Shown: piece by piece, positions 1-64,000 of the stretch
Numbering within the stretch: position 1 is the first letter of the stretch
How the letters are laid out: every line of letters starts with the position of its first letter
Assembly (NCBI GenBank): GCA_009691445.1
Contig: SICL01000001.1
Coordinates: 129,738-193,737 of the forward strand
Reading direction: 5' to 3'
Length of the DNA: 64,000 nucleotides
Origin: Candidatus Taenariivivens baikalensis
Lineage (GTDB): Bacteria; Omnitrophota; Omnitrophia; Omnitrophales; Aquincolibacteriaceae
Position numbers and translations under genes: made by a program
Notes under the pieces: model-generated
Seen by the model: the letters and a program-made list of their open reading frames with translations, nothing else
Databases searched by the model: none
Told to the model about the DNA's origin: nothing

Positions 1-798
1 AAGCCCCCTCCGTTGAACCTCGCTGCGAATTTCGTTTTCCAGAGGCCCGCCCCCCACTAAAACGAGCATGGCTTCCGGAACTTCCTTAATCACCCTCTGA
101 AAAGCGTCCAAACAAAGAATGTGTCCCTTTTCAGGGGTCATCCGAGAAACATACCCCACCAAGGGGCGTCCTTCCGGAATTCCAAATTCGATTTTAATTC
201 GGGAAACATCCTTTTCAAGATGAATAAATCGCGACATTTCAATCCCGCTATAAATTGTAGTAAATTTTTCAGGAGGAGCGATTCGGTAACGAATATAGTC
301 CACCTTTTCACTTTCATTGAGGGTGATAATTTTATCCGTAAAAGAGGCGGTGGCTCGTTCAATCATGGAAAAAAAATTGAGGATAATCTCCGGATAATAG
401 GTCGGATGATAGATGCTCCCGCGCGGCGAATGGACAATCACGGGAACACCGGCCAAATGCGCCGCCCAGCGGCCAATAATTCCCGCCTTCGATGTATGGG
501 TATGAATCAACTGGACAGGATACTTTCGCATATAACTCCATAATCGATAGAGCGCCATCAGATCCTGAAAAGGAAGAATACGGCGTCTGAATTCGGGAAT
601 ATAAAGACGCGTCAAACGAGCATGATCTTTAGGAAGCATCTTTAAAAGCGACTCATCCCCCGGGCCATGCGCAAAGACGACGTCGTATCCCTCGCGGAGT
701 AAGCGAAGCACGATCAGAACCGTGACTTCCTGGGCCCCGCCGCGGATCAAACGAGTGATGACTTCCATCACCCTCGGCCTTTGTTTGGGCTTGTTCAT
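1..798 (-). CDS. GT4-family glycosyltransferase, partial; the 3' end runs off the window
   Basis: Translating the reverse complement from the ATG at 798 gives MNKPKQRPRVMEVITRLIRGGAQEV...HTHTSKAGIIGRWAA...LVLVGGGPLENEIRSEVQRRGL, which has GT4 hallmarks. It stays open to position 1. Its ATG overlaps the TGA stop of the upstream gene in an ATGA arrangement. It is absent from the ORF track because it has no stop inside the window. Confidence 0.7.
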   Translation of the reverse strand, partial: MNKPKQRPRVMEVITRLIRGGAQEVTVLIVLRLLREGYDVVFAHGPGDESLLKMLPKDHARLTRLYIPEFRRRILPFQDLMALYRLWSYMRKYPVQLIHTHTSKAGIIGRWAAHLAGVPVIVHSPRGSIYHPTYYPEIILNFFSMIERATASFTDKIITLNESEKVDYIRYRIAPPEKFTTIYSGIEMSRFIHLEKDVSRIKIEFGIPEGRPLVGYVSRMTPEKGHILCLDAFQRVIKEVPEAMLVLVGGGPLENEIRSEVQRRGL

Positions 799-2051
799 AA
801 TTTTTCCTTTAAAATCAATTCCGACATTGTTTCAGCACGGTCTTTCCAGGTATTATGTTGCGCTATTTTTTTTCTTCGTTCAATCCAATCCGTACTTACT
901 TCTGAAAGAGCTGTCTGCACTAATATTAAAAATTCTGTTCTACTTTTTGCGACTTTAACAAGATCGGCAGGAAATTCATGCGCAGCGGGGAAATCGGTGG
1001 TCACAACGGGCTTACCGTTAGCAAGGTGCTCATACAATCGGGTCGGACAGCAGTATCGAATATGCTCGGTCAGAAGAAAACTAACAACGCAAATATCAAT
1101 CATTTTATAATAGGCGGGAAGTTCAGAATAGTTTTTAGGCCCAAGCAAATAAATATTCGAAATCCCCTGAATTTTTTGGAGTTGGGCATCATATCCAATC
1201 GGCCCAATCATCACGATAGAACCTTTTGGATATTGCTTGGCTAAATCAATGAGCGGACCCCAATCAATCCAGCTCGACACCGCCCCAATCATCCCAATCA
1301 CCGGACGGGGTAAATGGCATAGATCGAGAGGCGGCGTCCCCATCGGTTCCGTTTCATAGTCCGTAAAATTAACACCGTGAGGAAGATAATAGCTGTTTTT
1401 GTTAAAAATTTTCTTTTTCTCTAAAAGCATTCGGTTGCTGGCAAAAACAATATCTGATTTTCGGAAAAGCTGATCGTCCATCTCCTGATACGCGCCGCCT
1501 CGAAATCCGGGATAAGTCGACCATTCATCGACCGCATGATAAATCACCTTTTTTTCATCCAAATAACCAATCGTATCGGATGCCGTAGGCAAGTAAAACC
1601 ACAAGATTGGGTTTTGAAGTTTCAGCTTTCGTATCAGGGAGCGAAAAACACATATCAGAATCATCTGATTAAGTTTTCTTACCCAGGCAATATTAAAAAA
1701 AGGAATCACAATCGGCGAATAAACCCAGAGCTGCTGATCCGGTTCGAGATCCGATGGGCGCACCGGACCCCTCAAACATTTACCCAACCGCTTAAGAATC
1801 ATGGCGAGATGCATCCGATTCATTCCGGGATTTCGCGACCCGATGGTCTCGACAAATAAAACCCGATTGGAACGAGAAAGAATCTCCATCAGGCAGCGCT
1901 TGCTGGTCTTATTTCTCCCCACCCACTCAGTCGATGAAAAACAAATGATATTTTCACCCTCTAGCACGGGCACCCCCCGACGAGACCGTTTCAAAAATTT
2001 GGCGGATAGTTTCTCCAGTTCGATTCCAGGTTTGGCTAAGCGCGTAGGCAC
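795..2051 (-). CDS. Glycosyltransferase (GT1/GT4-like, TuaH-type N-terminus NIICFSSTEW)
   Basis: 418-aa ORF with conserved ICFSS..W and GT-B C-terminal motifs. It overlaps the upstream GT by up to 98 nt, so the real start may be an internal GTG/ATG. Confidence 0.65.
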   Translation of the reverse strand: MPTRLAKPGIELEKLSAKFLKRSRRGVPVLEGENIICFSSTEWVGRNKTSKRCLMEILSRSNRVLFVETIGSRNPGMNRMHLAMILKRLGKCLRGPVRPSDLEPDQQLWVYSPIVIPFFNIAWVRKLNQMILICVFRSLIRKLKLQNPILWFYLPTASDTIGYLDEKKVIYHAVDEWSTYPGFRGGAYQEMDDQLFRKSDIVFASNRMLLEKKKIFNKNSYYLPHGVNFTDYETEPMGTPPLDLCHLPRPVIGMIGAVSSWIDWGPLIDLAKQYPKGSIVMIGPIGYDAQLQKIQGISNIYLLGPKNYSELPAYYKMIDICVVSFLLTEHIRYCCPTRLYEHLANGKPVVTTDFPAAHEFPADLVKVAKSRTEFLILVQTALSEVSTDWIERRKKIAQHNTWKDRAETMSELILKEKL

Positions 2052-3102
2052 GCCCCTGCTCGCTCAGATTTTTTCGCAGTTCATCATTCTGGATTAACTC
2101 GCTCATTTTCGATGCAATCTCGTCAACATTTTCAGGATCCACCAAAACCCCAGTTCCGCCATCTTGGATCACTTCCGGAATCGCCCCGCTTCTACCGCCG
2201 ATGACCACGCATCCGCAGGCTGCTGCCTCGAGAATCACAAGCCCAAATCCTTCCGCATCGCCCTTTTCTTCCCTCGCCAAGAAAAGGAAAACTTCGGCCA
2301 GATTATAAACATCCACGAGTTCGTGTTCTTCCAGGGCTCCCGCAAAACGAACGATACTGCCCACACCAAGATTAATCGCCAAAGCACTAAGCGATTCCCG
2401 GTCAGGACCATCGCCCGCGATGAGAAGCATCACATCATTACGCCCGGCAAAAGCTTTGGCGAAGGACTCAATCGCTCGATCATACCCCTTTCGACGAACC
2501 AGTCGTCCAAGGCAAAGGAACACTCGTCGACCCTCAAGACCATACCTTTTTATTAAATTTTTGTTACGCGCCTTTATCTTGAACCGGGAACAATCGACTC
2601 CCAGAGTGGTAATCGCACAACGTGCGTTAGGCGCAACGGCCAATACCCGCGCTAAAGCATACTCCGAGATACATAGAACACGAGAGCTGCTCTCATAAAT
2701 TATTCGGGCAAGCCATCGGCGAAAAAAAAAGGAATTTCGCATAGGAATCTCGCTTGCATAGGCAAAGATGCAGTAAGGTTTTCCAAAAAAATATTTTAAA
2801 ATTGGACCCAGGATCCCCATCGGCGACAAAGTAGAAATAACCACGAGCGGTATTGAATACCTGCGTATTTGGCTCACCGACTCAAGCAGCCAAATCAATA
2901 ATTGCGCCGTTTTCCCCAACCAAGAGGCATTTAGATCAACCGTAAGGCGGATCACGTTAGATTCTTTTTTTGCTTCCGAGTGATCACAAGCAAGAACAAC
3001 CAATTTTCCCTTCTCAAAACTCCGGCAAAAATGTTCGATCACACGTGCAATTCCGCCACGCATGGGCGAATGATCCGTCGAAATTAATAAAATATCGGCC
3101 AC
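1954..3102 (-). CDS. GT4 glycosyltransferase
   Basis: EX7E-type motif EGFGLVILEAAACG and ILLISTDHSPMRGGIAR N-terminus. The start was re-assigned to the GTG at 3102 (VADILLI...), which sits 1 nt after the asnB stop. The track start at 3201 would overlap asnB by 98 nt. Confidence 0.75.
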   Translation of the reverse strand: MADILLISTDHSPMRGGIARVIEHFCRSFEKGKLVVLACDHSEAKKESNVIRLTVDLNASWLGKTAQLLIWLLESVSQIRRYSIPLVVISTLSPMGILGPILKYFFGKPYCIFAYASEIPMRNSFFFRRWLARIIYESSSRVLCISEYALARVLAVAPNARCAITTLGVDCSRFKIKARNKNLIKRYGLEGRRVFLCLGRLVRRKGYDRAIESFAKAFAGRNDVMLLIAGDGPDRESLSALAINLGVGSIVRFAGALEEHELVDVYNLAEVFLFLAREEKGDAEGFGLVILEAAACGCVVIGGRSGAIPEVIQDGGTGVLVDPENVDEIASKMSELIQNDELRKNLSEQGRAYALSQTWNRTGETIRQIFETVSSGGARARG

Positions 3103-3103
3103 A

Positions 3104-5011
3104 TTACCACCTAGGTTCCAAAGGGATCGTATCAATAAATGTCCGGTGCCAAAGCTCAAACATAAGCAAACTCCAAAGCCGGTGGCCATTTTGCGCTTCA
3201 CCCGACTGATGCTGCGCCCAAATTCGGTGAATTTCTGACGAATTAAAATAAGATCGGCCGATCGTTTGGGGATCGAGCAAAATCTGCTCCGCTGTTTTTT
3301 TTAGTTCCCCGCGAAACCATTGAGAAATGGGAACCCCAAAACCTTGTTTGGGTCGATCTAAAATATCCTGCGGAAGTTTTGACCGCATCATTCGTTTTAG
3401 AAGATATTTAGTTACACCCGATCGAAGTTTATATTGAAAAGGAAGGGATGCTGCAAACTCAATAATGCGATGATCGAGAAATGGCGAGCGAGCCTCTAAC
3501 CCGTAGGCCATCGTGGCTCGATCCATTTTTACCAAAAGATCCCCTGGAAGATAACTTAAAAGCTCCAGAAGTAAAAATCCATCCAAGGGTTCTGAAAACT
3601 CCCCCGTATGGTAGTGGTTTTGAATGAGAAGTTCCGGCTTGAAATCTGCCATGGAATTCAAAAAATCTTTCTGGAATAGAGCACGGCGATCACGTTCTCG
3701 AAACTGAATCATATGACGAAAATAACCTGCTTCAAGACTTCCTTTTGACAGATCTTCCAATATCCCGGTTACGTGCGATCGAGGACCCATCTTTTGGATC
3801 CGCCCTGAAACAGCCCGAAGCATTCCATTCAAAATTCCATAAATTTCTTTGGGAATTCGCTGTAAGGATTGCCATTGCTTCAAGGCATTAAAACGAGTGT
3901 ATCCACAGAAATTCTCATCTCCCCCGTCACCATTCAAAACAACGGTGACGTCTTTTCTCGCCATTTGAGCGACATAAAAGGAGGGCAATGCTGAGACATC
4001 CGAGAATGGCTGATCATAGTGCCAGACAAGCCTCGACATCATATCCGCGGCGTTGGGCCTTAAAACATATTCATGATGATCGGTTTGAAATTGATCGGCT
4101 ATTCTTCGGGCGTGAGGAAGTTCATTGTAGTCCATGTCCTCAAAGCCCACGGAAAAGGTTTTTACTTTACGGGATGAAAGCTCGCTCATCAACGCAACAA
4201 TGATACTGGAATCGATGCCGCCACTAAGAAAAGCGCCCAGAGGAACATCACTAATCATCCGCACTCGTGTGGACTCTTTTAACTTCTCCCACAAAACCTC
4301 CGAGGCCTCGTCTTCGGTAAGAGTTAATTTTTTAAGAAGTGACGGCTTCCAATAACGTTCAATTTCGAGTTTACCGTCATGCCATTCGAGGTAAGAGGCT
4401 GGCGGCAATTCAAAGACATGCCGGAATGCTGTCAAAGGATAATGTACGTAGGTGTAAGCAAAAAAAGAGCTGACAGCTTTGGGTTCTACTTCGCGGGGAA
4501 ATCCCGGAGCTTGAAGGATCGCTTTAATTTCAGATCCAAAATAAAGAGAACCTCTCCAAACCCCATAAAAAAAAGGCTTTTTTCCAATCCGATCACGAGC
4601 CGCAAAAAGCTTTCTTTCGCGAGCATCCCAAATAGCAAAAGCAAACATCCCGACAAAATCCTGGACGCATTCTTTACCTTTTGTGATAAAACTCTGAAGA
4701 AGAACCTCGGTATCCGAAGAGGTGCGAAACGTGCAGCCCTTTTTCTCCAGATCATGTCGGAGTTCTTGGAAATTATAGATTTCGCCATTAAAGACCAACG
4801 TATATCGCTGCGAGGGGTCCTGCATAGGCTGTTTTCCCGTCTCAATGTCGATCACACTGAGACGCTGATGGCCCAAACCAACTCCGGATGCCAGAAAAAT
4901 ATTCTCTTCGTCCGGACCGCGATGCTTCAAAACCCGAATCATGCGCTCTAAAGGTAAACGTTCCGGGAGTTGATCAGATTGGTGAGAGACGATGCCGCAG
5001 ATGCCGCACAT
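3104..5011 (-). CDS. asnB: Asparagine synthetase (glutamine-hydrolysing)
   Basis: N-terminal MCGI nucleophile Cys (class II glutamine amidotransferase) and the SGGIDSS PP-loop; 635 aa. Confidence 0.9.
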   Translation of the reverse strand: MCGICGIVSHQSDQLPERLPLERMIRVLKHRGPDEENIFLASGVGLGHQRLSVIDIETGKQPMQDPSQRYTLVFNGEIYNFQELRHDLEKKGCTFRTSSDTEVLLQSFITKGKECVQDFVGMFAFAIWDARERKLFAARDRIGKKPFFYGVWRGSLYFGSEIKAILQAPGFPREVEPKAVSSFFAYTYVHYPLTAFRHVFELPPASYLEWHDGKLEIERYWKPSLLKKLTLTEDEASEVLWEKLKESTRVRMISDVPLGAFLSGGIDSSIIVALMSELSSRKVKTFSVGFEDMDYNELPHARRIADQFQTDHHEYVLRPNAADMMSRLVWHYDQPFSDVSALPSFYVAQMARKDVTVVLNGDGGDENFCGYTRFNALKQWQSLQRIPKEIYGILNGMLRAVSGRIQKMGPRSHVTGILEDLSKGSLEAGYFRHMIQFRERDRRALFQKDFLNSMADFKPELLIQNHYHTGEFSEPLDGFLLLELLSYLPGDLLVKMDRATMAYGLEARSPFLDHRIIEFAASLPFQYKLRSGVTKYLLKRMMRSKLPQDILDRPKQGFGVPISQWFRGELKKTAEQILLDPQTIGRSYFNSSEIHRIWAQHQSGEAQNGHRLWSLLMFELWHRTFIDTIPLEPRW

Positions 5012-5014
5012 AGA

Positions 5015-5722
5015 TCAGGAAGTCCGCGTCCGCTTAATCGCTCTTACCGTAAATAGGAAAGGATAGTCAGGATCATAATCTTCTAGGTTGGCTTTAGGGA
5101 TCTCCTCTAAAGAAAAGCCATACAAAAAACACGTTCCGACCATCACATTTCCATACGAATTAACGAGAATATTGGAGGCTCCAAATACATTGGAAAAACC
5201 TCGAACGACCGAATCTTGCCGAAAACGCCAGTACTCTTTCCAAGATTCGGTTTTTGCCACACTCGTCTGACTCACAGCGGGAAGTGTCGCGAGTAAAACG
5301 CCGCCCTCCTTAAGCATCTGATAGGCTCCTCGAATCCCCCTTTCAAAATCATAGATATACTGAAATGTCTGCGGACAAATAAAACAATCGAAACCGTCGC
5401 GAGGCAAAGTTTCATGACGCTCCAAATCTCCCCAGATCGTCGACGGACTATCCTTTTTTTCATAGTGAAGGATGGTCATTGTTTTGACCTCTTTCCCAAA
5501 CCGAGGTCCGTAAGCCGGACTACCTATCTCTAATACATCCCCATGAATATCATGTCTATGGCAGGCCATAAAACGATCAATGTAATAGCGGTCAATCGGC
5601 GTCCCACGTTCTGATCCAAATTGCCGGCTAATGGGACAAGATGGGAGAAGAAACTTAAAGAAATAAAAACGCCTAGAAAATACCGATTTTATCCAACGCA
5701 TCATCTGCAGAATCAATCCCAT
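5015..5722 (-). CDS. Class I SAM-dependent methyltransferase
   Basis: VLEIGS motif I and the methyltransferase fold pattern; sits inside the glycan operon. Confidence 0.7.
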   Translation of the reverse strand: MGLILQMMRWIKSVFSRRFYFFKFLLPSCPISRQFGSERGTPIDRYYIDRFMACHRHDIHGDVLEIGSPAYGPRFGKEVKTMTILHYEKKDSPSTIWGDLERHETLPRDGFDCFICPQTFQYIYDFERGIRGAYQMLKEGGVLLATLPAVSQTSVAKTESWKEYWRFRQDSVVRGFSNVFGASNILVNSYGNVMVGTCFLYGFSLEEIPKANLEDYDPDYPFLFTVRAIKRTRTS

Positions 5723-5816
5723 AACCCCTCTAAAACGTTGGTTTATTATCGGCTATTGACACTTAAAAATGCACCGGAAAGTTGGGCTTTGGGCAGACGA
5801 AATTTGAGAGTTACCT

Positions 5817-7346
5817 TTACCCCGCGGGCGCGGAGCTTTTTGATGAAACGGCCGACTTGAGAAAATTTTGAATCAACGTCTTGAGATCGATCTTGAGAGA
5901 GGTTAAATTACTCAGATTTATTCCATGAAAAATATAGTAGCCGGTCAGATAGATCATTCCTCCGCAGGGAATCTGGATAAAAAGATAAAGCATATTCGGA
6001 CAGCGAAACGCCTCAAGAAGATTTCCAAGAAGAACCATACCGAGCATCAAAAAGAACCCAGCACCAAGATACGGAAGAATAATCTTAAGCGAGTTAACAG
6101 GATACTGGGAGAGTTCTTTTTCAACCAACCAGGTAGGTATCACCCATCCCACGGCCTTACTGACAATTAAAGCAACGATAAAACCTGTCACCCCCAAGGA
6201 CTTAAGAAAATAGATTAAACCCAAAAACACAAAAAGCTCAATCAACAAGAAGGCAAAGCTTTTTCGGAACTTTCCAAGGCCATACAGCACGGTTTGACTC
6301 GGCGCCGCGAGTGCACGGATCAAACCGTGAAGACAAAGCATCTGGCACAGACTCACTGCTGGCTGCCACTTCGGACCCAGAATGACGGGGATCAACTGAG
6401 GGGCCAAGACAACGAGGTACATCGAAAAAGGGACTGCGAGGAGTGCGACCCGATGCAAATACTCGGTATAGGCTTTGGCCACTCGGGAGCGGTCTGATTC
6501 TATCTTGGAAACCGCAGGAAAAACCACACGTCCAGCAAATTGAACGGCATAGGTTACAAAAAAATTAGACCAGTTAAAGGCAAGATAAAAATATCCGACT
6601 CGAGAAAGTCCGAACCGATCCGCTACAAAAAACTGAACCAAACGGGACAAGGCGAAATAAAGCAACGTAATCAGGAGACCATATTTGGATTTGTCCCAGA
6701 TTTTTTTCGCCAGAAGCCAATCCCATTCTAACGAGAGTTTTTCAGGCTTTTGAAGGTTGAGAAAAATCACGCGGAAAAACTGGCTCGCAATCGTCGAAAT
6801 GACGAGACTCCAATAACCATAGCCGCGCCAGGCAAGAACAAAAGCAATCCCGGAGGAAGCAATCTGCGCCAACGTCTCAGAATGAATAAACTTTTCGAAT
6901 CTCAACCCCTTCTTGAAGGACATCTCGGTTTTAAAGGCGATCAGATTAGTCAATACCGTCAAAGACACCACCCTGAGAGGGAAAGCTAGTTTTGGTGTTT
7001 TCACAAGGAGTGCTAGATATTCTGCCCCCAGGAAAAGCACTAAGAATGCAAAAAAAGTGAAAAAAATACGCATGACAAAGCCGGTCTGAATCACCTTACC
7101 CGGTTCATCGGCCTGAGTTTGAATCACAGCATCTTCAATGCCCATGTCGGAAAAAATCATGGCAAACATCAGGTAGGATTCGCAGAGAGCAAAAAGCCCA
7201 AAATCTTTGGAACTCAGAAAACGGTAGAGTAAAACGGAGACGACAAAAGACAAGCCCTTCTTAAAAAGCTGGACGCCCGCAACGGCTCCAAGACTTTTAA
7301 CCGTCTTGGCCCGTAGACCTGGTTTTGATGGTTCTGAGTGATTCAT
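5817..7346 (-). CDS. Wzx-like polysaccharide flippase (MOP superfamily)
   Basis: 509 aa, about 12-14 predicted TM helices, with a family-typical N-terminus (KSLGAVAGVQLFKKGLSFVVSVLLYRFL). Confidence 0.7.
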   Translation of the reverse strand: MNHSEPSKPGLRAKTVKSLGAVAGVQLFKKGLSFVVSVLLYRFLSSKDFGLFALCESYLMFAMIFSDMGIEDAVIQTQADEPGKVIQTGFVMRIFFTFFAFLVLFLGAEYLALLVKTPKLAFPLRVVSLTVLTNLIAFKTEMSFKKGLRFEKFIHSETLAQIASSGIAFVLAWRGYGYWSLVISTIASQFFRVIFLNLQKPEKLSLEWDWLLAKKIWDKSKYGLLITLLYFALSRLVQFFVADRFGLSRVGYFYLAFNWSNFFVTYAVQFAGRVVFPAVSKIESDRSRVAKAYTEYLHRVALLAVPFSMYLVVLAPQLIPVILGPKWQPAVSLCQMLCLHGLIRALAAPSQTVLYGLGKFRKSFAFLLIELFVFLGLIYFLKSLGVTGFIVALIVSKAVGWVIPTWLVEKELSQYPVNSLKIILPYLGAGFFLMLGMVLLGNLLEAFRCPNMLYLFIQIPCGGMIYLTGYYIFHGINLSNLTSLKIDLKTLIQNFLKSAVSSKSSAPAG

Positions 7347-7356
7347 AATCCTTAAA

Positions 7357-8562
7357 TTAATTGAGCAATTCTAGCGTTAACTGAGCGGCTTTTTTCAAAG
7401 GAAACTCGGTTTTGATATATTCCACCGCCCGAGACATATCATCCGAGGTCTTAATAGGAATAGCCTTTAATATGGCTGCGGCAAGACCTTTTCCATTGAC
7501 CACATCCAGCTTAAGCATGCAACCCGGCGGGTAATCCCGGAAAAGATCCGGGTCTCCATTCATAATCACGGGAACCCCGCACGCAATATATTCCTTAAAT
7601 TTCAATGCTGCTTCCGCTTGAAACGCCTTAATCGGCTTAAGCAAGGCAACTCCGACATTCATTGCACTTAGATAACTAGGAATTTCATGATGAGGCACCC
7701 AACCGAAAAATCTGACTCGGTCTAAATAAGGAAAATCCTTAAATTTCACCTGAAGAGTTTCAAGCCTTCTTCCTCCCCCTACTATATGGAGCTCAATATT
7801 ACAATTCTCTTCAATCAGAACTTTTAAAGCGTCAAATAAAACATCTATTTCGTGGGTTGGTTGAAACGATCCCAAATATCCAAAAACAATTCGTGATTCG
7901 GGAATATTTAGTTTTTTCCGGCATTCACGCTGATTCAAAGGGTGGAAAATCGTCGAATCGACATACATGCTAACAACCTTAAAGTGCTCTTTGGGAATTC
8001 GAAACTCTTCACAGAGCTCATCTCTCCACGAAGCTGTGTTCGAAGTCAAACCCCGCGCTGTTTTGAACAGAAAAGTTCTCCATATCTTTCTCCAAATTGA
8101 AACAACCCAGCGTATCGCTGGGTTCACCTTCGCAAAACTGGGAAAATGCGAGTGAAAGCCATCCCGGGAAATGTAATCAATGTCAAGTGGTCCGTTCATG
8201 TCCACGAGCAACGGTACCCGAAAAAGACAAGCGCATAGCAGCGTCGAAAGATTCCCTTCCGCTTCACGAATTAAAAACACATCAGGACGAAACACGAGGA
8301 ATGCATAACATAAATAAAAAAAAGAAAAAAAATCAAACGCCATTTCTTGCAAAGATCCAAAGCCAAAAAAAGGTAAAAAAATAGACTCCTTAAGGTCAGG
8401 AATCATATTTTTTTTGGGAGGACGAGGACAAAGCAAAAGCGTTTTAACCCCAAGGTCGTTAAACCCCTTGATAAGATTCATGGTGTGAACCGCCGGGCCT
8501 TCCGGCGCCGCCAGCTCAACCATGGCATAATAAAGAACTTTTATCGTTTTATCGCTTTTCAT
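7357..8562 (-). CDS. Glycosyltransferase family 1 (GT-B)
   Basis: 401 aa; C-terminal GT-B region (VGGG...FGWVPHHEIPSYLSAMNVGV...ACGVPVI). ATGA overlap with the upstream FkbM gene. Confidence 0.6.
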   Translation of the reverse strand: MKSDKTIKVLYYAMVELAAPEGPAVHTMNLIKGFNDLGVKTLLLCPRPPKKNMIPDLKESIFLPFFGFGSLQEMAFDFFSFFYLCYAFLVFRPDVFLIREAEGNLSTLLCACLFRVPLLVDMNGPLDIDYISRDGFHSHFPSFAKVNPAIRWVVSIWRKIWRTFLFKTARGLTSNTASWRDELCEEFRIPKEHFKVVSMYVDSTIFHPLNQRECRKKLNIPESRIVFGYLGSFQPTHEIDVLFDALKVLIEENCNIELHIVGGGRRLETLQVKFKDFPYLDRVRFFGWVPHHEIPSYLSAMNVGVALLKPIKAFQAEAALKFKEYIACGVPVIMNGDPDLFRDYPPGCMLKLDVVNGKGLAAAILKAIPIKTSDDMSRAVEYIKTEFPLKKAAQLTLELLN

Positions 8563-9479
8563 TTTGCGCAGTACAAATCGACATGATTATCGTTCTCTTT
8601 CCCTAACTCCGATAATGGTAGAGATTTCAACCATTCACTTTCGTTGGCAGCGTGATAGTTAATCTGGAATATTTTAAATTCAAAATTAGATAGCATCGCT
8701 AAATACTCTTTGGCAGAGGTTCCCGCATCTCGAAGGCGTTTGTAATTTAATTCCGTAAACAGATGGATTCCCTGCCGGCCCAAAAGTTTTGTAATGCCCC
8801 GAGCAGCAAACATTTCAAAACCTTCAATATCCATTTTGATCACTCGGATACGGTTCAATGCCTCCGGCACTTGCTCTTGAAGATAATCTTCAACTCGAAC
8901 GCATCGGACTACTTGAGAAATTTTTTCTTTACCCGTTGAAAAAAGAATTCGATCGCTCGTATCCCCTTCAAGGTTTCCATACAAGCGACAGTCTTCGTTT
9001 TTTTCTCCGGCGGCACATTGGTACGGAAGGATCTTACCCTCCATCTGATTTTCTCGAATATTTTTCAGGAGAAGTTTAAAATTGGTTTCGTCGGGCTCAA
9101 AGGCATAGACGCGACCACTTCCATTCAACTTTTTGGCTGCTAGCAGTGAGTAATAACCAAAGTGAGCGCCGATATCCAGCACATCCATTCCGGGTGTGAT
9201 TATTTTTTCAAACTGTCGAGTCACATGCGGCTCCCAGATCTTATTAGCAAAAATCAGGGGCGAAATCGTGGGATCGTTTTCAAGCAGTCTTAAGGAAAAC
9301 GAGACCTGGTTGGTTTGAATTTGCACCATCGCATTGGGAGGAGTCATGGGCGGGGTCCCAATCCATTCAAAAATTCGGGCAAAAGCTGGAAAACGACTGC
9401 CCACCCCCCACCCGGGTGATAAGAATTTAAAAAACCGATGCCCCACGTCTTTCAAGGTTCTCTGAATCATATAAAGCAT
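8559..9479 (-). CDS. FkbM-family methyltransferase
   Basis: DIGAHFGYYSLLAAK...VYAFEPDETNF...IKMDIEGFE is the classic FkbM domain signature. Confidence 0.8.
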   Translation of the reverse strand: MLYMIQRTLKDVGHRFFKFLSPGWGVGSRFPAFARIFEWIGTPPMTPPNAMVQIQTNQVSFSLRLLENDPTISPLIFANKIWEPHVTRQFEKIITPGMDVLDIGAHFGYYSLLAAKKLNGSGRVYAFEPDETNFKLLLKNIRENQMEGKILPYQCAAGEKNEDCRLYGNLEGDTSDRILFSTGKEKISQVVRCVRVEDYLQEQVPEALNRIRVIKMDIEGFEMFAARGITKLLGRQGIHLFTELNYKRLRDAGTSAKEYLAMLSNFEFKIFQINYHAANESEWLKSLPLSELGKENDNHVDLYCAK

Positions 9480-9482
9480 AGC

Positions 9483-10430
9483 TTATTTTTTCTTAAGAGC
9501 ATAGACGGTAATCGCTCTCTCCTTATTTTGAAATAAATGGGCGAGTAGGTTCTCTATTTGATTGAGGGCTCGGATCCAGAGACGAGAATTACGAAGATAG
9601 GGAACGGGAAGAGCTGCCCATTGCATCACATTCCATGAGGCAAAACTTTTGAATCCGAAAATTTCAAGAGTACGCTGAACCGTGAAATAGTCATAAATAT
9701 TAACATGTTCCACAGGATTAAAATGCTGACTGAGAAGTGGTTTTCCCAAAGCGGAATTATTAATGTTTTTCCGGATAAAGGTGGGCCGAAAATCCATGGT
9801 GGAAAGAACCAGTACCCCTCCCGGTTTTAATTTGTTATAAGCCAGCCTCATAAGATCTTGGCCCTCCTGAACATGTTCAATGACGGCGTTTAGGATAAAT
9901 ACATCCACAGGCTCAAGGGCTTCCAACTCTTCCTGAGTTTGAAGGATGCGGTTCCCCCGTTTTAATGCCCCTTCAATTTTAAGGCGGTCGAGTTCAAATC
10001 CAAAAGTTTCAACACCCGGACCTCGGTAAACATCCAGCGAATCGCCCCACCCGCATCCAAAATCAAGAACACGCAGCCCTTCGACATATTCCTTCCCATG
10101 GATGGCAAAAATTCGCAGTACATTTTCCCATTGTCGGATCAAATAAAGACGTCTTTCTAAACGGAAAATTTTACGCACACTCATCGCATGATCGATGGTT
10201 TGTTCATAAACTTGACTCAGAATCGTATCCGGCCATCGAAATTTGCAGTAAATCATTCCACAGGAACACTGAGAGTAAATTAGCTGATTCTCATAACCTT
10301 GGAGGGCATCCCTGAATCGTTTTAGCTCGTAACCAACGTTCAGCGACACCACGTCTTCAGGCGTCAAGGAAAGGATCGGCAGGGAGTCGTTTTTTAGGCA
10401 GAGGGGACACAAACGTTCGGGAAGATTCAT
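9483..10430 (-). CDS. SAM-dependent methyltransferase with N-terminal zinc-ribbon (putative sugar C-/O-methyltransferase)
   Basis: CPLC...CSCGMIYC zinc-binding N-terminus, then the LDFGCGWG motif I. Start re-assigned to the ATG at 10430 (MNLPERL), which makes an ATGA overlap with the upstream GT2 stop. Confidence 0.7.
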   Translation of the reverse strand: MNLPERLCPLCLKNDSLPILSLTPEDVVSLNVGYELKRFRDALQGYENQLIYSQCSCGMIYCKFRWPDTILSQVYEQTIDHAMSVRKIFRLERRLYLIRQWENVLRIFAIHGKEYVEGLRVLDFGCGWGDSLDVYRGPGVETFGFELDRLKIEGALKRGNRILQTQEELEALEPVDVFILNAVIEHVQEGQDLMRLAYNKLKPGGVLVLSTMDFRPTFIRKNINNSALGKPLLSQHFNPVEHVNIYDYFTVQRTLEIFGFKSFASWNVMQWAALPVPYLRNSRLWIRALNQIENLLAHLFQNKERAITVYALKKK

Positions 10431-11308
10431 GAAGACCACCGCAAATCTCTTCGGAGAAGATCCTGCTTTTGGCCGAACCATTGAAAATAACCGCTAATAA
10501 ACCCTAAACAAATAAACACCTCGCAACATAAAACAACCGGACTCAATAGAAACCTCAAGCTTACAAATTTACGCAAGGTTGAGGCTATTTTATAAATCAC
10601 CCCCAAAATCGGCTGACGGATCTTAAACCTCTCTGACAATTCAAAGAGTCCAGGATAGATCATAAATGCAAAAGCCGAACCTCTTCCCTTTTGATAACTT
10701 TTTTCAAGCATTCGAAAAAAAGATTTTGGCGGCTCATAGTAAACAAGAGCCTCAGGAACTAGGACGGCATCATAGCCGCTGCGAGCAACCCGGATTCGAA
10801 GATCATTATCGGTGCCCGTGATTAATCTATCGCTTTCCCAACCCACTTTTTGATATATTTTTCTGGGAATTACCATGCAGGCATGTTGAACGCGTGCACC
10901 CAGATAAGGTTTTTCAACCATTGGGATATGGAAGCTTCGAGAAGAAAAATATTGCCGTTGAATCCAGCTAATCCCGGGAAAGGCTTCGCACGATGCTCCC
11001 ACAATACCAATATTGGATGAACTCTCAAACGGGACAAGCATATTTTCAAATATTTTTTCCCCGGTCAAATAAACCGTTTCATCAATAAAAAAAAGAAAAT
11101 CCCCTTTTGCCTGAGCCACACCTTCATTGCGGGCCCGACCATTCGGAGAACATCCCGTCGAAACTATCATCTCAAAATCTTGAAACGTTTGTTTGCGAAG
11201 CTCTTTCAGAAGTCGCGAATAGTGTGGGCTTTGTTCTCCGTTAAAAACCGGCAAAATCACCGAGGCTTTGGGCTGCTCCTTTTTAAATTCTTCGGGCTTA
11301 ATGATCAT
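10427..11308 (-). CDS. GT2-family glycosyltransferase
   Basis: VILPVFNGEQ and GDFLFFIDETV (DxD motif). Start chosen at the ATG at 11308 (MIIKPEEF), which has a GAGG 9 nt upstream. The track start at 11350 is a TTG. Confidence 0.75.
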   Translation of the reverse strand: MIIKPEEFKKEQPKASVILPVFNGEQSPHYSRLLKELRKQTFQDFEMIVSTGCSPNGRARNEGVAQAKGDFLFFIDETVYLTGEKIFENMLVPFESSSNIGIVGASCEAFPGISWIQRQYFSSRSFHIPMVEKPYLGARVQHACMVIPRKIYQKVGWESDRLITGTDNDLRIRVARSGYDAVLVPEALVYYEPPKSFFRMLEKSYQKGRGSAFAFMIYPGLFELSERFKIRQPILGVIYKIASTLRKFVSLRFLLSPVVLCCEVFICLGFISGYFQWFGQKQDLLRRDLRWSS

Positions 11309-12464
11309 CAAAGGCATCCTCGTATTTTTGCAGCACCATCGGCCAATCAAGTTCGTTTTCGACTCTCTGACGGCCTTGTAAGCCTATTTTTCGGGCTAGT
11401 TCTGGATCTTCCAGAAGAAGGCATGCTTTTTCAGCAATCTCCTGAGGATTTGTCGGAGAAACTAAGAAACCAGTGACGCCATCAATCACCGCATCGGCTA
11501 CTCCTCCGGAATTACCGCCAATCACGGGTTTTCCCGCAGCACTCGCCTCAATGAAGGCAACTCCAAACCCTTCAAAATCGCCCACCCAAGGGTCCTTTGG
11601 ATCATCAATAACACGATTCGGGAGAATAAAAATATCACAGGACGCATAACACACCGGAAGGTCTCGGTCTTGAACAAATCCAGCGAAGGTGACGGACCCC
11701 TGAAGATTTTTTTTTTGAACTTTTTGGCGCAAATTTTCTTTTTCCGGCCCCTCACCCACAATTAAATAGTGGGCAGTGGGAACGCGCGCGAGAATCGCGG
11801 GAAGAGCATCGATAACCTGGTCGTGCCCCTTACGTGGAAATAAGCGCGCTACTGTCAAAAGAACTTTTTTTCCCTCAAGCCCAAACTTCTTTTTAAATTC
11901 CAAGGTTCCCGAGACCTTCGGCGAAAACTTTTCAGCATCAATCCCATTGGGGACAAACTCAACATTCTGAAGTTTTGGGATAAATTTTAAAACGAGGTCG
12001 CGCGTATAGTGACTCACGGAAAAAACTCGCTTGGCACGCTTAAGGACGATCTTCAGAAGACCAATGTCGGTCCGCGAAAGCGCAGGGCGAGACACTTCAT
12101 ATCCGTGCGTAAGAACTGCATAAGGAACCCCGGTAAAAAAATTAAAAACACAGCTAGCAACTCCCGAAAAATTCCACGACGTGGCCCAAATGCGGTCAAT
12201 TTTTTCTCGCTGATGAATCTTGAAAATTTGAACGGTGAGAGCCCAAATCTGGACGATTCGGGCCGAGGGCTGGTCCATTCGATTAATTGAGAAGGTTTGA
12301 TCCTGATCTTGAAATTGGGAAGGCCATTTGCCCCGCACATAATTCCAACACAGCACCTGAATCGGCCGTTTGTTTTTACTCCAGTGAGCGGCCATTTCAT
12401 AGGCCACGACAGCAATTCCGCCATCCTGAGGCGGGAATTCACGCGTCACAATCAGATCCGCCAT
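11298..12464 (-). CDS. GT4 glycosyltransferase
   Basis: GFGVAFIEASAAGKPVIGGNSGG (EX7E region) and FPPQDGGIAVV N-terminus. Confidence 0.8.
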   Translation of the reverse strand: MADLIVTREFPPQDGGIAVVAYEMAAHWSKNKRPIQVLCWNYVRGKWPSQFQDQDQTFSINRMDQPSARIVQIWALTVQIFKIHQREKIDRIWATSWNFSGVASCVFNFFTGVPYAVLTHGYEVSRPALSRTDIGLLKIVLKRAKRVFSVSHYTRDLVLKFIPKLQNVEFVPNGIDAEKFSPKVSGTLEFKKKFGLEGKKVLLTVARLFPRKGHDQVIDALPAILARVPTAHYLIVGEGPEKENLRQKVQKKNLQGSVTFAGFVQDRDLPVCYASCDIFILPNRVIDDPKDPWVGDFEGFGVAFIEASAAGKPVIGGNSGGVADAVIDGVTGFLVSPTNPQEIAEKACLLLEDPELARKIGLQGRQRVENELDWPMVLQKYEDAFDDH

Positions 12465-12472
12465 GCAACTGC

Positions 12473-13417
12473 CTACACAGTCTTTGAACGCGCGGTCTTG
12501 GGACGCTTGACTGTCCCCCGCCGGTCATGCCAAGGAAAACGATTAAGATTTAAAATCCGGTCCCAGTCGTAAAAAATGAGCTGTAAAATTATCAAATCGG
12601 GGAAAAAAATATTTTGCAATAATAAAATAAAGCCATGGAGCATCATCCCAATCAACGGATAAATCATCCTTAGATGCCAAGAAAAAAGAATCACCGGATA
12701 AAACAACTCGGAAAAAACAGCCGCGGCAGAAAGTAAAATCCAAACACCGTCCGGCCAATGGATTGTTCCGAGGCCCACCTGGAAACGAAAATGCATAATC
12801 CCCAAGGTATCCTGAAGAATATGATGCTTTAAGTTCCACGGGGCAAACCATTCGAGGCCGCTATTATGAAGTTTGGCATAACCAGCCTGAAAATAGCAAC
12901 CCGCCATGACGGCACGAAGCAGAAAGACTGACCACCCATAAATGACCTGCTGAGTTTCTTTTTCTCCGGATCTTCCCTTTTTTTGACTTTGGCTTTGATC
13001 CCAGGAAAGCCCATCTTCAACGGGAAGCCATAACATAAAAAACATGAGATAAAACGGAAGCAAACCCGTATGAAAAAACCAGGCATAGGCCCGGGGAACA
13101 CTGATATAAATAAAATACATGACCGTCGCCGCAAGTAAACTCCAGCGAGTTTGGCATCCCACCAGTGCCATCAGTAAAAAAACGACGAGAAGCAGCTTAA
13201 ATGCGGCTAGGATCACCGAAGATGAAAGCAAAACCGCCATCATCGAACGCGGGACAAACATCATAAAACCAATGGGACGATACCAATCAAAGGGAACTTC
13301 ACTGAATACCGGAAAATTTTCCCAAAGCACATAAAAGAGTGCTGTCAATAGCACCAGAATCCGGATTGCTCCAAGCCGGGACGCGTTGCACATCCCCACC
13401 ATCTTTCGCTCAAACAT
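12473..13417 (-). CDS. HTTM-domain integral membrane protein (vitamin-K-dependent gamma-carboxylase-like fold)
   Basis: About 8 TM segments with an HTTM-like N-terminal pattern (SRLGAIRILVLLTALFYVLW...FDWYRP). Start set at the internal ATG at 13417, preceded by an AGGAG Shine-Dalgarno sequence. Confidence 0.55.
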   Translation of the reverse strand: MFERKMVGMCNASRLGAIRILVLLTALFYVLWENFPVFSEVPFDWYRPIGFMMFVPRSMMAVLLSSSVILAAFKLLLVVFLLMALVGCQTRWSLLAATVMYFIYISVPRAYAWFFHTGLLPFYLMFFMLWLPVEDGLSWDQSQSQKKGRSGEKETQQVIYGWSVFLLRAVMAGCYFQAGYAKLHNSGLEWFAPWNLKHHILQDTLGIMHFRFQVGLGTIHWPDGVWILLSAAAVFSELFYPVILFSWHLRMIYPLIGMMLHGFILLLQNIFFPDLIILQLIFYDWDRILNLNRFPWHDRRGTVKRPKTARSKTV

Positions 13418-15212
13418 CGGAAGACTCCTCATACGGTTTACCGATCGCTCTTTGGATCACAAATCCTCGATTGGGATCCCGGGGATCGTCGAAAGCATTC
13501 CATTTCCAGCGCTCAAAATGAATTTCAGCAATCCCGGGATCTCCCGATTTACGAAATCTCCGGTCATAAGCTTTGTCATAGATTGTTGTAAATTCGTTGG
13601 CAAGTTCAGGACTTTTAAGGGCTTCCTCGACATACCGTTTTGAACGGCCGTCGGCAAGTATTGGCAGCACCTGATGATCGGGGATCTTTACTTCTTTACC
13701 ATCTTGGAGAATGACCACCATCTTGTCGTAAAGAACGGTTTTTTCTTCAACAAACGAAAACATCTGGAAGGCGGTCAGAGGGAAAAACTCAATGCGGTAA
13801 ATCATCTGAAAAAGCAGATACATTCCATACAAACAAAGAATCCATTTCGGGCGTGCTTCCTGGCGAGTTCTCGTAAAAATAAAAATTACGAGGAATGCCA
13901 AAGCAGCCGTACCCACCAAGGCCTTGAGTTCAAAATCTTTATTTCGATCAGGAAAGCTGCGATACTCCCATCCCGTTTTCTCAATGCTCTTCTCGCGGTC
14001 GAGAGACTCCATCTCTTTCAATCCTTCCGCAACCGCATCCGCAAAAACAGCGTGGCCTGTCCGGACGGGACAATCATCATCATGAATCACCCGGTAGACA
14101 GGAGTTCCGGCTTTAAGAGCTTTTTGCACCGCGGGAAGTACGTCCACATAACCAATTCTTGCCGCACGCAAAAAATCAATCGTCCGGCTGCGGAAGTAAT
14201 TCTCATTTTCGATTAGGTTTTTGAATTTTTCTGATATCGCAAGATCTGATTCGGAAAGAAACTGAGCATAAGCAGATTCTTTTGTGGGAATCAGCACCGG
14301 GACAAACTTCACCGCCTCTTTTTGAAGACGATCCTGGATATCTCGGAGGATTTCCAGCGTGATTCTCATCCCTTCAATAATCCGGGGATCCTCACGGCCC
14401 AGCGCAAGCGCTCGGTATTCGGGCCAAAAAATCATATGGAGGCGTGGATCGTCCACGACCTCCGCAACCCCTTCAACCTTTTGCGCAGCCGCCTTGATCG
14501 TATCCCATTTTGATTCAAGAAAGGCCGCATGACGATTCTCAGTTCCATTCAGTTTATGTTTCAAAAAAAGGCCAAAACGGTAGCACGCGGAATAGCTGAG
14601 TAATCTCCTCATCCCGCCACAAAAACCTTTCGACGACGAAATGTTTCCGCGATAGATTCCTTCCTGTTCCGTCATAAGACTCTGAATGTCCCGGACTTTT
14701 TTCGAAAGAGGAAACCGGTTTTCCAGCTCCGTCCACTGTCGGATGCGATTTGGATCCTGATCACGAAACCGATCCATACGCTTTTCCACATAAACTGTTT
14801 CAAAGACTTTTAAAAAATCACTTCCCAAATCAAGATTCACAAAAATCGTCTTGGGCTTGAAGGCAAGGACAGTATTTAACTGCTCATAAGAATCCACCAA
14901 ACTGAGATAAGGACGGGACACGGTATAAACCGGTTTGCCTAACAAAGAGCCCAACTTGAGTGGCCAAGCATTTTTCTTATCCCAGCATGAGCCGCTGCCC
15001 TGGGAGTCTCCCAAAACGATGAGATCCGCCTGCTTGACGCCCCGGGGATTGGGAAATCCCCTTTCATCCAACTGGGAATGACGAGCAATCCAGTAATGAC
15101 CTCCGAAAGGAAGCAGGATTTCTCCCAAAACAAACAGAAGAATGAACCAGATCACGAAGGTCTTGAGAGAAGATGAAGGACGAATGGGTCCCGAAGACGA
15201 TAATTTAAGCAT
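13410..15212 (-). CDS. Membrane-anchored protein with an SGNH/GDSL-like hydrolase N-domain and an unknown C-terminal domain
   Basis: N-terminal TM helix, a GDSQGSG block-I-like motif, a second TM helix near residue 430, then a 150-aa hydrophilic C-terminal domain. Confidence 0.4.
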   Translation of the reverse strand: MLKLSSSGPIRPSSSLKTFVIWFILLFVLGEILLPFGGHYWIARHSQLDERGFPNPRGVKQADLIVLGDSQGSGSCWDKKNAWPLKLGSLLGKPVYTVSRPYLSLVDSYEQLNTVLAFKPKTIFVNLDLGSDFLKVFETVYVEKRMDRFRDQDPNRIRQWTELENRFPLSKKVRDIQSLMTEQEGIYRGNISSSKGFCGGMRRLLSYSACYRFGLFLKHKLNGTENRHAAFLESKWDTIKAAAQKVEGVAEVVDDPRLHMIFWPEYRALALGREDPRIIEGMRITLEILRDIQDRLQKEAVKFVPVLIPTKESAYAQFLSESDLAISEKFKNLIENENYFRSRTIDFLRAARIGYVDVLPAVQKALKAGTPVYRVIHDDDCPVRTGHAVFADAVAEGLKEMESLDREKSIEKTGWEYRSFPDRNKDFELKALVGTAALAFLVIFIFTRTRQEARPKWILCLYGMYLLFQMIYRIEFFPLTAFQMFSFVEEKTVLYDKMVVILQDGKEVKIPDHQVLPILADGRSKRYVEEALKSPELANEFTTIYDKAYDRRFRKSGDPGIAEIHFERWKWNAFDDPRDPNRGFVIQRAIGKPYEESSDV

Positions 15213-16374
15213 GCTCTTTTACCGATCCGATGTGGTGATAAAAATCCAGTGTCAATTGCGCCATTTGATGCCATGTATATCGACGGGCGCGGCACAGCCC
15301 CTGAAGCTTAAACCGTTCCGCCGTTTCTGAATCACGGGACAGAACCTCATCCAGCGCCTCCGCCATTTTCTGTGAATCATGAGGATCCACCAGCCGAACA
15401 TCATGTCCGAGATTTTCCTGGTGAGGCGGAATATCGGATGCAATCACGGGAATTCCCGAAGCCATCGCCTCCAGCGGGGGCGATGACCATCCTTCCCAAA
15501 ATGAAGGAAAAAAGAACGTCCGGGCGGCACTGTAAAGCATCGGAAGATCCTCGGATTCTTGATCCAACCAGCCCGTCATAAAAACATCTCCCGTTAAATT
15601 CATGTCTGGAATCAGTTGAGCTAAATCTCGGGCATACGCGGGCATTCCGCCCGCAAGAACCAGCATCAAGTCCGAATACCCTTTTTTCTTTTTTAATAGG
15701 GAAAAGGCTTCAAGAATTCCCTGAATGTTTTTATTCCTCTGAATTCCACCCGCATAAAGCACATAGGGACGTTCAAAACTAAAACGCTTTTTCAGATACG
15801 CACGAGCCTGTTGAATGTCTCGGGGATAAAACTCATTTCCAATCCCAAGCGGAGTCACCTTGATTTTATTTGCCCCCACACCGTAATGCGCCATAAAATC
15901 CTGCTTCATGGACTCAGATACACAGATAAAGTAATCGGCATTCCGAAGCGCTTTCTTCATAAAGGCTTCGTAATAGCGCACATAAGATGGATCTAAATGC
16001 CCAGGAATCCGCAGATGAGCCACGGAATGAATCGTGACAACCAGGGGCAGGCGACCGCGCGGGGGCAGGATTTCTCCAAGAGAATGAAAAAGATCGATTC
16101 CCCCAAGAAATGCTCCCAGCGGAGGAATCCCCCATTCATTCCACAGCCACTTAACGACCCCACCCGGAAGATAGATTAACCGGTTACGCATGCGTGATAA
16201 GTTTGGGAACTGAGGAACGGGATAAGCGGGCTTTCGAAATCTAAAATAGAAAGCAATAAATTCGTCCGTGCTCGTAGTTGACTCGGAGGCCAGGGCCTGA
16301 ATCAAATTTACCGCATATCGGCGAATAGCCCTCTCTCCGTGAATCATTTCGTTACCGTCAATTCCGATTTTCAT
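15205..16374 (-). CDS. GT4 glycosyltransferase
   Basis: EGWSSPPLEAMASGIPVIASDIPPHQE (EX7E region). ATGA overlap with the upstream GT39 gene. Confidence 0.8.
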   Translation of the reverse strand: MKIGIDGNEMIHGERAIRRYAVNLIQALASESTTSTDEFIAFYFRFRKPAYPVPQFPNLSRMRNRLIYLPGGVVKWLWNEWGIPPLGAFLGGIDLFHSLGEILPPRGRLPLVVTIHSVAHLRIPGHLDPSYVRYYEAFMKKALRNADYFICVSESMKQDFMAHYGVGANKIKVTPLGIGNEFYPRDIQQARAYLKKRFSFERPYVLYAGGIQRNKNIQGILEAFSLLKKKKGYSDLMLVLAGGMPAYARDLAQLIPDMNLTGDVFMTGWLDQESEDLPMLYSAARTFFFPSFWEGWSSPPLEAMASGIPVIASDIPPHQENLGHDVRLVDPHDSQKMAEALDEVLSRDSETAERFKLQGLCRARRYTWHQMAQLTLDFYHHIGSVKEHA

Positions 16375-17960
16375 AGAGATTTCAGGGGCTTTTTTAAGTC
16401 ATATATCAAAAAATTCGGATCATGAAAGACCACGGGAAAACTTCTATTTAAAAACATCTTCAAATCACCCTGTAAAGCAAGCTGCTCAAGATCCGCAACC
16501 ACAAAATAGTCCCAAGATCCATACTTTTGATAATTTCGGAATCGCTCCTCAGCCGATAACCGCGAAATTCGTCGAATGATTTCAAAATTCATCTGTTCTT
16601 GGCTGGGCCATTCTAATCCCGAAACCCAGCCGTAATACTGAAGCATTTTCCCGGCACCCCACGAGCCCGGCAAATAAATCATACGGGTACTGTGGAGAGT
16701 GGCTTCACCAATCTTTTTTGCATTTGCAATCGTTTGTTCCTGTGAGGAAAACTGATAACTTCTTTCAATATATTTTGTTTTCCCCCAAATTTTCCCGAAG
16801 ATCCCTGCAGCCAAAATCAGCATCAGAAAAACCCAGGGGGATTTTTTAAAATAGCCCGAATAAGGCTTCGCCCGCTCGGCCAGCGCTGCCACTCCCAAAC
16901 AAATCCACGGCATCAGCATCAGTTGATAATATTCATGGGTGTGGATTTGATAAGTGAAGACAAGTCCAAAAATAAAATAGCCAATCCCGTATCCAATCAT
17001 GATCGCGCGTGCCTTGGAGTTGCGAAAAAGAAATAAACCTGTGACCGCAAAAAGCAAAGGGACAAATCCAATCACGATTCCTAGAAGACCTTTCCATCCA
17101 AGCCAGAAGTGGGGTGTCAAAATTAAATAGGGAAGGATACTGACTTGAAACTGCCACTGTAAAAAATCGCCTGTCACAATCCGGTAAACGTAATGCCCCG
17201 CCACTGGAAGAACCAATCCTAAAAAGAATATCCATAGCTGAAAATTCAATAACGCTTTTTTTAGACCATCGCGCTGCCAAATCCCCATACAAAAAGCCCC
17301 TAAAATAGGGAAAAGACAAAGCGGTTTAATCCAAACCGCGAGAATAGAAACTAACGCAGTGGAAAGAAAACTGGAGTCGGCGTCACCCTGAAAATAATCG
17401 ATAATCCTCTGGATTGAAAAAAGTAGCATCACCAGCATCAGGATGTCCGGCTGAAAGCTGGTGCTGATAATAATTCCATAGGGGAAAAAGAGAAATAGAA
17501 AGGCTGAGAAGCACGCGATTTCCGAACCAAACCACTTTTTCGCCAGTTGGTACAAGGCAAGTGCCGCCCAAAACCATATTCCGACAGCCAGAACGCGTGG
17601 GACCCACTCACGTTCTCCCCCAGCCACGGCATATCCCAGTGCAACCGCCATTTGAAACACGGGCGGCTCCAGGCGTTCCTGCTTTTGACCTTGTTCAATC
17701 GCAACCTCCTGGTTCCAGCGATCAGCGGGTTTTACTTTGCCAGCAAAATATTGGTAATAAAGACCACGGCTAATTAAGCGGTCATAATACTGACGGCCTT
17801 TATGAAATCCCGAAGGATGATGAACGATATAGGGAATTCGGATGAGAAGGGCCAAAAGAAGCAAGGCAAAGACAAGGGCTGGGCGGTACTTGGAAGTTTC
17901 AGCAGTGCGGTTGATCGGGGACATGATGTCTCTATTGATCGGAAAAAAAGACCGATACAT
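16371..17960 (-). CDS. GT-C glycosyltransferase of the PMT/ArnT (GT39/GT83) family
   Basis: Polytopic membrane protein with a PMT_2-like N-terminal region (EPPVF...GGEREWVPRVLAVGIWFWAALALYQLAKKWFGSEIACFSAF). Confidence 0.65.
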   Translation of the reverse strand: MYRSFFPINRDIMSPINRTAETSKYRPALVFALLLLALLIRIPYIVHHPSGFHKGRQYYDRLISRGLYYQYFAGKVKPADRWNQEVAIEQGQKQERLEPPVFQMAVALGYAVAGGEREWVPRVLAVGIWFWAALALYQLAKKWFGSEIACFSAFLFLFFPYGIIISTSFQPDILMLVMLLFSIQRIIDYFQGDADSSFLSTALVSILAVWIKPLCLFPILGAFCMGIWQRDGLKKALLNFQLWIFFLGLVLPVAGHYVYRIVTGDFLQWQFQVSILPYLILTPHFWLGWKGLLGIVIGFVPLLFAVTGLFLFRNSKARAIMIGYGIGYFIFGLVFTYQIHTHEYYQLMLMPWICLGVAALAERAKPYSGYFKKSPWVFLMLILAAGIFGKIWGKTKYIERSYQFSSQEQTIANAKKIGEATLHSTRMIYLPGSWGAGKMLQYYGWVSGLEWPSQEQMNFEIIRRISRLSAEERFRNYQKYGSWDYFVVADLEQLALQGDLKMFLNRSFPVVFHDPNFLIYDLKKPLKSL

Positions 17961-17977
17961 TAAATGTATTTTGTTTC

Positions 17978-19639
17978 TCAGGAAGAATGGCAGTTTTCAG
18001 GATGCGTCGATTCAAGGACAAGTGTCTTTGAATCCCGGAATAAAACCCTGACGACCGAGGCAAGAAGCGAAGGAAACGCCTTTTCAGAAGGGACGATGAA
18101 ATAACGAAATCCATAATCCCGGCACAAAGAGTCATACTCGCCGCGAACTGCCAACTCCTTGATGACTTTATCTTTAGACTCGAGGAGCGCAGGAACCCGG
18201 GAAAGATATCCAAACGCCATCGGCTTTTCATGCAGCGTCTGGTAATACAAGGCTTCGTGGCGGGTGGAGACTGTGTCGATCATAGCCCCTGGCGGTAACG
18301 TCTGTAAAAGTCGGATAGACTCAGGGACGCTCATCGAAATTCCTGGGAATCTTGCCGGCCAATATTCAAAAAAAAGCACGACCATCAGCAAAGAGGTGAA
18401 AACACGATGCTTCATCGGTCCTCGCCACAAGTTCCTCAAGGCCATCGCACCGATCACGGCAAGACTGAGTTGAGTCACATCAAACATCCGCGCAGGAATA
18501 CCGGACAATTTAAAAGCTGGAAAAAAATATTCCAAAGCTGCATAAGGCAGAGGAACCGGGTAGGCCCTCCCCATCAGATTCAGCTGTGGACCAAGTGCAA
18601 AAATCGCAAAGACTCCCGCAAGGCCCAGCCAAAGATTCAGTGACTCTTCCTGAAAAGATTTCCGGTTAAAGAGGACGTAGAGAAGCAAAAAAATCAGCGT
18701 AAACCCAACAAATAAACTAGATTCATAGTAATTACCCTTCCAGGAACCCCAGATCTCCCGAGTCCAAGCCGCATAATGAGAAAATCCACCGGGCAGCAAG
18801 GGTGAAAGAAGATCCATCGAATAATCACGGGAATCATGCAATCCTTCCGGCAGAGGCCCCTGGGAATATCCGTGAAGCATCGGCTTGATAAATAAAAAAA
18901 CACTGATCAGGAAAAGAGAGGCCACAAACGTCACGACTTTTCGATTTTGAAATAATAAATTCAGGAAATCCTTTCCCGTTCTTTTTACGAACCCGAGAAA
19001 AATAAGAAAAACACAGAGAGCGGCATAAAAAAAATAATACTGACAGCTCCATGAAATAAGGAAGAAAACGATGGCGGCCGCAATCCCCTTTCGAACATTA
19101 AAGGTTTCGAGAAATTGAAAGGTTAATAAAAGGAAGAGCGGGTTCCATTCAAAGGAAATCATGTGGATATGTCCTGAGGCTGCGTGGGCCATATGGGCAT
19201 TGGAAAACGCATAAATCAATCCCCCGGCAAGACTCGGGATGTAAGACCGCGTAAAATAGCGGCACAAACAGAAGGCGTTGAGCCCACCCAGGACAAACGA
19301 TCCCATGACCAGAAAATTATGGGACTGGATTCTTGTGAAAACAAACTGGAGTCCGGTATAGATCAACCCCTTCAGGGGAGCCAGACTGTGCGTATACAGA
19401 TCAACTCCGAAAGGGTAATGCAGAAAGCTTGTATGCCAAAAAGACGTGTGGAGCGACAGAAGAGACTTGGAAATCCACCAGAGGTTCCAAATGGACTGAA
19501 GACCATCCCGCCTGTCCGTGAAAAAATGAGATGAAAACTTCTGCATCAAAGGGAATGTGTAAACGTAAAAACAGAAAAAATAAATGAGGGCAGGAACGAC
19601 GAACGAAGTAAAACTCTTCCCGATTTTTTGAGAATTCAT
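17978..19639 (-). CDS. Polytopic membrane protein, putative GT-C-like glycosyltransferase (YfhO/DUF-type)
   Basis: More than 12 TM helices and a HYPFG motif. The start was trimmed to the ATG at 19639 (MNSQKIGK). The track's TTG start at 19732 would make the ORF run through a structured repeat element. Confidence 0.45.
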   Translation of the reverse strand: MNSQKIGKSFTSFVVPALIYFFCFYVYTFPLMQKFSSHFFTDRRDGLQSIWNLWWISKSLLSLHTSFWHTSFLHYPFGVDLYTHSLAPLKGLIYTGLQFVFTRIQSHNFLVMGSFVLGGLNAFCLCRYFTRSYIPSLAGGLIYAFSNAHMAHAASGHIHMISFEWNPLFLLLTFQFLETFNVRKGIAAAIVFFLISWSCQYYFFYAALCVFLIFLGFVKRTGKDFLNLLFQNRKVVTFVASLFLISVFLFIKPMLHGYSQGPLPEGLHDSRDYSMDLLSPLLPGGFSHYAAWTREIWGSWKGNYYESSLFVGFTLIFLLLYVLFNRKSFQEESLNLWLGLAGVFAIFALGPQLNLMGRAYPVPLPYAALEYFFPAFKLSGIPARMFDVTQLSLAVIGAMALRNLWRGPMKHRVFTSLLMVVLFFEYWPARFPGISMSVPESIRLLQTLPPGAMIDTVSTRHEALYYQTLHEKPMAFGYLSRVPALLESKDKVIKELAVRGEYDSLCRDYGFRYFIVPSEKAFPSLLASVVRVLFRDSKTLVLESTHPENCHSS

Positions 19640-19654
19640 AGCGCAGGGGGTTTT

Positions 19655-19736
19655 GTCATTGCGAGTCCCGCGCCTTGGCGGAGACACGGCAATCTCTGGC
19701 CAAAACCCGAGATTGCTTCGCTTTGCTCGCAATGAC
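19655..19736. repeat. Structured intergenic repeat (copy A): terminal inverted repeats GTCATTGCGAG/CTCGCAATGAC and nested inner inverted repeats GCAATCTC/GAGATTGC
   Basis: 11 bp perfect terminal inverted repeats about 60 bp apart, with an 8 bp inner inverted repeat. Homologous to the copies at 54147-54260 and 63357-63420. Confidence 0.7.
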
Positions 19737-19796
19737 TGAGAGAAAGTTGATAACCAAATAGGCTGTTAGTTTCTTGCATGATTTAATATTTTAAAA

Positions 19797-21653
19797 TCAG
19801 GCTCGGTTACGAAGTGAAACAACAGGCGCATAGAGAGATCGGCGTTCTCTCACCCACCAAGCCCCTGTTTTCTTATGCGTTTGGGGATCCGCAAAATGGT
19901 AATCATACAGCGTCGCCTGAATGTAGCGCGGTGGATCGTCCGGAAAGGGATTATTCTTCAAAAGCCTTAAGACATCGGGAGATCCTTTAAGCAATTTTTC
20001 ACAGAAGCCGGCAAACCATGGATGTTCTTTGTAACTGCCCAACGCGGCAAACCACATCTGCCAATCCAAGCGCGGCTGATGAGGAAGGTTAAACCCCGGG
20101 CGTCTCATCACATCACCGGGCTTATATTGAAATTCATACGCTTTCCAAGTAATACGATTATTGGATCCTTCGATAATAATTTCCGGGCGCTCCGTCGTCA
20201 TCACCGAGAAAAGCCCATATTGATTAAACGATCGTAAAGGGCGAAGAATATTACTGGGGATCGTTAAAGCGGGAATGGAAAAATTTAAAATAGCCGGGAC
20301 CTGATTCAGAGTTCCCAAAAGAGCCGTCGCCGCAACCGTTCCTACCACCCACTTGGGCCACCCATAATTCTTGGAGAAAGGCGTTCGCTTTTCAAGACTT
20401 TGAAAGAAATAAAGGCAGCTCGCCGGCCAAGTCTGATCATCAATGAGAGGGACACAAAGCACGATCGTGAGTAAATTAAAAAAACAGTAATTACCCGTCA
20501 GCATAATTAGAACCTGAAGCGCAGTAATCGCCGCAGCGGCATAAGAACGAAGTCGGCGCGGCCCCCAAATCAAGAAAGGCGCCAAAAGTTCAACCCCAAA
20601 CATAACAAGGGCAGAAAACTGGTGAAACCCAACGGGAAGAAAATGAAAATACCAGGCCGCCCCGGTCGGAAGCGGTTGAGTTTGATAATGATAAGTCAGC
20701 GCGGTGAGGTGACTCCAGTTCGGATCCCCGCTTCGAAGCTTCATCATCCCGGAAAAAAACATGAGGCGGAAAAGAAGAAAATAAAGTAAAAGACGGATCA
20801 GGTTTGACGCATTGAATCCGCGAAAAACAGGATCGTTTTTTCCGCCCGGCCTCCAGGAGGCCAGAAAAATGGAAAGAAAACCGCTCTCAAGCAAAAGATT
20901 ATCCCATTGAAAGGACATGAAATCCTGGCCTGCGTTCAGCAGGGACAGATAAAGGACCCAAAGGATAAAAAGTACGGGTGCCGGTGAAATTCCTCCAATG
21001 ACCAATAAAGATCCTGCAACTCCCGTCCAACAAACCGTCTGAAGAACTAAGTCGCTCGCATCAAACCAAAACAGGGTCGGAACATGAAAGTAAGCCCCTG
21101 ATCCATAATTCGCATGCAAAAGCGTAAGATACTCTTTAGCGGAAAGAATACCCTTCGAGCCCACCAGGCCCAGGATCTGGGAGGCTAAAGACAAAAATGA
21201 AAATAAATAGATCACGCCCATTAACTTAATAAAAAGCTGCGCGGCAAACCGGTACGTGGACGGGTTTAAATCATCGCCCCAAAGAAAACGTGTCAGATTT
21301 GAAAAGAAAACTCGGTGGGATGCCACAAGCCGGTAAAAGAATTCAGACAATGCCCGGAACCCGGAAACCTTTTGATAAAGCCCAAGAAGCCACGTCTTTC
21401 CCGGAGCGTAAGAAAGCGCGCGGAAAACAGCTTCCGCGCCCTCATAAACATTTCCGTCGGTTTCGATCAGCTGAATCGAACGCTCAAACGACTCTTTTTC
21501 TATTTCGGGATAGATGGCACCCATTTTTTGCGCAGTGTCATAATCCACCCGGGAGTCTGTGAAAACTATCCAGCGATTAATCCACCGGCGGCAAAATCCG
21601 CATTCCCCGTCAAAAATTATGAGGGGCTTTTCGGGAAAATGAGATACGTTCAT
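19797..21653 (-). CDS. DCC1-like thiol-disulfide oxidoreductase (DUF393) fused to an HTTM domain and a lipase-maturation-factor (LMF)-like C-terminal domain
   Basis: IFDGECGFCRRWINRW matches the DCC-family motif. A central multi-TM HTTM-like region follows. The C-terminal ...NPFPDDPPRYIQATLYDYHFA resembles the LMF1-family C-terminus. Start set at the ATG at 21653 (MNVSHFPEK). Confidence 0.6.
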   Translation of the reverse strand: MNVSHFPEKPLIIFDGECGFCRRWINRWIVFTDSRVDYDTAQKMGAIYPEIEKESFERSIQLIETDGNVYEGAEAVFRALSYAPGKTWLLGLYQKVSGFRALSEFFYRLVASHRVFFSNLTRFLWGDDLNPSTYRFAAQLFIKLMGVIYLFSFLSLASQILGLVGSKGILSAKEYLTLLHANYGSGAYFHVPTLFWFDASDLVLQTVCWTGVAGSLLVIGGISPAPVLFILWVLYLSLLNAGQDFMSFQWDNLLLESGFLSIFLASWRPGGKNDPVFRGFNASNLIRLLLYFLLFRLMFFSGMMKLRSGDPNWSHLTALTYHYQTQPLPTGAAWYFHFLPVGFHQFSALVMFGVELLAPFLIWGPRRLRSYAAAAITALQVLIMLTGNYCFFNLLTIVLCVPLIDDQTWPASCLYFFQSLEKRTPFSKNYGWPKWVVGTVAATALLGTLNQVPAILNFSIPALTIPSNILRPLRSFNQYGLFSVMTTERPEIIIEGSNNRITWKAYEFQYKPGDVMRRPGFNLPHQPRLDWQMWFAALGSYKEHPWFAGFCEKLLKGSPDVLRLLKNNPFPDDPPRYIQATLYDYHFADPQTHKKTGAWWVRERRSLYAPVVSLRNRA

Positions 21654-21669
21654 TAGTTTTTCATTCGAT

Positions 21670-22122
21670 TTAAGATATGGTGATTTGATCGGATAACTCA
21701 TTCTCATCATCGGATTGAGCCGGGAAATACTGATGGAGTTTTTCCCCGGCTCGCTCAATCGCTTGAACAATTCCTTCCGCAAACCGGTCCTCACGAAAGG
21801 ATCGAGTCATCTGCTCGCTGATCTCGGTCCAAAAGGATTCGGGAACTTTTTTGTGAATCCCTTCATCCCCGAGGATCGCAAACTTCCGGTTTTTAAGTGC
21901 CAGAAAAATCAAAACCCCGTTTCGGTCTTTGGTTTTTGTCATCCCAAGCTTCTGAAAAATCTCTTGAGCATGCTCCAGAACATCTTTTGTGATTTTCTCA
22001 TCAAGATGGACTCTGATTTCCGCGGAGGTTCTCAACTCAACGCTCTTAATCGCTCGAAAAACAAGATGCTCTTCAGATCGTGAGAAAAAATGCTTCGGAA
22101 AATGCCGGCGATTAAAATTCAT
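21670..22122 (-). CDS. TPM-domain protein (small, soluble)
   Basis: NGVLIFLALKNRKFAILGDEGIH aligns with the NGLILLIFKNDQKMRIEVGYGLE core of the neighbouring TPM protein. Confidence 0.5.
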   Translation of the reverse strand: MNFNRRHFPKHFFSRSEEHLVFRAIKSVELRTSAEIRVHLDEKITKDVLEHAQEIFQKLGMTKTKDRNGVLIFLALKNRKFAILGDEGIHKKVPESFWTEISEQMTRSFREDRFAEGIVQAIERAGEKLHQYFPAQSDDENELSDQITIS

Positions 22123-22125
22123 TTT

Positions 22126-22926
22126 TTACCATCCCCCACTTGCGCCGCCACCACCAAAGCTTCCACCGACGCCGGAAAATCCACCGCCACCACCACCCGA
22201 GGATCCCCCGGATGAAGAGCTGTAGCTTCCTCCGGAAGTCATCATAACTCTTAAAATAAACCAAATGATTGCAAAATGAATCCACCACTCCAAAAATCCG
22301 TAACGGTGCGGATATTGATGACGCGAAACGGCATAATAGACATAACGAGCAAAATCAATTCCCATGAAAAGTAAAAACGACCACACAATAAATGAGAATA
22401 GAAAACTTGGCTGAGACGAACCCTTCGGACCCAAATAGTCTTCTCCTTGTGTAGCTTCCATAATCGCCCTCACGCCTTGAATGACTCCTTGGTCGTATTG
22501 TCCCAGCTTGAAGTTCGGGGCAATCACCTCGCGAATAATCTGGCCGCAAAGCGCATCAGGAAGCCGGGACTCAAGTCCGTAGCCGACCTCGATTCTCATT
22601 TTTTGGTCATTTTTGAAAATTAGCAAAATAAGTCCGTTATCATATTTTTTTTGCCCAACTTTCCACTTTTCCGCCAGGTGAATGGAAAAATCCTCCAGGG
22701 ATTGACCATCCAGACTCGGGAAAGTGACCACCACGATTTGATGACTCGTGGAAGATTCGAAATTTTTTAGGGTATTTTGGAGAAAAATCCGGGCTTGATC
22801 GGAAAGGATCTGGGCATAATCACTGATATAACCTTGTGGATGTTCAGGAATTTCCAGGGCAAAGGCGCGCAAAGAAAAAAAACACCAAGCCACTAGACTT
22901 AAAACTAGAACACGAAAAAATCTCAT
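22126..22926 (-). CDS. TPM-domain protein (YgcG-like) with a C-terminal TM segment and a Gly/Ser-rich tail
   Basis: Signal peptide, TPM core, TM helix and a GGSSGGGGGGFSGVGG tail; the typical partner of LemA. Confidence 0.7.
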   Translation of the reverse strand: MRFFRVLVLSLVAWCFFSLRAFALEIPEHPQGYISDYAQILSDQARIFLQNTLKNFESSTSHQIVVVTFPSLDGQSLEDFSIHLAEKWKVGQKKYDNGLILLIFKNDQKMRIEVGYGLESRLPDALCGQIIREVIAPNFKLGQYDQGVIQGVRAIMEATQGEDYLGPKGSSQPSFLFSFIVWSFLLFMGIDFARYVYYAVSRHQYPHRYGFLEWWIHFAIIWFILRVMMTSGGSYSSSSGGSSGGGGGGFSGVGGSFGGGGASGGW

Positions 22927-22929
22927 CGT

Positions 22930-23526
22930 TTAAAATTTTACTTGCGGAGCTTTCTGAGCGCCTTCTTCAGCCTGAAAATAAGCTTTGGAAGAAAATCCCA
23001 TCAGCTTAGCAATGAACACTGTGGGAAACTGGCGGCGTAATGTATTAAACGTTTGAGCGGCTTCGTTAAAGCGCATCCGTTCAACGGTAATTCGGTTTTC
23101 CGTTCCTTCAAGCTGGGTTTGAAGAGTTAAGAAATTCTGATTCGCTTTCAGATCCGGGTACTTTTCCACCACGATCATCAGACGGCTGATGGCACTCGAA
23201 AGCTCTCCCTGTGATTGTTGGAACTTTTTCAGAAGCTCGGGATTATTCACGATTTCCGCACCCGCCTGAATGGATGTTGCTTTAGAACGGGCCGCGACCA
23301 CTCCTTCCAGAGTCTCTTTTTCATGCGCCGCGTAACCTTTCACCGTTTCCACGAGATTAGGAATCAGGTCCAATCGTCTCTGATAAACATTTTGCACCTG
23401 GGCCCAGGCACTTGAGACGGCTTCTTCGCCGGACACAAGACGGTTATACGATCCTCCCCAAAAAGATCCGATCATGAAACCGATACCCACAATGACTGCC
23501 AACGCGATCAGCAAACCTTTTTTCAT
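22930..23526 (-). CDS. lemA: LemA-family protein
   Basis: N-terminal TM helix plus LemA core (VSSAWAQVQNVYQRRLDLIPNLVETVKGYAAHEKETLEGV). Start moved to the ATG at 23526 to clear the mutL stop. Confidence 0.8.
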   Translation of the reverse strand: MKKGLLIALAVIVGIGFMIGSFWGGSYNRLVSGEEAVSSAWAQVQNVYQRRLDLIPNLVETVKGYAAHEKETLEGVVAARSKATSIQAGAEIVNNPELLKKFQQSQGELSSAISRLMIVVEKYPDLKANQNFLTLQTQLEGTENRITVERMRFNEAAQTFNTLRRQFPTVFIAKLMGFSSKAYFQAEEGAQKAPQVKF

Positions 23527-23536
23527 AATTCCCCCG

Positions 23537-25309
23537 TTAAAGTTTCCGTTTAAATTGCTTCTCAAGATCTTCAAATGAAAATTTTAAAAAACTAGGCCGT
23601 CCATGCGGACATCCGTAAGGATTTTGACACTGAAAGAGCTGGACCAAAAGCTCACGCATCGCAGGCAGTGTCATAGCCTCGTGCGCTTTGACCGAGCGAC
23701 GTTTGCAGGCAATGAGAGCCGCGAGCTCTTCCTGGTGATTCCCCAGAGTTGTTTTGATTTTTCCGTCTTCAAGTTCATGCAAATACTGCTTGAGGATCAT
23801 CTGAGGATTTTCATCAGACAAGACTGCCGGCATCGCCCGAATCACAAACGAGTGTTTGCCAAACTCATCAATATCAAAACCAGTCTTCTGGAGAAAAGGA
23901 AGTGAATTGCGGAACATCTCAACTTGTTTGGAAGAAATTTCAAAGATTTCATCCATGAGCAGATTCTGCTTTGTTACCGATCCTGATTCGAAGCCTTTGA
24001 CAACCGCTTCAAACTGGATGCGTTCATGGGCGGCGTGCTGATCCACTAAAAGTAATCCCTCTTCGGTTTCAGCGACAATAAAGGTACCGTGGATTTGACC
24101 TAAAACTTTCGTAATAAACGATTGCCCGATCATCTCAAGCGGCGTTGTCAGATGGGCCTCCATTTGAATCGGAGCCAATAAAACCGTTGAAGCCGTCAAT
24201 TCCAATTCCGGACGAGACGAGGAGGATGAAAATGATCCATAGTTAACCGACGTCGACTCACTCACCCGCTCCGAGAAAACCGGCTCGCGCTGAGTCGTTT
24301 GAACTCGCGTGGATAAATCCAGGGCCTCGGACAGGCGTTTTGATACCGCCTGTTGAACTAAGGATTTGATCGGTGCTTCATTGGAGATCCGGACCTCCTG
24401 CTTCGTGGGATGGACATTCACATCCACGCGGTTTAAATCGCATTCAATCATGATGACGGCAACCGGAAATTGCCCGTGCATCAAACGACCGTGATAGCCG
24501 GCCTGCACCGCGTAGCTGAAGGAAATGGATTTCACCCAGCGGTGGTTAATAAAAAAACTTTGCCCGCTTCGATTCGCAAACGCTAAGGAAGGCTTCCCAA
24601 TCACACCGTGAATTCGAATCCCGGAAACCTGGGCATCAAGATCAAGAAGATCCTTGGACTCCTTAAATCCAAAATACAAAGCCGACCGGTCTTTCAAACT
24701 AACTGTGGGCGGGAGATCAAAAACTTTTTTATCACCATTTTTGAAAACAAAGTGAACATCCAAGCGGGAAAGAGAAAGATTAAGCAAGATATCCTGAAGA
24801 TGGCCAAGCTCCGTCGTGTCGGATTTCATGAATTTTCGCCGAGCAGGAGTATTGAAAAATAAATCCCTGACTTCTACGGTAGTCCCTTCACGGCAAGCCG
24901 CTTCTTTCACGTGCGTAACGCGGCCGCCTTCCATCAAGATCTCAGTCCCGAATGAAGCCTTCTGAAGACGCGAGGTCATCGTCATGCGGGAAACCGCAGC
25001 CATACTCGGCAAAGCTTCACCACGAAATCCGTACGAGGCAATTTCCTCCAAATCTTTATCCGTACTGATTTTGCTCGTGGCGTGACGCTTAAAAGCAGTC
25101 TCAATTTCAGAAGCTGAAATCCCGCAGCCATCGTCCATCACCCGAATCAAACTTTTTCCGCCATGATTGATCGTCACTTCAATAAAGCGAGCTCCGGCAT
25201 CCAAGGAATTTTCGACGAGTTCTTTGACAATCGACGCAGGACGTTCAATGACCTCCCCTGCGGCAATTTTATTCGCAAGTGCTTCTGGAAGAATTTTAAT
25301 GGTCGGCAT
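23537..25309 (-). CDS. mutL: DNA mismatch repair protein MutL
   Basis: GHKL ATPase N-terminus (IAAGEVIERPASIVKELVENSLDAGA) and a MutL C-terminal dimerisation domain. Confidence 0.9.
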   Translation of the reverse strand: MPTIKILPEALANKIAAGEVIERPASIVKELVENSLDAGARFIEVTINHGGKSLIRVMDDGCGISASEIETAFKRHATSKISTDKDLEEIASYGFRGEALPSMAAVSRMTMTSRLQKASFGTEILMEGGRVTHVKEAACREGTTVEVRDLFFNTPARRKFMKSDTTELGHLQDILLNLSLSRLDVHFVFKNGDKKVFDLPPTVSLKDRSALYFGFKESKDLLDLDAQVSGIRIHGVIGKPSLAFANRSGQSFFINHRWVKSISFSYAVQAGYHGRLMHGQFPVAVIMIECDLNRVDVNVHPTKQEVRISNEAPIKSLVQQAVSKRLSEALDLSTRVQTTQREPVFSERVSESTSVNYGSFSSSSSRPELELTASTVLLAPIQMEAHLTTPLEMIGQSFITKVLGQIHGTFIVAETEEGLLLVDQHAAHERIQFEAVVKGFESGSVTKQNLLMDEIFEISSKQVEMFRNSLPFLQKTGFDIDEFGKHSFVIRAMPAVLSDENPQMILKQYLHELEDGKIKTTLGNHQEELAALIACKRRSVKAHEAMTLPAMRELLVQLFQCQNPYGCPHGRPSFLKFSFEDLEKQFKRKL

Positions 25310-27942
25310 TAGTTTGACTTTTCTTTGAGTTCTTGAAGTTTATTTAAAGCTTGAAGCGGCGTCATTTGATCAAGATTCAAATTCCTGAGCGCTTCCACCA
25401 CAGGATGATTTTCTTTCGGCAAATCAAACAAGGATGGCAGTTCGGGTTTCTTTCCTTTTTTGACCGTTCCCTTTTTATCCAGAAAATCTGAAGCCTGAAC
25501 ATTTTCTGCTTCAAGGACTGCCAGGATTTCATGAGCCCGGGTAATCACTTCACCTGGAATCCCGGCCAGCTTGGCCACGTGAATTCCGTAGCTTCGATCT
25601 GCGCCGCCGCGAATGACCTTGCGGAGAAAAATAATTCCTTCGGGAGTTTCGCGCACGGCAATGTGATAATTTTTAACGCTCTTAAAATGTTCTTCCAGCT
25701 GGGTCAGTTCATGATAATGCGTGGCAAAGAGGGTCCGCGGACAAAGTTTTCCGCCAGCCAAATGTTCGCAGATCGCCCAAGCAATGCTGACTCCGTCAAA
25801 GGTCGACGTCCCCCGCCCAACTTCATCCAAAATCAGCAGGCTCCGATTCGATGCCGAATGGAGAATGTGGGCAGTTTCAAGCATCTCCACCATGAACGTA
25901 CTTTCCCCGCGAGCGAGATCATCCGCCGCTCCGATGCGCGTAAAAATCCGGTCCACGACTCCGATTCGTGCGGACTTCGCAGGAACAAAGGATCCCATCT
26001 GAGCCAAGAGAACGATCTGCGCCACTTGACGAATATAAGTCGATTTTCCCGCCATGTTCGGACCGGTCAGGACAATCAACTGGTGGTCGTCGCGATTCAG
26101 TCGGGAATCATTTTCCACAAATTGTCCGGTGGGTAACATACTCTCCACGACAGGATGACGCCCGGCTTCGATCCAGAGCTCTTCGGTATCCACGACTTCG
26201 GGTTTGACCCAGTGCTTTTGAATCGCAATGACCGAAAGGGATGTCAGCGCATCCAACGTTCCAATGGCTCGTGCCATCCGCTGAAGCGGTTCAAGTGATT
26301 TGAGGACTGTCTCCCGGACTTCATTAAAAAGTTGATACTCCAGCAATTTGATCTTGTCTTGAGCACCAGAGATTTTCTGATCCCACTCATTGAGCTCAGG
26401 AAGGATAAAACGTTCGGCGTTGGCAAGGGTCTGCTTACGAACATAATCGGGAGGAACAAGGTGCAAGTTCGATTTGCTAATATCAATTGTGTACCCAAAC
26501 ACCTGCGAGTACTTAATCTTAAGCGAGCGAATGCCCGTGCGCTCAATTTCACACCGCTCAAACTCCAGCAGCCATTCCTTCCCCTTGCGGGAAATGGCGC
26601 GAAGCTCATCGAGTTCCAGGGAAAAACCGTCCTGAATGATCCCGCCCTCTTTTAAGGCAAGCGGAGGCTCATCTTGAATCGCTCGTGAAATCAATTCAAT
26701 CAATTCCGGAAAGTTTTGAAGCTGGGAATGAACACTCCCCAAAAGTTGAGACGAAACGGTTTGCAATAATCCCTTAAGCTCGGGGATTCTCTGAAGGAAT
26801 TGTTTCAAGTTCACGAGGTCCCGTGCATGAGCCACTGAGCAATTAAGGCGGCTCAGGGTTCGTTCCATGTCCCGGATTCCACGTAAAAGAACGCGGATTG
26901 GATTGAGAACATCCCAAGATTTCGAAAGCTCTTCGACCGCATTCTGTCGTGCTTGAATCTTCTCAAGATCAATTAAAGGCTGAATCAGCCACTGGTGAAG
27001 GGTTCTTGTTCCCATTGAGGTCAGCGTTTGGTCCATCACACTGAGCAGCGTAATCCCGTTTTTTTCCTGACGGAGATTTGCGGCAAGTTCCAGACTCCGC
27101 TGAGTCTGGCGGTCCAGAATCATAAATTCATTCTCGTGAATTTCCTGAGGCAGGCGAAGATGTTCGAGTGACGTATGAAGATGATCCCGTAAATAATATA
27201 GAACCGCTCCGGCCGCTCCCATCAAAAGCGGATCATGAGAAAACGGAAGCTGACTGACACTGGAGAGTTTGAAAGTTACTTGAAGCAGACGCTTAGCTTC
27301 TTGCGCATCAAAAACCCATTCATCATAAGCTGTGATTCCGGTATTGAGATCGGTCTTACAAAACTCAGAAAATTTTTCGCATTGAGCCAGGGCCCGGGGA
27401 AGAATCAGTTCGCGAGGATCAAGAACGGAAAGATCCTGAAGAAGTTTATCCTCGATGCTCCGGCGAATCATGAATTCGCCGGTACTCAGTTCAAGATAGG
27501 CCAGCGCGTAGTCCCCTCCGTCCCGCGCCAGGGCGAGCATATAATCCGGTTTTGCATTCCGGGACTCGTCTTCGAGATAAGTGGCGGGAGAAATAATCCG
27601 GGTGATTTTGCGATCAACAATTCCCTTTCCGGGTTTAGGATCGCTGACCTGCTCACAAATGGCCACTTTGAGATTATGATCCACAAGAATTTTGACATAT
27701 CCTTGAAAGGCGTGGTACGGAACCCCGCACATAGAAACGCGCCCCGCCTCTCCGGCTTCACGTCCTGTCAAAGTAATATTGAGTATTTCCGAAGCGCGAA
27801 CTGCATCTTCAAAAAACATTTCATAGAAATCGCCTAGACGGAAAAAAAGGATGGTGTCCGGAGAAATATTTTTTTTGATGGATAGATATTGTTCCATCAT
27901 GGGACTGAATTTGATTGGTGAAACGGCCTGCTCAGAATTCAT
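25309..27942 (-). CDS. mutS: DNA mismatch repair protein MutS
   Basis: 877 aa; TPMMEQYLSIK and a Walker A GPNMAGKSTYIRQ; 1 nt overlap with mutL. Confidence 0.93.
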   Translation of the reverse strand: MNSEQAVSPIKFSPMMEQYLSIKKNISPDTILFFRLGDFYEMFFEDAVRASEILNITLTGREAGEAGRVSMCGVPYHAFQGYVKILVDHNLKVAICEQVSDPKPGKGIVDRKITRIISPATYLEDESRNAKPDYMLALARDGGDYALAYLELSTGEFMIRRSIEDKLLQDLSVLDPRELILPRALAQCEKFSEFCKTDLNTGITAYDEWVFDAQEAKRLLQVTFKLSSVSQLPFSHDPLLMGAAGAVLYYLRDHLHTSLEHLRLPQEIHENEFMILDRQTQRSLELAANLRQEKNGITLLSVMDQTLTSMGTRTLHQWLIQPLIDLEKIQARQNAVEELSKSWDVLNPIRVLLRGIRDMERTLSRLNCSVAHARDLVNLKQFLQRIPELKGLLQTVSSQLLGSVHSQLQNFPELIELISRAIQDEPPLALKEGGIIQDGFSLELDELRAISRKGKEWLLEFERCEIERTGIRSLKIKYSQVFGYTIDISKSNLHLVPPDYVRKQTLANAERFILPELNEWDQKISGAQDKIKLLEYQLFNEVRETVLKSLEPLQRMARAIGTLDALTSLSVIAIQKHWVKPEVVDTEELWIEAGRHPVVESMLPTGQFVENDSRLNRDDHQLIVLTGPNMAGKSTYIRQVAQIVLLAQMGSFVPAKSARIGVVDRIFTRIGAADDLARGESTFMVEMLETAHILHSASNRSLLILDEVGRGTSTFDGVSIAWAICEHLAGGKLCPRTLFATHYHELTQLEEHFKSVKNYHIAVRETPEGIIFLRKVIRGGADRSYGIHVAKLAGIPGEVITRAHEILAVLEAENVQASDFLDKKGTVKKGKKPELPSLFDLPKENHPVVEALRNLNLDQMTPLQALNKLQELKEKSN

Positions 27943-27957
27943 GAGAATCTCTCAACG

Positions 27958-28254
27958 TCAGGAGGAAGCACTCTTCCCCTTGTCACCGGATTTAGGGGCC
28001 TCTGATTTCTTGCTTGCGTCGGGTTTTGATGGAGCAGAAGGCTGATCCTTTTTCGCGGCTTCATGATAGCCCTTGGAACGGTAATCGGTTTGGTAAAATC
28101 CAGATCCTTTGAAGAGGATTCCTCCCCCACTTCCGATTAAACGTTCAATCTTCCCCTTGCACTTCGGGCACTTCGTCAGGGCCTTAGCGTGAATCGACTG
28201 AAACTCTTCAAAAGTACGAGCGCATTTCTTACACTGGTAATCATATGTCGGCAT
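27958..28254 (-). CDS. FmdB-family zinc-ribbon protein
   Basis: MPTYDYQCKKCARTFE...CPKC (a CxxC...CxxC zinc ribbon) with a Lys/Ser-rich tail. Confidence 0.7.
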   Translation of the reverse strand: MPTYDYQCKKCARTFEEFQSIHAKALTKCPKCKGKIERLIGSGGGILFKGSGFYQTDYRSKGYHEAAKKDQPSAPSKPDASKKSEAPKSGDKGKSASS

Positions 28255-28357
28255 TAACTATTCTCCTGGTAAAGTTGCGCTATTATAGGTTCAAGATAGG
28301 TTTGTGGCAAGGAATGAGGAGCAGTGACGCCGCCATTGCAAGCGAACGGAGTGAGAT

Positions 28358-28723
28358 CTACCTTGTGAGATAGGCAATAATCTGAAATCTTCGTTTTGAA
28401 TCGGGTGTGAGATTCTTCAGGACAAGGTGCACAAAGGGCCCGTAAATCTTGGTGGCCAAAACCCGGGACGATGTTTCTCCGGTTGTCAGCTTGTAAAACG
28501 CTGTTGGGATTTCTTTTTTATCCTCATCAACGCCCATACTGCCGAACTCCTGCCACCCATTGGTGGAGAAATCTTTGCTGGCTTCGCCCATTTCCTGAAT
28601 TTTCTGAATGTCACCCTGAATAGAAAAATAGGCGTCCAACCGGTAGAGAGGAGCTGTTTCATCCGTCATGATCAGGTCAGGGATCACATAAAAGGTTACT
28701 TCCCGGTAGTCTCTTACATCCAA
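28358..28723 (-). CDS. Hypothetical protein (TTG start), possibly the 3' remnant of a disrupted gene
   Basis: 121-aa ORF with no recognisable motifs. Upstream in another frame is a protein-like reading frame interrupted by an in-frame TGA. Confidence 0.25.
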   Translation of the reverse strand: MDVRDYREVTFYVIPDLIMTDETAPLYRLDAYFSIQGDIQKIQEMGEASKDFSTNGWQEFGSMGVDEDKKEIPTAFYKLTTGETSSRVLATKIYGPFVHLVLKNLTPDSKRRFQIIAYLTR

Positions 28724-29202
28724 AGGATCCGACTCTTAGGTTTTTCCGAAAGAGAGCGTCGTTCCGCTGGTAATTTCCAGGGTGTAGCTCTATCCGTAGC
28801 AAGCACCCGGACATGAGGGATGGAGAGATCATCATCGTTGTCCTTTTTGAGAAGATTCTGAATGGGAAGATTCGTCACTTCAACCTCGAGCTTCCACTGT
28901 TTTGGGAGGAAGCCCCCAGGTCAACAGTTTAGCTTCAGAGGGATTTCTTTTTTATCAACGTCCCGACGAGCGATCCAAAATAAGCTTTGTAAACATTTGC
29001 CTCCAGATTTCGCGAATAGAGTGAATATGTTGGTCTTAGGTGGTCACGCAAACTGTGGAGCAAATGAGAAGATAGAAATTTGACATTACAAAAAAAAAGA
29101 GAAGAAATATAACGGAGCCTGGAAAACCTGGGGAGTTTGTCAAATCTAACTTCTTACTTCGATCATCTAACTCCTAGATTTTGGCAGGCGGCTTTCGACG
29201 AA

Positions 29203-30477
29203 TTATTTCTTATCCGTCTTCTGAAGAGCGTCTTTAAGCTTGTCCAGGTCAAGACCGCTTTCCCGCAAGAATTGCTGGAGATTAGCTCCCCCGCCGGCGT
29301 CGAGCTTGAGACCAAAAAAGTCCTTCGCGTTTTCACCGCTGATAATCCACTTAATATCGGCTTCTTTTGCGATACTTGCCAGGGCCCGGAACTTCTCGAT
29401 CAGAATTTCTTTTTGGACATCAATCAGCTTCACGTTAAGAGCGACGTCATTGAATTGCTTAAGGGCCTCAGCCAATTTCAAGGTTCCCGCAGCGTCCGCC
29501 TCTTTTTTAATCCGGACCACGTCGGCTTCGGCCTGTCCCACAGAAATGATCTGCTTTGCCTGACCTTCGGCCTCGACGGTATATTTGATCTTCTGAGCTT
29601 CCGACTGCTGCTCAATTTTCTGCTTCTCAATCTCCGCCTTACCTACCTCAAGCTTTCGAAGCGCTTCCACTTCCTGGTAATTCGCTTCCGCCCTCCGGGT
29701 CTGGATCTCTAGATTTTTTTGCTGTTCGGCAATGCCAATGGTCTGCTCTTTCTCAATCTGTCGTTTGCGGGAGACTTCTTCATTCTGTGCTTTGGCAATT
29801 TCAGTCTCTTTGGTGGTTTCGGAAATGCGAATCTCCGCATCTCTTTTAATTTCAGCGGCAACTTTTCTTTCAATGTCCTGAATAATCGTGCTGTTTTCAT
29901 AATCCTTAATGTGCTTCAGCTCCAGATTCACAAGCTCAATACCCCATTTGGGAAAAACGCTTTCTACTTCGTGGGTAATGGCTGTGCTGAGGGCCTGACG
30001 GTTCATATAAATATCCAGAATGGACTGCTTGGTCACCACGGTTCTCCCGATACTTTCCATGATCGAACGAAAATCCTCGGAGAGTTTCACAAAATCAAAT
30101 CCCATTTCTCTTTCCACGTGGCTAAGCAAAAGACGCTCAGAGGCAAGCTCCAGGTCCTTGATGTTAACGAAGCAGACAATATCGCAGACAAACTTGGCCA
30201 TATTTTTATCATTCAATTTTATATTATCTACGGGAATGGTCAGGTTCGAGAGCGGGAGCCGGTTGAGGCGGGTGATAAACGGAATATACCAATAAGCGGA
30301 TCTTCCGCCGCGATGCGAAAAAATATCTTTTTTATTTCGAAGAATTCTTATATGGGCTTCGTTGGGCGGAATAACTCGATAAAGCCCCAGCATTCCCCCA
30401 AGAATATGGCGTAAGAAAAAAAGCAGCAAACCCACCGCGGCAAAAAAAGCTACAATCACCATAAGCGGAAAACTCAT
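29203..30477 (-). CDS. SPFH/band-7 (flotillin-like) membrane scaffold protein
   Basis: N-terminal TM helix, an SPFH domain and a long E/K/Q-rich coiled-coil. Start set at the ATG at 30477 (MSFPLMVIVAFF). Confidence 0.75.
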   Translation of the reverse strand: MSFPLMVIVAFFAAVGLLLFFLRHILGGMLGLYRVIPPNEAHIRILRNKKDIFSHRGGRSAYWYIPFITRLNRLPLSNLTIPVDNIKLNDKNMAKFVCDIVCFVNIKDLELASERLLLSHVEREMGFDFVKLSEDFRSIMESIGRTVVTKQSILDIYMNRQALSTAITHEVESVFPKWGIELVNLELKHIKDYENSTIIQDIERKVAAEIKRDAEIRISETTKETEIAKAQNEEVSRKRQIEKEQTIGIAEQQKNLEIQTRRAEANYQEVEALRKLEVGKAEIEKQKIEQQSEAQKIKYTVEAEGQAKQIISVGQAEADVVRIKKEADAAGTLKLAEALKQFNDVALNVKLIDVQKEILIEKFRALASIAKEADIKWIISGENAKDFFGLKLDAGGGANLQQFLRESGLDLDKLKDALQKTDKK

Positions 30478-30580
30478 CGTATACTCCTCGTTGGAAGCGC
30501 AAGAGACTAGTTGATGTGCGGAGTATAGCAAAGCCCGCATTCCTTTTCAATGAAGACACTTCTGCGGAGAGAAGCAATGG

Positions 30581-30937
30581 CTACAATTTTTTAGGAAAAA
30601 GAGATTCGAAGGCAGGGTCGCCGAAGTGCTCCTCAAGGTCCTTGTCTTTGCGCATATGCTTAAAGTCGTGGTAGCCGAGCTGGACTGCTTTTTTCAGGGT
30701 CTTTAAGGATTCTTTCTTTTTCCCCACCAGAGCATAACTGCAGCCCAGATTGTAGAAAACAACCGGGTCTTTCTTGCAAAGCGAGGCGAGCCGTTTATCA
30801 ATCTCGAGACCTTTCTCAAAAAGACCTTTGCGAGTATACGCCTCAGCCAGGGGCATCAAGACTTCGATATAAGCCGGCCGCTCGCGAAGAACATTTTCAT
30901 AAAATTTGATTTCAAAATCTAAATGATTTTTATCCAT
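30581..30937 (-). CDS. TPR-repeat protein
   Basis: 118 aa with tetratricopeptide-like repeats (AEAYTRKGLFEKGLEI...YNLGCSYALVGKKKESLKTLKKAVQLG). Confidence 0.6.
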   Translation of the reverse strand: MDKNHLDFEIKFYENVLRERPAYIEVLMPLAEAYTRKGLFEKGLEIDKRLASLCKKDPVVFYNLGCSYALVGKKKESLKTLKKAVQLGYHDFKHMRKDKDLEEHFGDPAFESLFPKKL

Positions 30938-32657
30938 GTTTTTGCTTTTTCTCCGTTATGCGAATGATAAGGCCCTGGATCAAATTCGAATCAAGATTTC
31001 TAGTGTTTCGGACAATTCCGCCCAATTCTTCATTCATTTCTTCGAAGGCAAGCGACCAAATCGGTGTTGAGAGCGCTCTTTCCTCGGGCGTAAACATTTC
31101 TGCCAAATACGCTTCCTTCATCTCGATATTTAGCAAATACTTGAGGCCCTGGACCCGCCACCCTTTTTCGAGAAATTCCATCACCTCGGTCATCGTGAGC
31201 GGTTTAAATTGAATTTTCTTTTTCAGAACATACCACGCAAAGGTTTGTGCGAGTAAAACAAACAGAGTGATTTTGCGCTCACTTTGTTCCTGAATGGACT
31301 TGGAAATCATGATCATCGCCCCGGGAAGTTTCTTTTGGATGACGTCATGAATCAGGAAAAGCTGGTCGAGACCGCGTTTGGCCCGAGCCAAGTCTTCCCG
31401 AGAGACGAAATCCCGGCAGAGAAATTCCTGCTTCGGGTCGGGTTCATAAAATTCAGGGATGGCTTTCAAAAGCCCGCGAAGCATAAGATCGTAAGGGGGA
31501 TCCAAAAAGCCGAGACATTCTTCCTTGGTTCCGCCCCAGTACGTGCGAACTAACTGGAATGCCGAAGTTCTCAAATGATGGAGTTCACCGGACGCAAGCC
31601 GGAAAATCGTTTCAAGCCAATGTTCTTTTAGAATTTTCGCTGCGGCCAAAATATCTTTATCGCACAAGATCTCCAGACCAAGATTCACAAAACGCCTGGC
31701 TCGTTCAATGCCCTGCTTGACCCGCTCCTCGGACGAGAAATCAATTCCATCGCAGGCAATCACCTTGTTCGCCAGCCAAGCAAGTTCTTCCCGGACTTCG
31801 TTAAAAGCGTATTCGTTGTCTTTGGCCAGCAAGACCAGCACCTCATCCAAAAATAATCGGTCTTTACTCCAGAGAGCAATATAATTGGGGGCATGCCGAT
31901 TGGTTTCTTCTTCGGTAAAAGCCGAGGCGGAGTCCTGCGCTTTGAATTTCTTGGGATACTGATGAAATTCTTCGCGAGTCATGGGACTATAAATCATCCG
32001 AGCAGACTCCGGAGAAGGAAATCCTCGTTCGGAAAGCCGGCGGTCACGGCTGGCATAAGCTTCTTCTTCCAGCTGATCGTCGACTTCGGCCAGGATTCCT
32101 TCGAGGATTCCGATATAACGGCCCCGGTGATTTTCAAAAAGGATCTCAAAAGCCCGGCGAACGGATTCCAGATTTTCTTCCCGTACGGCAATAAAATAGT
32201 TGTCATCTAACGTGAAGTAAGGAATGTCTCCCAAAATTTCATCCGTAGCGTACTCACGTTCCGCCTTGATGACTTGAAGGATCATCTTGAATCCCGCGAC
32301 CACCAGCTCATAATCACCAAAGACCAGCCACTGAAGAAGCTTCATATCATCGGCCAAGGTCAGGATTTCAAGCCAGCTCATAAAGCCCTTGATATTAAGG
32401 CGGTCCTTGGACCAGCATTCGATGTCAGAATAAAAACAGAGCTGGGGAAGATCAGCGAAACGAATAATTTCGCTTCGCTCCTCGCTATCCATTTCTTTGG
32501 CAATCAGGAAAAATTCTTCCTGGGAAAGTCCACGCACGAGCCCCAACGGTTCATGAGCCCGAATAAGCAGCTCTGCCTTTTCTTTAATCGGGCTTTGGCG
32601 GAACACTTCTGCCTGCTTTTCCGGGTCTAACGATTCAAATTGTTCAAAATTAATCAT
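30930..32657 (-). CDS. Conserved hypothetical protein (575 aa, soluble)
   Basis: Long ORF with good coding character and no recognised motif. Confidence 0.4.
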   Translation of the reverse strand: MINFEQFESLDPEKQAEVFRQSPIKEKAELLIRAHEPLGLVRGLSQEEFFLIAKEMDSEERSEIIRFADLPQLCFYSDIECWSKDRLNIKGFMSWLEILTLADDMKLLQWLVFGDYELVVAGFKMILQVIKAEREYATDEILGDIPYFTLDDNYFIAVREENLESVRRAFEILFENHRGRYIGILEGILAEVDDQLEEEAYASRDRRLSERGFPSPESARMIYSPMTREEFHQYPKKFKAQDSASAFTEEETNRHAPNYIALWSKDRLFLDEVLVLLAKDNEYAFNEVREELAWLANKVIACDGIDFSSEERVKQGIERARRFVNLGLEILCDKDILAAAKILKEHWLETIFRLASGELHHLRTSAFQLVRTYWGGTKEECLGFLDPPYDLMLRGLLKAIPEFYEPDPKQEFLCRDFVSREDLARAKRGLDQLFLIHDVIQKKLPGAMIMISKSIQEQSERKITLFVLLAQTFAWYVLKKKIQFKPLTMTEVMEFLEKGWRVQGLKYLLNIEMKEAYLAEMFTPEERALSTPIWSLAFEEMNEELGGIVRNTRNLDSNLIQGLIIRITEKKQKHG

Positions 32658-32674
32658 GGTTTCACAGGGCTATA

Positions 32675-33169
32675 CTATTTTTCAATCGTAATCTTGCGTT
32701 CGGTGTCCCGCAGGATTTCAAGATGGACTCTGTAAGTGCTCTTGGGAAAATAACGGATTCCCTTTTCCGCCCACTCCACGCAGCAAATCGCTTTGGGATC
32801 ACTGACAAAATCTTCAAACCCAATCGCTTCAAGCTCTTTATCCTCTTCAAGACGGTAAAGATCAAAATGATACAAAGGAATACGGGTCGGGTAAACATGC
32901 ATCAACACAAAGGTCGGGCTTTTCACCTCATCCGCGTGAGCAAGTCCAAGACCTAGAGCGAGCCCCTTTACAAAAACCGTTTTCCCGCTTCCCAGAGTTC
33001 CCTGAAGCGCCACTGCGTCCCCGCCCTTCAGAATTTGGCTAAAGGACTGCGCAAGTCCCAGAGTTTCATCCACATCGCCGCAAACCATAATCAGTTTGGA
33101 CTTAGCTCCTGAGCGCGCCCATGCCTGCAGTTCCTGCACTTGGAGATTCGCTTCAAAATCAGAGTTCAT
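32675..33169 (-). CDS. tsaE: tRNA threonylcarbamoyladenosine biosynthesis ATPase TsaE
   Basis: GTLGSGKTVFVKG (P-loop) and SPTFVLMHVY...HFDLYRL. Confidence 0.8.
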   Translation of the reverse strand: MNSDFEANLQVQELQAWARSGAKSKLIMVCGDVDETLGLAQSFSQILKGGDAVALQGTLGSGKTVFVKGLALGLGLAHADEVKSPTFVLMHVYPTRIPLYHFDLYRLEEDKELEAIGFEDFVSDPKAICCVEWAEKGIRYFPKSTYRVHLEILRDTERKITIEK

Positions 33170-34047
33170 GAAAAATGCGTATACCCTTTTTGGGAAAGAC
33201 GAAGGTTAAGGATTTTTGGAGTACCTTTTTTAATTTCTCCCACCCAGGAAAGCCGGACCTTTGGAAAGCGTTTTTTCCATAACCGGTCGAGCTTTTCCTT
33301 TTCGCGGCGCGGAAGCGTAAAAAGAAGCTCGAAATCTTCTCCGTCGCTTAAAGCGCGTTGCAAAGACCTCGAGGCATCACGGGAAACAGGGATTTTCTCC
33401 AGATTAATTTCACAGGAAACGCTTGAGGCTTTGAGGATATGTTCCAGGTCCTGTGTAAACCCGTCTGAAATATCAATCATCGCGGTCAGATGAAAGTTAC
33501 GGACCAAAAATTCGCTTTCCTTCAGCCTAGGGCTAAACTCAAGATGATGACGTAAAATCGATCCTCCCAAAGATCCTGTCACCGCAATCAAATCTCCGGG
33601 TCTTGCTCCTGCACGTGTGATCACTTTCTTTGCGTACGGAATTCCAAGCGCTGTGATGGATACAAAAACCTGGTCAGCCTTGGAGAGATCTCCTCCGAGG
33701 CACTTAATTCCATATTCGTTTGATAGCCGGAGCAGACCTTGATACATTTTCGCAACCCACTTCGAATCCACTTTCGGCGAAAGTCCAAGTGACACGAGAT
33801 ACCCCAACGGTTTCGCTCCCATGGCCGCGAGGTCGCTCAGATTAACTGCCAGGGCTTTGTGTCCGATTTGCTGAGGCTTGGCCTGAGATAAACGAAAATC
33901 CACATCCTCAACAATGACATCCGTGGTGCAGACCAGCGAAGAAGATGGAAGTTTCAAAACATCCGCGTCATCTCCGATCCCCAGCTCGCCCTGAAGCTTT
34001 CTCGGGATTTGACGTTTGAAGTTTCGAATAAGATCCCATTCATTCAT
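33166..34047 (-). CDS. thiL: Thiamine-monophosphate kinase
   Basis: AIR-synthase-related fold: GDDADVL...TDVIVEDVDF...ALAVNLSDLAAMGAKP. Start at the ATG at 34047 (MNEWDL). Confidence 0.8.
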   Translation of the reverse strand: MNEWDLIRNFKRQIPRKLQGELGIGDDADVLKLPSSSLVCTTDVIVEDVDFRLSQAKPQQIGHKALAVNLSDLAAMGAKPLGYLVSLGLSPKVDSKWVAKMYQGLLRLSNEYGIKCLGGDLSKADQVFVSITALGIPYAKKVITRAGARPGDLIAVTGSLGGSILRHHLEFSPRLKESEFLVRNFHLTAMIDISDGFTQDLEHILKASSVSCEINLEKIPVSRDASRSLQRALSDGEDFELLFTLPRREKEKLDRLWKKRFPKVRLSWVGEIKKGTPKILNLRLSQKGYTHFS

Positions 34048-34048
34048 T

Positions 34049-35134
34049 TCAGGATCCTCCGTGCGGAGCAAGGATCACTTGTTTGAGGAGAAAAAAGTAA
34101 CTGATAAAAATGGCGTTGTGAGTAATGTGAAGGACCATAGGCGCGACAAGCGACTGGCGAAGCTCATAAAGATAAGTCAGCACAAGACCCAGCACAAAAA
34201 TCGGCCAAAACGCAAACAGGCTTCCGTGAATCGCAGCAAAAATCGAAGCGGTTACAACCATGCCAATCGATTTTCCAAAGCAATGCTTAAACACGGGATA
34301 ACAAAATCCTCGAAAAAAAATCTCTTCCAGCATCGGCGCTAATACCACGGCAATCAATAGCGTGTAGATAAGAAACTGCCTGGACCCTGTTTCATCCAAG
34401 AACATATAGACCAGCGGGTGCGGGTCTGGTTCACTGCCGAAGCTCTTCGAGACCAGGGAGACCAGCGTCAAGACCACGGCAAAAAGCGGAATAATGGCTA
34501 AGTATCCCATCCAACCGATTAGGACTTCCGAGAAAAAGCTTTTAGACGGGAGGCGGAATCCCAGACTTTGAAACGAACCTCCCTGCTTGCGGATAAAATG
34601 CATCATGAAGTAAACACAGAAGAGATTGGAAAGAATCGTATGCGTGAGGATCAAAAAATGATCCGAAAGACCGGGAAAAAGAAAACGTTTCGCGGCTCCG
34701 AGAATGATCGTCAGAACAAAGCTCGTGAGAAGAAACAAAAGAATGGCTTTAAACAGAATTCCCGGAATCCAGCGCATGGAATCCGCCTGCGGTTCCACTT
34801 TGATCTTTTCCCGAAGCTCCGGTTTAAAAAGGTAACGGTATTGAATCCAGACTCCCAAGACCAGTCCCGCAAAAATGAAGGAAGAACCTGCTTGCAGGGA
34901 GAAAGCCATCTTAGGATTTTCCCTCAAAAATTTCTGGAGAGATTTCGGATCTTTTACCTTTTGCTCAAAACTGTCCTCGGCCTGTTCAAAACGTTTGAGC
35001 GATGCCTTGTCTTCTCGGTCATCTTTCTGATTGTGAGACATCCAGGCCACGTAGGAATATATCCCGAGCACAAGGACAAAAAGAATCGAATAGAATTTTT
35101 CCCGGCGGATGAGATCCAAAAGAGGTTTTAACAT
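34049..35134 (-). CDS. CPBP-family intramembrane metalloprotease (CAAX protease-like)
   Basis: Motifs EEIFFRG, FAAIHG and HITHN in a multi-TM protein. Start at the ATG at 35134. Confidence 0.7.
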   Translation of the reverse strand: MLKPLLDLIRREKFYSILFVLVLGIYSYVAWMSHNQKDDREDKASLKRFEQAEDSFEQKVKDPKSLQKFLRENPKMAFSLQAGSSFIFAGLVLGVWIQYRYLFKPELREKIKVEPQADSMRWIPGILFKAILLFLLTSFVLTIILGAAKRFLFPGLSDHFLILTHTILSNLFCVYFMMHFIRKQGGSFQSLGFRLPSKSFFSEVLIGWMGYLAIIPLFAVVLTLVSLVSKSFGSEPDPHPLVYMFLDETGSRQFLIYTLLIAVVLAPMLEEIFFRGFCYPVFKHCFGKSIGMVVTASIFAAIHGSLFAFWPIFVLGLVLTYLYELRQSLVAPMVLHITHNAIFISYFFLLKQVILAPHGGS

Positions 35135-35901
35135 AAACCGAACAGACGGATCGCATTCCGTGTCGTCTGTTCGCAAAGCTCTTCAAGAGGAACCACGCGC
35201 GTCTTGGCGGCCATTTCAGCCGTGTGTACGAGATAAGAGGATTCATTGCGTTTGCCGCGAAACGATTCCGGAGGAAGAAAGGGCGCGTCGGTTTCCAAGA
35301 GAAGAGATTCTTTGGGGCAGGTGCGGCAGGCTTCGCGGAGCACGTCATTTTTCTTATACGTCAACGGCCCTGCAAAAGAAATATGAAATCCCAAATCCAG
35401 AAAGCGGAACATGGTTTCCTTGTCCGATGAAAAGCAGTGCATAACTCCCTGAAAAGCGCCCTGGCGAAAGTGTTTAAGGACCTCCGCCATTTTTGCGTAG
35501 GCGTCGCGGCAATGAATCACGAGCGGCTTTCCTGTGTCCACGTGCATCTGGAGAAAGCGCTCAAAGATTTTAATCTGTATGTCTTCGGGGGAAAGGTTGC
35601 GGAAGAAATCGAGTCCTACTTCTCCAATCGCTACCATTCTCTTTTCATCGATAAGCTTGCGAATCGCCTTAAGTTCATCTTCAGACGCGTCTTTGGCATC
35701 GTGTGGATGAACTCCCGCGGTCGCGAAAAATTCAGGACGGCGTTTGGCCAATTCCAGGGATTTTTCGGAAGTCTCCAGATTGGTTCCCACATTCACAAAA
35801 TAACGCACCCCCGCTTCCTGAGCATGGTGAATCACCTCGTCTCGGTCCGAATCATAATCCGGAAAATGAAAATGCACGTGCGTATCAACCAGTTCAATCA
35901 T
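35128..35901 (-). CDS. tatD: TatD-family metal-dependent hydrolase
   Basis: MIELVDTHVHFHF start and TatD family pattern; 257 aa. Confidence 0.85.
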   Translation of the reverse strand: MIELVDTHVHFHFPDYDSDRDEVIHHAQEAGVRYFVNVGTNLETSEKSLELAKRRPEFFATAGVHPHDAKDASEDELKAIRKLIDEKRMVAIGEVGLDFFRNLSPEDIQIKIFERFLQMHVDTGKPLVIHCRDAYAKMAEVLKHFRQGAFQGVMHCFSSDKETMFRFLDLGFHISFAGPLTYKKNDVLREACRTCPKESLLLETDAPFLPPESFRGKRNESSYLVHTAEMAAKTRVVPLEELCEQTTRNAIRLFGLC

Positions 35902-35913
35902 AGTCTAGGATCC

Positions 35914-37470
35914 TTAGGCCGGCGAACTTTGAGGTTTTTCTTCTTCGAGCTTTGGAAAAAGAATTTCTCCGCGGGTCAATTTGATTCCGGTTTGCAGAAA
36001 CGGCTTGGTAAAGGAAGCTTTGTCAAACGAGGCGCCCGCGTCCTGCCTTCCTAGACGTTCGGAAATTTTTCCAGCCGTGTCCGGTAAAAAGGGCAGAAGA
36101 ACCACGGCGACGTGAGCGACGGCTTCGGCCAAAACTGCAAGAACCTGTGCTAATTCATCGCGGCTGGCAGGACTCTTGGCAAGCACCCAGGGTTTGTTTT
36201 CTTCAACAAATTGATTCGCCTGTTTGACCACCGCAAAAATTGCCGAAAGCGCCTGACGGGGATCCCATTGTTTCATGGCTTCACAAACCAAATCCCAAAG
36301 CCCGAGTGAATTCTGGTAGAGCGGATGAAGAACCGACGCCGATGCCAGAGCGGGCATCTCTCCTTGAAAGTATTTATCCATCATCGATGCCATACGAAAC
36401 CACAAATTTCCAAGGTCATTGGCAAGGTCGGTCGTATAACGCTCTCGGAAAAGAATCTCCGAAAAAGCTCCGTCATAACCCAGCGTTACTTCCTTTAAAA
36501 GGAAGTAACGGAAGGCATCCACACCATATTTTTGAACCAGCTCAGTCGGTTCGACAATATTGCCCAGTGATTTGGAAACCTTGGCGCCCTGCATGGTCCA
36601 CCAACCGTGAGCGACTACCGTTTTCGGCAATGGAAGATCCAAGGCTCGCAGCATGATCGGCCAATAAACCGTGTGCTGACGAAGAATATCCTTCCCCACA
36701 AAGTGAATATCTGCCGGCCAGAGACTTGTGAAATATTCCGGCTTCTCACCGTAACCAATGGCACTGATATAATTGATCAGGGCATCAAACCAGACATAGA
36801 CCACATGTTCATTAGAGGTCGGATAATCTATGCCCCACCCAAGTCGAGCTCGCGGACGGCTGATGCATAGATCCTCAAGCTGTTCCTTCAAAAATCCAAG
36901 GATCTCGTTGCGTCTGATTTCTGGACAAATAAACTCCGGGTGAGCGTGAATATAGGCAATCAGCCATTCTTGATATTTGGAAAGTCTGAAGAAATAATTA
37001 TCCTCACTTAAGCGTTGAACATCGCGGCTGCAATCCGGGCACTTCCCTTCCTCAAGCTGTAACTCGGTCCAGAAGGATTCACACGGCGTACAGTACCATC
37101 CTTCATACGTAGCCTTGTAAATATCCCCTTTTGTTTCTAGATCGGTCAAGACCTTCGCCACAATTCGTTTGTGACGATCTTCGGTGGTGCGGATAAAATC
37201 ATCGTAGCAGATATCCAAAAGTTTCCAGAGGCTTTTGAAATGAGGCACCATTTGATCGACAAAATCTTTGGGATTTAAATTCTTCTCCCGCGCAATTTTT
37301 TCAATCTTCGTCCCGTGCTCATCGGTGCCGGTAAGAAGCAAGGCCTTTTCACCCGTGAACTTGTAAAAACGCGCGAACGTGTCCGCGATCACATTCGTGT
37401 ACGCATGTCCTATATGCGGTTTGGCATTGACATAATAAAGCGGGGTCGTGAGATATTTTGTTTTTGTCAT
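35914..37470 (-). CDS. metG: Methionine--tRNA ligase
   Basis: HIGH motif (PHIGHAYT), KMSKS (KVSKSLGN) and a zinc knuckle CPDC. Confidence 0.92.
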   Translation of the reverse strand: MTKTKYLTTPLYYVNAKPHIGHAYTNVIADTFARFYKFTGEKALLLTGTDEHGTKIEKIAREKNLNPKDFVDQMVPHFKSLWKLLDICYDDFIRTTEDRHKRIVAKVLTDLETKGDIYKATYEGWYCTPCESFWTELQLEEGKCPDCSRDVQRLSEDNYFFRLSKYQEWLIAYIHAHPEFICPEIRRNEILGFLKEQLEDLCISRPRARLGWGIDYPTSNEHVVYVWFDALINYISAIGYGEKPEYFTSLWPADIHFVGKDILRQHTVYWPIMLRALDLPLPKTVVAHGWWTMQGAKVSKSLGNIVEPTELVQKYGVDAFRYFLLKEVTLGYDGAFSEILFRERYTTDLANDLGNLWFRMASMMDKYFQGEMPALASASVLHPLYQNSLGLWDLVCEAMKQWDPRQALSAIFAVVKQANQFVEENKPWVLAKSPASRDELAQVLAVLAEAVAHVAVVLLPFLPDTAGKISERLGRQDAGASFDKASFTKPFLQTGIKLTRGEILFPKLEEEKPQSSPA

Positions 37471-37503
37471 ATCATCCTAAATTTTATCATTGCGAATGTG
37501 TCG

Positions 37504-38295
37504 TTAATTCCCTAACGGGGCGAAGCGTTCAAGCAATGTTCCAAGCCTCGTCAGGGCAAGTTTCTGATTCACGTTCTGATCCAAAGCGTCCTTAGTTTCA
37601 AAAACTTTGTCCACAGCCCGAAGAAGAGATACCGAAGAATCCTCCTCAAGCTGAAGCCTCAAAGTATAAGCTAATTCATCCAGATGAGACAAAATCTCCT
37701 GGCGCGTCTTATCCTGAAGTGCGTCCAGCAGATTGACCCAGGAACGAGATTTTTTTAAATCCCATGGCTGCATGTCAGCCGCTTCCCGTCCGCTGGGACG
37801 GAACCGCAGCTCAAAACAGCGCGACTGAATCGTTTCAATCATATTGGAACGGTTCTCGGTCATCAAAATAAAAATGGAGTGCGCTGGCGGCTCTTCCAGA
37901 GTTTTCAGAAACGCATTGGACGCGTCCATCGTCAGTCGGTCAGCAGCCGGAACAAGAAACACTTTCCACTTTGCCTCAAAAGGTTTTAAGGATGCGAGGT
38001 GGATTTGATTCCGCACTTCTTCAATTTTTATGGACTTAGCCTTGAGGTCTGCGCCCACAATGTGAAGATCTGGGTGAGAATCCTCTTTAGCCTTCAGGCA
38101 GCTTGAGCATTCACAATGCTCAAAACCATTTCCGGACGGACATAAAAGAGCACTTGCAAAGGACCGGGCTACCTCTTCCTTGGCACTGCCTTTGTCTCCG
38201 GTAAAAAGATAGGCGTGGGAAAGGCGGTCCTGTTTGAGATGCGCGGTCAAAATGCGAAGCACAAATTCCTGTTTATTTTTCCAATTTAAAGACAC
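37504..38295 (-). CDS. holB: DNA polymerase III delta' subunit
   Basis: HAYLFTGDKGSAK, a zinc module CECSSC, and a SRC box (IQSRC). Confidence 0.8.
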   Translation of the reverse strand: MSLNWKNKQEFVLRILTAHLKQDRLSHAYLFTGDKGSAKEEVARSFASALLCPSGNGFEHCECSSCLKAKEDSHPDLHIVGADLKAKSIKIEEVRNQIHLASLKPFEAKWKVFLVPAADRLTMDASNAFLKTLEEPPAHSIFILMTENRSNMIETIQSRCFELRFRPSGREAADMQPWDLKKSRSWVNLLDALQDKTRQEILSHLDELAYTLRLQLEEDSSVSLLRAVDKVFETKDALDQNVNQKLALTRLGTLLERFAPLGN

Positions 38296-38908
38296 GGTCT
38301 AATCCTTTTCTTAGATTTGCGGCAACTTCTTCCCGCGACTTGCTTGAATCCAGAACCATAAACCGTTTTGGATTCTGTTTAGCCAGCTTCAAGAATCCCT
38401 TTTGAACCCGGCGGTGAAAGATCAGAGACTCACGTTCCATACGGTCGTGACGGCCCCCGCGTTTCATGCCAAGTCCTGGATCAATATTAAGAAGCACGGT
38501 CAAATTCGGAATCAGTTTACCTCGAACAATCATGGCGCTGACATTTTTAATTGTTGCCTGATTAAAGCCTCGGCCGAATCCTTGGTATGCCAGCGTTGAA
38601 TCTTCGTATCGGTCGCAGATCACGACCATTCCCTTTTTTATAGCTGGGAGAATCTGCTCGCGGACAATCTGGGCTCGCGCCGCTAAATAAAGCAGGAGCT
38701 CGGTCTCCTGGGTCATCTCCGTGAAATCCTTATTGAGAATGACTTCGCGAATAGCTTCTCCAATACGCGTTCCTCCCGGTTCCCGAAGCACCTGGACTTT
38801 ATAACCTTTAGCCGTGAGATAATCCGCCGCAACCTTAATCTGCGTCGACTTCCCGCTTCCTTCCGTCCCTTCAAACGTCATAAAAAATGATTTTTTCATA
38901 TTTTTCAA
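38273..38908 (-). CDS. tmk: Thymidylate kinase
   Basis: FEGTEGSGKSTQ P-loop and REPGGT; overlaps holB by 23 nt. Confidence 0.88.
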   Translation of the reverse strand: MKNMKKSFFMTFEGTEGSGKSTQIKVAADYLTAKGYKVQVLREPGGTRIGEAIREVILNKDFTEMTQETELLLYLAARAQIVREQILPAIKKGMVVICDRYEDSTLAYQGFGRGFNQATIKNVSAMIVRGKLIPNLTVLLNIDPGLGMKRGGRHDRMERESLIFHRRVQKGFLKLAKQNPKRFMVLDSSKSREEVAANLRKGLDRVFKLEK

Positions 38909-40359
38909 ATCCTTGGTTTTAACGCTGATGGTTCTCCGGGACGCCCATCCTTAACCGACCACCCCAAATCTTCTATCTTCCGTCTCAAATCGTCTGATAA
39001 TTTCTGGAGATCCTTATCCGTCTTAAAATTAGGATATTTACGGATGGAAGATCGATGCTCATGACACTGCAAAACCTCAATTGGAATATCCTTTTTATGC
39101 GTAACTCCTAAACCGAAGATCATTTCGAGCACTTCAAAAAATTCCAATGCTTTTACCAAGCTCTCTTGCATGAAAAGCTTATTGGATATTCCGTAATTAA
39201 TATTCCTTACTTCGTCGAATATTGCAGCTAAAGCTACAGAAACATTCAGATTATTTGACAAGGCTTTCTCGATTATGTTTAGTTCGTCGTTCGTATTTTT
39301 TAAAAATTGATCGTAGTTATGATCAGCAACTTTTTTGGGTTCAACTTCATAACCTATATCAATTCTCTGCAGATTCAAAAGGTCCGAGTAACAATTCCTC
39401 AATAATTCAACAACGCCTTTTGCTTCCTCCAATCCTTCCAGAGTAAAATTGAGGGGCGTTTGATAATGAATTGAAAGAAGCGCATACCGAATCGCCATTG
39501 GGTCATAGCCTTTGGCGAGGAGATCCCGGAGCGTATAAAAATTACCTTTGGATTTGGACATTTTTTCGCCGTTCACAAGAAGAAATTTGCAGTGCATCCA
39601 ATACTTCACAAACGGCTTGCCGGTCACAGCTTCCGACTGAGCAATCTCGTTTTCGTGGTGAGGAAAAATAAGATCCTCCCCGCCCGCGTGAAGGTCAAAG
39701 CTTTCGCCGAGATATTTCATGCTCATGGCTGAACATTCAATATGCCAGCCTGGGCGTCCCTTGCCCCACGGAGACTCCCAGCTTGGCTCGCCCTCTTTGG
39801 ATTTTTTCCAGAGCACAAAGTCCGCACCTTCTTCCTTGTCGTATTCATCGACATCTACACGAGCTCCTTCTTTGTTCATGGAAAGATTTTTCTTGGAAAG
39901 TTTCCCGTAATTCTGGAACTTGGAAACGCGATAGTAAACCGAACCTTCACTCTCATACGCGATTCCTTTTTGAATCAGGGACTTGATCAAAGTCAGCATC
40001 GACTCGATTTCGTCCGTTGCGCGCGGCTGTTTGGTCGGCGGAAGGCAATTGAGCATCTTCATATCATCCTGGAAAGCCTTCGTATACTTCTCCGTAAATT
40101 CCGAGAGCGTCTTTCCTTCACGGTTAGCTCCCGCAATGGTTTTGTCATCCACGTCCGTAATATTCATGACATGTTCGACTTTGTATTTCTTGTATTCCAG
40201 AAAACGCCGCAGTAGATCCTCAAACACAAATGCCCGGAAGTTTCCGATATGCGCGTAGTCATAGACCGTGGGTCCGCAGGTGTACAGCCGGACTTCTCCC
40301 GGGTTCAATGGTTCGAAGGGTTCTGACCTTCCTGAGAGGGTATTGTAGAATTGGATCAT
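38905..40359 (-). CDS. cysS: Cysteine--tRNA ligase
   Basis: HIGN (HIGH variant), KMSKS, and a zinc-binding Cys (YTCGPT); ATGA overlap with tmk. Confidence 0.92.
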   Translation of the reverse strand: MIQFYNTLSGRSEPFEPLNPGEVRLYTCGPTVYDYAHIGNFRAFVFEDLLRRFLEYKKYKVEHVMNITDVDDKTIAGANREGKTLSEFTEKYTKAFQDDMKMLNCLPPTKQPRATDEIESMLTLIKSLIQKGIAYESEGSVYYRVSKFQNYGKLSKKNLSMNKEGARVDVDEYDKEEGADFVLWKKSKEGEPSWESPWGKGRPGWHIECSAMSMKYLGESFDLHAGGEDLIFPHHENEIAQSEAVTGKPFVKYWMHCKFLLVNGEKMSKSKGNFYTLRDLLAKGYDPMAIRYALLSIHYQTPLNFTLEGLEEAKGVVELLRNCYSDLLNLQRIDIGYEVEPKKVADHNYDQFLKNTNDELNIIEKALSNNLNVSVALAAIFDEVRNINYGISNKLFMQESLVKALEFFEVLEMIFGLGVTHKKDIPIEVLQCHEHRSSIRKYPNFKTDKDLQKLSDDLRRKIEDLGWSVKDGRPGEPSALKPRI

Positions 40360-40398
40360 AATGCTAATTATTAATATTAAATTTTATTATATTTTATA

Positions 40399-40427
40399 TT
40401 GACAAGGTTTGAATCTAATGCTAAATT
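40399..40427 (+). promoter_or_regulatory. Sigma70-type promoter (TTGACA, 17 nt spacer, TAAATT) driving the small plus-strand ORF
   Basis: Perfect -35 hexamer at 40399-40404 and a -10 at 40422-40427. The predicted transcription start site lies about at the ATG at 40435, which would make the mRNA leaderless. Confidence 0.45.
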
Positions 40428-40434
40428 ACTTCTC

Positions 40435-40683
40435 ATGAATAATTTCCGTGATGAAGATAAACCCTTTTCTGGTACACACGTCGGAGCCCTCATTGAATCT
40501 TTCCGCAATGATATGTCGATCATGGCAGAACAGCTGGACACCGTCAGTTCAGACGTTGCCATTCTGAAAGAAGATGTCAAAGAACTTAAGACCGATATGA
40601 GAACCGTAAAAGATGTTCTTCGAGTATTCATCCCCGAAATCAATGCCCGCATTACCGCTCTCGAAATAAAAACCGGTATCTAA
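40435..40683 (+). CDS. Small hypothetical protein (82 aa, predicted coiled-coil)
   Basis: ATG at 40435 directly downstream of the promoter with no Shine-Dalgarno sequence. Its stop overlaps the gltX stop on the opposite strand. Confidence 0.35.
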   Translation: MNNFRDEDKPFSGTHVGALIESFRNDMSIMAEQLDTVSSDVAILKEDVKELKTDMRTVKDVLRVFIPEINARITALEIKTGI

Positions 40684-42101
40684 CTTTTCTGAGCCTGCTC
40701 AAGCCGCTTCTTAACTTTTTCCATCCCCAAAACAGGAAAAATTCTTTTCAGTTCAGGACCATTTAATTTTCCGGTAAGGGCCATGCGAAGCGGATGAAAG
40801 AGATCCTTTCCCTTCACTTTGACCTTGGGTTTGATGCCGTCAATAAAGGCCTGGTAATCGAGCGCTGGCTGCGCCGCTTGAACCGTCAAAACCTCAAGCG
40901 CCGCCTGGACCACTTCGCGACCCTCGGGCGTCTGAAGACAATGAATCTCTTCATAGGGAAACTCATCGTTCAATACCTCAAGACGGCTCGGAAGCTGATC
41001 AAAGCGCTGAATATTGTCTTTAAAAATCGGTAGGATGCCGTGCACTTTGTCTTCATCCTTGGTCAAGAGCCCCTGGATTTTTAAATACGTCATCGCATAA
41101 CGGCAGAAATCCTGATCGGAAAGCAGACGCAGGTGTTCCCCGTTTACCCAGTTGAGTTTATCCTGATCAAAATTGGAAGATGATTTACTTACCTTCATTA
41201 AATCAAATTCGTGAATCAGCTCATCCCATTTCAGGATTTCATGACCTTCCGGAGGAGCCCAGCCCAACAGTGAAATATAATTACAAAGCGCGTAGGGTAA
41301 ATAGCCAGCCTTGCGGAATTCACGAACCGACACCGAAGACAAGCGCTTGGAGAGCGGCTCCCCGCCCGGGCCGTGGACAAGGGATAAGTGACCATACTGA
41401 GGCGTAGGAAATCCGAGCGCTCTCTGCAACAAAATATGTTTGGGAGTATTGGAGAGATGATCCTCGCCGCGGATAATATGAGTGATTTTCATGAACGCGT
41501 CGTCCACCACCACGGCCATGTGAAAGGTCGGCATACCGTCCGCGCGCTGAATCACAAAATCCCCGACCATTTCATCCAGATTAAACGAGACATCGCCGCG
41601 CACAAGATCATGAAGACTCAGCTCTGGATGTTCAATCTTGAAACGAACCGTGGGCTTGACGCCGCGGGTTTTTCGCTCCTCAATTTCCTTTTGCGTGAAA
41701 TTTCTGCCGCGGTTGTCAAAATGCGGCGGACGGCGTTCAAGCTTTGCGAGATGTTTCATCTCCTCAACTTCCTGTTCCGTCACGTAGCAGTAATAGGCCT
41801 TCCCTTCATCCAGAAGCTTCTGGATATGCGTCCGGTAAATCTCAAGGCGTTCGGACTGAAGATAAGGACCGTACGGGCCGTCGACTTCCGGGCCTTCATC
41901 CCAACGGAGTCCCATCCAGAGCAGATCCTCTTTCTGAGATTCCAGATATTCCTTCCGGGAACGTTCCTTGTCCGTATCTTCCACACGAAGAATAAATTTT
42001 CCGCCATTGGCTTTAGCAAAAAGATAATTAAAAAGTGCGGTGCGCACATTGCCCAAATGAAGATAACCTGTCGGAGACGGTGCAAAGCGAACACGAATCA
42101 T
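40680..42101 (-). CDS. gltX: Glutamate--tRNA ligase
   Basis: RFAPSPTGYLHLGNVRTAL (HIGH region) and KLSKR (KMSKS variant). Confidence 0.92.
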   Translation of the reverse strand: MIRVRFAPSPTGYLHLGNVRTALFNYLFAKANGGKFILRVEDTDKERSRKEYLESQKEDLLWMGLRWDEGPEVDGPYGPYLQSERLEIYRTHIQKLLDEGKAYYCYVTEQEVEEMKHLAKLERRPPHFDNRGRNFTQKEIEERKTRGVKPTVRFKIEHPELSLHDLVRGDVSFNLDEMVGDFVIQRADGMPTFHMAVVVDDAFMKITHIIRGEDHLSNTPKHILLQRALGFPTPQYGHLSLVHGPGGEPLSKRLSSVSVREFRKAGYLPYALCNYISLLGWAPPEGHEILKWDELIHEFDLMKVSKSSSNFDQDKLNWVNGEHLRLLSDQDFCRYAMTYLKIQGLLTKDEDKVHGILPIFKDNIQRFDQLPSRLEVLNDEFPYEEIHCLQTPEGREVVQAALEVLTVQAAQPALDYQAFIDGIKPKVKVKGKDLFHPLRMALTGKLNGPELKRIFPVLGMEKVKKRLEQAQKS

Positions 42102-43309
42102 AGCGAACTCCTTTGAAGCGTAACCAGCGCATCCGCAGAGACTGCTTCTCCCCGACCGATTGCGTCAAGACCTTCCCTAGTTTTTGCTTTGATAGATACC
42201 TGATCTTCCCTAAGACCGGCGAGTGCGGCGATTTTCTTTTGAATCCTCTTCTTATAGGCACCCAGCCGAGGACGCTCCAGATGGATCACCGTATCAATAT
42301 GAGTCACAGACCAACCCTTAGCTTTGGCCTTTTCAAGGACAAAGGCCAAGATTTTAGAGCTATCGATATTTTTGAACTTTGGATTCTTATCCGAAAACCA
42401 TTCGCCAATATCCCCTTCGCCAATCGCTCCTAATACTCCGTCCGCGATCGCATGGAGAAGAGCATCGCCGTCCGAATGACCTTGAGCACCCAGTGAATGA
42501 GGAATCCGGACACCACCCAATATCAATTTCCTTTTCGGAACAAGACGATGGAGATCTTTCCCCATCCCCGTTCTTTGAAAATCAGATTGTTTCAAGCGCA
42601 GATATCCTTGCGCGAGCTCAAGATCCTGAATTGTCGTGATTTTTGGATTCCAGCTCTTCGATTCAAGCACGGTCACTTGCCCCCCGACTGATTCGATAAG
42701 TTGGGCCTCATCCGTCGCCTCAAAGGCGCTAATATTCTTTTGATAAGCCCGCTCAAAAATGGCGCGGCTCACAAGCTGGGGAGTTTCAGCTTCCCATAAA
42801 TTACTACGATCGATTGTTTCAATAATCGTTCCAGAATCCCCAACCCGTTTAAGCGTCGGAACCACTTTGCGCGCGAGAATAACCCCATCAAATCCCAATC
42901 CTACGGCATCAAACATTTTGTGAATCAGCTCTGGATTTACAAATGGCCGCGCTCCGTCATGAACCATTACCCAAGGATATCGAGGATTCGATGCCTTCAA
43001 TCCCTGAAAGACAGAATGGCCTCTGGAAGTCCCCCCCGCGACAACTTTAATTTTCTTCCAATCTTGCTCCCGAATCCACTTTCTAAAAAATGGTATCGAA
43101 ATCGGGGGAACTGTAAGAATGATTTCCTTAATCGATTTTATTTTTGTAAATACCGCAAGGCTCGATGCGAGAATAGGTTTCCCGCCAAGTTCAAAGAAAA
43201 GTTTCGATCGGATCGTGGAAGCCGAAGCGCGCGCTGAAGATTTAGGAGGACATCCGTCAAAAAAACGTGAACTTTGTCCTCCGGCGGCAATGATAAGGCT
43301 CACTTCCAT
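42098..43309 (-). CDS. ispDF: Bifunctional IspD/IspF (MEP cytidylyltransferase fused to MEcPP synthase)
   Basis: N-terminal IIAAGGQSSRF (IspD) and C-terminal IspF motifs (DLHRL..., HSDGDALLHAIADGVLGA). Confidence 0.88.
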   Translation of the reverse strand: MEVSLIIAAGGQSSRFFDGCPPKSSARASASTIRSKLFFELGGKPILASSLAVFTKIKSIKEIILTVPPISIPFFRKWIREQDWKKIKVVAGGTSRGHSVFQGLKASNPRYPWVMVHDGARPFVNPELIHKMFDAVGLGFDGVILARKVVPTLKRVGDSGTIIETIDRSNLWEAETPQLVSRAIFERAYQKNISAFEATDEAQLIESVGGQVTVLESKSWNPKITTIQDLELAQGYLRLKQSDFQRTGMGKDLHRLVPKRKLILGGVRIPHSLGAQGHSDGDALLHAIADGVLGAIGEGDIGEWFSDKNPKFKNIDSSKILAFVLEKAKAKGWSVTHIDTVIHLERPRLGAYKKRIQKKIAALAGLREDQVSIKAKTREGLDAIGRGEAVSADALVTLQRSSL

Positions 43310-43318
43310 AGCTCAACC

Positions 43319-44455
43319 TTAGGACGGACGAGCACCGGAGCTCATGGGATTCCTGGGTGGCTCCTGGCGAAAGCTCCGTTCATCGATTATATCAGCCTCA
43401 TTGGAACGCATGGGCTTGCGATCTGGGCGTTCCGGCTCATCACTCATACGGGCAAAAATCATTCTTCCCGCCTGGGTTTGCAGAACACTGGTAATCGTCA
43501 CATTCATCGTCTGGCCAAGGCGACGGCGTCCATTATCCACCACCACCATCGTTCCATCATCCAGATAGGCAATCCCTTGGTCATGTTCTTTACCCTCTTT
43601 GAGAATCTTGACGGTCATAATTTCACCCGGCATCACCACGGGCTTCAAGGCATTCGCCAGCTCGTTGATATTAAGAACTTTCACCCCTTGAATTTCAGCA
43701 ACCTTATTTAAATTAAAATCATTGGTGAAAACTTTGCCGCCAATCACCTGCGCCATTTTCACGAGTTTCGCATCGACTGTATTAAATTCCGGAAAATCCA
43801 TTTCATGAATCTTGACCTGCATATTAGGATTGCTTTTAATCTTGTTGAGAACATCCAATCCCCGGCGTCCACGACTGCGCTTCATAGGATCCGACGAATC
43901 AGAAATTAACTGGAGTTCCTTAAGCACAAAGCGCGGCAAAATAAATTTTCCAGACATGAAGTGAGTTTTGCAAATATCCGAAATTCGACCATCGATAATA
44001 ACGCTCGTGTCCAGAAGGATTAATTCTTCCTGCGGCCCTTTAGTGTCCAGAGTCACGAACGGAATCATGAGCGTAAACTCATCCTGCCCCCGCAGAACAG
44101 TGATCACACCGAGGTAGGAAAAAATAATTGCACTGGCAAGTCCAAGCTGTTGGATACTGTCGGGAGTCATATGAACGTATCCGACAACGGTCATGACAAG
44201 CCGGTGAACCAATAGACCAAGACCTGCACCGACAAGAATGGAGAGGATATTGCGGACAGTAAACTTCTTAAAAAAGATATCGAGTGAAATAACCAAAACG
44301 CCCAGTATCAGCCCCACTCCGGCACCCATCCACTCGGGATGAGTCAATTGGTCGGTAGGAATCCATGGCATAGGCATATAGTAACCAAAAAGCGAGCAGC
44401 CCAAAATAAACAAAAGACGAATGATTAAAATCATAACATTGACTCCTTCGTTCAA
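43319..44455 (-). CDS. YacL-like membrane protein with PIN and TRAM domains
   Basis: N-terminal TM helices, a PIN domain (LLDTSVIIDGR) and a C-terminal TRAM-like beta domain. Sits next to ispDF, the same gene order as yacL-ispD-ispF in Bacillus. Confidence 0.7.
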   Translation of the reverse strand: MNEGVNVMILIIRLLFILGCSLFGYYMPMPWIPTDQLTHPEWMGAGVGLILGVLVISLDIFFKKFTVRNILSILVGAGLGLLVHRLVMTVVGYVHMTPDSIQQLGLASAIIFSYLGVITVLRGQDEFTLMIPFVTLDTKGPQEELILLDTSVIIDGRISDICKTHFMSGKFILPRFVLKELQLISDSSDPMKRSRGRRGLDVLNKIKSNPNMQVKIHEMDFPEFNTVDAKLVKMAQVIGGKVFTNDFNLNKVAEIQGVKVLNINELANALKPVVMPGEIMTVKILKEGKEHDQGIAYLDDGTMVVVDNGRRRLGQTMNVTITSVLQTQAGRMIFARMSDEPERPDRKPMRSNEADIIDERSFRQEPPRNPMSSGARPS

Positions 44456-44508
44456 AAAAATGAAAATTAAATAGAGTGAAACTTAATAGCACGAAACAGA
44501 CTCCCGAT

Positions 44509-45288
44509 TTACCCTTTTTTGAAGAGCCGCCAGGGATGCGTTTTAATATCCGACACAAAAGATCGCATATCCTGATACAGCTCATCCTTCTTTAACAACG
44601 CCCCAACCGTTCCCTCACCCTGCTTCACATGATCAAGGATTTCCTTGAGAGATTCAGTGGCCTTATCCAGATTCGCGATCGTCTGACCTAGATTTCCTTC
44701 CTTCCCATTCAGCGCCTGCTGAAGCGAATCCGTAATTTTGCCAAGATTAACGATGATCTGCTTAACGGTTTTGCCACTCTCCTTATCCGAAAGAATGTTT
44801 TTAAATGTCGTCGTCATCGCTTCAATATTTTCGGCGATTTTTTGAGCCCTCTCAATAAAAGCCTCAATGGGAACCAGGTTTTCTCCTTCCAAAGTAACCC
44901 CGTCCTCTAACAACGGTGAATTACCAGGTTCGGGAGTAATTTCAATGTGCGGTTCACTTAGAACGTGGGTCCCTTGAATCTTGAATTTGTAATTTTTTCG
45001 GATTTCCACACCTTTTTCGATGAAAAGCTTGATCTTGACCCGTGTCTTCTGACTGGTCGTATCATAAAGAAGATCTACTTGATTGACTTCACCTATCCGC
45101 ACTCCCGCCAAACGAATCGGGGCACCTTTATCCAAAATACTTACGTAGTCATACATCACATTCACGGAATAGCCTGGGCGAAACAAATAAACACCACTAA
45201 TAAAGAACACAACCAAGGACAGGAGAATAAACCCAATAATGACAAAAAAACCTACAATCGTTTGATCTGGTGATTTACGGTTGCTCAT
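44509..45288 (-). CDS. mlaD: MCE-family MlaD-like protein
   Basis: N-terminal TM helix and an MCE domain (VMYDYVSILDKGAPIRLAGVRIGEV). Confidence 0.75.
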   Translation of the reverse strand: MSNRKSPDQTIVGFFVIIGFILLSLVVFFISGVYLFRPGYSVNVMYDYVSILDKGAPIRLAGVRIGEVNQVDLLYDTTSQKTRVKIKLFIEKGVEIRKNYKFKIQGTHVLSEPHIEITPEPGNSPLLEDGVTLEGENLVPIEAFIERAQKIAENIEAMTTTFKNILSDKESGKTVKQIIVNLGKITDSLQQALNGKEGNLGQTIANLDKATESLKEILDHVKQGEGTVGALLKKDELYQDMRSFVSDIKTHPWRLFKKG

Positions 45289-45296
45289 AACGTGAT

Positions 45297-46055
45297 TTAC
45301 CTTTGCTCCTTATCAGTGATAGGCCCATGCGCAGAGCCTGTAATAAATTGCGCAATCGTGGGATTCTTCGTATTCTTGATTTCATCCGGTGTTCCCACTC
45401 CAATAATGACTCCATCATATAGCATTGCGATGCGGTTAGCTACCTTGTAGGCACTTTTCATGTCATGAGTTACCACAATGGACGTAACTTTGAGTTTCTC
45501 CTGCATCCTCAAAATAAGCTCGTTAATAACATCCGCATTGATGGGATCGAGCCCCGTGGTGGGTTCATCGTAAAGAATAATCTTTGGTTCGTTGCAAATC
45601 GCCCGCGCAAGACCTACTCGTTTTTGCATCCCTCCCGAAAGCGACGCAGGCATTAGGTGTTCCACACCATAAAGCCCAACCATCGCCAACTTCTCACGAA
45701 CCTTTTCCTCAATGGTTTTATCCGGAAGCTGAGTATGTTCATAAAGTGAAAACCCAACATTCTCTCTCACGGTCAAAGAGTCAAAGAGCGCGGCTCCCTG
45801 AAACAGCATTCCAAGCCTTAAGCGAAATTGCTCCTGTTCTTTGGAAGTCAGCATGTGGACATCCACACTATCAATCAAAATCTGCCCTTCATCAGGTTCA
45901 ATAGTTCCGACAATATGCTTGAGCAAAACACTCTTGCCACAGCCAGAACGACCAATAATCACCAAGGTTTCACCGTCTTTGATGGTGAGATCCACTCCCT
46001 GGAGGACATGGTTTTTTCCGAAAAATTTGTGAACTTTTTTAATTTCAATCATCAA
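45297..46055 (-). CDS. mlaF: ABC transporter ATP-binding protein MlaF
   Basis: Walker A GRSGCGKS, signature LSGGMQKR, and Walker B LYDEP. Confidence 0.85.
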   Translation of the reverse strand: MMIEIKKVHKFFGKNHVLQGVDLTIKDGETLVIIGRSGCGKSVLLKHIVGTIEPDEGQILIDSVDVHMLTSKEQEQFRLRLGMLFQGAALFDSLTVRENVGFSLYEHTQLPDKTIEEKVREKLAMVGLYGVEHLMPASLSGGMQKRVGLARAICNEPKIILYDEPTTGLDPINADVINELILRMQEKLKVTSIVVTHDMKSAYKVANRIAMLYDGVIIGVGTPDEIKNTKNPTIAQFITGSAHGPITDKEQR

Positions 46056-46876
46056 AAGAAATAGAAAATCGCAGTGAAAAAGGCATCTGAGGCAATAATC
46101 AAAACCAAGGCTGTCACCACGGCAATTGTGGTTGAACGCCCAACACCCTCAGCACCCCCTTGGGTTTTAAATCCAAAATAGCACCCGACAATCGAAATAA
46201 TTCCTCCGAAAAAAAAGGCCTTAATCAACCCGGTCATTACGTCCTTGAGCATCATTGAATTAATACTGCGCTTAATATACTGATGCGAGCTTATCCCAAG
46301 TTTGAAGACTGAAATGATGTAACCGCCAAAAATCCCTATGATATCAGCATAAATTGTGAGGACAAAAAGCATAAAAAAAGCAGCGACAAAGCGCGGGATC
46401 ACCAAATAACGGACTGGATCCACAGCCAGTGCCTTTAAGGCATCGATTTGTTCCGTAACCTTCATCGTTCCAATTTCTGCAGCGATCGAAGCGCCTACCC
46501 TGCCTGCAATCACCATCGCTGTCAAAACAGGGCCAAGTTCACGCACGGTGGAAAGGGAGACCAGATCGGCCGTAAATTGCTCAGCAGCAAATAGCCTGAG
46601 CTGGTAGGCGGATTGAAGTGAAAGAACCATCCCAGTAAATAGTGCCGTCAAGAAAACTAGCGGAAGAGACATGACGCCGATCTTATTCATTTGGTTCAAC
46701 GTCGAACTCCAACGTAGTTTCGTTGTTGCGATGGTACGGATGGTTTGAATAAGAAGCAGTGAGATTCCGCCGGCATGAAAGGCAAGCAGGAGAAAAAATT
46801 CACCCAGTTTTGCCAACCAGTGTTCAATAGAGGCAAGCCGTCGTAGAGACTTAAATCGCCTTTCAGTCGATGCCAT
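46052..46876 (-). CDS. mlaE: ABC transporter permease MlaE
   Basis: MlaE/YrbE-family permease with 5-6 TM helices; ATGA overlap with mlaF. Confidence 0.85.
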   Translation of the reverse strand: MASTERRFKSLRRLASIEHWLAKLGEFFLLLAFHAGGISLLLIQTIRTIATTKLRWSSTLNQMNKIGVMSLPLVFLTALFTGMVLSLQSAYQLRLFAAEQFTADLVSLSTVRELGPVLTAMVIAGRVGASIAAEIGTMKVTEQIDALKALAVDPVRYLVIPRFVAAFFMLFVLTIYADIIGIFGGYIISVFKLGISSHQYIKRSINSMMLKDVMTGLIKAFFFGGIISIVGCYFGFKTQGGAEGVGRSTTIAVVTALVLIIASDAFFTAIFYFF

Positions 46877-47026
46877 ATTTTGTCAATCCTTATGAATCAT
46901 GTTACATGCCGCTCTGAGCGCAGCCTCATTTTTAAGCTGGAGCAAAGGATCACATGAATCAGATTCTTTCGATTCGCTCTGGCTAAGTGCACTTAGTAAA
47001 ATAGGTTAGGAATGCTCTCAGTTAAA

Positions 47027-48934
47027 TCAAAATTTAATCTTCGGACCAACGCCAAAAAAACTCTCGTCCTTAGGCTCTTTTCGTTTTGAGTCCTGAGAAG
47101 CATCCCGGTCACCACCAGACGCTATTTTAATCGCAAGTGCAGGTAAAGACGAGTTTTTATTTTGAATATCGGTATCCTCTGACTGATTAGGATTAAATTC
47201 AGATTCCTTCCAAGCCGTCCATCGATCCGGCGCTTGGACTAGGATGCCATTAAATATATTAGGGAGTGAAAAATCGATACTGCCTTTCAAGTTAAACCGA
47301 TTTCTCCCCTTAAAAGCCTTAGAATCATTCAAGACGAGCACAGGCGGAACTCCTGAAAACTGGATGTAGGCCCGATCATAAGTTAAATCGCCTGTACGCC
47401 CGTCATGCACCGTAAATTGACCCAAACATTCTGGTTTGAGAAGATTCCCTTCGATTTTAAGTTTGCCGTCCAAAACTCCGCTGACGCTATGCGAAAGAGG
47501 TTTCGTTGCGAGACGATTAATCTTCCCCATATCGAAGTCGTGAATTTGAACTGCCATATTCCCGGACCAATCATGATGAGAAACCGTGATTTCCCCACTG
47601 GCTTGAAAATGATCTCCCCAAGAAGCCTCAAAGTGATCCAGCCCCGTAGCGCTAAGGGAAAACTGACTTTTAAAATCTCGAAGCGGCATGTATTCAAGCA
47701 CCAGATTATCCGAAATAAAACTCCCCTTCAACGATGAGAGCTTAGGGTCTCCTGCGTAGAAAATGGGTTCGAGCTTCATCCTGCCGTGGATAATGCAATC
47801 CAGATCTAGAAATCTGTAATGATCCAGCTGAAGACTTAAATCCACAAGGGAGCGCTGGTAATCGACAGATAAACTAAGCCGTTGTGTTTCGCCCGGCCGC
47901 TGCATATCCAGCGCAATCTTTCCGTTTGTAAGATCCAGGCTGCCATGACCTTCATAACGATGATTCAGATGAAGATCCTCCATCATCATCTGGCCCCCAT
48001 CCAAAGTCACATTTCCGTTCATGGTATGCCTAAGAAGGTTGGCGTTATAAACGCGCGCTTCAAAAGAGCCGCGGGAACTATTAACTTCCAACCGCATCAA
48101 TGGACCTTCCTTCAGCCTCCAGTTTAAAAACAGCTGCGGATCTTTATTGTAATTTTCCAAGCTACCATAAAGCACCGTGTCCCAACCCTGGACTTTCGCT
48201 TCAAGGAAGTCTAAAAAAATATTTTGATTTTCCCAGCGCAAATGTCCACGAAATGACTTAAAGGGAAGTGCTATTTTATCTCCCAGCTCTACATCCTGAA
48301 GATCGATTTCAAGGTGATGCGTGTGGTGCTGCGGATCAATCGTCCCATGAATCACCGCCTTGCCCTGAATCGCTCCGGTGAAGGACGTTTCGAAAAAAAC
48401 CTGCAGCTTATTTGAAGACATCAAACTTAGTTTTCCCCGCATTCCATGAGCTTCAATCTTTGTCTTCAAGTACGGAATTGTCCACACAACTTCCCCTCCT
48501 TGAAAACTCAGATTGGAGAGCTTTGATTTCCCCGCCTGAAGCCCTAGGGAATTAAAAAAATTATAAGGAATCTCTCCGCTCTCGACCAGCATTTTTGGTG
48601 CTTTGAACACAATTTCCGATGGGGATCGCACTTTTCGCAGAAGAATTTGAAGGGGATCAAATCGAAAGACAATATTTTGCACCCGTATTTGATAAGAACT
48701 CTTCACGCTTGGCGAATGAATCTGCAGACCTGAAACATCAATCTCATTATACGAACCAAGATTCATCGTCTTAATTTCAACATTGGCTCGCAGGACCCTG
48801 CCAACACTTTCTTCGGCCAAGCGCTTAAATTCATTCCTCCCCATAAAATGATGAATAAGTAATGGGGGCAGAGTACATACGGCGACGAAAAAAATTGTTA
48901 CAGACAGGAAAATGAATTTCCAGCTGCCCCGCAT
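47027..48934 (-). CDS. AsmA-like/TamB-like envelope assembly protein (N-terminal signal anchor)
   Basis: 635 aa, one N-terminal TM helix, a beta-rich repetitive body, and a position next to the mla operon. Confidence 0.35.
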   Translation of the reverse strand: MRGSWKFIFLSVTIFFVAVCTLPPLLIHHFMGRNEFKRLAEESVGRVLRANVEIKTMNLGSYNEIDVSGLQIHSPSVKSSYQIRVQNIVFRFDPLQILLRKVRSPSEIVFKAPKMLVESGEIPYNFFNSLGLQAGKSKLSNLSFQGGEVVWTIPYLKTKIEAHGMRGKLSLMSSNKLQVFFETSFTGAIQGKAVIHGTIDPQHHTHHLEIDLQDVELGDKIALPFKSFRGHLRWENQNIFLDFLEAKVQGWDTVLYGSLENYNKDPQLFLNWRLKEGPLMRLEVNSSRGSFEARVYNANLLRHTMNGNVTLDGGQMMMEDLHLNHRYEGHGSLDLTNGKIALDMQRPGETQRLSLSVDYQRSLVDLSLQLDHYRFLDLDCIIHGRMKLEPIFYAGDPKLSSLKGSFISDNLVLEYMPLRDFKSQFSLSATGLDHFEASWGDHFQASGEITVSHHDWSGNMAVQIHDFDMGKINRLATKPLSHSVSGVLDGKLKIEGNLLKPECLGQFTVHDGRTGDLTYDRAYIQFSGVPPVLVLNDSKAFKGRNRFNLKGSIDFSLPNIFNGILVQAPDRWTAWKESEFNPNQSEDTDIQNKNSSLPALAIKIASGGDRDASQDSKRKEPKDESFFGVGPKIKF

Positions 48935-48948
48935 AGATGAACCTTCGC

Positions 48949-51420
48949 TTACAAAGCTTGTTCGAATTGGATACTTTCTCCACGCAAGAGTGCTCTCAAT
49001 TTCATGCCCTCCTGGAATTTGCCGGAGAGAATATCTTCAGCTAATATATTTTCGATATATCGCTGGATAGTCCGCTTAAGAGGCCTAGCCCCGAACACGG
49101 GATCGTAGCCCTTATCAATCAGAAACTTAATCACTTCGGGGGAAAGAATAAGCTCCAGCTTCTTATCCTTCAAGCGATCCTTAACTTCCTTAAGTTCGAA
49201 CTCAATGATTTGTTCTAGATCCTGCCGGACAAGCGGATGAAAGACCACAATATCATCCACTCGATTGATGAACTCAGGGCGAAAGAATTTCTTAACTTCA
49301 TCCAGAAGTTTATGCTTGAGATGCTCGTAATTAATCTCATCGGGATCCGTACTAAATCCCATAGTTGCATTTTTCTTCACCAGATCCGCGCCGACATTCG
49401 ACGTCATAATAATAATCGTGTTTCGAAAATCAACTTTCCGGCCAAATGAATCGGTAATACGGCCGTCCTCCATCACTTGAAGCATGATATTAAACACATC
49501 CGGATGAGCCTTCTCAATTTCGTCAAAAAGCACCACACTATAGGGACGGCGCCGAACCTTTTCTGTCAGTTGGCCGCCTTCTTCGTATCCTACATATCCT
49601 GGAGGCGCTCCAACAAGACGTGAGACATTAAACTTTTCGCCGTATTCGGAACAATCGACCACGACCATCGCATCTTCATCCCCAAACATAAATCCAGCCA
49701 AGGCACGGGCAAGGAGTGTTTTACCAACACCGGTAGGCCCTAAGAAAATAAAGGCTCCGATGGGACGCCGCGGATTGCGAATCCCTGAACGAGAACGGCG
49801 AACCGCATTGGAAATAGCTTTCACTGCTTCCGCCTGACCAATCACACGGTTATGGAGTTCATCTTCCATCCGTAAGAGTCGTGAAATTTCCTTTTCTTCA
49901 ATTTTCTGAAGAGGAACGCCTGTCCATTTAGAAACTATGTGGGCTATGTCTTCCTTCGTTACCTGAATTTCAATTTCTGATTTTGACTCCTTCCAGCTTT
50001 TTTTGATACGGGCCAACTCTTCTTTAGCCTTGCGCTCTTCATCTCTAAGCTTGGCAGCCTTCTCAAAATCCTGCCCCTTGATCGCAGCTTCTTTCTCACG
50101 CTTAAAACTTTCGATTTCAAGCTCATATTTCTTGAGCTCCTTGGGCAAAGTCGTCACGGAAAGACGAGCGCGCGATGCAGCTTCATCAATGATGTCAATC
50201 GCTTTATCCGGGAGAAAACGTCCGCTGATATAACGGTCAGAAAGTTTAGCTGCAGATTCAAGCGCTTCATCCAGAATTTTCACACGATGATGCGCTTCAT
50301 ATTTATCGCGGATCCCTTTCAGAATCTGAATCGTTTGATCCACCGAGGGCGGATCGACATTGACAGTCTGAAAGCGGCGGGCAAGTGCCGCATCTTTTTC
50401 AATATATTTACGATATTCATCAAGCGTAGTGGCGCCAATGCACTGCAACTCTCCCCGCGCCAAGGCCGGCTTCAGAATGTTAGAGGCATCAATCGCACCT
50501 TCAGCACCACCGGCGCCCACCAAGGTATGAAGCTCATCAATAAAAATGATAACATTCTCCGTCCGGCGTATTTCATCCATCACAGCTTTAATACGCTCTT
50601 CAAATTGTCCCCGGTATTTTGTCCCGGCCACCATCAGAGGAAGATCCAGCACGACGATCCTTTTATCACTCAGGATTTCAGGAACATCGGCCGACACAAT
50701 CCGCTGGGCCAAACCTTCCACAATGGCCGTCTTTCCAACCCCCGCTTCTCCGAGAAGCACTGGATTGTTTTTTGTCCGACGGGCAAGGATTTGAATCACA
50801 CGCTCAATCTCATCTTCGCGCCCTACAACAGGATCAAGTTTCCCATCACGAGCAAGCTGGGAAAGATCTTGTCCAAATGAGTCAAGGGCCGGAGTTTTTG
50901 TTTTTGACTTCCCCCCTGTTACCGCCGGACCACCACCGCTTCCCTGGTTAGCCGCACCACCTGCCCCTGATCCGCTTGGTGTGGATGATCCTAAAAGTTT
51001 GATCACTTCCGCACGAACTTTATTTAAATCTAATCCGACATTCATTAAGACATGACTGGCAACCCCTTCACCTTCCTTAATGAGACCCAGAAGAAGATGT
51101 TCCGTACCAATATAGTTATGTCCAAGGCGCCGAGCCTCATCCATCGCAAGTTCGATCACCTTTTTTGCCTTAGGAGTGAACGGAATATCCCCAGAGACAA
51201 TCGTGCTCGGGCCAAACTGAACTAGTTTCTCCACTTCAAGCCGGATGGTCTCCAGAGAAAGTCCTAGATTCTGAAGGACCGCAGCCGCCACACTCTCACC
51301 TTCCTTAATCAATCCGAGTAAGATGTGCTCTGTTCCAATGTAATCGTGATTAAAGCGTTTCGCTTCTTCTTTGGCTAAGATAATGACTTTTCTTGCGCGT
51401 TCCGTAAAACGATCGAACAT
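48949..51420 (-). CDS. clpC: ATP-dependent Clp protease ATP-binding subunit ClpC
   Basis: Two Clp_N repeats, two AAA+ modules ([13 protein letters not shown]; GPTGVGKT) and a UVR motif. Confidence 0.9.
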
Positions 51421-51477
51421 AAATCCTCCACCTTCTTAAGTTATGATAATAAGAATACGGCCATAAGGACAAAAAGC

Positions 51478-52548
51478 TTAGCTTAAAGAAACCTTTCCCA
51501 GTTTTTCCCGAATCACTTGCGCCCGAAGAATGTCTCGTTCCTGGGCATTCAGGACAGACCCACTCATCTTTTGCAAATGCGCCGGCTGAATATACAAAAA
51601 CAAAGAATGTAGTTCTTCGCGACTGAGAGCGCTTGTCATAATGCCCATATTAATTCCCAACTGGACCAGGGAAAGATACTGCGTAGCTTCCGTCGATGAA
51701 ATAACGCGGGCGGATTTAAGAATTCCAAGTGCCCGCCAAGCCGGATCCTCAAACTTTTGTTTTTTTTTGTCGAGCAGATGCTGTCGCGCCTCACGCTCAT
51801 GATCCGTAATCTGCCGAATCACGGAAACAAGATTATCAATAATTTCCTCTTCATTCTGCCCCAGAGTCATTTGGTTGGAAAATTGGAAATAATCACCAAT
51901 GGCCTGTGTCCCCTCTCCATAAAGACCCCGGGTTGCCAAATTAAGCTTGGTGAGAGCCTGCAAAATCTTGTTGATTTGCTTGGTCAGCACCAGCCCTGGA
52001 ATATGAACCATACATGAAGCGCGGAGACCCGTACCCGCATTCGTAGGACAGGCCGTTAAATACCCTAGGCGGGAATCAAAGGCGTAATCCAGACCGCCTC
52101 GTTCAATCTCAGTGTCGAGTTGGTCAATAATATGCCAAGCTTTTTTCAGGTTGAATCCCGACTGAAAAGCCTGCATTCGCAAATGATCTTCTTCAAGGAT
52201 CATCACGCTAATTTCTTGATTCGGAGTCATCGACACCGCTTTGTGGCCTTTCTCAACCGCATGCTCCAAACTGACTAGATGGCGCTCGACAAGAAATTGC
52301 CGCTCCAACTCTGTCAAATCGGCATAGAGAAAAAAATAAGCGGATTTCATGGACGGTGTTTTTGTAAGGATATCCTGAACACGTTTAATAATTTCATCCT
52401 GCTCTCGGGTCTCAAGGCGCGGCGTATAGGAAAACCCCTGAAGATTACGGGCGATCCGGATACGCGAACTGATCACAATGTCATGATCAGGCCCCTCGGC
52501 ACGAAGCCATTCCGCCGTGTTTTTAACTAGCAGATCAATATCGCTCAT
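51478..52548 (-). CDS. mcsB: Protein arginine kinase McsB
   Basis: ATP:guanido phosphotransferase domain (SSRIRIARNLQGFSY...CPTNAGTGLRASCMVHIPGL). Confidence 0.85.
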   Translation of the reverse strand: MSDIDLLVKNTAEWLRAEGPDHDIVISSRIRIARNLQGFSYTPRLETREQDEIIKRVQDILTKTPSMKSAYFFLYADLTELERQFLVERHLVSLEHAVEKGHKAVSMTPNQEISVMILEEDHLRMQAFQSGFNLKKAWHIIDQLDTEIERGGLDYAFDSRLGYLTACPTNAGTGLRASCMVHIPGLVLTKQINKILQALTKLNLATRGLYGEGTQAIGDYFQFSNQMTLGQNEEEIIDNLVSVIRQITDHEREARQHLLDKKKQKFEDPAWRALGILKSARVISSTEATQYLSLVQLGINMGIMTSALSREELHSLFLYIQPAHLQKMSGSVLNAQERDILRAQVIREKLGKVSLS

Positions 52549-53078
52549 TTAGAAGTTTTTCGGTTTGGCGGGCTTTTCGACTTTCTGGATTTAGTTTCAA
52601 GCTTCTTAATTTCATCGCGAATACCGGCAGCCTCTTCAAATTTCTCTTCCTGAACACATTGCCGCAGCTTTTGTTGAAGCCTTGAAAGATCGCCTACCTC
52701 CAGACGGTTTTTCTGATTAAGGCGGGATGGCGTCTTGCCAACATGCTGAGTTGATCTCTGAATTCGACGGATCAAGGGATCAAGAACTTTTTCGAAAACC
52801 TTGTAACAGACGGAACATCCTAAACGCCCTTTTTTGCTGAGCTCGACAAAGGTCATCCCGCATTGGCTGCATTTTTCCGCGGACTTTTCTGCCTGCGATA
52901 CCCAGGCTGATGGGTCGGCCAAACTCCCCAAAAGCTCGCTCACGTTAAAGTGAGTTTTGAAGTCCGTCCCCTTTTCCTGAGCACAAACCTCACAAAGATG
53001 GATTTCCACCATCTGGCTATTGGTAATTTCCGTCAAATGAATGGTTGCGTCTTGGACGCCACAAATATTACACACCAT
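52545..53078 (-). CDS. mcsA: McsA (zinc-finger and UVR-motif activator of McsB)
   Basis: CNICG...CEVC and CSQCG...CSVC zinc fingers and a C-terminal UVR-like motif. Start at the ATG at 53078. Confidence 0.7.
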   Translation of the reverse strand: MVCNICGVQDATIHLTEITNSQMVEIHLCEVCAQEKGTDFKTHFNVSELLGSLADPSAWVSQAEKSAEKCSQCGMTFVELSKKGRLGCSVCYKVFEKVLDPLIRRIQRSTQHVGKTPSRLNQKNRLEVGDLSRLQQKLRQCVQEEKFEEAAGIRDEIKKLETKSRKSKSPPNRKTSK

Positions 53079-53151
53079 TTTTTTATTATAGCACAAAACG
53101 CCTGATGCGTTTAAAGGCAATCTTGATCAAAAGACAGGAAGGGAAAACTTT

Positions 53152-54051
53152 TTATAACGGCTTGTAACGTACGCCATCAGTTCGGGTCAACCGATGAAAC
53201 GCTTTTAAAAGGGTGGCTGTGATTTTCCCAGGTGTTCCGTCGCCAATCACCCTGCCATCCACTTTGACCACGGGAATAACTTCCGCTGCAGTTCCGGTAA
53301 GAAATACCTCCTGCGCATTAAAAATATCATGACGCGTCATCACTCGCTCCTCTGCCCGGATTCCTTTTTTCCTAGCAAGATCCAAAATTGCATCGCGGGT
53401 AATCCCCCGTAGAGCACCCAAATAAGCAGGTGGGGTAAGCAAAATCTTCTCTTTCCCAGAATAATCTTCGCTCACAATAAAAATATTATCCCCTGTGCAT
53501 TCCGCCACATAACCTTGATGATTCAACATGATTGCTTCCACACATCCAGCATTCTTCGCCTCAATTTTTGCCAGTATGTTATTGAGATAGTTAAGACTCT
53601 TAATTGAAGGATTCACGGCTTCAGGAAGATTTCTCACGGTGGCCACAGTCACAAGATCCAGACCCTTCCGGTAAAGGGAATCAGGATAAAGTTTGATCAT
53701 ATCGGTGATCACAAACACGGTTGGTGTTTTACAATTTGCGGGATCCAGCCCCAAATCTCCTTCACCTCGAGTCACGACCACACGAATATAGGCATCTTTT
53801 AGTTGGTTTCTCTGCAGAGTCTTAATGATGACAGCTTCCATTTCCTGTTTACTCAAAGGAATACGAATCATCAGCGTGTGCGCAGATTCCCAAAGGCGCT
53901 CAAGATGCTCCTTCAGCTTAAAAATAAGGTTGTTATACGAACGGATTCCTTCGAAGACACCATCCCCGTACAAAAGGCCGTGATCGAAAACGGACACCTT
54001 GGCCTGATCTTTAGGAACCCACTCACCATTTAAATAAATCAACTTAGACAT
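53152..54051 (-). CDS. ilvE: Branched-chain amino acid aminotransferase (class IV PLP enzyme)
   Basis: IYLNGEWVPKDQAKVSVFDHGLLYGDGVFEGIR. Start at the ATG at 54051. Confidence 0.85.
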   Translation of the reverse strand: MSKLIYLNGEWVPKDQAKVSVFDHGLLYGDGVFEGIRSYNNLIFKLKEHLERLWESAHTLMIRIPLSKQEMEAVIIKTLQRNQLKDAYIRVVVTRGEGDLGLDPANCKTPTVFVITDMIKLYPDSLYRKGLDLVTVATVRNLPEAVNPSIKSLNYLNNILAKIEAKNAGCVEAIMLNHQGYVAECTGDNIFIVSEDYSGKEKILLTPPAYLGALRGITRDAILDLARKKGIRAEERVMTRHDIFNAQEVFLTGTAAEVIPVVKVDGRVIGDGTPGKITATLLKAFHRLTRTDGVRYKPL

Positions 54052-54146
54052 AAAAACTCCTAAAAAATATTTTCTTGATAACGATATCTCCGTGCTTGTT
54101 ATTCTGGACAAAATGCAGGGGGGCTGCCCTACTACTTCATACCGTT

Positions 54147-54260
54147 CTCATTGCGAGCGATCGCATCGACCCCGGGAATCTAGAGCGTTAAGATTGTCCG
54201 CCACAAAATCTTCGGACGGATCCGCCGTGCTCTCTGTAGGACTTCGCTTCTCTCGCAATA
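54147..54260. repeat. Structured intergenic repeat (copy B) with ends TCATTGCGAG ... CTCGCAAT
   Basis: Lies in the 219 bp spacer upstream of ilvE. Both ends and the internal segment (cttcgctt.ctcgcaat) match copy A; the GCGATCGCATCGA segment matches copy C. Confidence 0.65.
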
Positions 54261-54270
54261 ACGGGCTCTA

Positions 54271-54990
54271 TTACTGAAGGTTTTCTACCCGAATCGGCCC
54301 GCGCTCCTCGCGGAGAAGAATGCCATCAACCAGACGGTAGACCTTTTCTCCGCGCCATGCAAGAGCCTCATCATGTGTGACCATCACAAAAGCTTGACCA
54401 TGCTGCCGATTAAGCTCAAAAATAAGTGAGATCACAGATTCAGCCGTCTCCTCATCCAGATTACCCGTGGGTTCATCGCATAAAACAACCGATGGATGAT
54501 TCACAAGAGCTCGGGCAATTGCGGCCCTCTGCTGTTCCCCGCCAGAAAGTTCCGAAGGATAATGATTTTGGCGGCTTGTCAGCTGCACACGTCCCAGAAT
54601 TTCTTTACACCATGCATCATTTTTCTTTCCGAGAATCATGCTGGGCAGAACCACATTCTCATAAAGCGTAAGTTCAGGGAGTAAGTGATAAGATTGAAAT
54701 ACAAACCCCACGCGCTGATTACGAAGCCGTGCCCGACGCTTCTCACTCAAGCCGGAAACATCTTCACCTTCAAAAAGAATTTTTCCGCTTGAAGGCAAAT
54801 CCAATCCGCCCAAAAGATGAAGCAGCGTGGATTTACCAGAACCGGAACGTCCAATAATAAAATTCATTTGTCCGGGCTCCACAATCATATTTGCGCCTTT
54901 AAGCACCTGAATCAAACCACCCGGAGTTTGATACTCTTTTCTCAAGTCATAAGCAGCAATAATAGGACCCGCATAACTTTTCTCACTCAT
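54271..54990 (-). CDS. lolD: ABC transporter ATP-binding protein, LolD/MacB type
   Basis: GRSGSGKST, LSGGEQQR and a LolD-like length. Start at the ATG at 54990, which overlaps the lolE stop by 8 nt. Confidence 0.8.
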   Translation of the reverse strand: MSEKSYAGPIIAAYDLRKEYQTPGGLIQVLKGANMIVEPGQMNFIIGRSGSGKSTLLHLLGGLDLPSSGKILFEGEDVSGLSEKRRARLRNQRVGFVFQSYHLLPELTLYENVVLPSMILGKKNDAWCKEILGRVQLTSRQNHYPSELSGGEQQRAAIARALVNHPSVVLCDEPTGNLDEETAESVISLIFELNRQHGQAFVMVTHDEALAWRGEKVYRLVDGILLREERGPIRVENLQ

Positions 54991-56284
54991 AACGGAGGGC
55001 CTCGATCGGATTAAGCGATGCAGCGCGGTGGGCCGGATAGAGCCCTGCAGCAACGGCGGCTATCATGGCAAATACCACAGTCATCACCACATCAGGCATA
55101 TTGACTTGCGCCGGTATTTTGTCAAAAAGATAAACATCACTTGGAAACACTTCAAGGCCCGTTGTCCGTTTGAGAAAATCCGATACAGGGTTCAGGTGGA
55201 AAGCCAGAAGCAGACCACAAATAGTTCCTGTCATCACGCCAAAAAAACCAATACTGAATCCTTCCATCACAAAAATCTTCCGGATACTAGCCTTGGTCGC
55301 TCCGATTGCACGCAAAATCCCGATATCTCTGGTTTTTTCCATAACCACCATTGTGAGGGATCCCACAATATTAAAAGCCGCCACAAGAATAATGAGAGCA
55401 AGCAGGATCGTCATCACGGATTTTTCAGTTTTAAGCGCTTGAAAAAAATTATGATTCATGTCATACCAAGTTCGAATAAAATAATCCTCGGAAAGATGCT
55501 GTCGTAAAGGGAGCGCCCACTTTTCTGCATCGTCCACATTTTCAAAACGTAAGCTGATTCCCGTTACGCGTCCATTCAAATGGTACAGATCTCCGGCCTG
55601 GTCAAGGCCAATCAAAGCAAGCCCCGTATCAAAATCATTCATTCCGATCCGAAAAATTCCCCGGACGATAAAATTTCTTGTTTCGGCCCGGTTCAGTTGA
55701 AGCGTTTTAAGATCGTCCTGGAAAGGAGCGATCAACGCCACCGTATCACCGACCCGAGCATTCAGACGAAGCGCAAGCCCTTCCCCAAGGATGACGCTTC
55801 CCGTTTTTTTAATGATGATTTTTTTAAAGAAAAAAAAGCGTCGGTGAACCTCAGTGGTAATCTCATCTTCAAAATCCAGACGCCCGTATTTCATGTGCTG
55901 TTTGTAAATCCCGAGGTCTTCTCGGCGGACATCGATCCCCTTAACCATAATCCCCATCGCATTGACCGCTGATTTCAATATACCCTGACCCTCAATAAAT
56001 CCGGAGATGCTCGAGAGGCCAGAAATCCCAAACGACTTAAGATCTTCAATTTCCCTGTCCACATGTTCAATACCATTAATTTTTTCAATACGAATATGGG
56101 GCTGGACGTTCACGATCTTGGATTTAAGTTCACGGTCAAATCCGCTCATCACCGCCATCACGACAATCAGGGCCATAACACCCACGCAAACGCCTCCGAT
56201 AGAAATTAGGGAAACGAGGGAGATAAAACCGGTCTTTCTGCGGCGGGTCAAATGTCTTGTTGCTATAAAACTTTCATATCCCAT
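54983..56284 (-). CDS. lolE: Lipoprotein-releasing system permease (LolC/LolE, FtsX-like)
   Basis: N-terminal FIATRHL, a MacB-like periplasmic domain, and C-terminal FtsX TM helices. Confidence 0.8.
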   Translation of the reverse strand: MGYESFIATRHLTRRRKTGFISLVSLISIGGVCVGVMALIVVMAVMSGFDRELKSKIVNVQPHIRIEKINGIEHVDREIEDLKSFGISGLSSISGFIEGQGILKSAVNAMGIMVKGIDVRREDLGIYKQHMKYGRLDFEDEITTEVHRRFFFFKKIIIKKTGSVILGEGLALRLNARVGDTVALIAPFQDDLKTLQLNRAETRNFIVRGIFRIGMNDFDTGLALIGLDQAGDLYHLNGRVTGISLRFENVDDAEKWALPLRQHLSEDYFIRTWYDMNHNFFQALKTEKSVMTILLALIILVAAFNIVGSLTMVVMEKTRDIGILRAIGATKASIRKIFVMEGFSIGFFGVMTGTICGLLLAFHLNPVSDFLKRTTGLEVFPSDVYLFDKIPAQVNMPDVVMTVVFAMIAAVAAGLYPAHRAASLNPIEALRYE

Positions 56285-56337
56285 AGGAAATCCTCTTATA
56301 CCTCAATTATACATCGGCAAGCAGAGGGATTTATGAA

Positions 56338-57789
56338 TCAAGCTTTGACATCCCCGGCACGCCCTTCAGCCTGCGGATTCTCGGATGCTTCCAAAGACGG
56401 TGGTTTTTCCGGCTTAAGCTGGGGAAAAAGAATGACTTCACGGATCGATATTTGATTGGTAAGGAGCATCACAAGGCGGTCAATACCGATCCCGAGTCCA
56501 CCGGCCGGTGGCATTCCATATTCAAGCGCCATCAGAAAGTCCTCGTCGATCACCTTATGCTCTCCGATCATTTCGCGCTGGGATGTGAGCCGTCGCCTTT
56601 GATCGTGAGGATCATTGAGCTCAGAAAAAGCATTGGCGATTTCCATCTTGGCCACAAAGAGCTCAAATCGGTAAACCACACTAGGATCATCCTCCTTCGC
56701 TTTGGCAAGTGGTGACATCACGGTGGGGTAATCAATAATAAAGGTGGGATCCCAAAGTTCTTCCTCCACAAACTTGCCAAAAATTTCGTTCAGAACATCC
56801 AGATCCTCTTCATCCGCAAACTGACTGGGAGGACCCAGACGAAGCTTCACGGCGGCTTCTTTAACATTGGCTGTCTTGAAATCCATCCCTGTTTTTTCTT
56901 TCAAGGCATCATAAAAGGAGATTCTTTTCCAAGGTCGCGAGTAATTAAGAATGCGTTCTCCAAAAGGGATTTGAAGAGTTCCGTGGATTTTTTCTACGAG
57001 CAGCGTAATCATTTCTTCCGTGATATTCATCATATCCGTGTAATCCGCATACGATTCATAAAGTTCGAGCATCGTAAATTCCGGATTGTGCCGAACCGAG
57101 ATTCCTTCGTTGCGAAAATTTCGGTTAATCTCGTAGATCTTCTCAAACCCTCCCACAAGCAGACGCTTCAGGTAAAGTTCGGGAGCCACTCGCAGATAAA
57201 GATCGGTGTGAAGGGTGTTGTGATGCGTGACAAACGGCTTGGCTCGCGCACCGCCGGGAATGGCCTGCATCATCGGCGTTTCTACTTCCATGAAATTCTT
57301 ATCATCCAGAAAACGGCGAATATCACGAATAATCTGCGAGCGCTTGCGGAACGTATCGCGCACATCATCATTAACAATCAAATCCACGTAGCGGTGACGA
57401 AACCGAATTTCGGTGTCCTTGAGTCCGTGCCATTTTTCCGGAAGGGTTTGAACCATGGTAGAAAGAACGGTGAATTTATCAACCCGGATCGTGCGCTCAC
57501 CCGTTTTGGATAAAAAAAGATCCCCTTCCACGCCCAGGATATTTCCGAGGCTCTGCGCCTTGAAAAGCTTGAAGGCTTCTTCTCCGGCCTCATCTTGCTT
57601 GATGTAGATTTGAATCTTGGCGAATTCGTCCTTGAGATGAGCAAAGGCAGCCTTTCCCATCACCCGGCACGTCATCATGCGCCCTGCAATGCGGACTTTT
57701 CGGCCCGCCTCAAATGAATCAAGAATTCCTTTGATGGAGTCTTTGGGTAAATAGCGCGAACCGTAGTCTGAACTCATAAATCCTTCCAA
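56338..57789 (-). CDS. lysS: Lysine--tRNA ligase (class II)
   Basis: Class II motifs (FMEVETPMMQ, GGLGIGIDRLVMLLT). Confidence 0.9.
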   Translation of the reverse strand: MEGFMSSDYGSRYLPKDSIKGILDSFEAGRKVRIAGRMMTCRVMGKAAFAHLKDEFAKIQIYIKQDEAGEEAFKLFKAQSLGNILGVEGDLFLSKTGERTIRVDKFTVLSTMVQTLPEKWHGLKDTEIRFRHRYVDLIVNDDVRDTFRKRSQIIRDIRRFLDDKNFMEVETPMMQAIPGGARAKPFVTHHNTLHTDLYLRVAPELYLKRLLVGGFEKIYEINRNFRNEGISVRHNPEFTMLELYESYADYTDMMNITEEMITLLVEKIHGTLQIPFGERILNYSRPWKRISFYDALKEKTGMDFKTANVKEAAVKLRLGPPSQFADEEDLDVLNEIFGKFVEEELWDPTFIIDYPTVMSPLAKAKEDDPSVVYRFELFVAKMEIANAFSELNDPHDQRRRLTSQREMIGEHKVIDEDFLMALEYGMPPAGGLGIGIDRLVMLLTNQISIREVILFPQLKPEKPPSLEASENPQAEGRAGDVKA

Positions 57790-57951
57790 GTCATGGACTT
57801 AAGTTGAAATAAGAATGCACGGATTATAGTACACTCACTTCTCTAGTGTCAATGAACGGACGGTCATTTTTAAGAAAACTCAAGAAAAACTCCGAACGAT
57901 CGTTTATAATGAAAACATTGAAATGTTTCTTAATCTACAACGAGGTTAGCG

Positions 57952-58374
57952 ATGAAAAAGAAAATCGGTGAAGTGCTCATTGAAAAGAACTTGGTCACAC
58001 AAGAACAAATCGACGAAATCCTGAAGGAACAAAAACACAGCAATAAATTAATCGGGGAGCTCCTGGTCGAAAAGCAGATCCTTTCCGAAATTCTTTTATT
58101 TCAGGCACTCGCTCATCAGCACCGGATGGGATTTGTGGATCTTGAAGTCCACAAGATGAATCCGGATTTGATCCATAAAATACCCCTCGCCATGGCTCAA
58201 GCCTATTCACTTCTGCCGCTAGAATTGCGGGAGGGCCTTTTGCTCGTGGCTGTCTCCAATCCTCGCACCTCCATTCCTACCGAAGAAATAAAGAATTTGA
58301 CAGGGGCAGAGGAAGTTCAAACTGTTTTATGTCTTCCGGATCAAATTCAAGAAATGATCCGCAAGAAATATTAA
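57952..58374 (+). CDS. Stand-alone T2SS-E N-terminal (GspE-N/MshEN-like) domain protein, putative c-di-GMP receptor
   Basis: Tandem 24-residue motifs KIGEVLIEKNLVTQEQIDEILKEQ, then a 5-residue spacer, then LIGELLVEKQILSEILLFQALAHQ. A GspE-N fold signature follows (FVDL...IP...A...LPL). Confidence 0.7.
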   Translation: MKKKIGEVLIEKNLVTQEQIDEILKEQKHSNKLIGELLVEKQILSEILLFQALAHQHRMGFVDLEVHKMNPDLIHKIPLAMAQAYSLLPLELREGLLLVAVSNPRTSIPTEEIKNLTGAEEVQTVLCLPDQIQEMIRKKY

Positions 58375-58389
58375 TTCAAAGGCCCTTTT

Positions 58390-58839
58390 ATGAGTTGGCG
58401 CATCGGGGAAATCCTGGTTCAAAAAAAATTGCTCACCTGGGATCAACTGCAAGAGATTCTGGAGGCGCAAAAAGATTCCCCGAAACTGATCGGGGAAATC
58501 CTGGTCGAAACGGGAATCGTCAATAGATTCTTTCTCTATCAAGCCTTGGCGGAGCAATATAAAATTCGCTTCATCGATTTAGAGCGAACTCACATTAATC
58601 CCAAAGCCGTCGAAGTGGTTCCCCGCGAAATCGCGGAACGTTATCACCTGATTCCGATTGAAATCCGCACGGGAAAATTAATCATCGGGATTTCCAATCC
58701 GCTCAACATTTGGCCGGAATCCGAAATCAGGCAGCTCACGGGAATCGTGGAAATCCAAACCGTCCTTTGCCTGCCAAATCAAATTGAGAAAGCGATTGCT
58801 GAAGAATACGCGCCAATTGACGCAACTCAACCCGCCTAA
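58390..58839 (+). CDS. Second stand-alone GspE-N/MshEN-like domain protein (paralogue of the preceding gene)
   Basis: Motifs RIGEILVQKKLLTWDQLQEILEAQ, a 5-residue spacer, then LIGEILVETGIVNRFFLYQALAEQ; the same fold pattern. Confidence 0.7.
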   Translation: MSWRIGEILVQKKLLTWDQLQEILEAQKDSPKLIGEILVETGIVNRFFLYQALAEQYKIRFIDLERTHINPKAVEVVPREIAERYHLIPIEIRTGKLIIGISNPLNIWPESEIRQLTGIVEIQTVLCLPNQIEKAIAEEYAPIDATQPA

Positions 58840-58960
58840 TTTCAACCTGGCATTACAGGCTGGTCATCACCCTGAGCGCAGAGAAGGGGTTCACGAAGAG
58901 ATTCTTCACGGAGCGCTTCGTAAGTTTACTTGCTTCGGTCAGGATGACAAAAAATGTTTT

Positions 58961-59836
58961 TTATCTGAAGAGATTGTGATAAATCTGGCGGGTCGCATTC
59001 GATTTATTCAGGGTGTAAAAATGCAAGCCGGGTACTCCCCCATCAATTAATTCCCGACACTGGCGTGTTGTAAACTCAATCCCGTAAGCTTCAATAGCGA
59101 TTTGATTTTCTCCGTATTTCTGAATCGCCTGATTCATTTCATCCGGAATCGATGCACCGCACATTTGTGCGAACTTCTGGATCTGCGGACCCTGGGTCAC
59201 AGGCATAATTCCGGGCACAATCGGAATTGAGATCCCTATTTTCCGGGCCCGCTCCACAAAATGGAAATACTTCCGGTTGTCAAAAAAGAGCTGAGTGATC
59301 ACAACATCCGCGCCCTGATCCACTTTGTGTTTGAGATTTTTGAGATCCAGATCCTTGTCCTTGCATTCCACGTGACCTTCTGGATACCCCGCAATCGCTA
59401 AAGAGAAGGCTCTCGATAAGGTTGGATGTCTGCGAATAAAATTCACAAGTTCAGAAGCGTGCGTAAATCCATTAGAAACTGGTTTAAACTCCGTTTCTCC
59501 TTTCGGAGGATCGCCGCGCAACGCGACAATATTTTCGATGCCGCTGGATTGAAGATCCGCCAGGACTTTTTCGATTTCATCACGGGTATGAGCTACACAG
59601 GTTAAATGCGCAGCCGCTTCAATTCCAATTTCCTTTTTAATCTTGCTGACAATTCTGAGAGTATTGGAACGGGTCGTTCCCAAAGCACCATAAGTAACGG
59701 AAATAAAGGAGGGCTTGAGTTCTTTAAGCTCCCGGGCAACTTCAAAAAGTTTCAACTCCCCCTCATCCGTCTTGGGAGGAAAAAATTCAAAAGAGACAGT
59801 ACATTTCTGCTTCGCGTAATAGTCTTTGATCTTCAT
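58961..59836 (-). CDS. metF: 5,10-methylenetetrahydrofolate reductase
   Basis: SFEFFPPKT start and MTHFR family pattern; diverges from metH across a 54 bp spacer. Confidence 0.88.
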   Translation of the reverse strand: MKIKDYYAKQKCTVSFEFFPPKTDEGELKLFEVARELKELKPSFISVTYGALGTTRSNTLRIVSKIKKEIGIEAAAHLTCVAHTRDEIEKVLADLQSSGIENIVALRGDPPKGETEFKPVSNGFTHASELVNFIRRHPTLSRAFSLAIAGYPEGHVECKDKDLDLKNLKHKVDQGADVVITQLFFDNRKYFHFVERARKIGISIPIVPGIMPVTQGPQIQKFAQMCGASIPDEMNQAIQKYGENQIAIEAYGIEFTTRQCRELIDGGVPGLHFYTLNKSNATRQIYHNLFR

Positions 59837-59890
59837 AAGGGCACCTATGGTATCGAAACCCCCTTAACCGTTCAAGCGCTTTGTGTTAGA

Positions 59891-63337
<3,447 letters not shown>

Positions 63338-63356
63338 AACAACCAACAAAGCCCTG

Positions 63357-63420
63357 CCATTGCCTGCGAAGCGATGCAATCGAGAGAGATCAGCACGCCC
63401 TACGGCCTCGCGCGATGACC
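63357..63420. repeat. Structured intergenic repeat (copy C, inverted relative to A)
   Basis: CCATTGCCTGCGAAGCGATGCAATCGAG...CCTCGCGCGATGACC aligns with the reverse complement of copy A at about 23 of 27 positions at one end, with conserved terminal ends. It lies between convergent metH and the M48 gene. Confidence 0.55.
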
Positions 63421-63432
63421 GTTTTGACTTTT

Positions 63433-64000
63433 TTAAAACCAAGCTCCATGTTTGGGCGCAGCTGGGGTGGGTTCTTCCTGATCAGGATGAGGCGACGTAT
63501 TGGGATGAGCGTCTATTGAAGGCTGGAACATAATTGAGGCATTTGCGATAGGTTTTTCCTGGCTTTTATTCATCAGTTGCCGGATTTCATCCAAAGCATC
63601 TTTTTTAAATTCAATCTCAGGTTCTTTCCGGTTCACTTTTTTTAGCGCATTCGCTAAATAGTTTTGCCGGTCCTGAAAAGGCGGATGGGTGTTAAGAAAA
63701 ATAACAAACCGGTTCACATCCGACATTGGAATTTTTGTCAGCCTATCGACAAACTGTGCGTAGCCAAATGGGTCGTAACCGGCTTTAAGCAAATAGCGGA
63801 TGGTAGATTCGTCCGCCACAATCTCTTCGTCCTTGCTGAAGCGCTTCACAATTTTCGGAGCTGCGCTGCCAAGACCTCGTAATCCAGTTTTCGCAGCCGT
63901 TCCGTAAGTCCCAATCGCGCCTGAAGCAAATTCGCTACCCGAAAGCAGCATCCCATAAACTCTTTGGATTTTGGCGTGAGAGGGTATGTTGTCGTATTCA
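63433..64000 (-). CDS. M48-family (BepA/HtpX-like) metallopeptidase, C-terminal part; the 5' end runs off the window
   Basis: FLNTHPPFQDRQNYL matches the conserved C-terminal THP...R block of M48 peptidases. The reading frame continues open past position 64000. Pro-rich tail. Confidence 0.55.
   Translation of the reverse strand, partial: EYDNIPSHAKIQRVYGMLLSGSEFASGAIGTYGTAAKTGLRGLGSAAPKIVKRFSKDEEIVADESTIRYLLKAGYDPFGYAQFVDRLTKIPMSDVNRFVIFLNTHPPFQDRQNYLANALKKVNRKEPEIEFKKDALDEIRQLMNKSQEKPIANASIMFQPSIDAHPNTSPHPDQEEPTPAAPKHGAWF

What the first reader, a model, noticed from the sequence alone, without database searches (positions are those of the whole stretch)
12473..21794. Membrane module of two HTTM proteins, a DCC1 thiol-oxidoreductase/LMF fusion, two GT-C enzymes and an SGNH-like protein, a candidate undescribed redox-linked glycosylation system
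Directly downstream of a conventional glycan operon, and co-oriented with it, sits an unusual set of polytopic membrane proteins:
- a stand-alone HTTM protein (the fold of vitamin-K-dependent gamma-carboxylase);
- a membrane-anchored SGNH-like protein;
- a GT4 glycosyltransferase;
- a PMT/ArnT-type GT-C glycosyltransferase;
- a second GT-C-like protein;
- a DCC1-like thiol-disulfide oxidoreductase fused to a second HTTM domain and an LMF-like C-terminus.

All are co-directional and mostly overlapping, so they are probably co-transcribed with the glycan genes. In eukaryotes the HTTM enzyme works with a thiol oxidoreductase (VKOR) and a quinone cofactor. The DCC1 domain here could play the matching role. 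This would imply a quinone/thiol-redox-driven modification (carboxylation, epoxidation or lipid-carrier chemistry) coupled to periplasmic glycan or protein glycosylation by the GT-C enzymes. I cannot name any described pathway with this gene combination.
Basis: partly seen in the sequence, partly recalled or inferred. Interest (0 to 1): 0.72.

Follow-up and report, generated by a model that had tools for sequence, protein, structure and literature searches.

The report
Split vitamin-K-carboxylase-like enzyme in glycan operon
The six genes are real, but they are three separate units rather than one system. The notable unit is a two-gene, truncated relative of the vitamin-K-dependent carboxylase that keeps the cofactor-activating residues and recurs inside bacterial sugar-polymer gene clusters, a pairing I found no description of.

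Summary
The six ORFs lie exactly at 12473-21794 in an Omnitrophota MAG. All are on the minus strand, so the block is upstream of the glycan operon, not downstream.

- **Domain calls.** Most hold: DCC1-like+LMF1+LMF1_C (strong), PMT_2 (GT-C), GT4. The 319-aa protein misses Pfam HTTM, but its model matches only GGCX in the PDB. The 584-aa protein is only weakly GT-C-like. The SGNH-like domain lacks its canonical His.
The last 177 residues of the 600-aa protein ("Cdom") are the constant partner of the 319-aa gene. Elsewhere Cdom is a separate ~180-aa gene just upstream, or is fused to HTTM and/or DCC1.
- **Active site.** Both HTTM-superfamily proteins keep GGCX's Lys218 and an acid at Asp263 (as Glu). 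Asn290 is Ile, as in giant-virus "vitamin K epoxidases".
- **Linkage.** DCC1-LMF1 is widespread and showed none of the other module genes in 80 loci from other phyla. The Cdom/HTTM unit lies among glycosyltransferase or methyltransferase genes in 7 of 9 loci.

Verdict: a mosaic of three units. The split GGCX-like unit is a new variant, probably quinol-dependent and glycan-associated. Its chemistry is unknown.

The parts
19797..21653 (-). DCC1-LMF1 fusion gene. The ORF can extend to a GTG at 21794, but homologue alignment supports the ATG at 21653. It has a cytoplasmic DCC1-like domain (21309-21620) with the CxxC 'CGFC' at 21591-21602. The LMF1 membrane domain is at 20427-20918 and LMF1_C at 19824-20228. 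The GGCX-Lys218-equivalent Lys is at 20739-20741 and the Asp263-equivalent Glu at 20589-20591.
   Evidence: - Pfam: DCC1-like 51.2 bits, LMF1 181.6 bits, LMF1_C 177.4 bits.
- A 30-sequence alignment has both Cys, the Lys and many other columns invariant, and the Glu conserved in at least 90% of sequences.
17978..19732 (-). 584-aa polytopic membrane protein, a DUF6311-type GT-C-like candidate. An alternative ATG start lies at 19639. A conserved Asp/Trp loop 'FTDRRDG..W..WW' follows TM1 (19502-19522).
   Evidence: - No hit in the local Pfam copy.
- Homologues carry precomputed PF19830 DUF6311.
- 6 weak hits from 14 family members to four GT-C-type families, and 4 carry ILEI.
- Invariant D46, W52 and W56.
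- At least 7 hydrophobic segments plus a C-terminal soluble part of about 200 aa.
- No structure was predicted.
16371..17960 (-). 529-aa PMT_2-type (GT39/ArnT-like) GT-C glycosyltransferase candidate.
   Evidence: - Pfam PMT_2 33.3 bits against a 26.1 cut-off.
- 8 hydrophobic segments.
- The same protein appears on an independent Logan assembly contig with the same neighbours.
15205..16374 (-). 389-aa GT4 glycosyltransferase. Its homologue (45% identity) also sits directly upstream of the Cdom gene in L005 and L092.
   Evidence: Pfam Glycos_transf_1 103 bits. tblastn synteny is shown.
13944..15212 (-). N-terminal part of the 600-aa protein: a membrane anchor plus a periplasmic SGNH-like domain. 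The 'LGDSQG' motif is at 14997-15014. The block-V His is replaced, reading 'HDDDC' at 14070-14084.
   Evidence: - ALGX 24.5 bits, below the 26.5 cut-off.
- Homologues of 380-410 aa carry Lipase_GDSL_2/ALGX.
- In alignment A10 the Ser is lost in 3 of 5 Cdom-fused forms and the His in all 5.
13410..13943 (-). 'Cdom' (residues 424-600 of the 600-aa protein). It has a two-helix membrane hairpin with a basic loop, then a predicted periplasmic alpha/beta domain of about 120 aa. The motif 'FFPLTAFQMF' is at 13758-13787. It is the constant partner of the HTTM-like gene.
   Evidence: - Homologous (30-51% identity) to stand-alone 173-186-aa proteins encoded immediately upstream of the HTTM-like gene in L002, L004, L005 and L092.
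- 73 relatives among 1.84 billion representative proteins. Of 56 scanned, many are fused to DCC1-like (10), HTTM (5) or SGNH-like domains.
- AF2 model pLDDT 87.9.
- No informative PDB match.
12473..13432 (-). 319-aa HTTM-fold membrane protein, i.e. the GGCX membrane core only. The NCBI start is at 13417, giving an 8-nt overlap with the Cdom gene. Residues equivalent to GGCX sites:
- K187 at 12872-12874 = Lys218.
- E242 at 12707-12709 = Asp263.
- H121 at 13070-13072 = His160.
- S143/D145 within 12998-13006 = Ser181/Asp183.
- I269 at 12626-12628 = Asn290.
   Evidence: - No Pfam hit.
- AF2 pLDDT 81.6.
- Foldseek against the PDB finds 16 GGCX chains, the top 15 at TMq 0.53-0.62. The first non-GGCX hit has TMq 0.13.
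- hhalign to the LMF1 family gives 88.8% probability and E 2.5e-6.
- 35% identical (E 4e-48) to the N-terminal part of P0065, which passes Pfam HTTM.
- Residue mapping.
795..12464 (-). Downstream Wzx-type glycan operon (context). In order: GT4, GT2, methyltransferase, FkbM methyltransferase, GT4, Polysacc_synt_3 flippase, methyltransferase, AsnB-type amidotransferase, GT4, GT4.
   Evidence: Pfam. The GT4 (11298-12464), GT2 and FkbM genes are syntenic with the pair in L005, L090 and L092.
21670..27942 (-). Upstream context: mutS, mutL, lemA and two TPM-domain genes. mutS-mutL is the synteny anchor shared with L004, L005 and L089.
   Evidence: Pfam. Synteny is shown.

Best explanation
The interval juxtaposes three separable units at the 5' end of a Wzx-type glycan operon in an Omnitrophota MAG.

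**Unit A, the DCC1-LMF1 fusion.** It combines three parts:
- a cytoplasmic CxxC thioredoxin-like domain;
- an HTTM-superfamily membrane domain that keeps a Lys/Glu quinol-site dyad;
- an LMF1_C domain, taken to be periplasmic by analogy with eukaryotic LMF1.

The fusion is widespread in bacteria. It had none of the other module genes within 10 kb in the 80 loci examined.

**Unit B, ordinary periplasm-facing glycan enzymes.** These are a PMT_2 GT-C, a DUF6311-type GT-C-like protein and a GT4.

**Unit C, a split and truncated relative of the vitamin-K-dependent carboxylase.** A 319-aa HTTM-fold membrane core is encoded next to its constant partner 'Cdom'. Here Cdom is fused to a degenerate SGNH-like domain.

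The most likely working of unit C (inferred):
- It binds a membrane quinol, presumably menaquinol.
- It uses Lys187/Glu242 as GGCX uses Lys218/Asp263, for epoxidase-like quinol activation.
- This drives a periplasm-side modification of the glycan, of its lipid-linked precursor or of its acceptor. Cdom would provide the substrate side.
- A DCC1 thiol-disulfide domain would feed cytoplasmic reducing equivalents to the quinone site. It is fused in cis in relatives, and here it is possibly supplied in trans by unit A.

Shown: folds, domains, residue conservation, gene partnership, fusions and neighbourhoods. Inferred: quinol use, substrate, the A-C partnership and topology.
For: **HTTM fold and active-site residues**
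- The 319-aa model matches only GGCX in the PDB.
- Invariant residues map onto GGCX sites in a 33-sequence alignment: K187=K218 (33/33), E242=D263, W195=W223, R255=R276, S143/D145=S181/D183. H121=H160 is conserved in most sequences but not all.
- The LMF1 domain shares the K/W/E/R/I positions.
- The K/E/I pattern equals that of the giant-virus truncated 'vitamin K epoxidase' (PMC13486548).

**Constant partnership with Cdom**
- The Cdom gene lies immediately upstream, overlapping or a few nt away, in the window and in L002, L004, L005, L089, L090 and L092. L092 has two pairs.
- The two are fused in one chain in P0065 and P0069.

**DCC1 link**
- 10 of 56 Cdom relatives carry DCC1-like. P0016 is HTTM-like-DCC1-Cdom.
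- DCC1-LMF1 lies within 0-3 genes upstream in the window, L004 and L089.

**Glycan link**
- GT genes lie within about 8 kb in 7 of 9 loci.
- About 11 of 17 immediate neighbours are GT4, sugar-type methyltransferases or Wzz. For comparison, GT4 was 2 of 137 among DCC1-LMF1 neighbours.
- SGNH-Cdom fusions recur: P0034, P0045, P0048, P0059 and probably P0053.

**Separateness of units A and B**
- In 80 DCC1-LMF1 loci, none has homologues of the other membrane proteins.
- PMT_2 and DUF6311 genes are adjacent without any HTTM gene in L007.
Against: - No biochemical data exist for any bacterial member of these families.
- The Cdom model resembles neither the lumenal part of GGCX nor anything else solved.
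- Cdom relatives do not hit Pfam DUF5819.
- GGCX Asn290, which hydrogen-bonds the cofactor, is Ile here.
- GGCX chemistry needs O2. The oxygen relations and quinone content of this MAG are unknown.
- Two related loci (L002/L003, L004) have the pair with no glycan genes nearby. A DsbH-type thioredoxin and an FAD oxidoreductase follow instead.
- Several glycan-context loci are close relatives sharing synteny, so the counts overstate independence.
- The GGCX sequence used for residue mapping was recalled from memory. Its length and seven landmark residues agree with published numbering.
Confidence: 0.5

Rival explanations
1. One reading: all six genes (DCC1-LMF1, two GT-C, GT4, SGNH-like, HTTM) form one dedicated redox-driven glycosylation machine. 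The GT-C enzymes would depend on the HTTM/DCC1 chemistry.
For: - Gene spacing is tight, with overlaps, across the whole block and on into the glycan operon.
- GT-C-like genes also occur near the pair or its fusion in L089 (weak PMT_2, E 1.8e-4) and L091 (GT87). L005 has a 560-aa polytopic protein that may be one.
- DCC1-LMF1 is syntenic with the pair in 3 of 4 loci where the upstream region is visible.
Against: - The 584-aa and 529-aa proteins have no homologue in any other locus carrying the pair.
- The GT-C-like genes near the pair belong to different families.
- L090, L092, L093, L004 and L002 show no GT-C gene in the sequence held for them.
- DCC1-LMF1 in 80 other genomes has no GT-C association: PMT_2 is not among the 25 commonest families of its 137 neighbours and YfhO appears 3 times.
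- L005 has the pair and glycan genes but no DCC1-LMF1.
Confidence: 0.15
2. Fortuitous adjacency. The Cdom/HTTM-like pair and DCC1-LMF1 would be envelope redox or protein-folding factors, like eukaryotic LMF1. They would be inherited next to mutS-mutL in this lineage, and variable glycan islands simply insert around them.
For: - mutS-mutL-(DCC1-LMF1)-pair order is shared by the window, L004 and L089, while the genes in between and after differ.
- L002/L004 have no glycan genes. A DsbH-type thioredoxin and a DAO oxidoreductase follow instead.
- LMF1 is discussed as an ER redox factor (PMC7197872, PMC12781119).
Against: - Glycan genes flank the unit in unrelated contexts too. L091 has GT87, UbiA-HAD, GT2 and GT4. 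L093 has a methyltransferase and GT4s. L089 has Wzz and GT2.
- The pair is duplicated inside one glycan cluster in L092.
- Start/stop overlaps of 1-8 nt with GT4 or methyltransferase genes suggest shared transcription.
- There are repeated fusions of Cdom to an SGNH-like domain of a type otherwise found in glycan modification.
Confidence: 0.25
3. Acyl-transfer reading. The HTTM-like membrane protein would pass an acyl group across the membrane to the periplasmic SGNH-like domain, which would O-acylate the glycan. This would be analogous to AT3-SGNH (OatA) or MBOAT+SGNH (AlgI/AlgJ/AlgX, PatA/PatB) systems.
For: - The architecture is a polytopic membrane protein next to a membrane-anchored SGNH-like domain with a weak AlgX-type match.
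- SGNH-Cdom fusions recur.
- There is one GNAT-Cdom fusion, P0061.
Against: - The block-V His is replaced in all five Cdom-fused SGNH-like domains, and the Ser in three of five.
- Most pairs have no SGNH part at all.
- The membrane protein's only structural relative is GGCX, not any acyltransferase.
- The residues conserved are those of the GGCX quinol site.
Confidence: 0.07

Closest known systems
[quoted passage not shown]
   Same: - It is the only solved fold matching the 319-aa protein, at TMq about 0.61 over about 300 columns.
- Lys218, Trp223, Asp263 (as Glu), Arg276, Ser181/Asp183 and mostly His160 have conserved counterparts.
   Different: - Only the membrane core is present, and the protein ends after it.
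- The region 374-418 needed for carboxylation and the lumenal clamp are absent.
- Asn290 is Ile.
- Sequence identity is about 14%, with no HMM-level hit to GGCX or to Pfam HTTM.
- The partner Cdom is a separate gene with an unrelated-looking fold.
Giant-virus truncated 'vitamin K epoxidase' (VKE/VKED) next to VKOR and a lipid desaturase (PMC13486548, PNAS 2026)
   Same: - It is a truncated GGCX core that keeps Lys218, has Glu at Asp263 and Ile at Asn290, and lacks the carboxylation region. The residue pattern is identical.
- It is proposed to couple quinol epoxidation to a non-protein (lipid) modification, together with a thiol-driven recycling enzyme.
   Different: - The partner there is VKOR plus a sterol/fatty-acid desaturase.
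- Here the thiol partner is a DCC1-like domain and the context is glycosyltransferases and methyltransferases.
- The Cdom subunit is not described there.
DUF5819 + HTTM-DCC1 adjacent gene pair predicted to form a GGCX-like complex (bioRxiv 10.64898/2026.08.19.745780)
   Same: - It is a two-gene split. One gene encodes a small protein with an N-terminal membrane helix and a soluble domain of about 150 aa. The other encodes an HTTM membrane protein.
- A DCC1-like domain is attached to the HTTM protein.
- A conserved Lys and Trp lie next to the modelled menaquinol (Lys189/Trp195 there, K187/W195 here).
   Different: - None of the 56 Cdom relatives scanned hit Pfam DUF5819.
- The window's HTTM-like protein has no DCC1 domain and does not hit Pfam HTTM.
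- Gene order here is small subunit first.
- The glycan context and the SGNH fusion are not reported there.
[quoted passage not shown] 2018, as cited)
   Same: It is a bacterial HTTM enzyme acting on a non-Gla substrate. It shows that the chemistry has been recruited outside blood-clotting proteins.
   Different: - It is a single fused chain that carboxylates an aspartyl residue in a PKS-NRPS product.
- No sequence or context similarity was tested here.
Eukaryotic lipase maturation factor 1 (LMF1)
   Same: - The 665-aa protein matches Pfam LMF1 and LMF1_C strongly.
- LMF1 is discussed as a candidate for passing reducing equivalents across the ER membrane. That fits an N-terminal cytoplasmic CxxC domain in the bacterial fusion.
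   Different: - In my recollection, eukaryotic LMF1 has no DCC1 domain.
- Its clients (dimeric lipases) have no bacterial counterpart here.
- The bacterial fusion shows no consistent neighbour family among 137 immediate neighbours.
DoxX/DoxD quinone-linked membrane proteins (from my own knowledge: thiosulfate:quinone oxidoreductase; the M. tuberculosis DoxX-SseA-SodA complex)
   Same: 4 of 16 members of the 319-aa family weakly hit Pfam DoxX. One source names a member 'DoxX/SURF4 family'. DoxX-type proteins couple sulfur or thiol oxidation to membrane quinones.
   Different: The hits are weak (E at least 1.3e-3), whereas the fold match to GGCX is specific.

Membership tests
Pfam HTTM (PF05090), 319-aa protein | Score above the family's gathering threshold | tested here: not met
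   No hit even at E<=10, and 0 of 16 family members hit HTTM. A 35%-identical relative, P0065, does pass at 29.4 bits against 27.7.
GGCX-type HTTM fold, 319-aa protein | Three-dimensional similarity to the GGCX membrane domain | tested here: met
   AF2 pLDDT 81.6. 16 GGCX chains are found, the top 15 at TMq 0.53-0.62 and probability 1.0, and the first non-GGCX hit has TMq 0.13.
GGCX-type active site, 319-aa protein and LMF1 domain | Catalytic base Lys218 and its acidic partner Asp263 | tested here: met
   The Lys is invariant in 33/33 HTTM-like sequences and 16/16 LMF1 sequences. All bacterial sequences have Glu at the Asp263 column. In GGCX, D263E retains 25% activity (PMC13486548).
GGCX-type active site | Asn290, which hydrogen-bonds vitamin K hydroquinone | tested here: not met
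   Ile, Val or Leu in all bacterial sequences of both families. The giant-virus VKE shows the same substitution.
Vitamin-K-dependent carboxylase (function) | Carboxylation region (GGCX 374-418) and lumenal substrate clamp | tested here: not met
Vitamin-K-dependent carboxylase (function) | Quinol- and O2-dependent epoxidase/carboxylase activity | not testable with these tools
   This needs biochemistry. Quinone biosynthesis genes of the MAG lie outside the window and were not examined.
Pfam LMF1 + LMF1_C, 665-aa protein | Scores above gathering thresholds for both domains | tested here: met
   181.6 bits against 27, and 177.4 bits against 34.2.
DCC1-like thiol-disulfide oxidoreductase (PF04134) | Domain score above threshold, with a conserved DxxCxxC motif | tested here: met
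   51.2 bits against 27.8. The motif is 'FDGECGFC', and both Cys are invariant in 30 orthologues.
GT-C glycosyltransferase, 529-aa protein | Match to a GT-C family model; polytopic N-terminal domain | tested here: met
   PMT_2 33.3 bits against 26.1. 8 hydrophobic segments. The catalytic loop-1 acid was not examined.
GT-C glycosyltransferase, 584-aa protein | Match to a GT-C family model, or a GT-C fold | tested here: inconclusive
   - No hit in the local Pfam copy.
- Homologues carry precomputed DUF6311.
- Only weak hits by a few family members to PMT_2, YfhO, PTPS_related and TMEM260-like.
- hhalign to the 529-aa protein found nothing.
- No structure was predicted.
SGNH/GDSL hydrolase or AlgX-type acetyltransferase, N-terminal part of the 600-aa protein | Family score above threshold and a complete Ser/Asp/His catalytic set | tested here: not met
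   ALGX 24.5 bits against 26.5. Ser70 is present, but block V reads 'DDC' where relatives have 'DGH'. Homology to GDSL/ALGX-positive proteins is real.
DUF5819 + HTTM-DCC1 system (bioRxiv 2026) | Small subunit belongs to Pfam DUF5819 | tested here: not met
   No DUF5819 hit for the 600-aa protein at E<=10, nor for 56 Cdom relatives at E<=0.01.
DUF5819 + HTTM-DCC1 system (bioRxiv 2026) | Adjacent small single-pass or hairpin subunit plus an HTTM membrane protein forming one complex | tested here: inconclusive
   Adjacency and natural fusions are shown. Complex formation could not be modelled with the tools available.

The most novel reading that the evidence does not exclude
A bacterial 'vitamin K cycle' devoted to glycan chemistry. 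The split HTTM-like/Cdom enzyme would epoxidise menaquinol to generate the strong base that GGCX uses. It would apply that base on the periplasmic side to a sugar, a lipid-linked glycan or a glycan-bearing acceptor, for example by C-H deprotonation leading to carboxylation or epimerisation. A cytoplasmic DCC1 CxxC domain would recycle the quinone in place of VKOR. That domain is on the neighbouring LMF1 paralogue here and is fused in relatives.
Probability: 0.12. Interest if true: 0.85.

Novelty: new variant of a known kind. Interest (0 to 1): 0.55.

Why it matters
- GGCX-type chemistry is known for protein Glu carboxylation, for one antibiotic pathway (MloH) and, as a 2026 proposal, for viral lipid remodelling.
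- A truncated GGCX core with the same Lys/Glu/Ile signature, split over two genes and recurrently embedded in bacterial glycan operons, would extend this chemistry to envelope glycans.
- It would also give the widespread, uncharacterised bacterial DCC1-LMF1 fusion a testable role as a thiol-to-quinone link. At least 561 stretches in GTDB species genomes encode a relative of that fusion.
- That in turn bears on the open question of what eukaryotic LMF1 does in ER redox.
- The immediate practical gains are two: a corrected annotation (three units, not one system), and two small unannotated families (the 319-aa HTTM-like family and Cdom) with clear mutational targets.

Tried and rejected
- **Sequence searches of the PDB.** Searches with the 319-aa profile, the 665-aa protein, the 529-aa protein, the 584-aa profile and P0065 found nothing useful.
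- **hhalign.** Cdom against the LMF1 family gave no similarity, so Cdom is not detectably LMF1_C. The 584-aa family against the 529-aa protein, and against the 560-aa protein of L005, also gave nothing.
- **Metagenome-contig scans.** Scans with the 319-aa family and with a Cdom alignment returned no confirmed loci. One alignment was too diverse to search.
- **Promoter/terminator scan of 11500-24000.** Counts were at or below shuffle expectation and no site fell in an intergenic gap. This gives no evidence for or against co-transcription.
- **GGCX alignment.** Global hhalign of the family to the recalled GGCX sequence failed. Local hhalign had low probability but found the K187=K218 register. 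The 33-sequence MAFFT alignment then resolved it.
- **Window search for locus genes.** The Memo/AMMECR1, DsbH, DAO and Macro genes seen in related loci were not found in the window.
- **Literature.** No paper in the library links the HTTM domain to glycosyltransferases or mentions DUF6311.

Full report
**Where and what.** The window comes from a metagenome-assembled genome annotated by NCBI as 'Candidatus Omnitrophica bacterium' (locus tags EXS63_00695 and EXS63_00700, on a 195-kb contig). The six ORFs fill 12473-21794 exactly.

All six are on the minus strand. In transcription order the region reads:
- mutS, mutL, lemA, TPM, TPM;
- DCC1-LMF1;
- the 584-aa protein;
- the 529-aa PMT_2 protein;
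- GT4;
- the 600-aa protein;
- the 319-aa protein;
- then the glycan operon (GT4, GT2, two methyltransferases, GT4, a Wzx-type flippase, a methyltransferase, AsnB, GT4, GT4).

Gaps inside the block are 64, 17, -4, -8 and -8 nt, with 8 nt to the next GT4. That is compatible with co-transcription. However, about 48 of 55 ORFs in the whole window share this strand. A promoter/terminator scan was uninformative.

**Domain checks.**
- The 665-aa ORF probably starts at the ATG at 21653, as its homologues do. It carries DCC1-like (51 bits), LMF1 (182 bits) and LMF1_C (177 bits).
- The 529-aa protein passes PMT_2, and the 389-aa protein is a GT4.
- The 584-aa protein has no hit in the local Pfam copy. 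Its homologues carry precomputed DUF6311. A few family members weakly hit PMT_2, YfhO, PTPS_related or TMEM260-like, all of which I know as GT-C-type families. It is GT-C-like, not proven.
- The 600-aa protein has a sub-threshold ALGX hit. Its first ~400 residues are homologous to 380-410-aa proteins with GDSL/ALGX domains.
- In alignment, the Ser of 'GDS' is present, but the block-V 'DGH' of relatives reads 'DDC'. All four other Cdom-fused relatives also lack that His, and three lack the Ser. This domain is probably not a conventional hydrolase or transferase.

**The 319-aa protein.**
- It hits no Pfam or NCBIfam model. None of its 16 family members hits HTTM, and four weakly hit DoxX. The family is rare: 16 clusters among 5.8 billion.
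- An AlphaFold2 model (pLDDT 81.6) matches 16 GGCX chains in the PDB. The top 15 have TMq 0.53-0.62, probability 1.0 and about 300 aligned columns. The first non-GGCX hit has TMq 0.13.
- Profile comparison with 30 DCC1-LMF1 orthologues gives 88.8% probability (E 2.5e-6) over 213 columns.
- It is 35% identical (E 4e-48) to the N-terminal part of P0065, which passes Pfam HTTM.

The 'HTTM' call is therefore right at fold and superfamily level, and both HTTM-superfamily proteins are real.

**Active-site residues.** I aligned three sets:
- the 16 family members;
- the N-terminal parts of 16 longer Cdom-containing relatives;
- human GGCX residues 41-340.

The GGCX sequence was recalled from memory. 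Its length (758 aa) and C99, H160, K217/K218, D263, N290 and C450 all fall at their published positions.

| Window residue | GGCX residue | Conservation |
|---|---|---|
| R24 | R68 | near-invariant |
| H121 | H160 | in most |
| S143/D145 | S181/D183 | invariant |
| W167 | W198 | near-invariant |
| K187 | K218 | 33 of 33 |
| W195 | W223 | invariant |
| E242 | D263 | Glu in all 32 bacterial sequences |
| R255 | R276 | near-invariant (2 Lys) |
| I269 | N290 | Ile, Val or Leu |

The DCC1-LMF1 family shares the K, W, E, R and I positions.

According to PMC13486548:
- K218 deprotonates vitamin K hydroquinone with help from D263.
- D263E keeps 25% activity.
- Giant-virus truncated 'vitamin K epoxidases' show exactly K/E/I and lack the carboxylation region 374-418.

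The 319-aa protein likewise ends after the membrane core.

**The missed partner.** Residues 424-600 of the 600-aa protein ('Cdom') are homologous to stand-alone 173-186-aa proteins. These are encoded immediately upstream of the HTTM-like gene in every other locus found:
- L002/L003, L004, L005 and L092, where two tandem pairs occur;
- L089 and L090, where Cdom is again fused to the SGNH-like part.

A full scan of 1.84 billion representative proteins found 73 relatives. Of 56 scanned, 10 carry DCC1-like, 5 HTTM, 4 weak LMF1 and 2 ALGX. Per-protein scans added GDSL hits in two more.

The architectures seen are:
- SGNH-Cdom;
- HTTM-Cdom (P0065);
- HTTM-like-DCC1-Cdom (P0016, P0069, and by partial evidence P0067 and P0062);
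- one GNAT-Cdom.

By sequence, Cdom has two hydrophobic helices joined by a basic loop, followed by a soluble domain. In the fusions, DCC1 sits before the last helix. This places DCC1 in the cytoplasm and Cdom in the periplasm (inference from sequence).

**Is the block one system?**
- The DCC1-LMF1 fusion is widespread. At least 561 stretches in GTDB species genomes encode a relative. The best 80 are full-length matches at 43-51% identity, from Acidobacteriota, Verrucomicrobiota, Planctomycetota, Poribacteria, Elusimicrobiota, Nitrospinota and others.
- In those 80 loci, no homologue of the 319-aa, Cdom, 584-aa or 529-aa proteins lies within 10 kb.
- The 137 immediate neighbours fall into 163 Pfam families. 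The commonest is Exo_endo_phos (9). YfhO appears 3 times and GT4 twice, and PMT_2 is not among the 25 commonest.
- PMT_2 and DUF6311 genes are adjacent without any HTTM gene in L007.
- The 584-aa and 529-aa proteins have no homologue in other loci carrying the pair.

The DCC1-LMF1 gene and the GT-C genes are thus separable from each other and from the pair.

**What is linked.** The Cdom/HTTM-like unit lies among glycan genes in seven loci:

| Locus | Glycan-related neighbours |
|---|---|
| window | GT4 upstream; GT4, GT2 and methyltransferases downstream |
| L005 | GT4, then the pair, then FkbM methyltransferase, GT4, GT2 |
| L090 | pair, then methyltransferase, GT4, GT2 |
| L092 | two pairs interleaved with TylF methyltransferase, GT4, FkbM methyltransferase, GT4 |
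| L089 | pair, then Wzz/GNVR kinase, a weak PMT_2-like gene, GT2, epimerase |
| L091 | fused form beside DUF6080, GT87, UbiA-HAD, GT2 and two GT4 |
| L093 | fused form beside a methyltransferase and GT4s |

L002/L003 and L004 have no glycan genes. There a DsbH-type thioredoxin and an FAD oxidoreductase follow the pair.

The first four loci share synteny, so I count roughly four independent glycan contexts against one non-glycan context. Within the Omnitrophota-type loci, DCC1-LMF1 lies 0-3 genes upstream of the pair in the window, L004 and L089, but not in L005. This may reflect function, with DCC1 supplied in trans where it is not fused. It may equally be inherited order next to mutS-mutL.

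**Most likely mechanism.** Confidence is about 0.5.
- Unit C is a split, truncated GGCX-like enzyme.
- It binds a membrane quinol and uses the Lys/Glu dyad for epoxidase-type activation.
- The outcome is exerted on the periplasmic side, on the glycan, its lipid-linked precursor or its acceptor. Cdom, with or without the degenerate SGNH-like domain, forms the substrate side.
- A cytoplasmic DCC1 CxxC domain would connect cytoplasmic thiols to the quinone site, taking the place VKOR has in animals.

The folds, residues, partnerships, fusions and neighbourhoods are shown. Quinol use, the substrate, the O2 requirement and the role of DCC1-LMF1 are inferred.

**Comparison with what is known.** The nearest described things are:
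- GGCX itself;
- the giant-virus VKE/VKOR/desaturase modules (PMC13486548);
- the DUF5819 + HTTM-DCC1 pair predicted to form a GGCX-like complex (bioRxiv 10.64898/2026.08.19.745780);
- MloH;
- eukaryotic LMF1, discussed as an ER redox factor.

The window's unit differs in several ways:
- It falls outside the Pfam HTTM and DUF5819 models.
- The small subunit is encoded first and is fused to an SGNH-like domain.
- The HTTM protein itself lacks DCC1.
- The context is glycan operons.

No paper in the searchable library links the HTTM domain with glycosyltransferases.

**Verdict.** This is a new variant of a known kind. Interest is moderate to fairly high, because the finding gives concrete, cheap tests for two unannotated families and for bacterial LMF1.

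Noticed in passing
L092:81-1554 and L092:3708-5194: Two tandem copies of the Cdom + HTTM-like gene pair lie in one glycan cluster. They are 42-52% identical to the window's 319-aa protein. A TylF methyltransferase and a GT4 separate them, and an FkbM methyltransferase and a GT4 follow.
   Followed up: partly
L002:1969-5072 and L004:11575-14782: Where the pair has no glycan genes nearby, a 665-697-aa DsbH-type thioredoxin-domain protein (PF03190) and a DAO/FAD oxidoreductase follow it. This is a second, different redox context for the same pair. Neither gene is present in the window.
   Followed up: partly
L005:3675-5189 and L089:6409-7935: A Memo + AMMECR1 fusion gene (about 505 aa) recurs between mutL or DCC1-LMF1 and the pair in two related loci. 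It is absent from the window.
   Followed up: partly
window 21670-23574 (-); L002:3-332: A lemA-TPM-TPM trio lies directly upstream of DCC1-LMF1. In L002 a TPM-domain gene sits directly upstream of the Cdom gene, with no DCC1-LMF1 in between.
   Followed up: no
L091:2396-6592: Next to the fused HTTM-like-DCC1-Cdom protein P0069 lie a DUF6080 protein, a GT87 (GT-C) protein and a UbiA prenyltransferase fused to a HAD phosphatase. That combination is reminiscent, from my own knowledge, of lipid-linked sugar donor synthesis for GT-C enzymes.
   Followed up: no
L004:1-3088: The gene upstream of mutS is annotated as the end of a 7840-residue product, i.e. a giant protein.
   Followed up: no
window 17978-19732 (-): Precomputed annotations give PF19830 (DUF6311) for homologues, including a 100%-identical fragment (P0017). 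The local Pfam copy returns no such family at all, so the two Pfam versions differ for this family.
   Followed up: partly
P0061 (423 aa): A GNAT acetyltransferase-like N-terminal domain is fused to Cdom. This is a fourth kind of partner for the module.
   Followed up: no
window 28000-64000: The rest of the window is housekeeping, almost all on the minus strand. It includes several tRNA synthetases, IspD/IspF, a MetH-type methionine synthase (59606-63337, +), ClpB-like AAA, MlaE, ABC transporters, TsaE and thymidylate kinase. No quinone-related family appeared among the 25 families listed.
   Followed up: partly
window 10427-12464 and 795-3201 (-): Several glycan-operon ORFs overlap their neighbours by 53-98 nt when the longest ORF (TTG/GTG start) is taken. 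The true starts are probably further downstream.
   Followed up: no

What the first reader, a model, noticed from the sequence alone, without database searches (positions are those of the whole stretch)
19655..19736. Family of short structured repeats with terminal inverted repeats CATTGCGAG/CTCGCAATG, at least three copies in 64 kb
- **Copy A (19655-19736):** 11 bp perfect terminal inverted repeats GTCATTGCGAG/CTCGCAATGAC enclose a nested 8 bp inverted repeat GCAATCTC/GAGATTGC and a GC-rich third stem.
- **Copy B (54147-54260):** shares both ends (TCATTGCGAG ... CTTCGCTTCTCTCGCAAT).
- **Copy C (63357-63420):** is an inverted, shorter version (…CATTGCCTGCGAAGCGATGCAATCGAG…CCTCGCGCGATGACC).
- **Possible degenerate copies:** 28333-28362 (CCATTGCAAGCGAACGGAGTGAGATC) and 37484-37537.

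All copies lie in intergenic spacers: inside an operon, upstream of ilvE, and between convergent genes. This looks like a REP/MITE-like dispersed element, or a structured RNA motif such as an attenuator or processing site. The family is likely genome-wide.
Basis: seen in the sequence. Interest (0 to 1): 0.6.

Follow-up and report, generated by a model that had tools for sequence, protein, structure and literature searches.

The report
Widespread REP-like palindromic repeat element
The hairpin-forming repeat is real: it is one intact and two or three decayed copies of a short selfish-type palindromic DNA repeat (REP/REPIN-like, "CGTC-headed") found in the spacers between genes in many bacterial phyla, so it is an ordinary kind of element, although what spreads this class is still unknown.

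Summary
Copy A (19653-19738) is exactly as described. Copies B and C are real but decayed relatives. One "possible" copy (37489-37537) looks like a lone arm; the other (28333) is unsupported.

The family is not specific to this genome.

Each element is an inverted pair of about 28-35 nt units:
- a (C/T)GTC head;
- a 5-bp stem, ATTGC/GCAAT, which covaries in sister families;
- tandem G·A pairs;
- a GCGNAGC apex, the stable DNA mini-hairpin motif;
- a CCA or CTC tail.

The elements have no target-site duplication and no linked transposase or fixed gene neighbour. Their orientation shows no bias relative to genes, and they are depleted between divergent genes. They show presence/absence at orthologous sites, with arms conserved and loops diverging.

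Rfam has no match. The closest description is the CGTC-tagged REP superfamily (Di Nocera 2013), whose four families do not include this unit.

Verdict: a REP/REPIN-type dispersed repeat, a new member of a known kind, not a gene-specific regulatory RNA. Mobilisation as single-stranded DNA is inferred, not shown.

The parts
19653..19738 (-). Copy A: an intact inverted dimer of two REP-like units. The canonical orientation (short-apex arm first) is the minus strand.
   Evidence: The family covariance model scores it at 51.4 bits, E = 2e-11, over the full model length. The sequence was read. The fold beats all 200 shuffles.
19655..19665 (.). Outer block GTCATTGCGAG: head (T)GTC plus ATTGC plus GAG. 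It pairs with 19726-19736.
   Evidence: The same 10-mer termini occur in 264 pattern matches (247 unique elements) from the two collection scans.
19666..19688 (.). Variable side hairpin (the long apex of the plus-strand-first arm): TCCCGCGCCTTGGCGGAGACACG.
   Evidence: Other copies carry unrelated hairpins with compensatory stems at this position.
19689..19696 (.). Inner block GCAATCTC: the second half of the arm stem (GCAAT) plus the CTC tail. It pairs with 19709-19716.
19697..19708 (.). Central spacer or loop, TGGCCAAAACCC. This is the variable part of the element.
   Evidence: Loops are only 66% identical between orthologous copies, against 97% for the arms.
19709..19716 (.). Inner block GAGATTGC of the second arm.
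19717..19725 (.). Complement of the short apex. The minus strand reads CAAAGCGAA, so the apex is GCAAAGC, a one-base variant of the GCGNAGC mini-hairpin.
   Evidence: alignment. 172 of 191 unconstrained short apexes are GCGNAGC; GCAAAGC occurs 3 times.
19726..19736 (.). Outer block CTCGCAATGAC of the second arm.
54147..54262 (-). Copy B: a decayed copy. Both outer blocks and the short apex are kept (GTTATTGCGAGAGAAGCGAAG ... CTCGCAATGAGA on the minus strand). The inner blocks are degraded and the centre is about 74 nt longer than the model.
   Evidence: Model hit at 13.3 bits, E = 0.27, third best in the window. The arm word matches in 0 of 100 shuffles. Sequence read.
63354..63421 (+). Copy C: a decayed copy in the opposite orientation. 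The first arm is 21 of 24 identical to the consensus and the second arm is weak (CCTCGCGCGATGACC).
   Evidence: Model hit at 12.6 bits, E = 0.41, fourth best in the window. The arm word matches in 0 of 100 shuffles. Sequence read.
37485..37540 (+). Possible lone, decayed arm (ATC ATTGC GA ... GCGAAGC ... GCAAT). It overlaps the stop-codon end of ORF 37504..38295.
   Evidence: The ordered signature words match in 0 of 100 shuffles, but the pattern was chosen after seeing the sequence. The dimer model does not detect it. ORFs.

Best explanation
Copy A is an intact member, and B and C (perhaps also 37489-37537) are decayed members, of a REP/REPIN-type family of non-coding, non-autonomous dispersed repeats.

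**Anatomy.** The element is an inverted pair of units with their heads outward. Each unit reads, 5' to 3' on its own strand:
- a (C/T)GTC head;
- a 5-bp stem, ATTGC...GCAAT;
- an internal GA/GA(A) that can form tandem sheared G·A pairs;
- an apex that is either the GCGNAGC mini-hairpin or a longer variable hairpin;
- a tail, CCA or CTC.

A variable spacer of 10-25 nt joins the two units. The whole element can therefore fold either as two small hairpins or as one long branched hairpin.

**How it most likely works.**
- Shown: the sequence spreads into spacers, mostly downstream of genes, independently of gene function.
- Shown: its arms stay conserved while its loop drifts.
- Inferred, by analogy with the GTAG-headed REPs (REPINs) and their REP-associated tyrosine transposases (RAYTs): it is copied or moved as single-stranded DNA, with each arm hairpin recognised by a structure-specific enzyme acting in trans. 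That enzyme has not been identified.
- Inferred: in this window it has no gene-specific role. Any effect on the operon mRNA, such as a stable hairpin 15 nt before the next start codon, would be a by-product.
For: **Shown**
1. The family is real and very wide. The pattern TCATTGCGAG-N35-65-CTCGCAATGA reached the 120-locus limit in viral contigs and in one-genome-per-species contigs. Hits include Bradyrhizobium, Sphingomonas, Pedobacter, Flavobacterium, Microcoleus, Chloroflexi, Planctomycetota, Berkelbacteria, Zixibacteria and Coxiellaceae. Novosphingobium, Methylosinus, Calothrix and Legionella replicons also carry it, unannotated.
2. The termini extend to (C/T)GTC...GAC(G/A) as inverted repeats. 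No direct repeat of 2-9 nt flanks them.
3. The arm hairpin covaries. With the stem left free, the scans returned ATTGC/GCAAT, ATCGC/GCGAT, ATTCT/AGAAT, ATCCT/AGGAT, ATGCT/AGCAT, ATACT/AGTAT, ACCCT/AGGGT and ACTCT/AGAGT. One stem pair shows UA 30, CG 29, GC 10 and AU 4, and the covariation score exceeds all 500 shuffles and all slid controls. In some copies a single arm changed while keeping its own pairing.
4. Where the apex was unconstrained, 172 of 191 are GCGNAGC, with N = A 67, C 58, T 27, G 20. This is the rule for the very stable DNA mini-hairpin: only GNA triloops form it, and DNA melts at about 76 °C against about 39 °C for the RNA tetraloop analogue r(GCGAAAGC) (PMC13037366).
5. Orthologous sites are filled or empty (L018, L029 and L020 against L047 and L035). 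In orthologous copies the arms are 227/234 identical, the flanking coding DNA about 88% and the loops 66%.
6. 150 genes next to genomic copies fall in 170 Pfam families, none dominant and no transposase among the families listed (the top 25 by count). Recurrent neighbours in viral contigs are only phage and gene-transfer-agent (GTA) genes.
7. Copies occur in 34 convergent against 9 divergent spacers, against a background of 223 and 198 (p = 1.7e-4).
8. Orientation relative to genes is unbiased.

**From the literature.** CGTC-headed REPs have the same head, AT-starting stem, CCA tail, inverted-dimer habit, cross-phylum spread and lack of a linked transposase (PMC3733652).
Against: - No mobilising enzyme was found here or in the literature, so the single-stranded-DNA transposition step is analogy only.
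- The near-identity of the arms across phyla and between orthologous copies could reflect a host function (protein binding, or RNA or DNA structure) rather than mobility.
- Exact insertion junctions could not be read, because the only filled and empty pairs differ by about 20% in the spacer.
- Copy number in the source genome is unknown.
- The covariation counts come from expanded subfamilies, so the number of independent events is smaller than the number of sequences.
- Gene calls in the loci came from a crude longest-ORF caller.
Confidence: 0.8

Rival explanations
1. The element is a functional structured RNA in the operon transcripts, such as a terminator, attenuator, RNase processing site or 3'-end stabiliser, as shown for some E. 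coli REPs. Its conservation reflects that RNA role.
For: - The element forms a very stable hairpin on either strand.
- It lies inside operons and downstream of genes and is depleted in divergent, promoter-bearing spacers.
- Its arms are conserved between orthologous copies.
- The stems covary.
- Copy A ends 15 nt before the next start codon.
Against: - Rfam has no match at any threshold.
- No U-run follows copy A on the transcribed strand.
- The asymmetric elements and the lone arms face either way relative to genes: 42 against 34 and 23 against 27. The reverse orientation gives a different, pyrimidine-mismatch hairpin in RNA.
- The apex follows the DNA mini-hairpin rule, which is much weaker in RNA.
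- Neighbouring genes are unrelated.
- The element is absent from the 33 relatives of the downstream gene.
- A secondary, by-product effect on mRNA is not excluded.
Confidence: 0.1
2. The element is a miniature inverted-repeat transposable element (MITE). It would be derived from, and moved by, a DDE-transposase insertion sequence that carries the same terminal inverted repeats.
For: - The terminal inverted repeats are perfect over 11-12 bp.
- The element is 60-90 nt long and occurs in many dispersed copies.
- Orthologous sites are filled or empty.
Against: - No target-site duplication at any offset or length from 2 to 9 nt.
- No transposase lies between or beside copies in about 2.4 Mb of flanking DNA.
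- The conserved features are internal hairpins with covarying stems, not just the ends.
- Lone arms are common: 150 of 355.
- The same termini across many phyla would require one IS with an extraordinary host range.
Confidence: 0.04
3. The element is a double-stranded DNA binding site for a widely conserved dimeric or tetrameric host protein (nucleoid, gyrase, partition or repair factor). The ATTGC/GCAAT words would be the contacts.
For: - Four ATTGC/GCAAT words sit in alternating orientation with two-fold symmetry.
- The sequence blocks are conserved across phyla.
- The arms are conserved at orthologous sites.
- There is no strand bias.
Against: - The stem words change in a compensatory way in sister families: ATTCT/AGAAT, ATCCT/AGGAT and ACCCT/AGGGT. 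This is expected for pairing, not for a fixed protein contact.
- The spacing between the words varies from 7 to more than 25 nt because hairpins of arbitrary sequence are inserted.
- Copy number per genome varies widely and many lineages have none (PMC3733652).
Confidence: 0.05

Closest known systems
CGTC-tagged REPs (Di Nocera, De Gregorio and Rocco 2013, BMC Genomics 14:522; PMC3733652). They include Rickettsia RPE-4 and RPE-6 and Neisseria dRS3.
   Same: - The head is CGTC, often TGTC: here 68% C and 26% T before GTC.
- The stem starts with AT.
- The 3-nt tail is mostly CCA.
- The units are mostly arranged as inverted dimers with 20-100 bp spacers.
- They lie between unidirectional and convergent genes.
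- They occur in several phyla and have no linked transposase.
- The first five stem bases and the tail equal those of their CGTC-3 unit (ATTGC...GCAAT CCA), as inferred from the peptide VIAGLDPAI.
- A typical CGTC-1 dimer lies next to copies of this family in a Ca. Tisiphia locus.
   Different: - Their families have perfect stems of 8-9 bp and loops of 4-5 nt. Here only 5 Watson-Crick pairs are followed by GA/GA and a GCGNAGC apex, so a single arm is a weaker palindrome and the two arms of a dimer are complementary to each other.
- None of the peptides they list for families 1-4 (VIPAKAGI, VILDGRNIEF, VIAGLDPAI, VIPWLDHGI) corresponds to this unit, which would read VIASEAKQS.
- Their Figure 2 could not be viewed, so inclusion as a variant is not excluded.
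- The phyla found here go beyond their five.
GTAG-headed REPs and REPINs, with their RAYT transposases (E. coli, Pseudomonas, Stenotrophomonas)
   Same: - Short imperfect palindromes with a conserved unpaired head.
- Inverted doublets that fold as one long hairpin.
- Intergenic location with a 3'-of-gene preference.
- No target duplication.
- The proposed mobilisation as single-stranded DNA is the working model adopted here.
   Different: - The head is (C/T)GTC, not GT[AG]G.
- No RAYT or other Y1 gene was seen beside copies (PMC3733652).
- GTAG families are mostly genus-specific, whereas this unit keeps the same sequence across phyla.
Bacterial MITEs (for example Correia elements, Nezha and the Coxiella QMITEs)
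   Same: - Size below 150 nt.
- Terminal inverted repeats.
- Many intergenic copies.
   Different: - No target-site duplication.
- No parent IS.
- The conserved internal hairpin architecture is not a MITE feature.
DNA mini-hairpin d(GCGNAGC), found at single-strand initiation sites (phage G4 origin, RSF1010 ssiA) (PMC13037366)
   Same: The short apex of the arm is exactly GCGNAGC, with N free and G and A fixed.
   Different: Those are single functional sites in replication origins that are recognised by primases. Here the motif caps a dispersed repeat, and no link to priming was tested.

Membership tests
CGTC-tagged REP superfamily (PMC3733652) | An unpaired head CGTC (variants TGTC and CCTC) at one end of each unit. 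| tested here: met
   In 250 unique copies the base before GTC is C in 68% and T in 26%, and G is 98% at the next position. Copy A has TGTC on the plus-strand arm and AGTC on the minus-strand arm.
CGTC-tagged REP superfamily (PMC3733652) | A stem of 8-9 bp that starts with complementary A-T pairs in positions 1 and 2. | tested here: inconclusive
   The stem starts AT(T) and ends (A)AT. Only 5 Watson-Crick pairs (ATTGC/GCAAT) are present. The next positions are G·A, A·G and then G-C, C-G. Counting the G·A pairs gives 9 positions, the same length as CGTC-3 and CGTC-4.
CGTC-tagged REP superfamily (PMC3733652) | A loop of 4-5 nt. | tested here: not met
   The apex is a GNA triloop inside GCGNAGC (172 of 191), or a longer variable hairpin.
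CGTC-tagged REP superfamily (PMC3733652) | A 3-nt tail, mostly CCA. | tested here: met
   The consensus is GCAATCCAG. A CTC tail is common in low-GC hosts and is the form in copy A.
CGTC-tagged REP superfamily (PMC3733652) | Units mostly arranged as inverted dimers with spacers of about 20-100 bp; intergenic, between unidirectional or convergent genes; no linked transposase. | tested here: met
   205 arms are in dimers and 150 are lone. Spacers containing a copy: 91 tandem, 34 convergent, 9 divergent. No transposase appears among the families listed for 150 neighbours.
Classical REP / REPIN-RAYT system | A GT[AG]G head at the foot of the hairpin. | tested here: not met
   The head is (C/T)GTC.
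Classical REP / REPIN-RAYT system | A cognate RAYT (Y1 HUH) gene flanked by the repeats (a REPtron). | tested here: inconclusive
   None was seen in about 2.4 Mb around copies, and none is reported for CGTC REPs. Whole genomes could not be scanned.
MITE (DDE-type) | A target-site duplication flanking the terminal inverted repeats. | tested here: not met
   Direct repeats of 3-9 nt are not enriched at offsets 0-6, apart from a weak 3-nt excess at offset 3 (9 seen against 3.9 expected). The flanking CG/CG and TG/CA pairs are inverted, not direct, repeats.
MITE (DDE-type) | A full-length IS with the same termini. | tested here: inconclusive
   Pairs of copies 0.3-3 kb apart enclose ordinary or phage genes only. 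No collection-wide search was made.
Rfam structured RNA families | A match to a curated covariance model. | tested here: not met
   No hit in the window at gathering thresholds. No hit at E <= 10 on copy A beyond chance-level miRNA or snoRNA models. No relevant hit in eight loci from six phyla.
Intrinsic terminator | A GC-rich hairpin followed by a U-run on the transcribed strand. | tested here: not met
   On the minus strand copy A is followed by AAAACCCCCTGCGCT.

The most novel reading that the evidence does not exclude
The (C/T)GTC-headed, GCGNAGC-capped hairpin units (this family plus its ATTCT, ATCCT, ATGCT and ACCCT sister families) may form one cross-phylum superfamily of single-stranded-DNA elements. 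Their partner would not be a RAYT. It would be either an unrecognised structure-specific enzyme that is itself widespread, or a universal part of the replication machinery, for example primase or exclusion of single-strand-binding protein (SSB), as at the mini-hairpins of the G4 and ssiA origins. That would explain why the same 28-nt unit is kept almost unchanged from Patescibacteria to Bradyrhizobium and why no transposase has ever been linked to it.
Probability: 0.15. Interest if true: 0.7.

Novelty: new member of a known kind. Interest (0 to 1): 0.35.

Why it matters
**For this window.** The result is mainly practical. The hairpin is not a regulatory signal of the neighbouring genes, and the mechanical ORF that runs through it (17978..19732) has a spurious N-terminal extension.

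**More widely.**
- The unit generates recurring fake peptides in protein databases, for example ...SLRAKRSNL... and ...RNDK in the read-through of copy A. From my own memory, similar strings such as VIASEAKQS and RLLRFARND recur widely; this was not tested here. A model of the family would help mask them.
- The family adds a well-defined fifth type to the CGTC-headed REPs.
- It shows that its arms follow the rule of the very stable DNA mini-hairpin.
- It extends the host range to many more phyla.
- It sharpens a question left open since 2013: what copies these repeats when no transposase is linked to them.

Tried and rejected
- **Rfam.** Searched at gathering and at permissive thresholds, on the window and on eight loci. 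Nothing relevant.
- **Literature by sequence.** Searching for the sequence strings found only primers and chance matches.
- **Linked protein.** All-against-all clustering of 2,000 ORFs around copies gave only phage and gene-transfer-agent (GTA) families, a bias of the viral collection. A small Cys-rich helix-turn-helix (HTH) protein flanked by two copies in L031 proved to be shared by related phages, not a general partner. A Pfam scan of 150 genomic neighbours showed no enriched family and no transposase.
- **Empty-site test for copy A.** The metagenome scan with the downstream protein returned only relatives at 31-42% identity, without conserved gene order. Exact junctions in this organism could not be read. 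Those loci also carry no copy.
- **Source organism.** One window protein was found only on a 6-kb Logan contig of run SRR8561390, a run accession cited in a Lake Baikal metagenome study. The taxon was not determined.
- **Curated phage genomes.** They hold only four partial matches. The many IMG/VR hits probably come from prophage, GTA or host DNA.
- **Considered and rejected on reading the sequence:**
  - integron attC sites, because there are no RYYYAAC/GTTRRRY cores;
  - a CRISPR array, because there is no regular spacing;
  - a kink-turn RNA, because the single bulged A lies 3' of the GA, not in a 3-nt bulge 5' of it.
Full report
**1. The observation**

- GTCATTGCGAG (19655-19665) and CTCGCAATGAC (19726-19736) are perfect inverted repeats.
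- GCAATCTC (19689-19696) and GAGATTGC (19709-19716) are nested inside them.
- The stretch 19666-19688 holds a GC-rich hairpin.

Either strand folds better than all 200 shuffles. The 9-mer CATTGCGAG alone is only weakly enriched: 3 hits against 0.67 expected. Longer arm words settle the matter. A 24-mer with up to 3 mismatches finds only A and C. An 18-mer with up to 1 mismatch finds only A and B. Neither occurs in any of 100 shuffles.

All three copies are intergenic:
- A lies between an LMF1/DCC1-like gene and a 553-aa membrane protein on the minus strand.
- B lies between an ABC ATPase and a class IV aminotransferase.
- C lies between convergent metH and an M48-like ORF.

The mechanical ORF 17978..19732 reads through copy A and gives LRAKRSNLGFWPEIAVSPPRRGTRNDK. 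The real start is most likely the ATG at 19639.

**2. The family elsewhere**

It did the same in the one-genome-per-species collection. About 17 chance matches would be expected in the latter (my estimate from its size).

Named hosts include:
- Bradyrhizobium, Sphingomonas, Sphingobium and Novosphingobium;
- Micavibrio, Rickettsiales, Coxiellaceae and Thioalkalispiraceae;
- Desulfobacterales;
- Pedobacter, Mucilaginibacter, Flavobacterium, Sphingobacterium and Bacteroidales;
- Microcoleus;
- Chloroflexi/Anaerolineae/Dehalococcoidia;
- Planctomycetota/Pirellulales;
- Patescibacteria/Berkelbacteria;
- Zixibacteria and Moduliflexus.

Large plasmids and secondary replicons of Novosphingobium (at least 40 places in a 1.76-Mb replicon), Methylosinus, Methylocystis, Calothrix and Legionella also carry it, without annotation. 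Curated phage genomes hardly do: four partial hits.

The elements are 58-85 nt long, with a mode of 77-82 nt.

**3. Anatomy**

Aligning 140 copies and sorting them by arm length shows two units in inverted orientation, heads outward. Each unit, read 5' to 3' on its own strand, is:

(C/T)GTC – ATTGC – GA – apex – GA(A) – GCAAT – C(C/T)(A/C)

The spacer between the units is variable.

The apex was not constrained by the search pattern:
- 172 of 191 short apexes are GCGNAGC, with N = A 67, C 58, T 27, G 20.
- 27 of 29 five-base apexes are G-GNA-C.
- Longer apexes are hairpins of unrelated sequence with compensatory stems, for example GCCCGCC-TAG-GCGGGC and GTCCGTCA-GT-TGACGGAC.

GCGNAGC is the sequence rule of the very stable DNA mini-hairpin. 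According to the 2026 review by its discoverers, only GNA triloops form it. The DNA form melts near 76 °C, whereas the RNA tetraloop analogue r(GCGAAAGC) melts at about 39 °C (PMC13037366). The GA before and the GA after the apex can form tandem sheared G·A pairs. That is my reading of the sequence and was not tested.

Copy A has the one-base apex variant GCAAAGC on the minus-strand-first arm and a long apex on the other arm.

**4. Is the arm a hairpin?**

I scanned with the stem left free:
- GTCANNNNGAGCGNAGCGAANNNNTC returned ATTGC/GCAAT in 76 of 85 new arms, plus the compensatory ATCGC/GCGAT.
- A scan that excludes G at stem position 4 returned 140 arms, of which 106 were fully complementary: ATTCT/AGAAT 54, ATCCT/AGGAT 38, ATGCT/AGCAT 6, ATACT/AGTAT 4, ACCCT/AGGGT 3 and ACTCT/AGAGT 1.

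On the alignment of the 87 distinct arms from that scan, one stem pair is UA 30, CG 29, GC 10 and AU 4. Overall, 90.5% of cells pair, against 21-52% when partners are slid. The covariation score exceeds all 500 shuffles.

The model search also turned up copies in which one arm carries ACCCT/AGGGT or ATCCT/AGGAT and the other ATTCT/AGAAT. Pairing is thus kept within an arm even where pairing between the arms is lost.

The caveat is that each stem type is an expanded subfamily, so the independent events number about eight, not a hundred.

**5. Behaviour in genomes**

- *No target-site duplication.* Direct repeats of 3-9 nt are not enriched at the ends at offsets 0-6, apart from a weak 3-nt excess at offset 3 (9 seen against 3.9 expected). 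The flanking CG/CG or TG/CA pairs continue the inverted repeat.
- *No orientation bias.* Asymmetric dimers between same-strand genes run 42 with and 34 against the genes. Lone arms run 23 and 27.
- *Depleted between divergent genes.* Copies lie in 34 convergent against 9 divergent spacers, where the background is 223 against 198 (p = 1.7e-4).
- *No fixed neighbours.* 150 neighbouring genes fall into 170 Pfam families, at most 4 per family, with no transposase among the families listed. The recurrent neighbours in viral contigs are portal, capsid and gene-transfer-agent (GTA) tail genes.
- *Present or absent at one site.* One orthologous spacer is filled in L018, L029 and L020 and empty in L047 and L035.
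- *Arms conserved, loops drifting.* Across four orthologous pairs the arms are 227/234 identical, the flanking coding DNA about 88% and the central loops 66%.
- *Flipped in place.* In a fifth pair (L051 and L059) the element sits at the same site in the opposite orientation.

**6. The window again**

The covariance model built from the 140 foreign copies finds A at 51.4 bits on the minus strand. B (13.3 bits) and C (12.6 bits, plus strand) are the next hits.
- B keeps both outer blocks and the short apex, has lost the inner blocks, and has about 74 extra bases in the centre.
- C keeps a good first arm and a poor second arm.

Neither 'possible degenerate copy' is found by the dimer model. The site 37489-37537 has ATTGCGA, GCGAAGC and GCAAT in order and is plausibly a lone decayed arm (a pattern chosen after the fact). 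The site 28333 is not supported.

Thirty-three loci encoding relatives at 31-42% identity of the gene downstream of copy A have no copy and no conserved gene order.

The source organism is unidentified. One window protein was found only on a short Logan contig of run SRR8561390, a run accession cited in a Lake Baikal metagenome study. The window is 46% G+C.

**7. Comparison with what is known**

Rfam 15 has nothing.

The closest description is the CGTC-tagged REP superfamily of Di Nocera, De Gregorio and Rocco (PMC3733652). Those units have:
- a CGTC or TGTC head;
- a stem of 8-9 bp starting with AT;
- a loop of 4-5 nt;
- a CCA tail;
- mostly inverted dimers with 20-100 bp spacers;
- a location between unidirectional and convergent genes;
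- a spread over five phyla;
- no associated transposase.

Their list of intragenic copies lets the units be back-translated. This back-translation is my inference:

| Family | Listed peptide | Inferred unit |
|---|---|---|
| CGTC-1 | VIPAKAGI | ATTCCCGC-GAAG-GCGGGAAT |
| CGTC-3 | VIAGLDPAI | ATTGCCGGG-CTTGA-CCCGGCAAT |
| CGTC-4 | VIPWLDHGI | not derived |
| CGTC-2 | VILDGRNIEF, RHSELVSGS | not derived |

The unit found here would read VIASEAKQS in one frame and ...LRFARND in the reverse. None of the signature fragments searched (VIAS, AKQS, ARND, SLRG, HCE, LAMT) occurs in their files.

The window family thus shares the head, the first five stem pairs and the tail with CGTC-3, and has the same overall length. 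It replaces the inner stem and loop by GA / GCGNAGC / GA(A). I could not see their Figure 2, so I cannot exclude that it appears there as a variant. Later papers only cite the 2013 work.

The family fails the defining features of three other kinds:
- classical GTAG REPs, because the head differs and no RAYT (REP-associated tyrosine transposase) gene is linked;
- DDE-type MITEs, because there is no target duplication;
- intrinsic terminators, because there is no U-run.

**8. Mechanism and confidence**

Shown:
- a dispersed, non-coding repeat family;
- hairpin-forming arms;
- no gene-specific association;
- presence and absence at orthologous sites;
- arms under constraint.

Inferred:
- The arms act as single-stranded DNA hairpins. 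The evidence is the DNA-type apex rule, the lack of strand bias relative to transcription, and the absence of a target duplication.
- They are copied or moved by a trans-acting, structure-specific enzyme, by analogy with RAYTs and REPINs (inverted REP doublets). This step has no direct support, and the enzyme is unknown.

I give 0.8 to 'REP/REPIN-type dispersed repeat of the CGTC-headed kind'. Within that, I give roughly 0.4 to mobilisation as single-stranded DNA by a dedicated enzyme.

A by-product effect of copy A on its operon mRNA is possible but untested. The element forms a stable hairpin that starts 60 nt after one gene and ends 15 nt before the next start codon.

**9. Verdict**

The kind of element is known and ordinary. 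The specific unit appears undescribed, is spread across an unusually wide range of phyla, and belongs to the class of REPs with no known mobilising enzyme. That gives it moderate rather than high interest.

Noticed in passing
L085:2930-3450: A tandem mosaic array. Three copies of the ATTGC-type dimer alternate, with a period of about 157 nt, with a second palindromic repeat of the ATCCT/AGGAT type (CCCATCCTTCGAGGCTCGCTGCGCTCGC..CTTCAGGATGAGGGGG). The arrangement recalls the BIME repeat clusters of E. coli (Bacterial Interspersed Mosaic Elements).
   Followed up: partly
L051:1836-1916 and L059:4818-4898: The orthologous spacer (flanks 85-88% identical) carries the element in opposite orientations, with the long-apex arm on opposite sides. 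This suggests either an inversion in place between the arms or an independent insertion at the same site.
   Followed up: partly
L195:2126-2779 (Candidatus Tisiphia endosymbiont): Four palindromic elements lie within about 650 nt: three of the ATTGC family, one with ATCGC/GCGAT stems, and one typical CGTC-1 (Rickettsia RPE-6-like) dimer, TGTCATTCCTGCGAAAGCAGGAATCTAGATTCCCGCCTACGCGGGAATGACA. A further lone arm follows.
   Followed up: partly
window:17978-19732 (minus strand): The longest mechanical ORF of the gene downstream of copy A starts inside the repeat. This adds a spurious N-terminal stretch, LRAKRSNLGFWPEIAVSPPRRGTRNDKTPCA, before the likely true start, MNSQKIGK, at 19639. Gene callers could produce the same kind of artefact wherever this repeat sits near a gene start.
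   Followed up: partly
window:1-58000: Almost every long ORF is on the minus strand for about 58 kb, and GC skew is negative in every 8-kb bin (-0.04 to -0.14). This is as expected if the minus strand is the leading strand of replication.
   Followed up: no
L031:5837-6626; also L048, L011, L117, L077, L052: A small Cys-rich protein with a C-terminal helix-turn-helix (about 100-130 aa, ...WDLLPEDFPYEDEGCELFPHCLTCPFP...VSVRTVQRWLK) is flanked on both sides by copies in L031 and lies within 300 nt of a copy in two related phage-like contigs. It looks like a phage gene shared by relatives, not a partner of the repeat.
   Followed up: partly
It is a convenient complete, cultured host for counting copies and searching for a partner gene.
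   Followed up: no
window:15459-15489 and window:36483-36511: Short unrelated palindromes (GGTCATCGC..GCGATGGC and CGTTACTTC..GAAGTAACG) scored weakly with the family model (E = 1-3). They are probably chance hairpins inside coding regions.
   Followed up: no

What the first reader, a model, noticed from the sequence alone, without database searches (positions are those of the whole stretch)
19797..21653. Three-part fusion protein: DCC1-like CxxC oxidoreductase + HTTM + lipase-maturation-factor-like C-terminus
The 618-aa protein (counted from the ATG at 21653) has three parts. It begins with IFDGECGFCRRWINRW, a DCC/DUF393 thiol-disulfide oxidoreductase motif. It continues into a multi-TM HTTM-like core. 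It ends with ...NPFPDDPPRYIQATLYDYHFA, reminiscent of the LMF1 C-terminal lumenal domain. A redox CxxC module built into the same chain as an HTTM/LMF scaffold suggests an intramolecular electron relay. A second, unfused HTTM paralogue (12473-13417) lies 6 kb away in the same operon.
Basis: partly seen in the sequence, partly recalled or inferred. Interest (0 to 1): 0.6.

Follow-up and report, generated by a model that had tools for sequence, protein, structure and literature searches.

The report
Bacterial LMF1 homologue fused to thioredoxin-like domain
This gene encodes an ordinary member of a very large, already annotated but functionally unstudied bacterial family: a cytoplasmic two-cysteine redox domain joined to a homologue of human lipase maturation factor 1, whose membrane part has the fold of the vitamin K-dependent carboxylase.

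Summary
ORF 19797-21653 (-) encodes 618 aa with Pfam DCC1-like (aa 12-115), LMF1 (246-409) and LMF1_C (476-610).

It is not rare. Thousands of proteins in at least 600 species-level genomes from more than 10 phyla share the architecture, and NCBI already names them "lipase maturation factor family protein". An identical protein is already public.

- **Fold:** a confident AlphaFold model (pLDDT 93, pTM 0.92) matches only GGCX among solved structures. An invariant Lys/Trp/acid set (K305/W313/E355) sits where GGCX has K218/W223/D263.
- **Topology:** the CxxC is predicted cytoplasmic and the conserved Lys site periplasmic.
- **Cysteines:** some family members have no cysteine other than the CxxC, so a DsbD-like thiol cascade is excluded as the general mechanism.
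- **Best guess (inferred):** the cytoplasmic dithiol is coupled to the periplasmic site through a membrane quinone.
- **Second gene:** the "second HTTM paralogue" (12473-13432) is real at fold and profile level although Pfam misses it. Its relatives are often fused to DCC1.

The wider interest is comparative. Human LMF1 is a speculative candidate for the unidentified ER reductive shuttle fed by cytosolic thioredoxin.

The parts
19797..21653 (-). Complete ORF, 618 aa: DCC1-like domain fused to a full-length LMF1-family protein
   Evidence: ORF and translation. Pfam architecture. An identical protein, P0001, is in public data.
21309..21620 (-). DCC1-like thioredoxin-fold domain (aa 12-115), predicted cytoplasmic
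   Evidence: Pfam PF04134, E 3.3e-13. The model shows a beta-alpha pattern with pLDDT 92-98. There are weak Foldseek hits to GST N-terminal (thioredoxin-fold) domains. There is no signal peptide, and topology analysis gives N-in.
21591..21611 (-). DCC motif D15-G-E-C18-G-F-C21
   Evidence: C18 and C21 are present in 119/120 close homologues and in 132/151 diverse representatives. They are the only cysteines kept throughout the family.
20310..21251 (-). Membrane core of about nine helices (aa 135-448) with the GGCX/HTTM fold
   Evidence: Helices from the AF2 model. Family hydropathy and K+R bias. Foldseek finds only GGCX chains as significant hits, E 5.5e-6, probability 1.0.
20886..20909 (-). 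Invariant Q249-W250-D251...E256 motif at the periplasmic start of helix 4. It replaces the Glu-binding N159/H160 region of GGCX.
   Evidence: Conservation. Indirect alignment through ORF6: ORF6 H120 aligns with fusion E256 and with GGCX H160.
20715..20741 (-). Invariant K305...D310...W313 motif (GMMKLRSGDPNW) at the periplasmic end of helix 5, the likely counterpart of GGCX K218/W223
   Evidence: K305 and W313 are 100% conserved in the 120 close homologues and in the 150 classified diverse representatives. The only local hhalign alignment to GGCX puts K305 on K218, although it is not significant on its own (E 0.44). ORF6 K187/W195 align to GGCX K218/W223 and to K305.
20589..20591 (-). E355 in helix 6, a conserved membrane-embedded acid that may correspond to GGCX D263, which H-bonds vitamin K
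   Evidence: E355 is Glu in 119/120 close homologues and Glu or Gln in the diverse set. It aligns with the invariant E242 of ORF6. GGCX K218 and D263 both H-bond the quinone. The equivalence to D263 is inferred from spacing only.
19824..20228 (-). LMF1_C beta-rich domain (aa 476-610), predicted periplasmic
   Evidence: Pfam PF25179, E 1.8e-52. The model shows beta strands. The GGCX alignment spans 527-550 columns and so includes this domain. Invariant residues are R489, E491, R528 and D530-W534.
12473..13432 (-). Separate, unfused HTTM-fold membrane protein (314-319 aa), a remote relative of the fusion's core
   Evidence: No Pfam hit. hhalign against the fusion family gives E 3.3e-5 over 206 columns. 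The AF2 model has pLDDT 81.5. Foldseek finds only GGCX, TM-score 0.61. Relatives found by profile search carry PF05090 (3) or PF04134 (19 of 51).

Best explanation
**What it is (shown).** The gene encodes a typical member of the bacterial 'lipase maturation factor family'. It has an N-terminal DCC1-type thioredoxin-fold domain carrying D-x2-C-x2-C, fused to a full-length LMF1 homologue. The LMF1 part consists of a nine-helix membrane core with the fold of vitamin K-dependent gamma-carboxylase (GGCX), followed by a beta-rich LMF1_C domain.

**Topology (predicted, not measured).** The N-terminus is inside and the C-terminus outside. The CxxC is therefore cytoplasmic, and LMF1_C is periplasmic.

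**Conserved sites.**
- The strictly invariant polar residues cluster in the outer leaflet and in a three-short-helix cap: Q249-W250-D251, K305, D310, W313, H322, Q326, N388 and N393. E256 and E355 are nearly invariant.
- This is where GGCX binds vitamin K hydroquinone between K218 and D263.
- The residues with which GGCX holds its glutamate substrate are replaced, so the enzyme is not a Glu carboxylase.

**How it most likely works (inferred).**
- The membrane core binds a membrane quinone or quinol in the GGCX-like pocket and uses it, through K305, to act on an exported or envelope substrate held by the periplasmic LMF1_C domain.
- The cytoplasmic DCC1 dithiol is the built-in redox partner that re-reduces, or otherwise cycles, that lipid-soluble cofactor at the inner face.
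- The CxxC pair is the only cysteine pair kept across the family, so reducing power cannot cross the membrane through a chain of cysteines. A diffusible or flipping quinone is the simplest link.
- On this view the protein is a self-contained version of what is proposed in the ER for LMF1 plus cytosolic thioredoxin.
For: - **Architecture and abundance:** Pfam hits. There are 6355 homologues, and the top 120 nearly all share the three domains. There are 2466 50%-identity clusters at E<=1e-30. At least 600 species-level genomes across many phyla carry it.
- **Fold:** the AF2 model has pLDDT 93.3 and pTM 0.92. All 14 PDB hits at E<=1e-3 are GGCX, and the next hit has E 0.3.
- **Quinone-site anatomy:** The model has three short helices (311-314, 319-325, 331-337) between helices 5 and 6. 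K305 and W313 are invariant and E355 is nearly invariant (Glu, or Gln in a few).
- **Topology:** K+R counts are 8.3 in the predicted inner loops against 3.6 in the outer loops, averaged over 120 sequences. GGCX has nine TM helices with its domain and active site at the lumenal interface.
- **No thiol cascade:** C208 and C400 are variable and unrelated to presence of the CxxC (Fisher p=1). Four of 268 full-length members have no Cys after residue 130 yet keep every invariant residue checked except E355, which is Gln in two of them.
- **Recurrent DCC1 pairing with this fold:** DCC1 is N-terminal here. It is C-terminal in 19 of 51 relatives of ORF6 and in the HTTM-DCC1 protein of Melghirimyces.
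- **No conserved partner:** no operon partner recurs in 71 cross-phylum loci, which fits a self-contained unit.
- **Eukaryotic parallel:** LMF1 loss makes the ER more oxidising, LMF1 interacts with TRX, and it is a named candidate for the Trx-driven membrane reductive pathway.
Against: - No quinone binding, redox activity or substrate has been shown for any bacterial LMF-family protein. The quinone link rests on fold homology alone.
- Sequence-level alignment to GGCX is not significant (E 0.44). Pfam HTTM does not hit.
- The CxxC and the putative quinone site lie on opposite membrane faces. The cofactor would have to move between them, which is unproven.
- I could not read model coordinates, so no distances were measured.
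- Some relatives lack the DCC1 domain (about 10 of 151). Four keep it with a degenerate Cys motif. Eukaryotic LMF1 has no such domain, so the core can work without a fused dithiol.
- GGCX chemistry needs O2, and the oxygen tolerance of this Omnitrophota organism is unknown.
Confidence: 0.4

Rival explanations
1. DsbD-like thiol relay. Electrons pass from the cytoplasmic CxxC to cysteines in the membrane helices, and then to cysteines of the periplasmic domain. This is what has been speculated for human LMF1.
For: Human LMF1 has conserved cysteines in cytosolic loops, TM regions and the lumenal domain that are reported to be needed for activity and to interact with TRX and ERdj5. In this protein C208 (helix 2) and C400 (helix 8) are fairly conserved, at 83% and 93% among close homologues. 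They also co-occur more often than chance (odds ratio 2.7, p=0.006).
Against: - In 268 family members, 18 lack both C208 and C400.
- Five have no Cys in the membrane core.
- Four have no Cys anywhere after residue 130, yet these are full length and keep almost every invariant residue.
- Presence of these cysteines is independent of presence of the CxxC (p=1).
- No periplasmic-domain cysteine is conserved; C551 occurs in 21 of 132 diverse members.
Confidence: 0.07
2. One reading: an intramolecular relay in which the DCC1 Cys pair directly faces the HTTM active-site cavity on the same side of the membrane.
For: The fusion is strongly conserved. The high pTM (0.92) implies that the DCC1 domain is docked on the membrane core in a defined way. 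DCC1 pairs recurrently with this fold.
Against: - The N-terminal domain has no signal peptide.
- The positive-inside analysis gives N-in.
- In GGCX the active site and vitamin K pocket lie in the lumenal leaflet.
- In the ORF6-type relatives the DCC1 domain follows an eight-helix core with a strongly basic C-terminal tail, so it is again on the cytoplasmic side (and sequence inspection).
- The invariant polar cluster maps to outer-leaflet helix ends and the cap.
Confidence: 0.08
3. Redox sensor or structural cap. The DCC1 domain does not pass electrons to the core. Instead it senses cytoplasmic thiol redox state, or simply stabilises the cytoplasmic face, and allosterically gates a periplasmic chaperone or enzyme activity of the LMF core.
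For: - Four diverse representatives keep the domain with one or both cysteines replaced, and about 10 lack it altogether, with the core invariants unchanged.
- Eukaryotic LMF1 works without it.
- The cytoplasmic residues R366, R369, D405 and D406 stay conserved in unfused forms.
Against: The CxxC is kept in 132 of about 140 domain-bearing representatives and in 119/120 close homologues. Independent fusions of DCC1 to another branch of the same membrane fold point to a shared chemical partner rather than a lineage-specific regulator.
Confidence: 0.25
4. Envelope-glycan role. The protein is part of the surrounding glycosyltransferase/GT-C cluster and acts on a lipid-linked glycan or on a glycosylated envelope protein.
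For: The gene lies in a co-directional array with a PMT_2-like GT-C, GT4s, a GT2, methyltransferases and a second HTTM-fold protein. In another Omnitrophota genome a PMT_2 gene sits directly upstream of the orthologue.
Against: None of the window's neighbours recurs next to the gene in 80 loci from other phyla. No neighbour family exceeds 12 of 71 loci, and those reflect lineage synteny. A third Omnitrophota locus has unrelated neighbours.
Confidence: 0.1

Closest known systems
Eukaryotic lipase maturation factor 1 (LMF1, Pfam PF06762 + PF25179)
   Same: Both Pfam LMF models match end to end at E about 1e-53. The N-in/C-out layout is the same, with the C-terminal domain on the non-cytoplasmic side. 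There is a link to thiol redox: LMF1 interacts with cytosolic TRX, and its loss makes the ER more oxidising.
   Different: The bacterial protein carries its own thioredoxin-fold CxxC domain. It has no conserved membrane or C-terminal-domain cysteines. No lipase client is known or expected, and nothing has been tested experimentally.
[quoted passage not shown] PDB 9l20, 9bvk)
   Same: It is the only solved structure with a significant fold match, covering both the membrane and extramembrane domains. It also has nine TM helices and a three-short-helix cap. It has a Lys/Trp/acid trio at the outer-leaflet pocket.
   Different: Sequence identity is only 12-14%, and there is no significant sequence or profile match. 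The Glu-binding N159/H160 are replaced by the QWD...E motif. The Lys-to-Trp spacing is 8 rather than 5. GGCX has no fused redox domain and relies on the separate enzyme VKOR.
Bacterial HTTM-DCC1 fusion proteins (e.g. Melghirimyces A0A1G6IBF2 with its DUF5819 partner; cyanobacterial relatives of ORF6)
   Same: The same two building blocks are present, a GGCX-fold membrane core plus a DCC1-like CxxC domain predicted to be cytoplasmic.
   Different: The domain order is reversed, with DCC1 C-terminal. The core is the short HTTM type without LMF1_C. The extramembrane part is supplied by a separate DUF5819 protein in the published prediction.
Bacterial VKOR-thioredoxin fusions and DsbB (my own knowledge of the VKOR/DsbB literature, not checked here)
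   Same: They follow the general principle of a thioredoxin-fold Cys pair coupled to a membrane quinone within one system.
   Different: There the Trx-like domain and the quinone site are both periplasmic, the membrane domain carries its own CxxC, and the fold is a four-helix bundle. None of this applies here. No fold match was found.
DsbD/CcdA transmembrane thiol-disulfide transporters
   Same: They bring cytoplasmic thioredoxin-type reducing power to the periplasm, which is the role speculated for LMF1.
   Different: They require two invariant membrane cysteines, whereas this family has none. The fold is unrelated.

Membership tests
DCC1-like / DUF393 thiol-disulfide oxidoreductases (PF04134) | Profile match above the curated threshold | tested here: met
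   51.3 bits against a cut-off of 27.8, E 3.3e-13, aa 12-115 covering model positions 1-108 of 113.
DCC1-like / DUF393 thiol-disulfide oxidoreductases (PF04134) | D-x-x-C-x-x-C motif at the start of the first helix | tested here: met
   D15-G-E-C18-G-F-C21 directly precedes helix 19-35. It is conserved in 119/120 homologues.
DCC1-like / DUF393 thiol-disulfide oxidoreductases (PF04134) | Thiol-disulfide oxidoreductase activity | not testable with these tools
   This needs an insulin-reduction or similar assay on purified domain.
Lipase maturation factor family (PF06762 + PF25179) | Both LMF1 and LMF1_C profiles matched end to end | tested here: met
   181.8 bits (model positions 1-161 of 163) and 177.5 bits (positions 2-139 of 139). 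NCBI names its homologues 'lipase maturation factor family protein'.
Lipase maturation factor family (PF06762 + PF25179) | Polytopic membrane protein with a cytoplasmic N-terminus and the C-terminal domain on the far side | tested here: met
   This is a prediction only, based on helices from the AF2 model and family-wide positive-inside bias of 8.3 against 3.6.
Lipase maturation factor family (PF06762 + PF25179) | Required for maturation of secreted lipases or other disulfide-rich clients | not testable with these tools
   There is no genetic or biochemical data for any bacterial member.
HTTM / vitamin K-dependent carboxylase superfamily | Match to Pfam HTTM (PF05090) | tested here: not met
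   There is no PF05090 hit at E<=1 for the fusion. There is none at E<=10 for ORF6.
HTTM / vitamin K-dependent carboxylase superfamily | GGCX-type fold of the membrane domain | tested here: met
   Fusion: 14 GGCX chains at E<=1e-3, probability 1.0. ORF6: TM-score 0.59-0.62, rmsd about 5.3 Å over about 300 columns, with GGCX the only family hit.
HTTM / vitamin K-dependent carboxylase superfamily | Catalytic Lys (GGCX K218) with stacking Trp (W223) | tested here: inconclusive
   K305 and W313 are invariant. The only local alignments put K305 and ORF6 K187 on K218, but at non-significant E values of 0.44 and 0.15. Structural superposition at residue level was not available.
HTTM / vitamin K-dependent carboxylase superfamily | Glu-substrate-binding N159/H160 (gamma-carboxylase function proper) | tested here: not met
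   By transitive alignment the position of H160 is E256 in the fusion, preceded by the LMF-specific QWD motif. I therefore do not file it as a Glu carboxylase.
HTTM / vitamin K-dependent carboxylase superfamily | Dependence on a reduced naphthoquinone and O2 | not testable with these tools
   This needs cofactor analysis and enzymology.
DsbD/CcdA-type transmembrane thiol relay | Invariant, essential cysteine pair inside the membrane domain | tested here: not met
   Five of 268 members have no Cys in the core, and four have none after residue 130. C208 and C400 are variable.

The most novel reading that the evidence does not exclude
The bacterial DCC1-LMF1 fusion is a 'Rosetta stone'. On this reading, LMF-family proteins, including human LMF1, are not passive chaperones. 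They are GGCX-like, quinone-using membrane enzymes that take reducing power from a cytosolic thioredoxin-fold protein and deliver it to the far side of the membrane without a cysteine cascade. That would identify the mechanism of the long-sought ER reductive pathway, for which LMF1 is so far only a speculative candidate. It would also give the pathway a tractable bacterial model. I found no paper in the searchable library that links LMF1 to the GGCX fold, to quinones, or to the bacterial DCC1 fusion.
Probability: 0.2. Interest if true: 0.85.

Novelty: new member of a known kind. Interest (0 to 1): 0.45.

Why it matters
The gene itself is ordinary. It is one more copy of a family that public databases already annotate by the thousand.

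The family's comparative message appears undiscussed in the literature I could search, and it has three parts:

1. LMF1-type proteins have the vitamin K carboxylase fold and keep its Lys/Trp/acid cofactor site.
2. In bacteria they are usually welded to a cytoplasmic CxxC domain. This parallels the reported dependence of human LMF1 on cytosolic thioredoxin.
3. The bacterial proteins show that no membrane cysteine chain is needed.

Together these turn a vague proposal, that LMF1 shuttles reducing equivalents into the ER, into specific experiments. One is to test for quinone binding. Another is to mutate the conserved Lys. A third is to reconstitute a bacterial orthologue.

Tried and rejected
**Searches that found nothing**
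- NCBIfam gave no hit for the fusion or for four of its neighbours.
- Sequence and profile searches of PDB sequences with the fusion, its family profile and the ORF6 profile found nothing meaningful.
- hhalign of either family against the single GGCX sequence was not significant. I used it only to see which motif aligns.

**Tools or papers that were unavailable**
- Model coordinates are not exposed. I could not measure the distance from the CxxC to K305 or the docking surface of DCC1.
- The primary LMF1 redox paper (Roberts 2018) is not held. Its content is cited through reviews.

**Ideas considered and rejected**
- A conserved operon partner: clustering 1025 neighbour ORFs from 80 loci gave only lineage-specific synteny.
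- A separate DCC1 gene next to unfused LMF genes: L082 has none, and L081 has a decayed remnant with stop codons.
- The longer GTG start at 21794.
- A terminator or promoter in the 19733-19796 gap: none was found, and the scans were not above shuffled expectation.
Full report
**1. The observation**

ORF 19797-21653 on the minus strand encodes 618 aa from the ATG at 21653.

A longer GTG-initiated ORF reaching 21794 would overlap the upstream TPM-domain gene (21670-22122). The ATG start is supported by an identical 618-aa public protein (P0001) and by homologues that align from residue 1-10.

Pfam gives three strong, non-overlapping hits:
- DCC1-like PF04134, aa 12-115, E 3e-13.
- LMF1 PF06762, aa 246-409, E 1e-53.
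- LMF1_C PF25179, aa 476-610, E 2e-52.

Pfam HTTM (PF05090) does not hit, and NCBIfam has no model. LMF1 and LMF1_C are the two halves of one family. The protein is therefore a two-part fusion: DCC1 plus a full-length LMF protein.

**2. How common it is**

- A word-indexed search found 6355 homologues at E<=1e-5. Of the top 120, 119 have the same three Pfam domains.
- NCBI calls them 'lipase maturation factor family protein', and JGI calls them 'DCC family thiol-disulfide oxidoreductase YuxK'.
- An exhaustive HMMER scan of 1.84 billion cluster representatives found 10145 clusters at E<=1e-3 and 2466 at E<=1e-30.
The best 80 loci carry the full-length fusion at 43-51% identity.
- The phyla represented include Acidobacteriota, Verrucomicrobiota, Planctomycetota, Poribacteria, Elusimicrobiota, Nitrospinota, Dadabacteria, Chloroflexota, Latescibacterota, Eisenbacteria and Proteobacteria.
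- Among 151 diverse representatives, 132 have an intact D/C/C motif. About 10 lack the N-terminal domain, and four keep the domain with a degenerate motif.
- One 'unfused' gene (L081) has a decayed DCC1 remnant with stop codons upstream. Another (L082) is genuinely unfused.

The window itself comes from a Candidatus Omnitrophica MAG. This follows from the identical neighbour protein P0269, locus tag EXS63_00695.

**3. Fold**

AlphaFold2 with the 120-sequence alignment gave pLDDT 93.3 and pTM 0.92.

Foldseek against the PDB returned 14 hits at E<=1e-3. All are human GGCX cryo-EM chains (best 9l20_A, E 5.5e-6, probability 1.0). They align over 527-550 columns at 12-14% identity, and the next hit has E 0.3. 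The alignment length shows that the LMF1_C domain is covered as well as the membrane core.

The global TM-score is only 0.34-0.40. This presumably reflects the unmatched DCC1 domain and different domain orientations. The N-terminal domain gives only weak hits to GST N-terminal (thioredoxin-fold) domains.

Sequence-level methods do not see GGCX.

**4. Active-site anatomy**

According to the GGCX structure paper (PMC12647623):
- GGCX has nine TM helices.
- The quinone is H-bonded by K218 and D263.
- K218, the general base, stacks on W223.
- N159, H160 and Y395 hold the glutamate substrate.

In the fusion model I count nine hydrophobic helices. Three short helices (311-314, 319-325, 331-337) lie between helices 5 and 6.

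The family's invariant polar residues are Q249, W250, D251, K305, D310, W313, H322, Q326, N388, Y389 and N393. Invariant residues in the C-terminal domain are R489, E491, R528 and D530-W534. E256 and E355 are nearly invariant (119/120). K305, W250, W313, R489 and D530 remain 100% conserved in the diverse set, whether or not the DCC1 domain is present.

After verifying the human GGCX sequence against the PDB, I ran hhalign against it.
- The scores are not significant.
- The only local alignment puts fusion K305 on K218.
- For ORF6 it puts K187/W195 on K218/W223 and H120 on H160.
- Through the ORF6-fusion alignment, the H160 position corresponds to E256 in the fusion, and ORF6 E242 corresponds to E355.

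My reading is that the cofactor-handling Lys/Trp/acid trio is retained and the Glu-binding residues are not. The equivalences are inferred, because no residue-level structural superposition was possible.

**5. Topology**

There is no signal peptide. Averaged over 120 sequences, the loops predicted to be cytoplasmic carry 8.3 Lys+Arg, against 3.6 in the loops predicted to be periplasmic. The cytoplasmic figure does not include the RRxR at the start of helix 7.

This N-in/C-out layout agrees with GGCX and with the published LMF1 topology diagram. It has two consequences:
- The DCC1 CxxC is cytoplasmic.
- The invariant Lys-centred site and LMF1_C are on the periplasmic side.

The high pTM suggests that it docks in a defined way.

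**6. Cysteines**

Human LMF1 is proposed to shuttle reducing equivalents using cytosolic, membrane and lumenal cysteines. I tested the equivalent idea here.

- Among 120 close homologues only C18 and C21 are essentially invariant. The others are C400 at 93%, C208 at 83%, C551 at 71% and C390 at 66%.
- In the diverse set these fall to 77%, 67%, 16% and 11%.
- Across 268 sequences, 18 lack both C208 and C400.
- The presence of any of these cysteines is independent of the presence of the CxxC (Fisher p=1 for C208 and C400, 0.46 for C390, 0.81 for C551).
- Five members have no Cys in the membrane core and four have none after residue 130. P0183, P0197 and P0218 contain exactly two cysteines, C18 and C21.
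- All of these are full length. They retain every invariant residue checked, except that E355 is Gln in P0218 and P0268.

A DsbD-like cysteine cascade therefore cannot be the general mechanism of this family.

**7. The second gene**

ORF 12473-13432 (314 aa from the ATG at 13417, as annotated in P0269) has no Pfam or NCBIfam hit and only 16 close homologues. Four lines of evidence nevertheless place it in the HTTM superfamily:
- hhalign against the fusion family gives E 3.3e-5 over 206 columns. The Lys, Glu/Pro and 'N-aromatic-F-F' motifs are in register.
- Its AF2 model (pLDDT 81.5) matches only GGCX, with query-normalised TM-score 0.59-0.62 and rmsd about 5.3 Å over about 300 columns.
- A profile search reaches 51 relatives. 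Three carry PF05090 and one is named 'HTTM domain-containing protein'.
- Nineteen of those 51 carry a fused DCC1-like domain, in this case C-terminal.

A 2026 preprint describes the same HTTM-then-DCC1 order in a Firmicute protein that is predicted to form a GGCX-like complex with a DUF5819 partner.

DCC1 is also a recurrent partner of this membrane fold in two branches and in both domain orders, apparently always on the cytoplasmic side.

**8. Context**

The gene sits in a long co-directional array:

MutS - MutL - LemA - TPM - TPM - fusion - a 584-aa membrane protein with no family - a PMT_2-like GT-C - GT4 - an AlgX-like protein - ORF6 - GT4 - GT2 - methyltransferases - GT4.

The gaps are short. 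Neither a terminator nor a promoter is predicted between the fusion and its downstream neighbour, but the scans were no better than shuffled sequence.

Within Omnitrophota there is partial synteny:
- One genome has MutS-MutL-LemA-fusion.
- Another has a PMT_2 gene directly upstream of the fusion.
- A third has unrelated neighbours.

Across 71-80 loci from other phyla, no neighbour family exceeds 12 loci, and those cases are Verrucomicrobia synteny. None of the window's neighbours recurs apart from occasional GT4s. The gene has no conserved partner, which fits a self-contained fusion. The operon link to ORF6 is local and unverified.

**9. Mechanism**

Three groups of findings are shown or predicted:
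- The architecture, the fold and the conservation pattern.
- The predicted topology.
- The absence of a conserved cysteine path, and the recurrence of the DCC1 partnership.

The rest is inferred. The element shared by all DCC1-partnered proteins is the GGCX-fold core with its Lys-containing pocket, so DCC1 most likely services what that pocket holds. By homology that is a membrane quinone or quinol.

The most economical model has three steps:
- The cytoplasmic dithiol reduces, or recycles, a quinone species at the inner face.
- The cofactor then occupies the outer-leaflet pocket.
- There K305 activates it for chemistry on a substrate presented by the periplasmic LMF1_C domain.

This is analogous to GGCX plus VKOR, but in one chain and with the thiol partner on the other side of the membrane. 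I give the mechanistic model a probability of about 0.4.

The main rival, at about 0.25, is that DCC1 is a redox sensor or structural cap with no electron transfer to the core. The direct-contact model, the cysteine-cascade model and the glycan-pathway role are each at or below 0.1.

**10. Comparison and novelty**

The protein passes the membership tests for DCC1-like and for the LMF family. It belongs to the GGCX/HTTM superfamily by fold but not by the Pfam HTTM profile. It lacks the Glu-binding residues, so it should not be called a gamma-carboxylase. It fails the defining feature of DsbD-type relays.

As an object in this window it is a new member of a known, annotated kind. The exact protein and its domain annotation are already public.

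What seems not to be in the searchable literature is any link between LMF1 and the GGCX fold or quinones, or any mention of the bacterial DCC1-LMF1 fusion. That library excludes most subscription journals, so the links may be known elsewhere.

LMF1 is repeatedly named as a speculative candidate for the unidentified ER membrane component of the thioredoxin-driven reductive pathway. The bacterial family therefore offers concrete, testable predictions.

**11. Verdict**

- The gene is an ordinary family member.
- It has moderate interest (0.45) for the comparative hypothesis it supports.
- It has a minority chance (about 0.2) of pointing to a genuinely new view of LMF1 as a quinone-dependent redox enzyme.

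Noticed in passing
window 12473-13432 (-): A 314-319-aa membrane protein that is invisible to Pfam and NCBIfam has the GGCX/HTTM fold. It belongs to a rare family of 16 close homologues. In the wider set of 51 relatives found by profile search, 19 are fused to a C-terminal DCC1-like domain.
   Followed up: yes
window 17978-19732 (-): A 584-aa polytopic membrane protein lies immediately downstream of the fusion gene. It has no Pfam or NCBIfam hit at all and no similarity to the adjacent PMT_2-like GT-C (16371-17960). Its annotated TTG start is probably too far upstream, and an internal ATG at about 19639 is more plausible.
   Followed up: partly
window 21670-23574 (-); L085 7386-7982: A LemA - TPM - TPM module lies directly upstream. 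The stop of the second TPM gene is 16 nt from the fusion's ATG. A LemA gene is also directly upstream of the orthologue in another Omnitrophota contig. The 266-aa TPM protein ends in a Gly/Ser-rich tail.
   Followed up: partly
L083 6237-7985: In a different Omnitrophota genome, a PMT_2 (GT-C) gene ends 16 nt before the fusion orthologue. This echoes the PMT_2-like gene two positions downstream in the window. The pairing is not seen outside this phylum.
   Followed up: partly
L086 9828-10604, L087 6674-7450, and about 10 Verrucomicrobia loci (e.g. L029, L037, L074): An exonuclease III-like Exo_endo_phos gene of about 255 aa sits immediately next to the fusion gene in two phyla. It is upstream in Verrucomicrobia and downstream in one Omnitrophota lineage. 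This is probably chance or local synteny.
   Followed up: no
L081 603-893: Upstream of an apparently unfused LMF gene (P0260) there is a remnant matching DCC1 residues 33-130, interrupted by stop codons. It may reflect decay of the domain in that lineage or assembly errors.
   Followed up: partly
proteins P0244, P0248, P0263, P0265: These family members keep the N-terminal DCC1-like domain, but one or both motif cysteines are replaced (for example S-x-x-C, or none). The membrane-core invariants are intact.
   Followed up: partly
window 13410-15212 (-): A 600-aa protein has a sub-threshold AlgX-type SGNH match (24.5 bits against a cut-off of 26.5). It overlaps the start of the HTTM-fold ORF by 23 nt, which suggests translational coupling of the two.
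   Followed up: no
window about 5000-27942 (-): About twenty consecutive genes lie on one strand with short gaps or overlaps, running from mutS/mutL through the envelope-glycan genes. This is an unusually long co-directional array.
   Followed up: no
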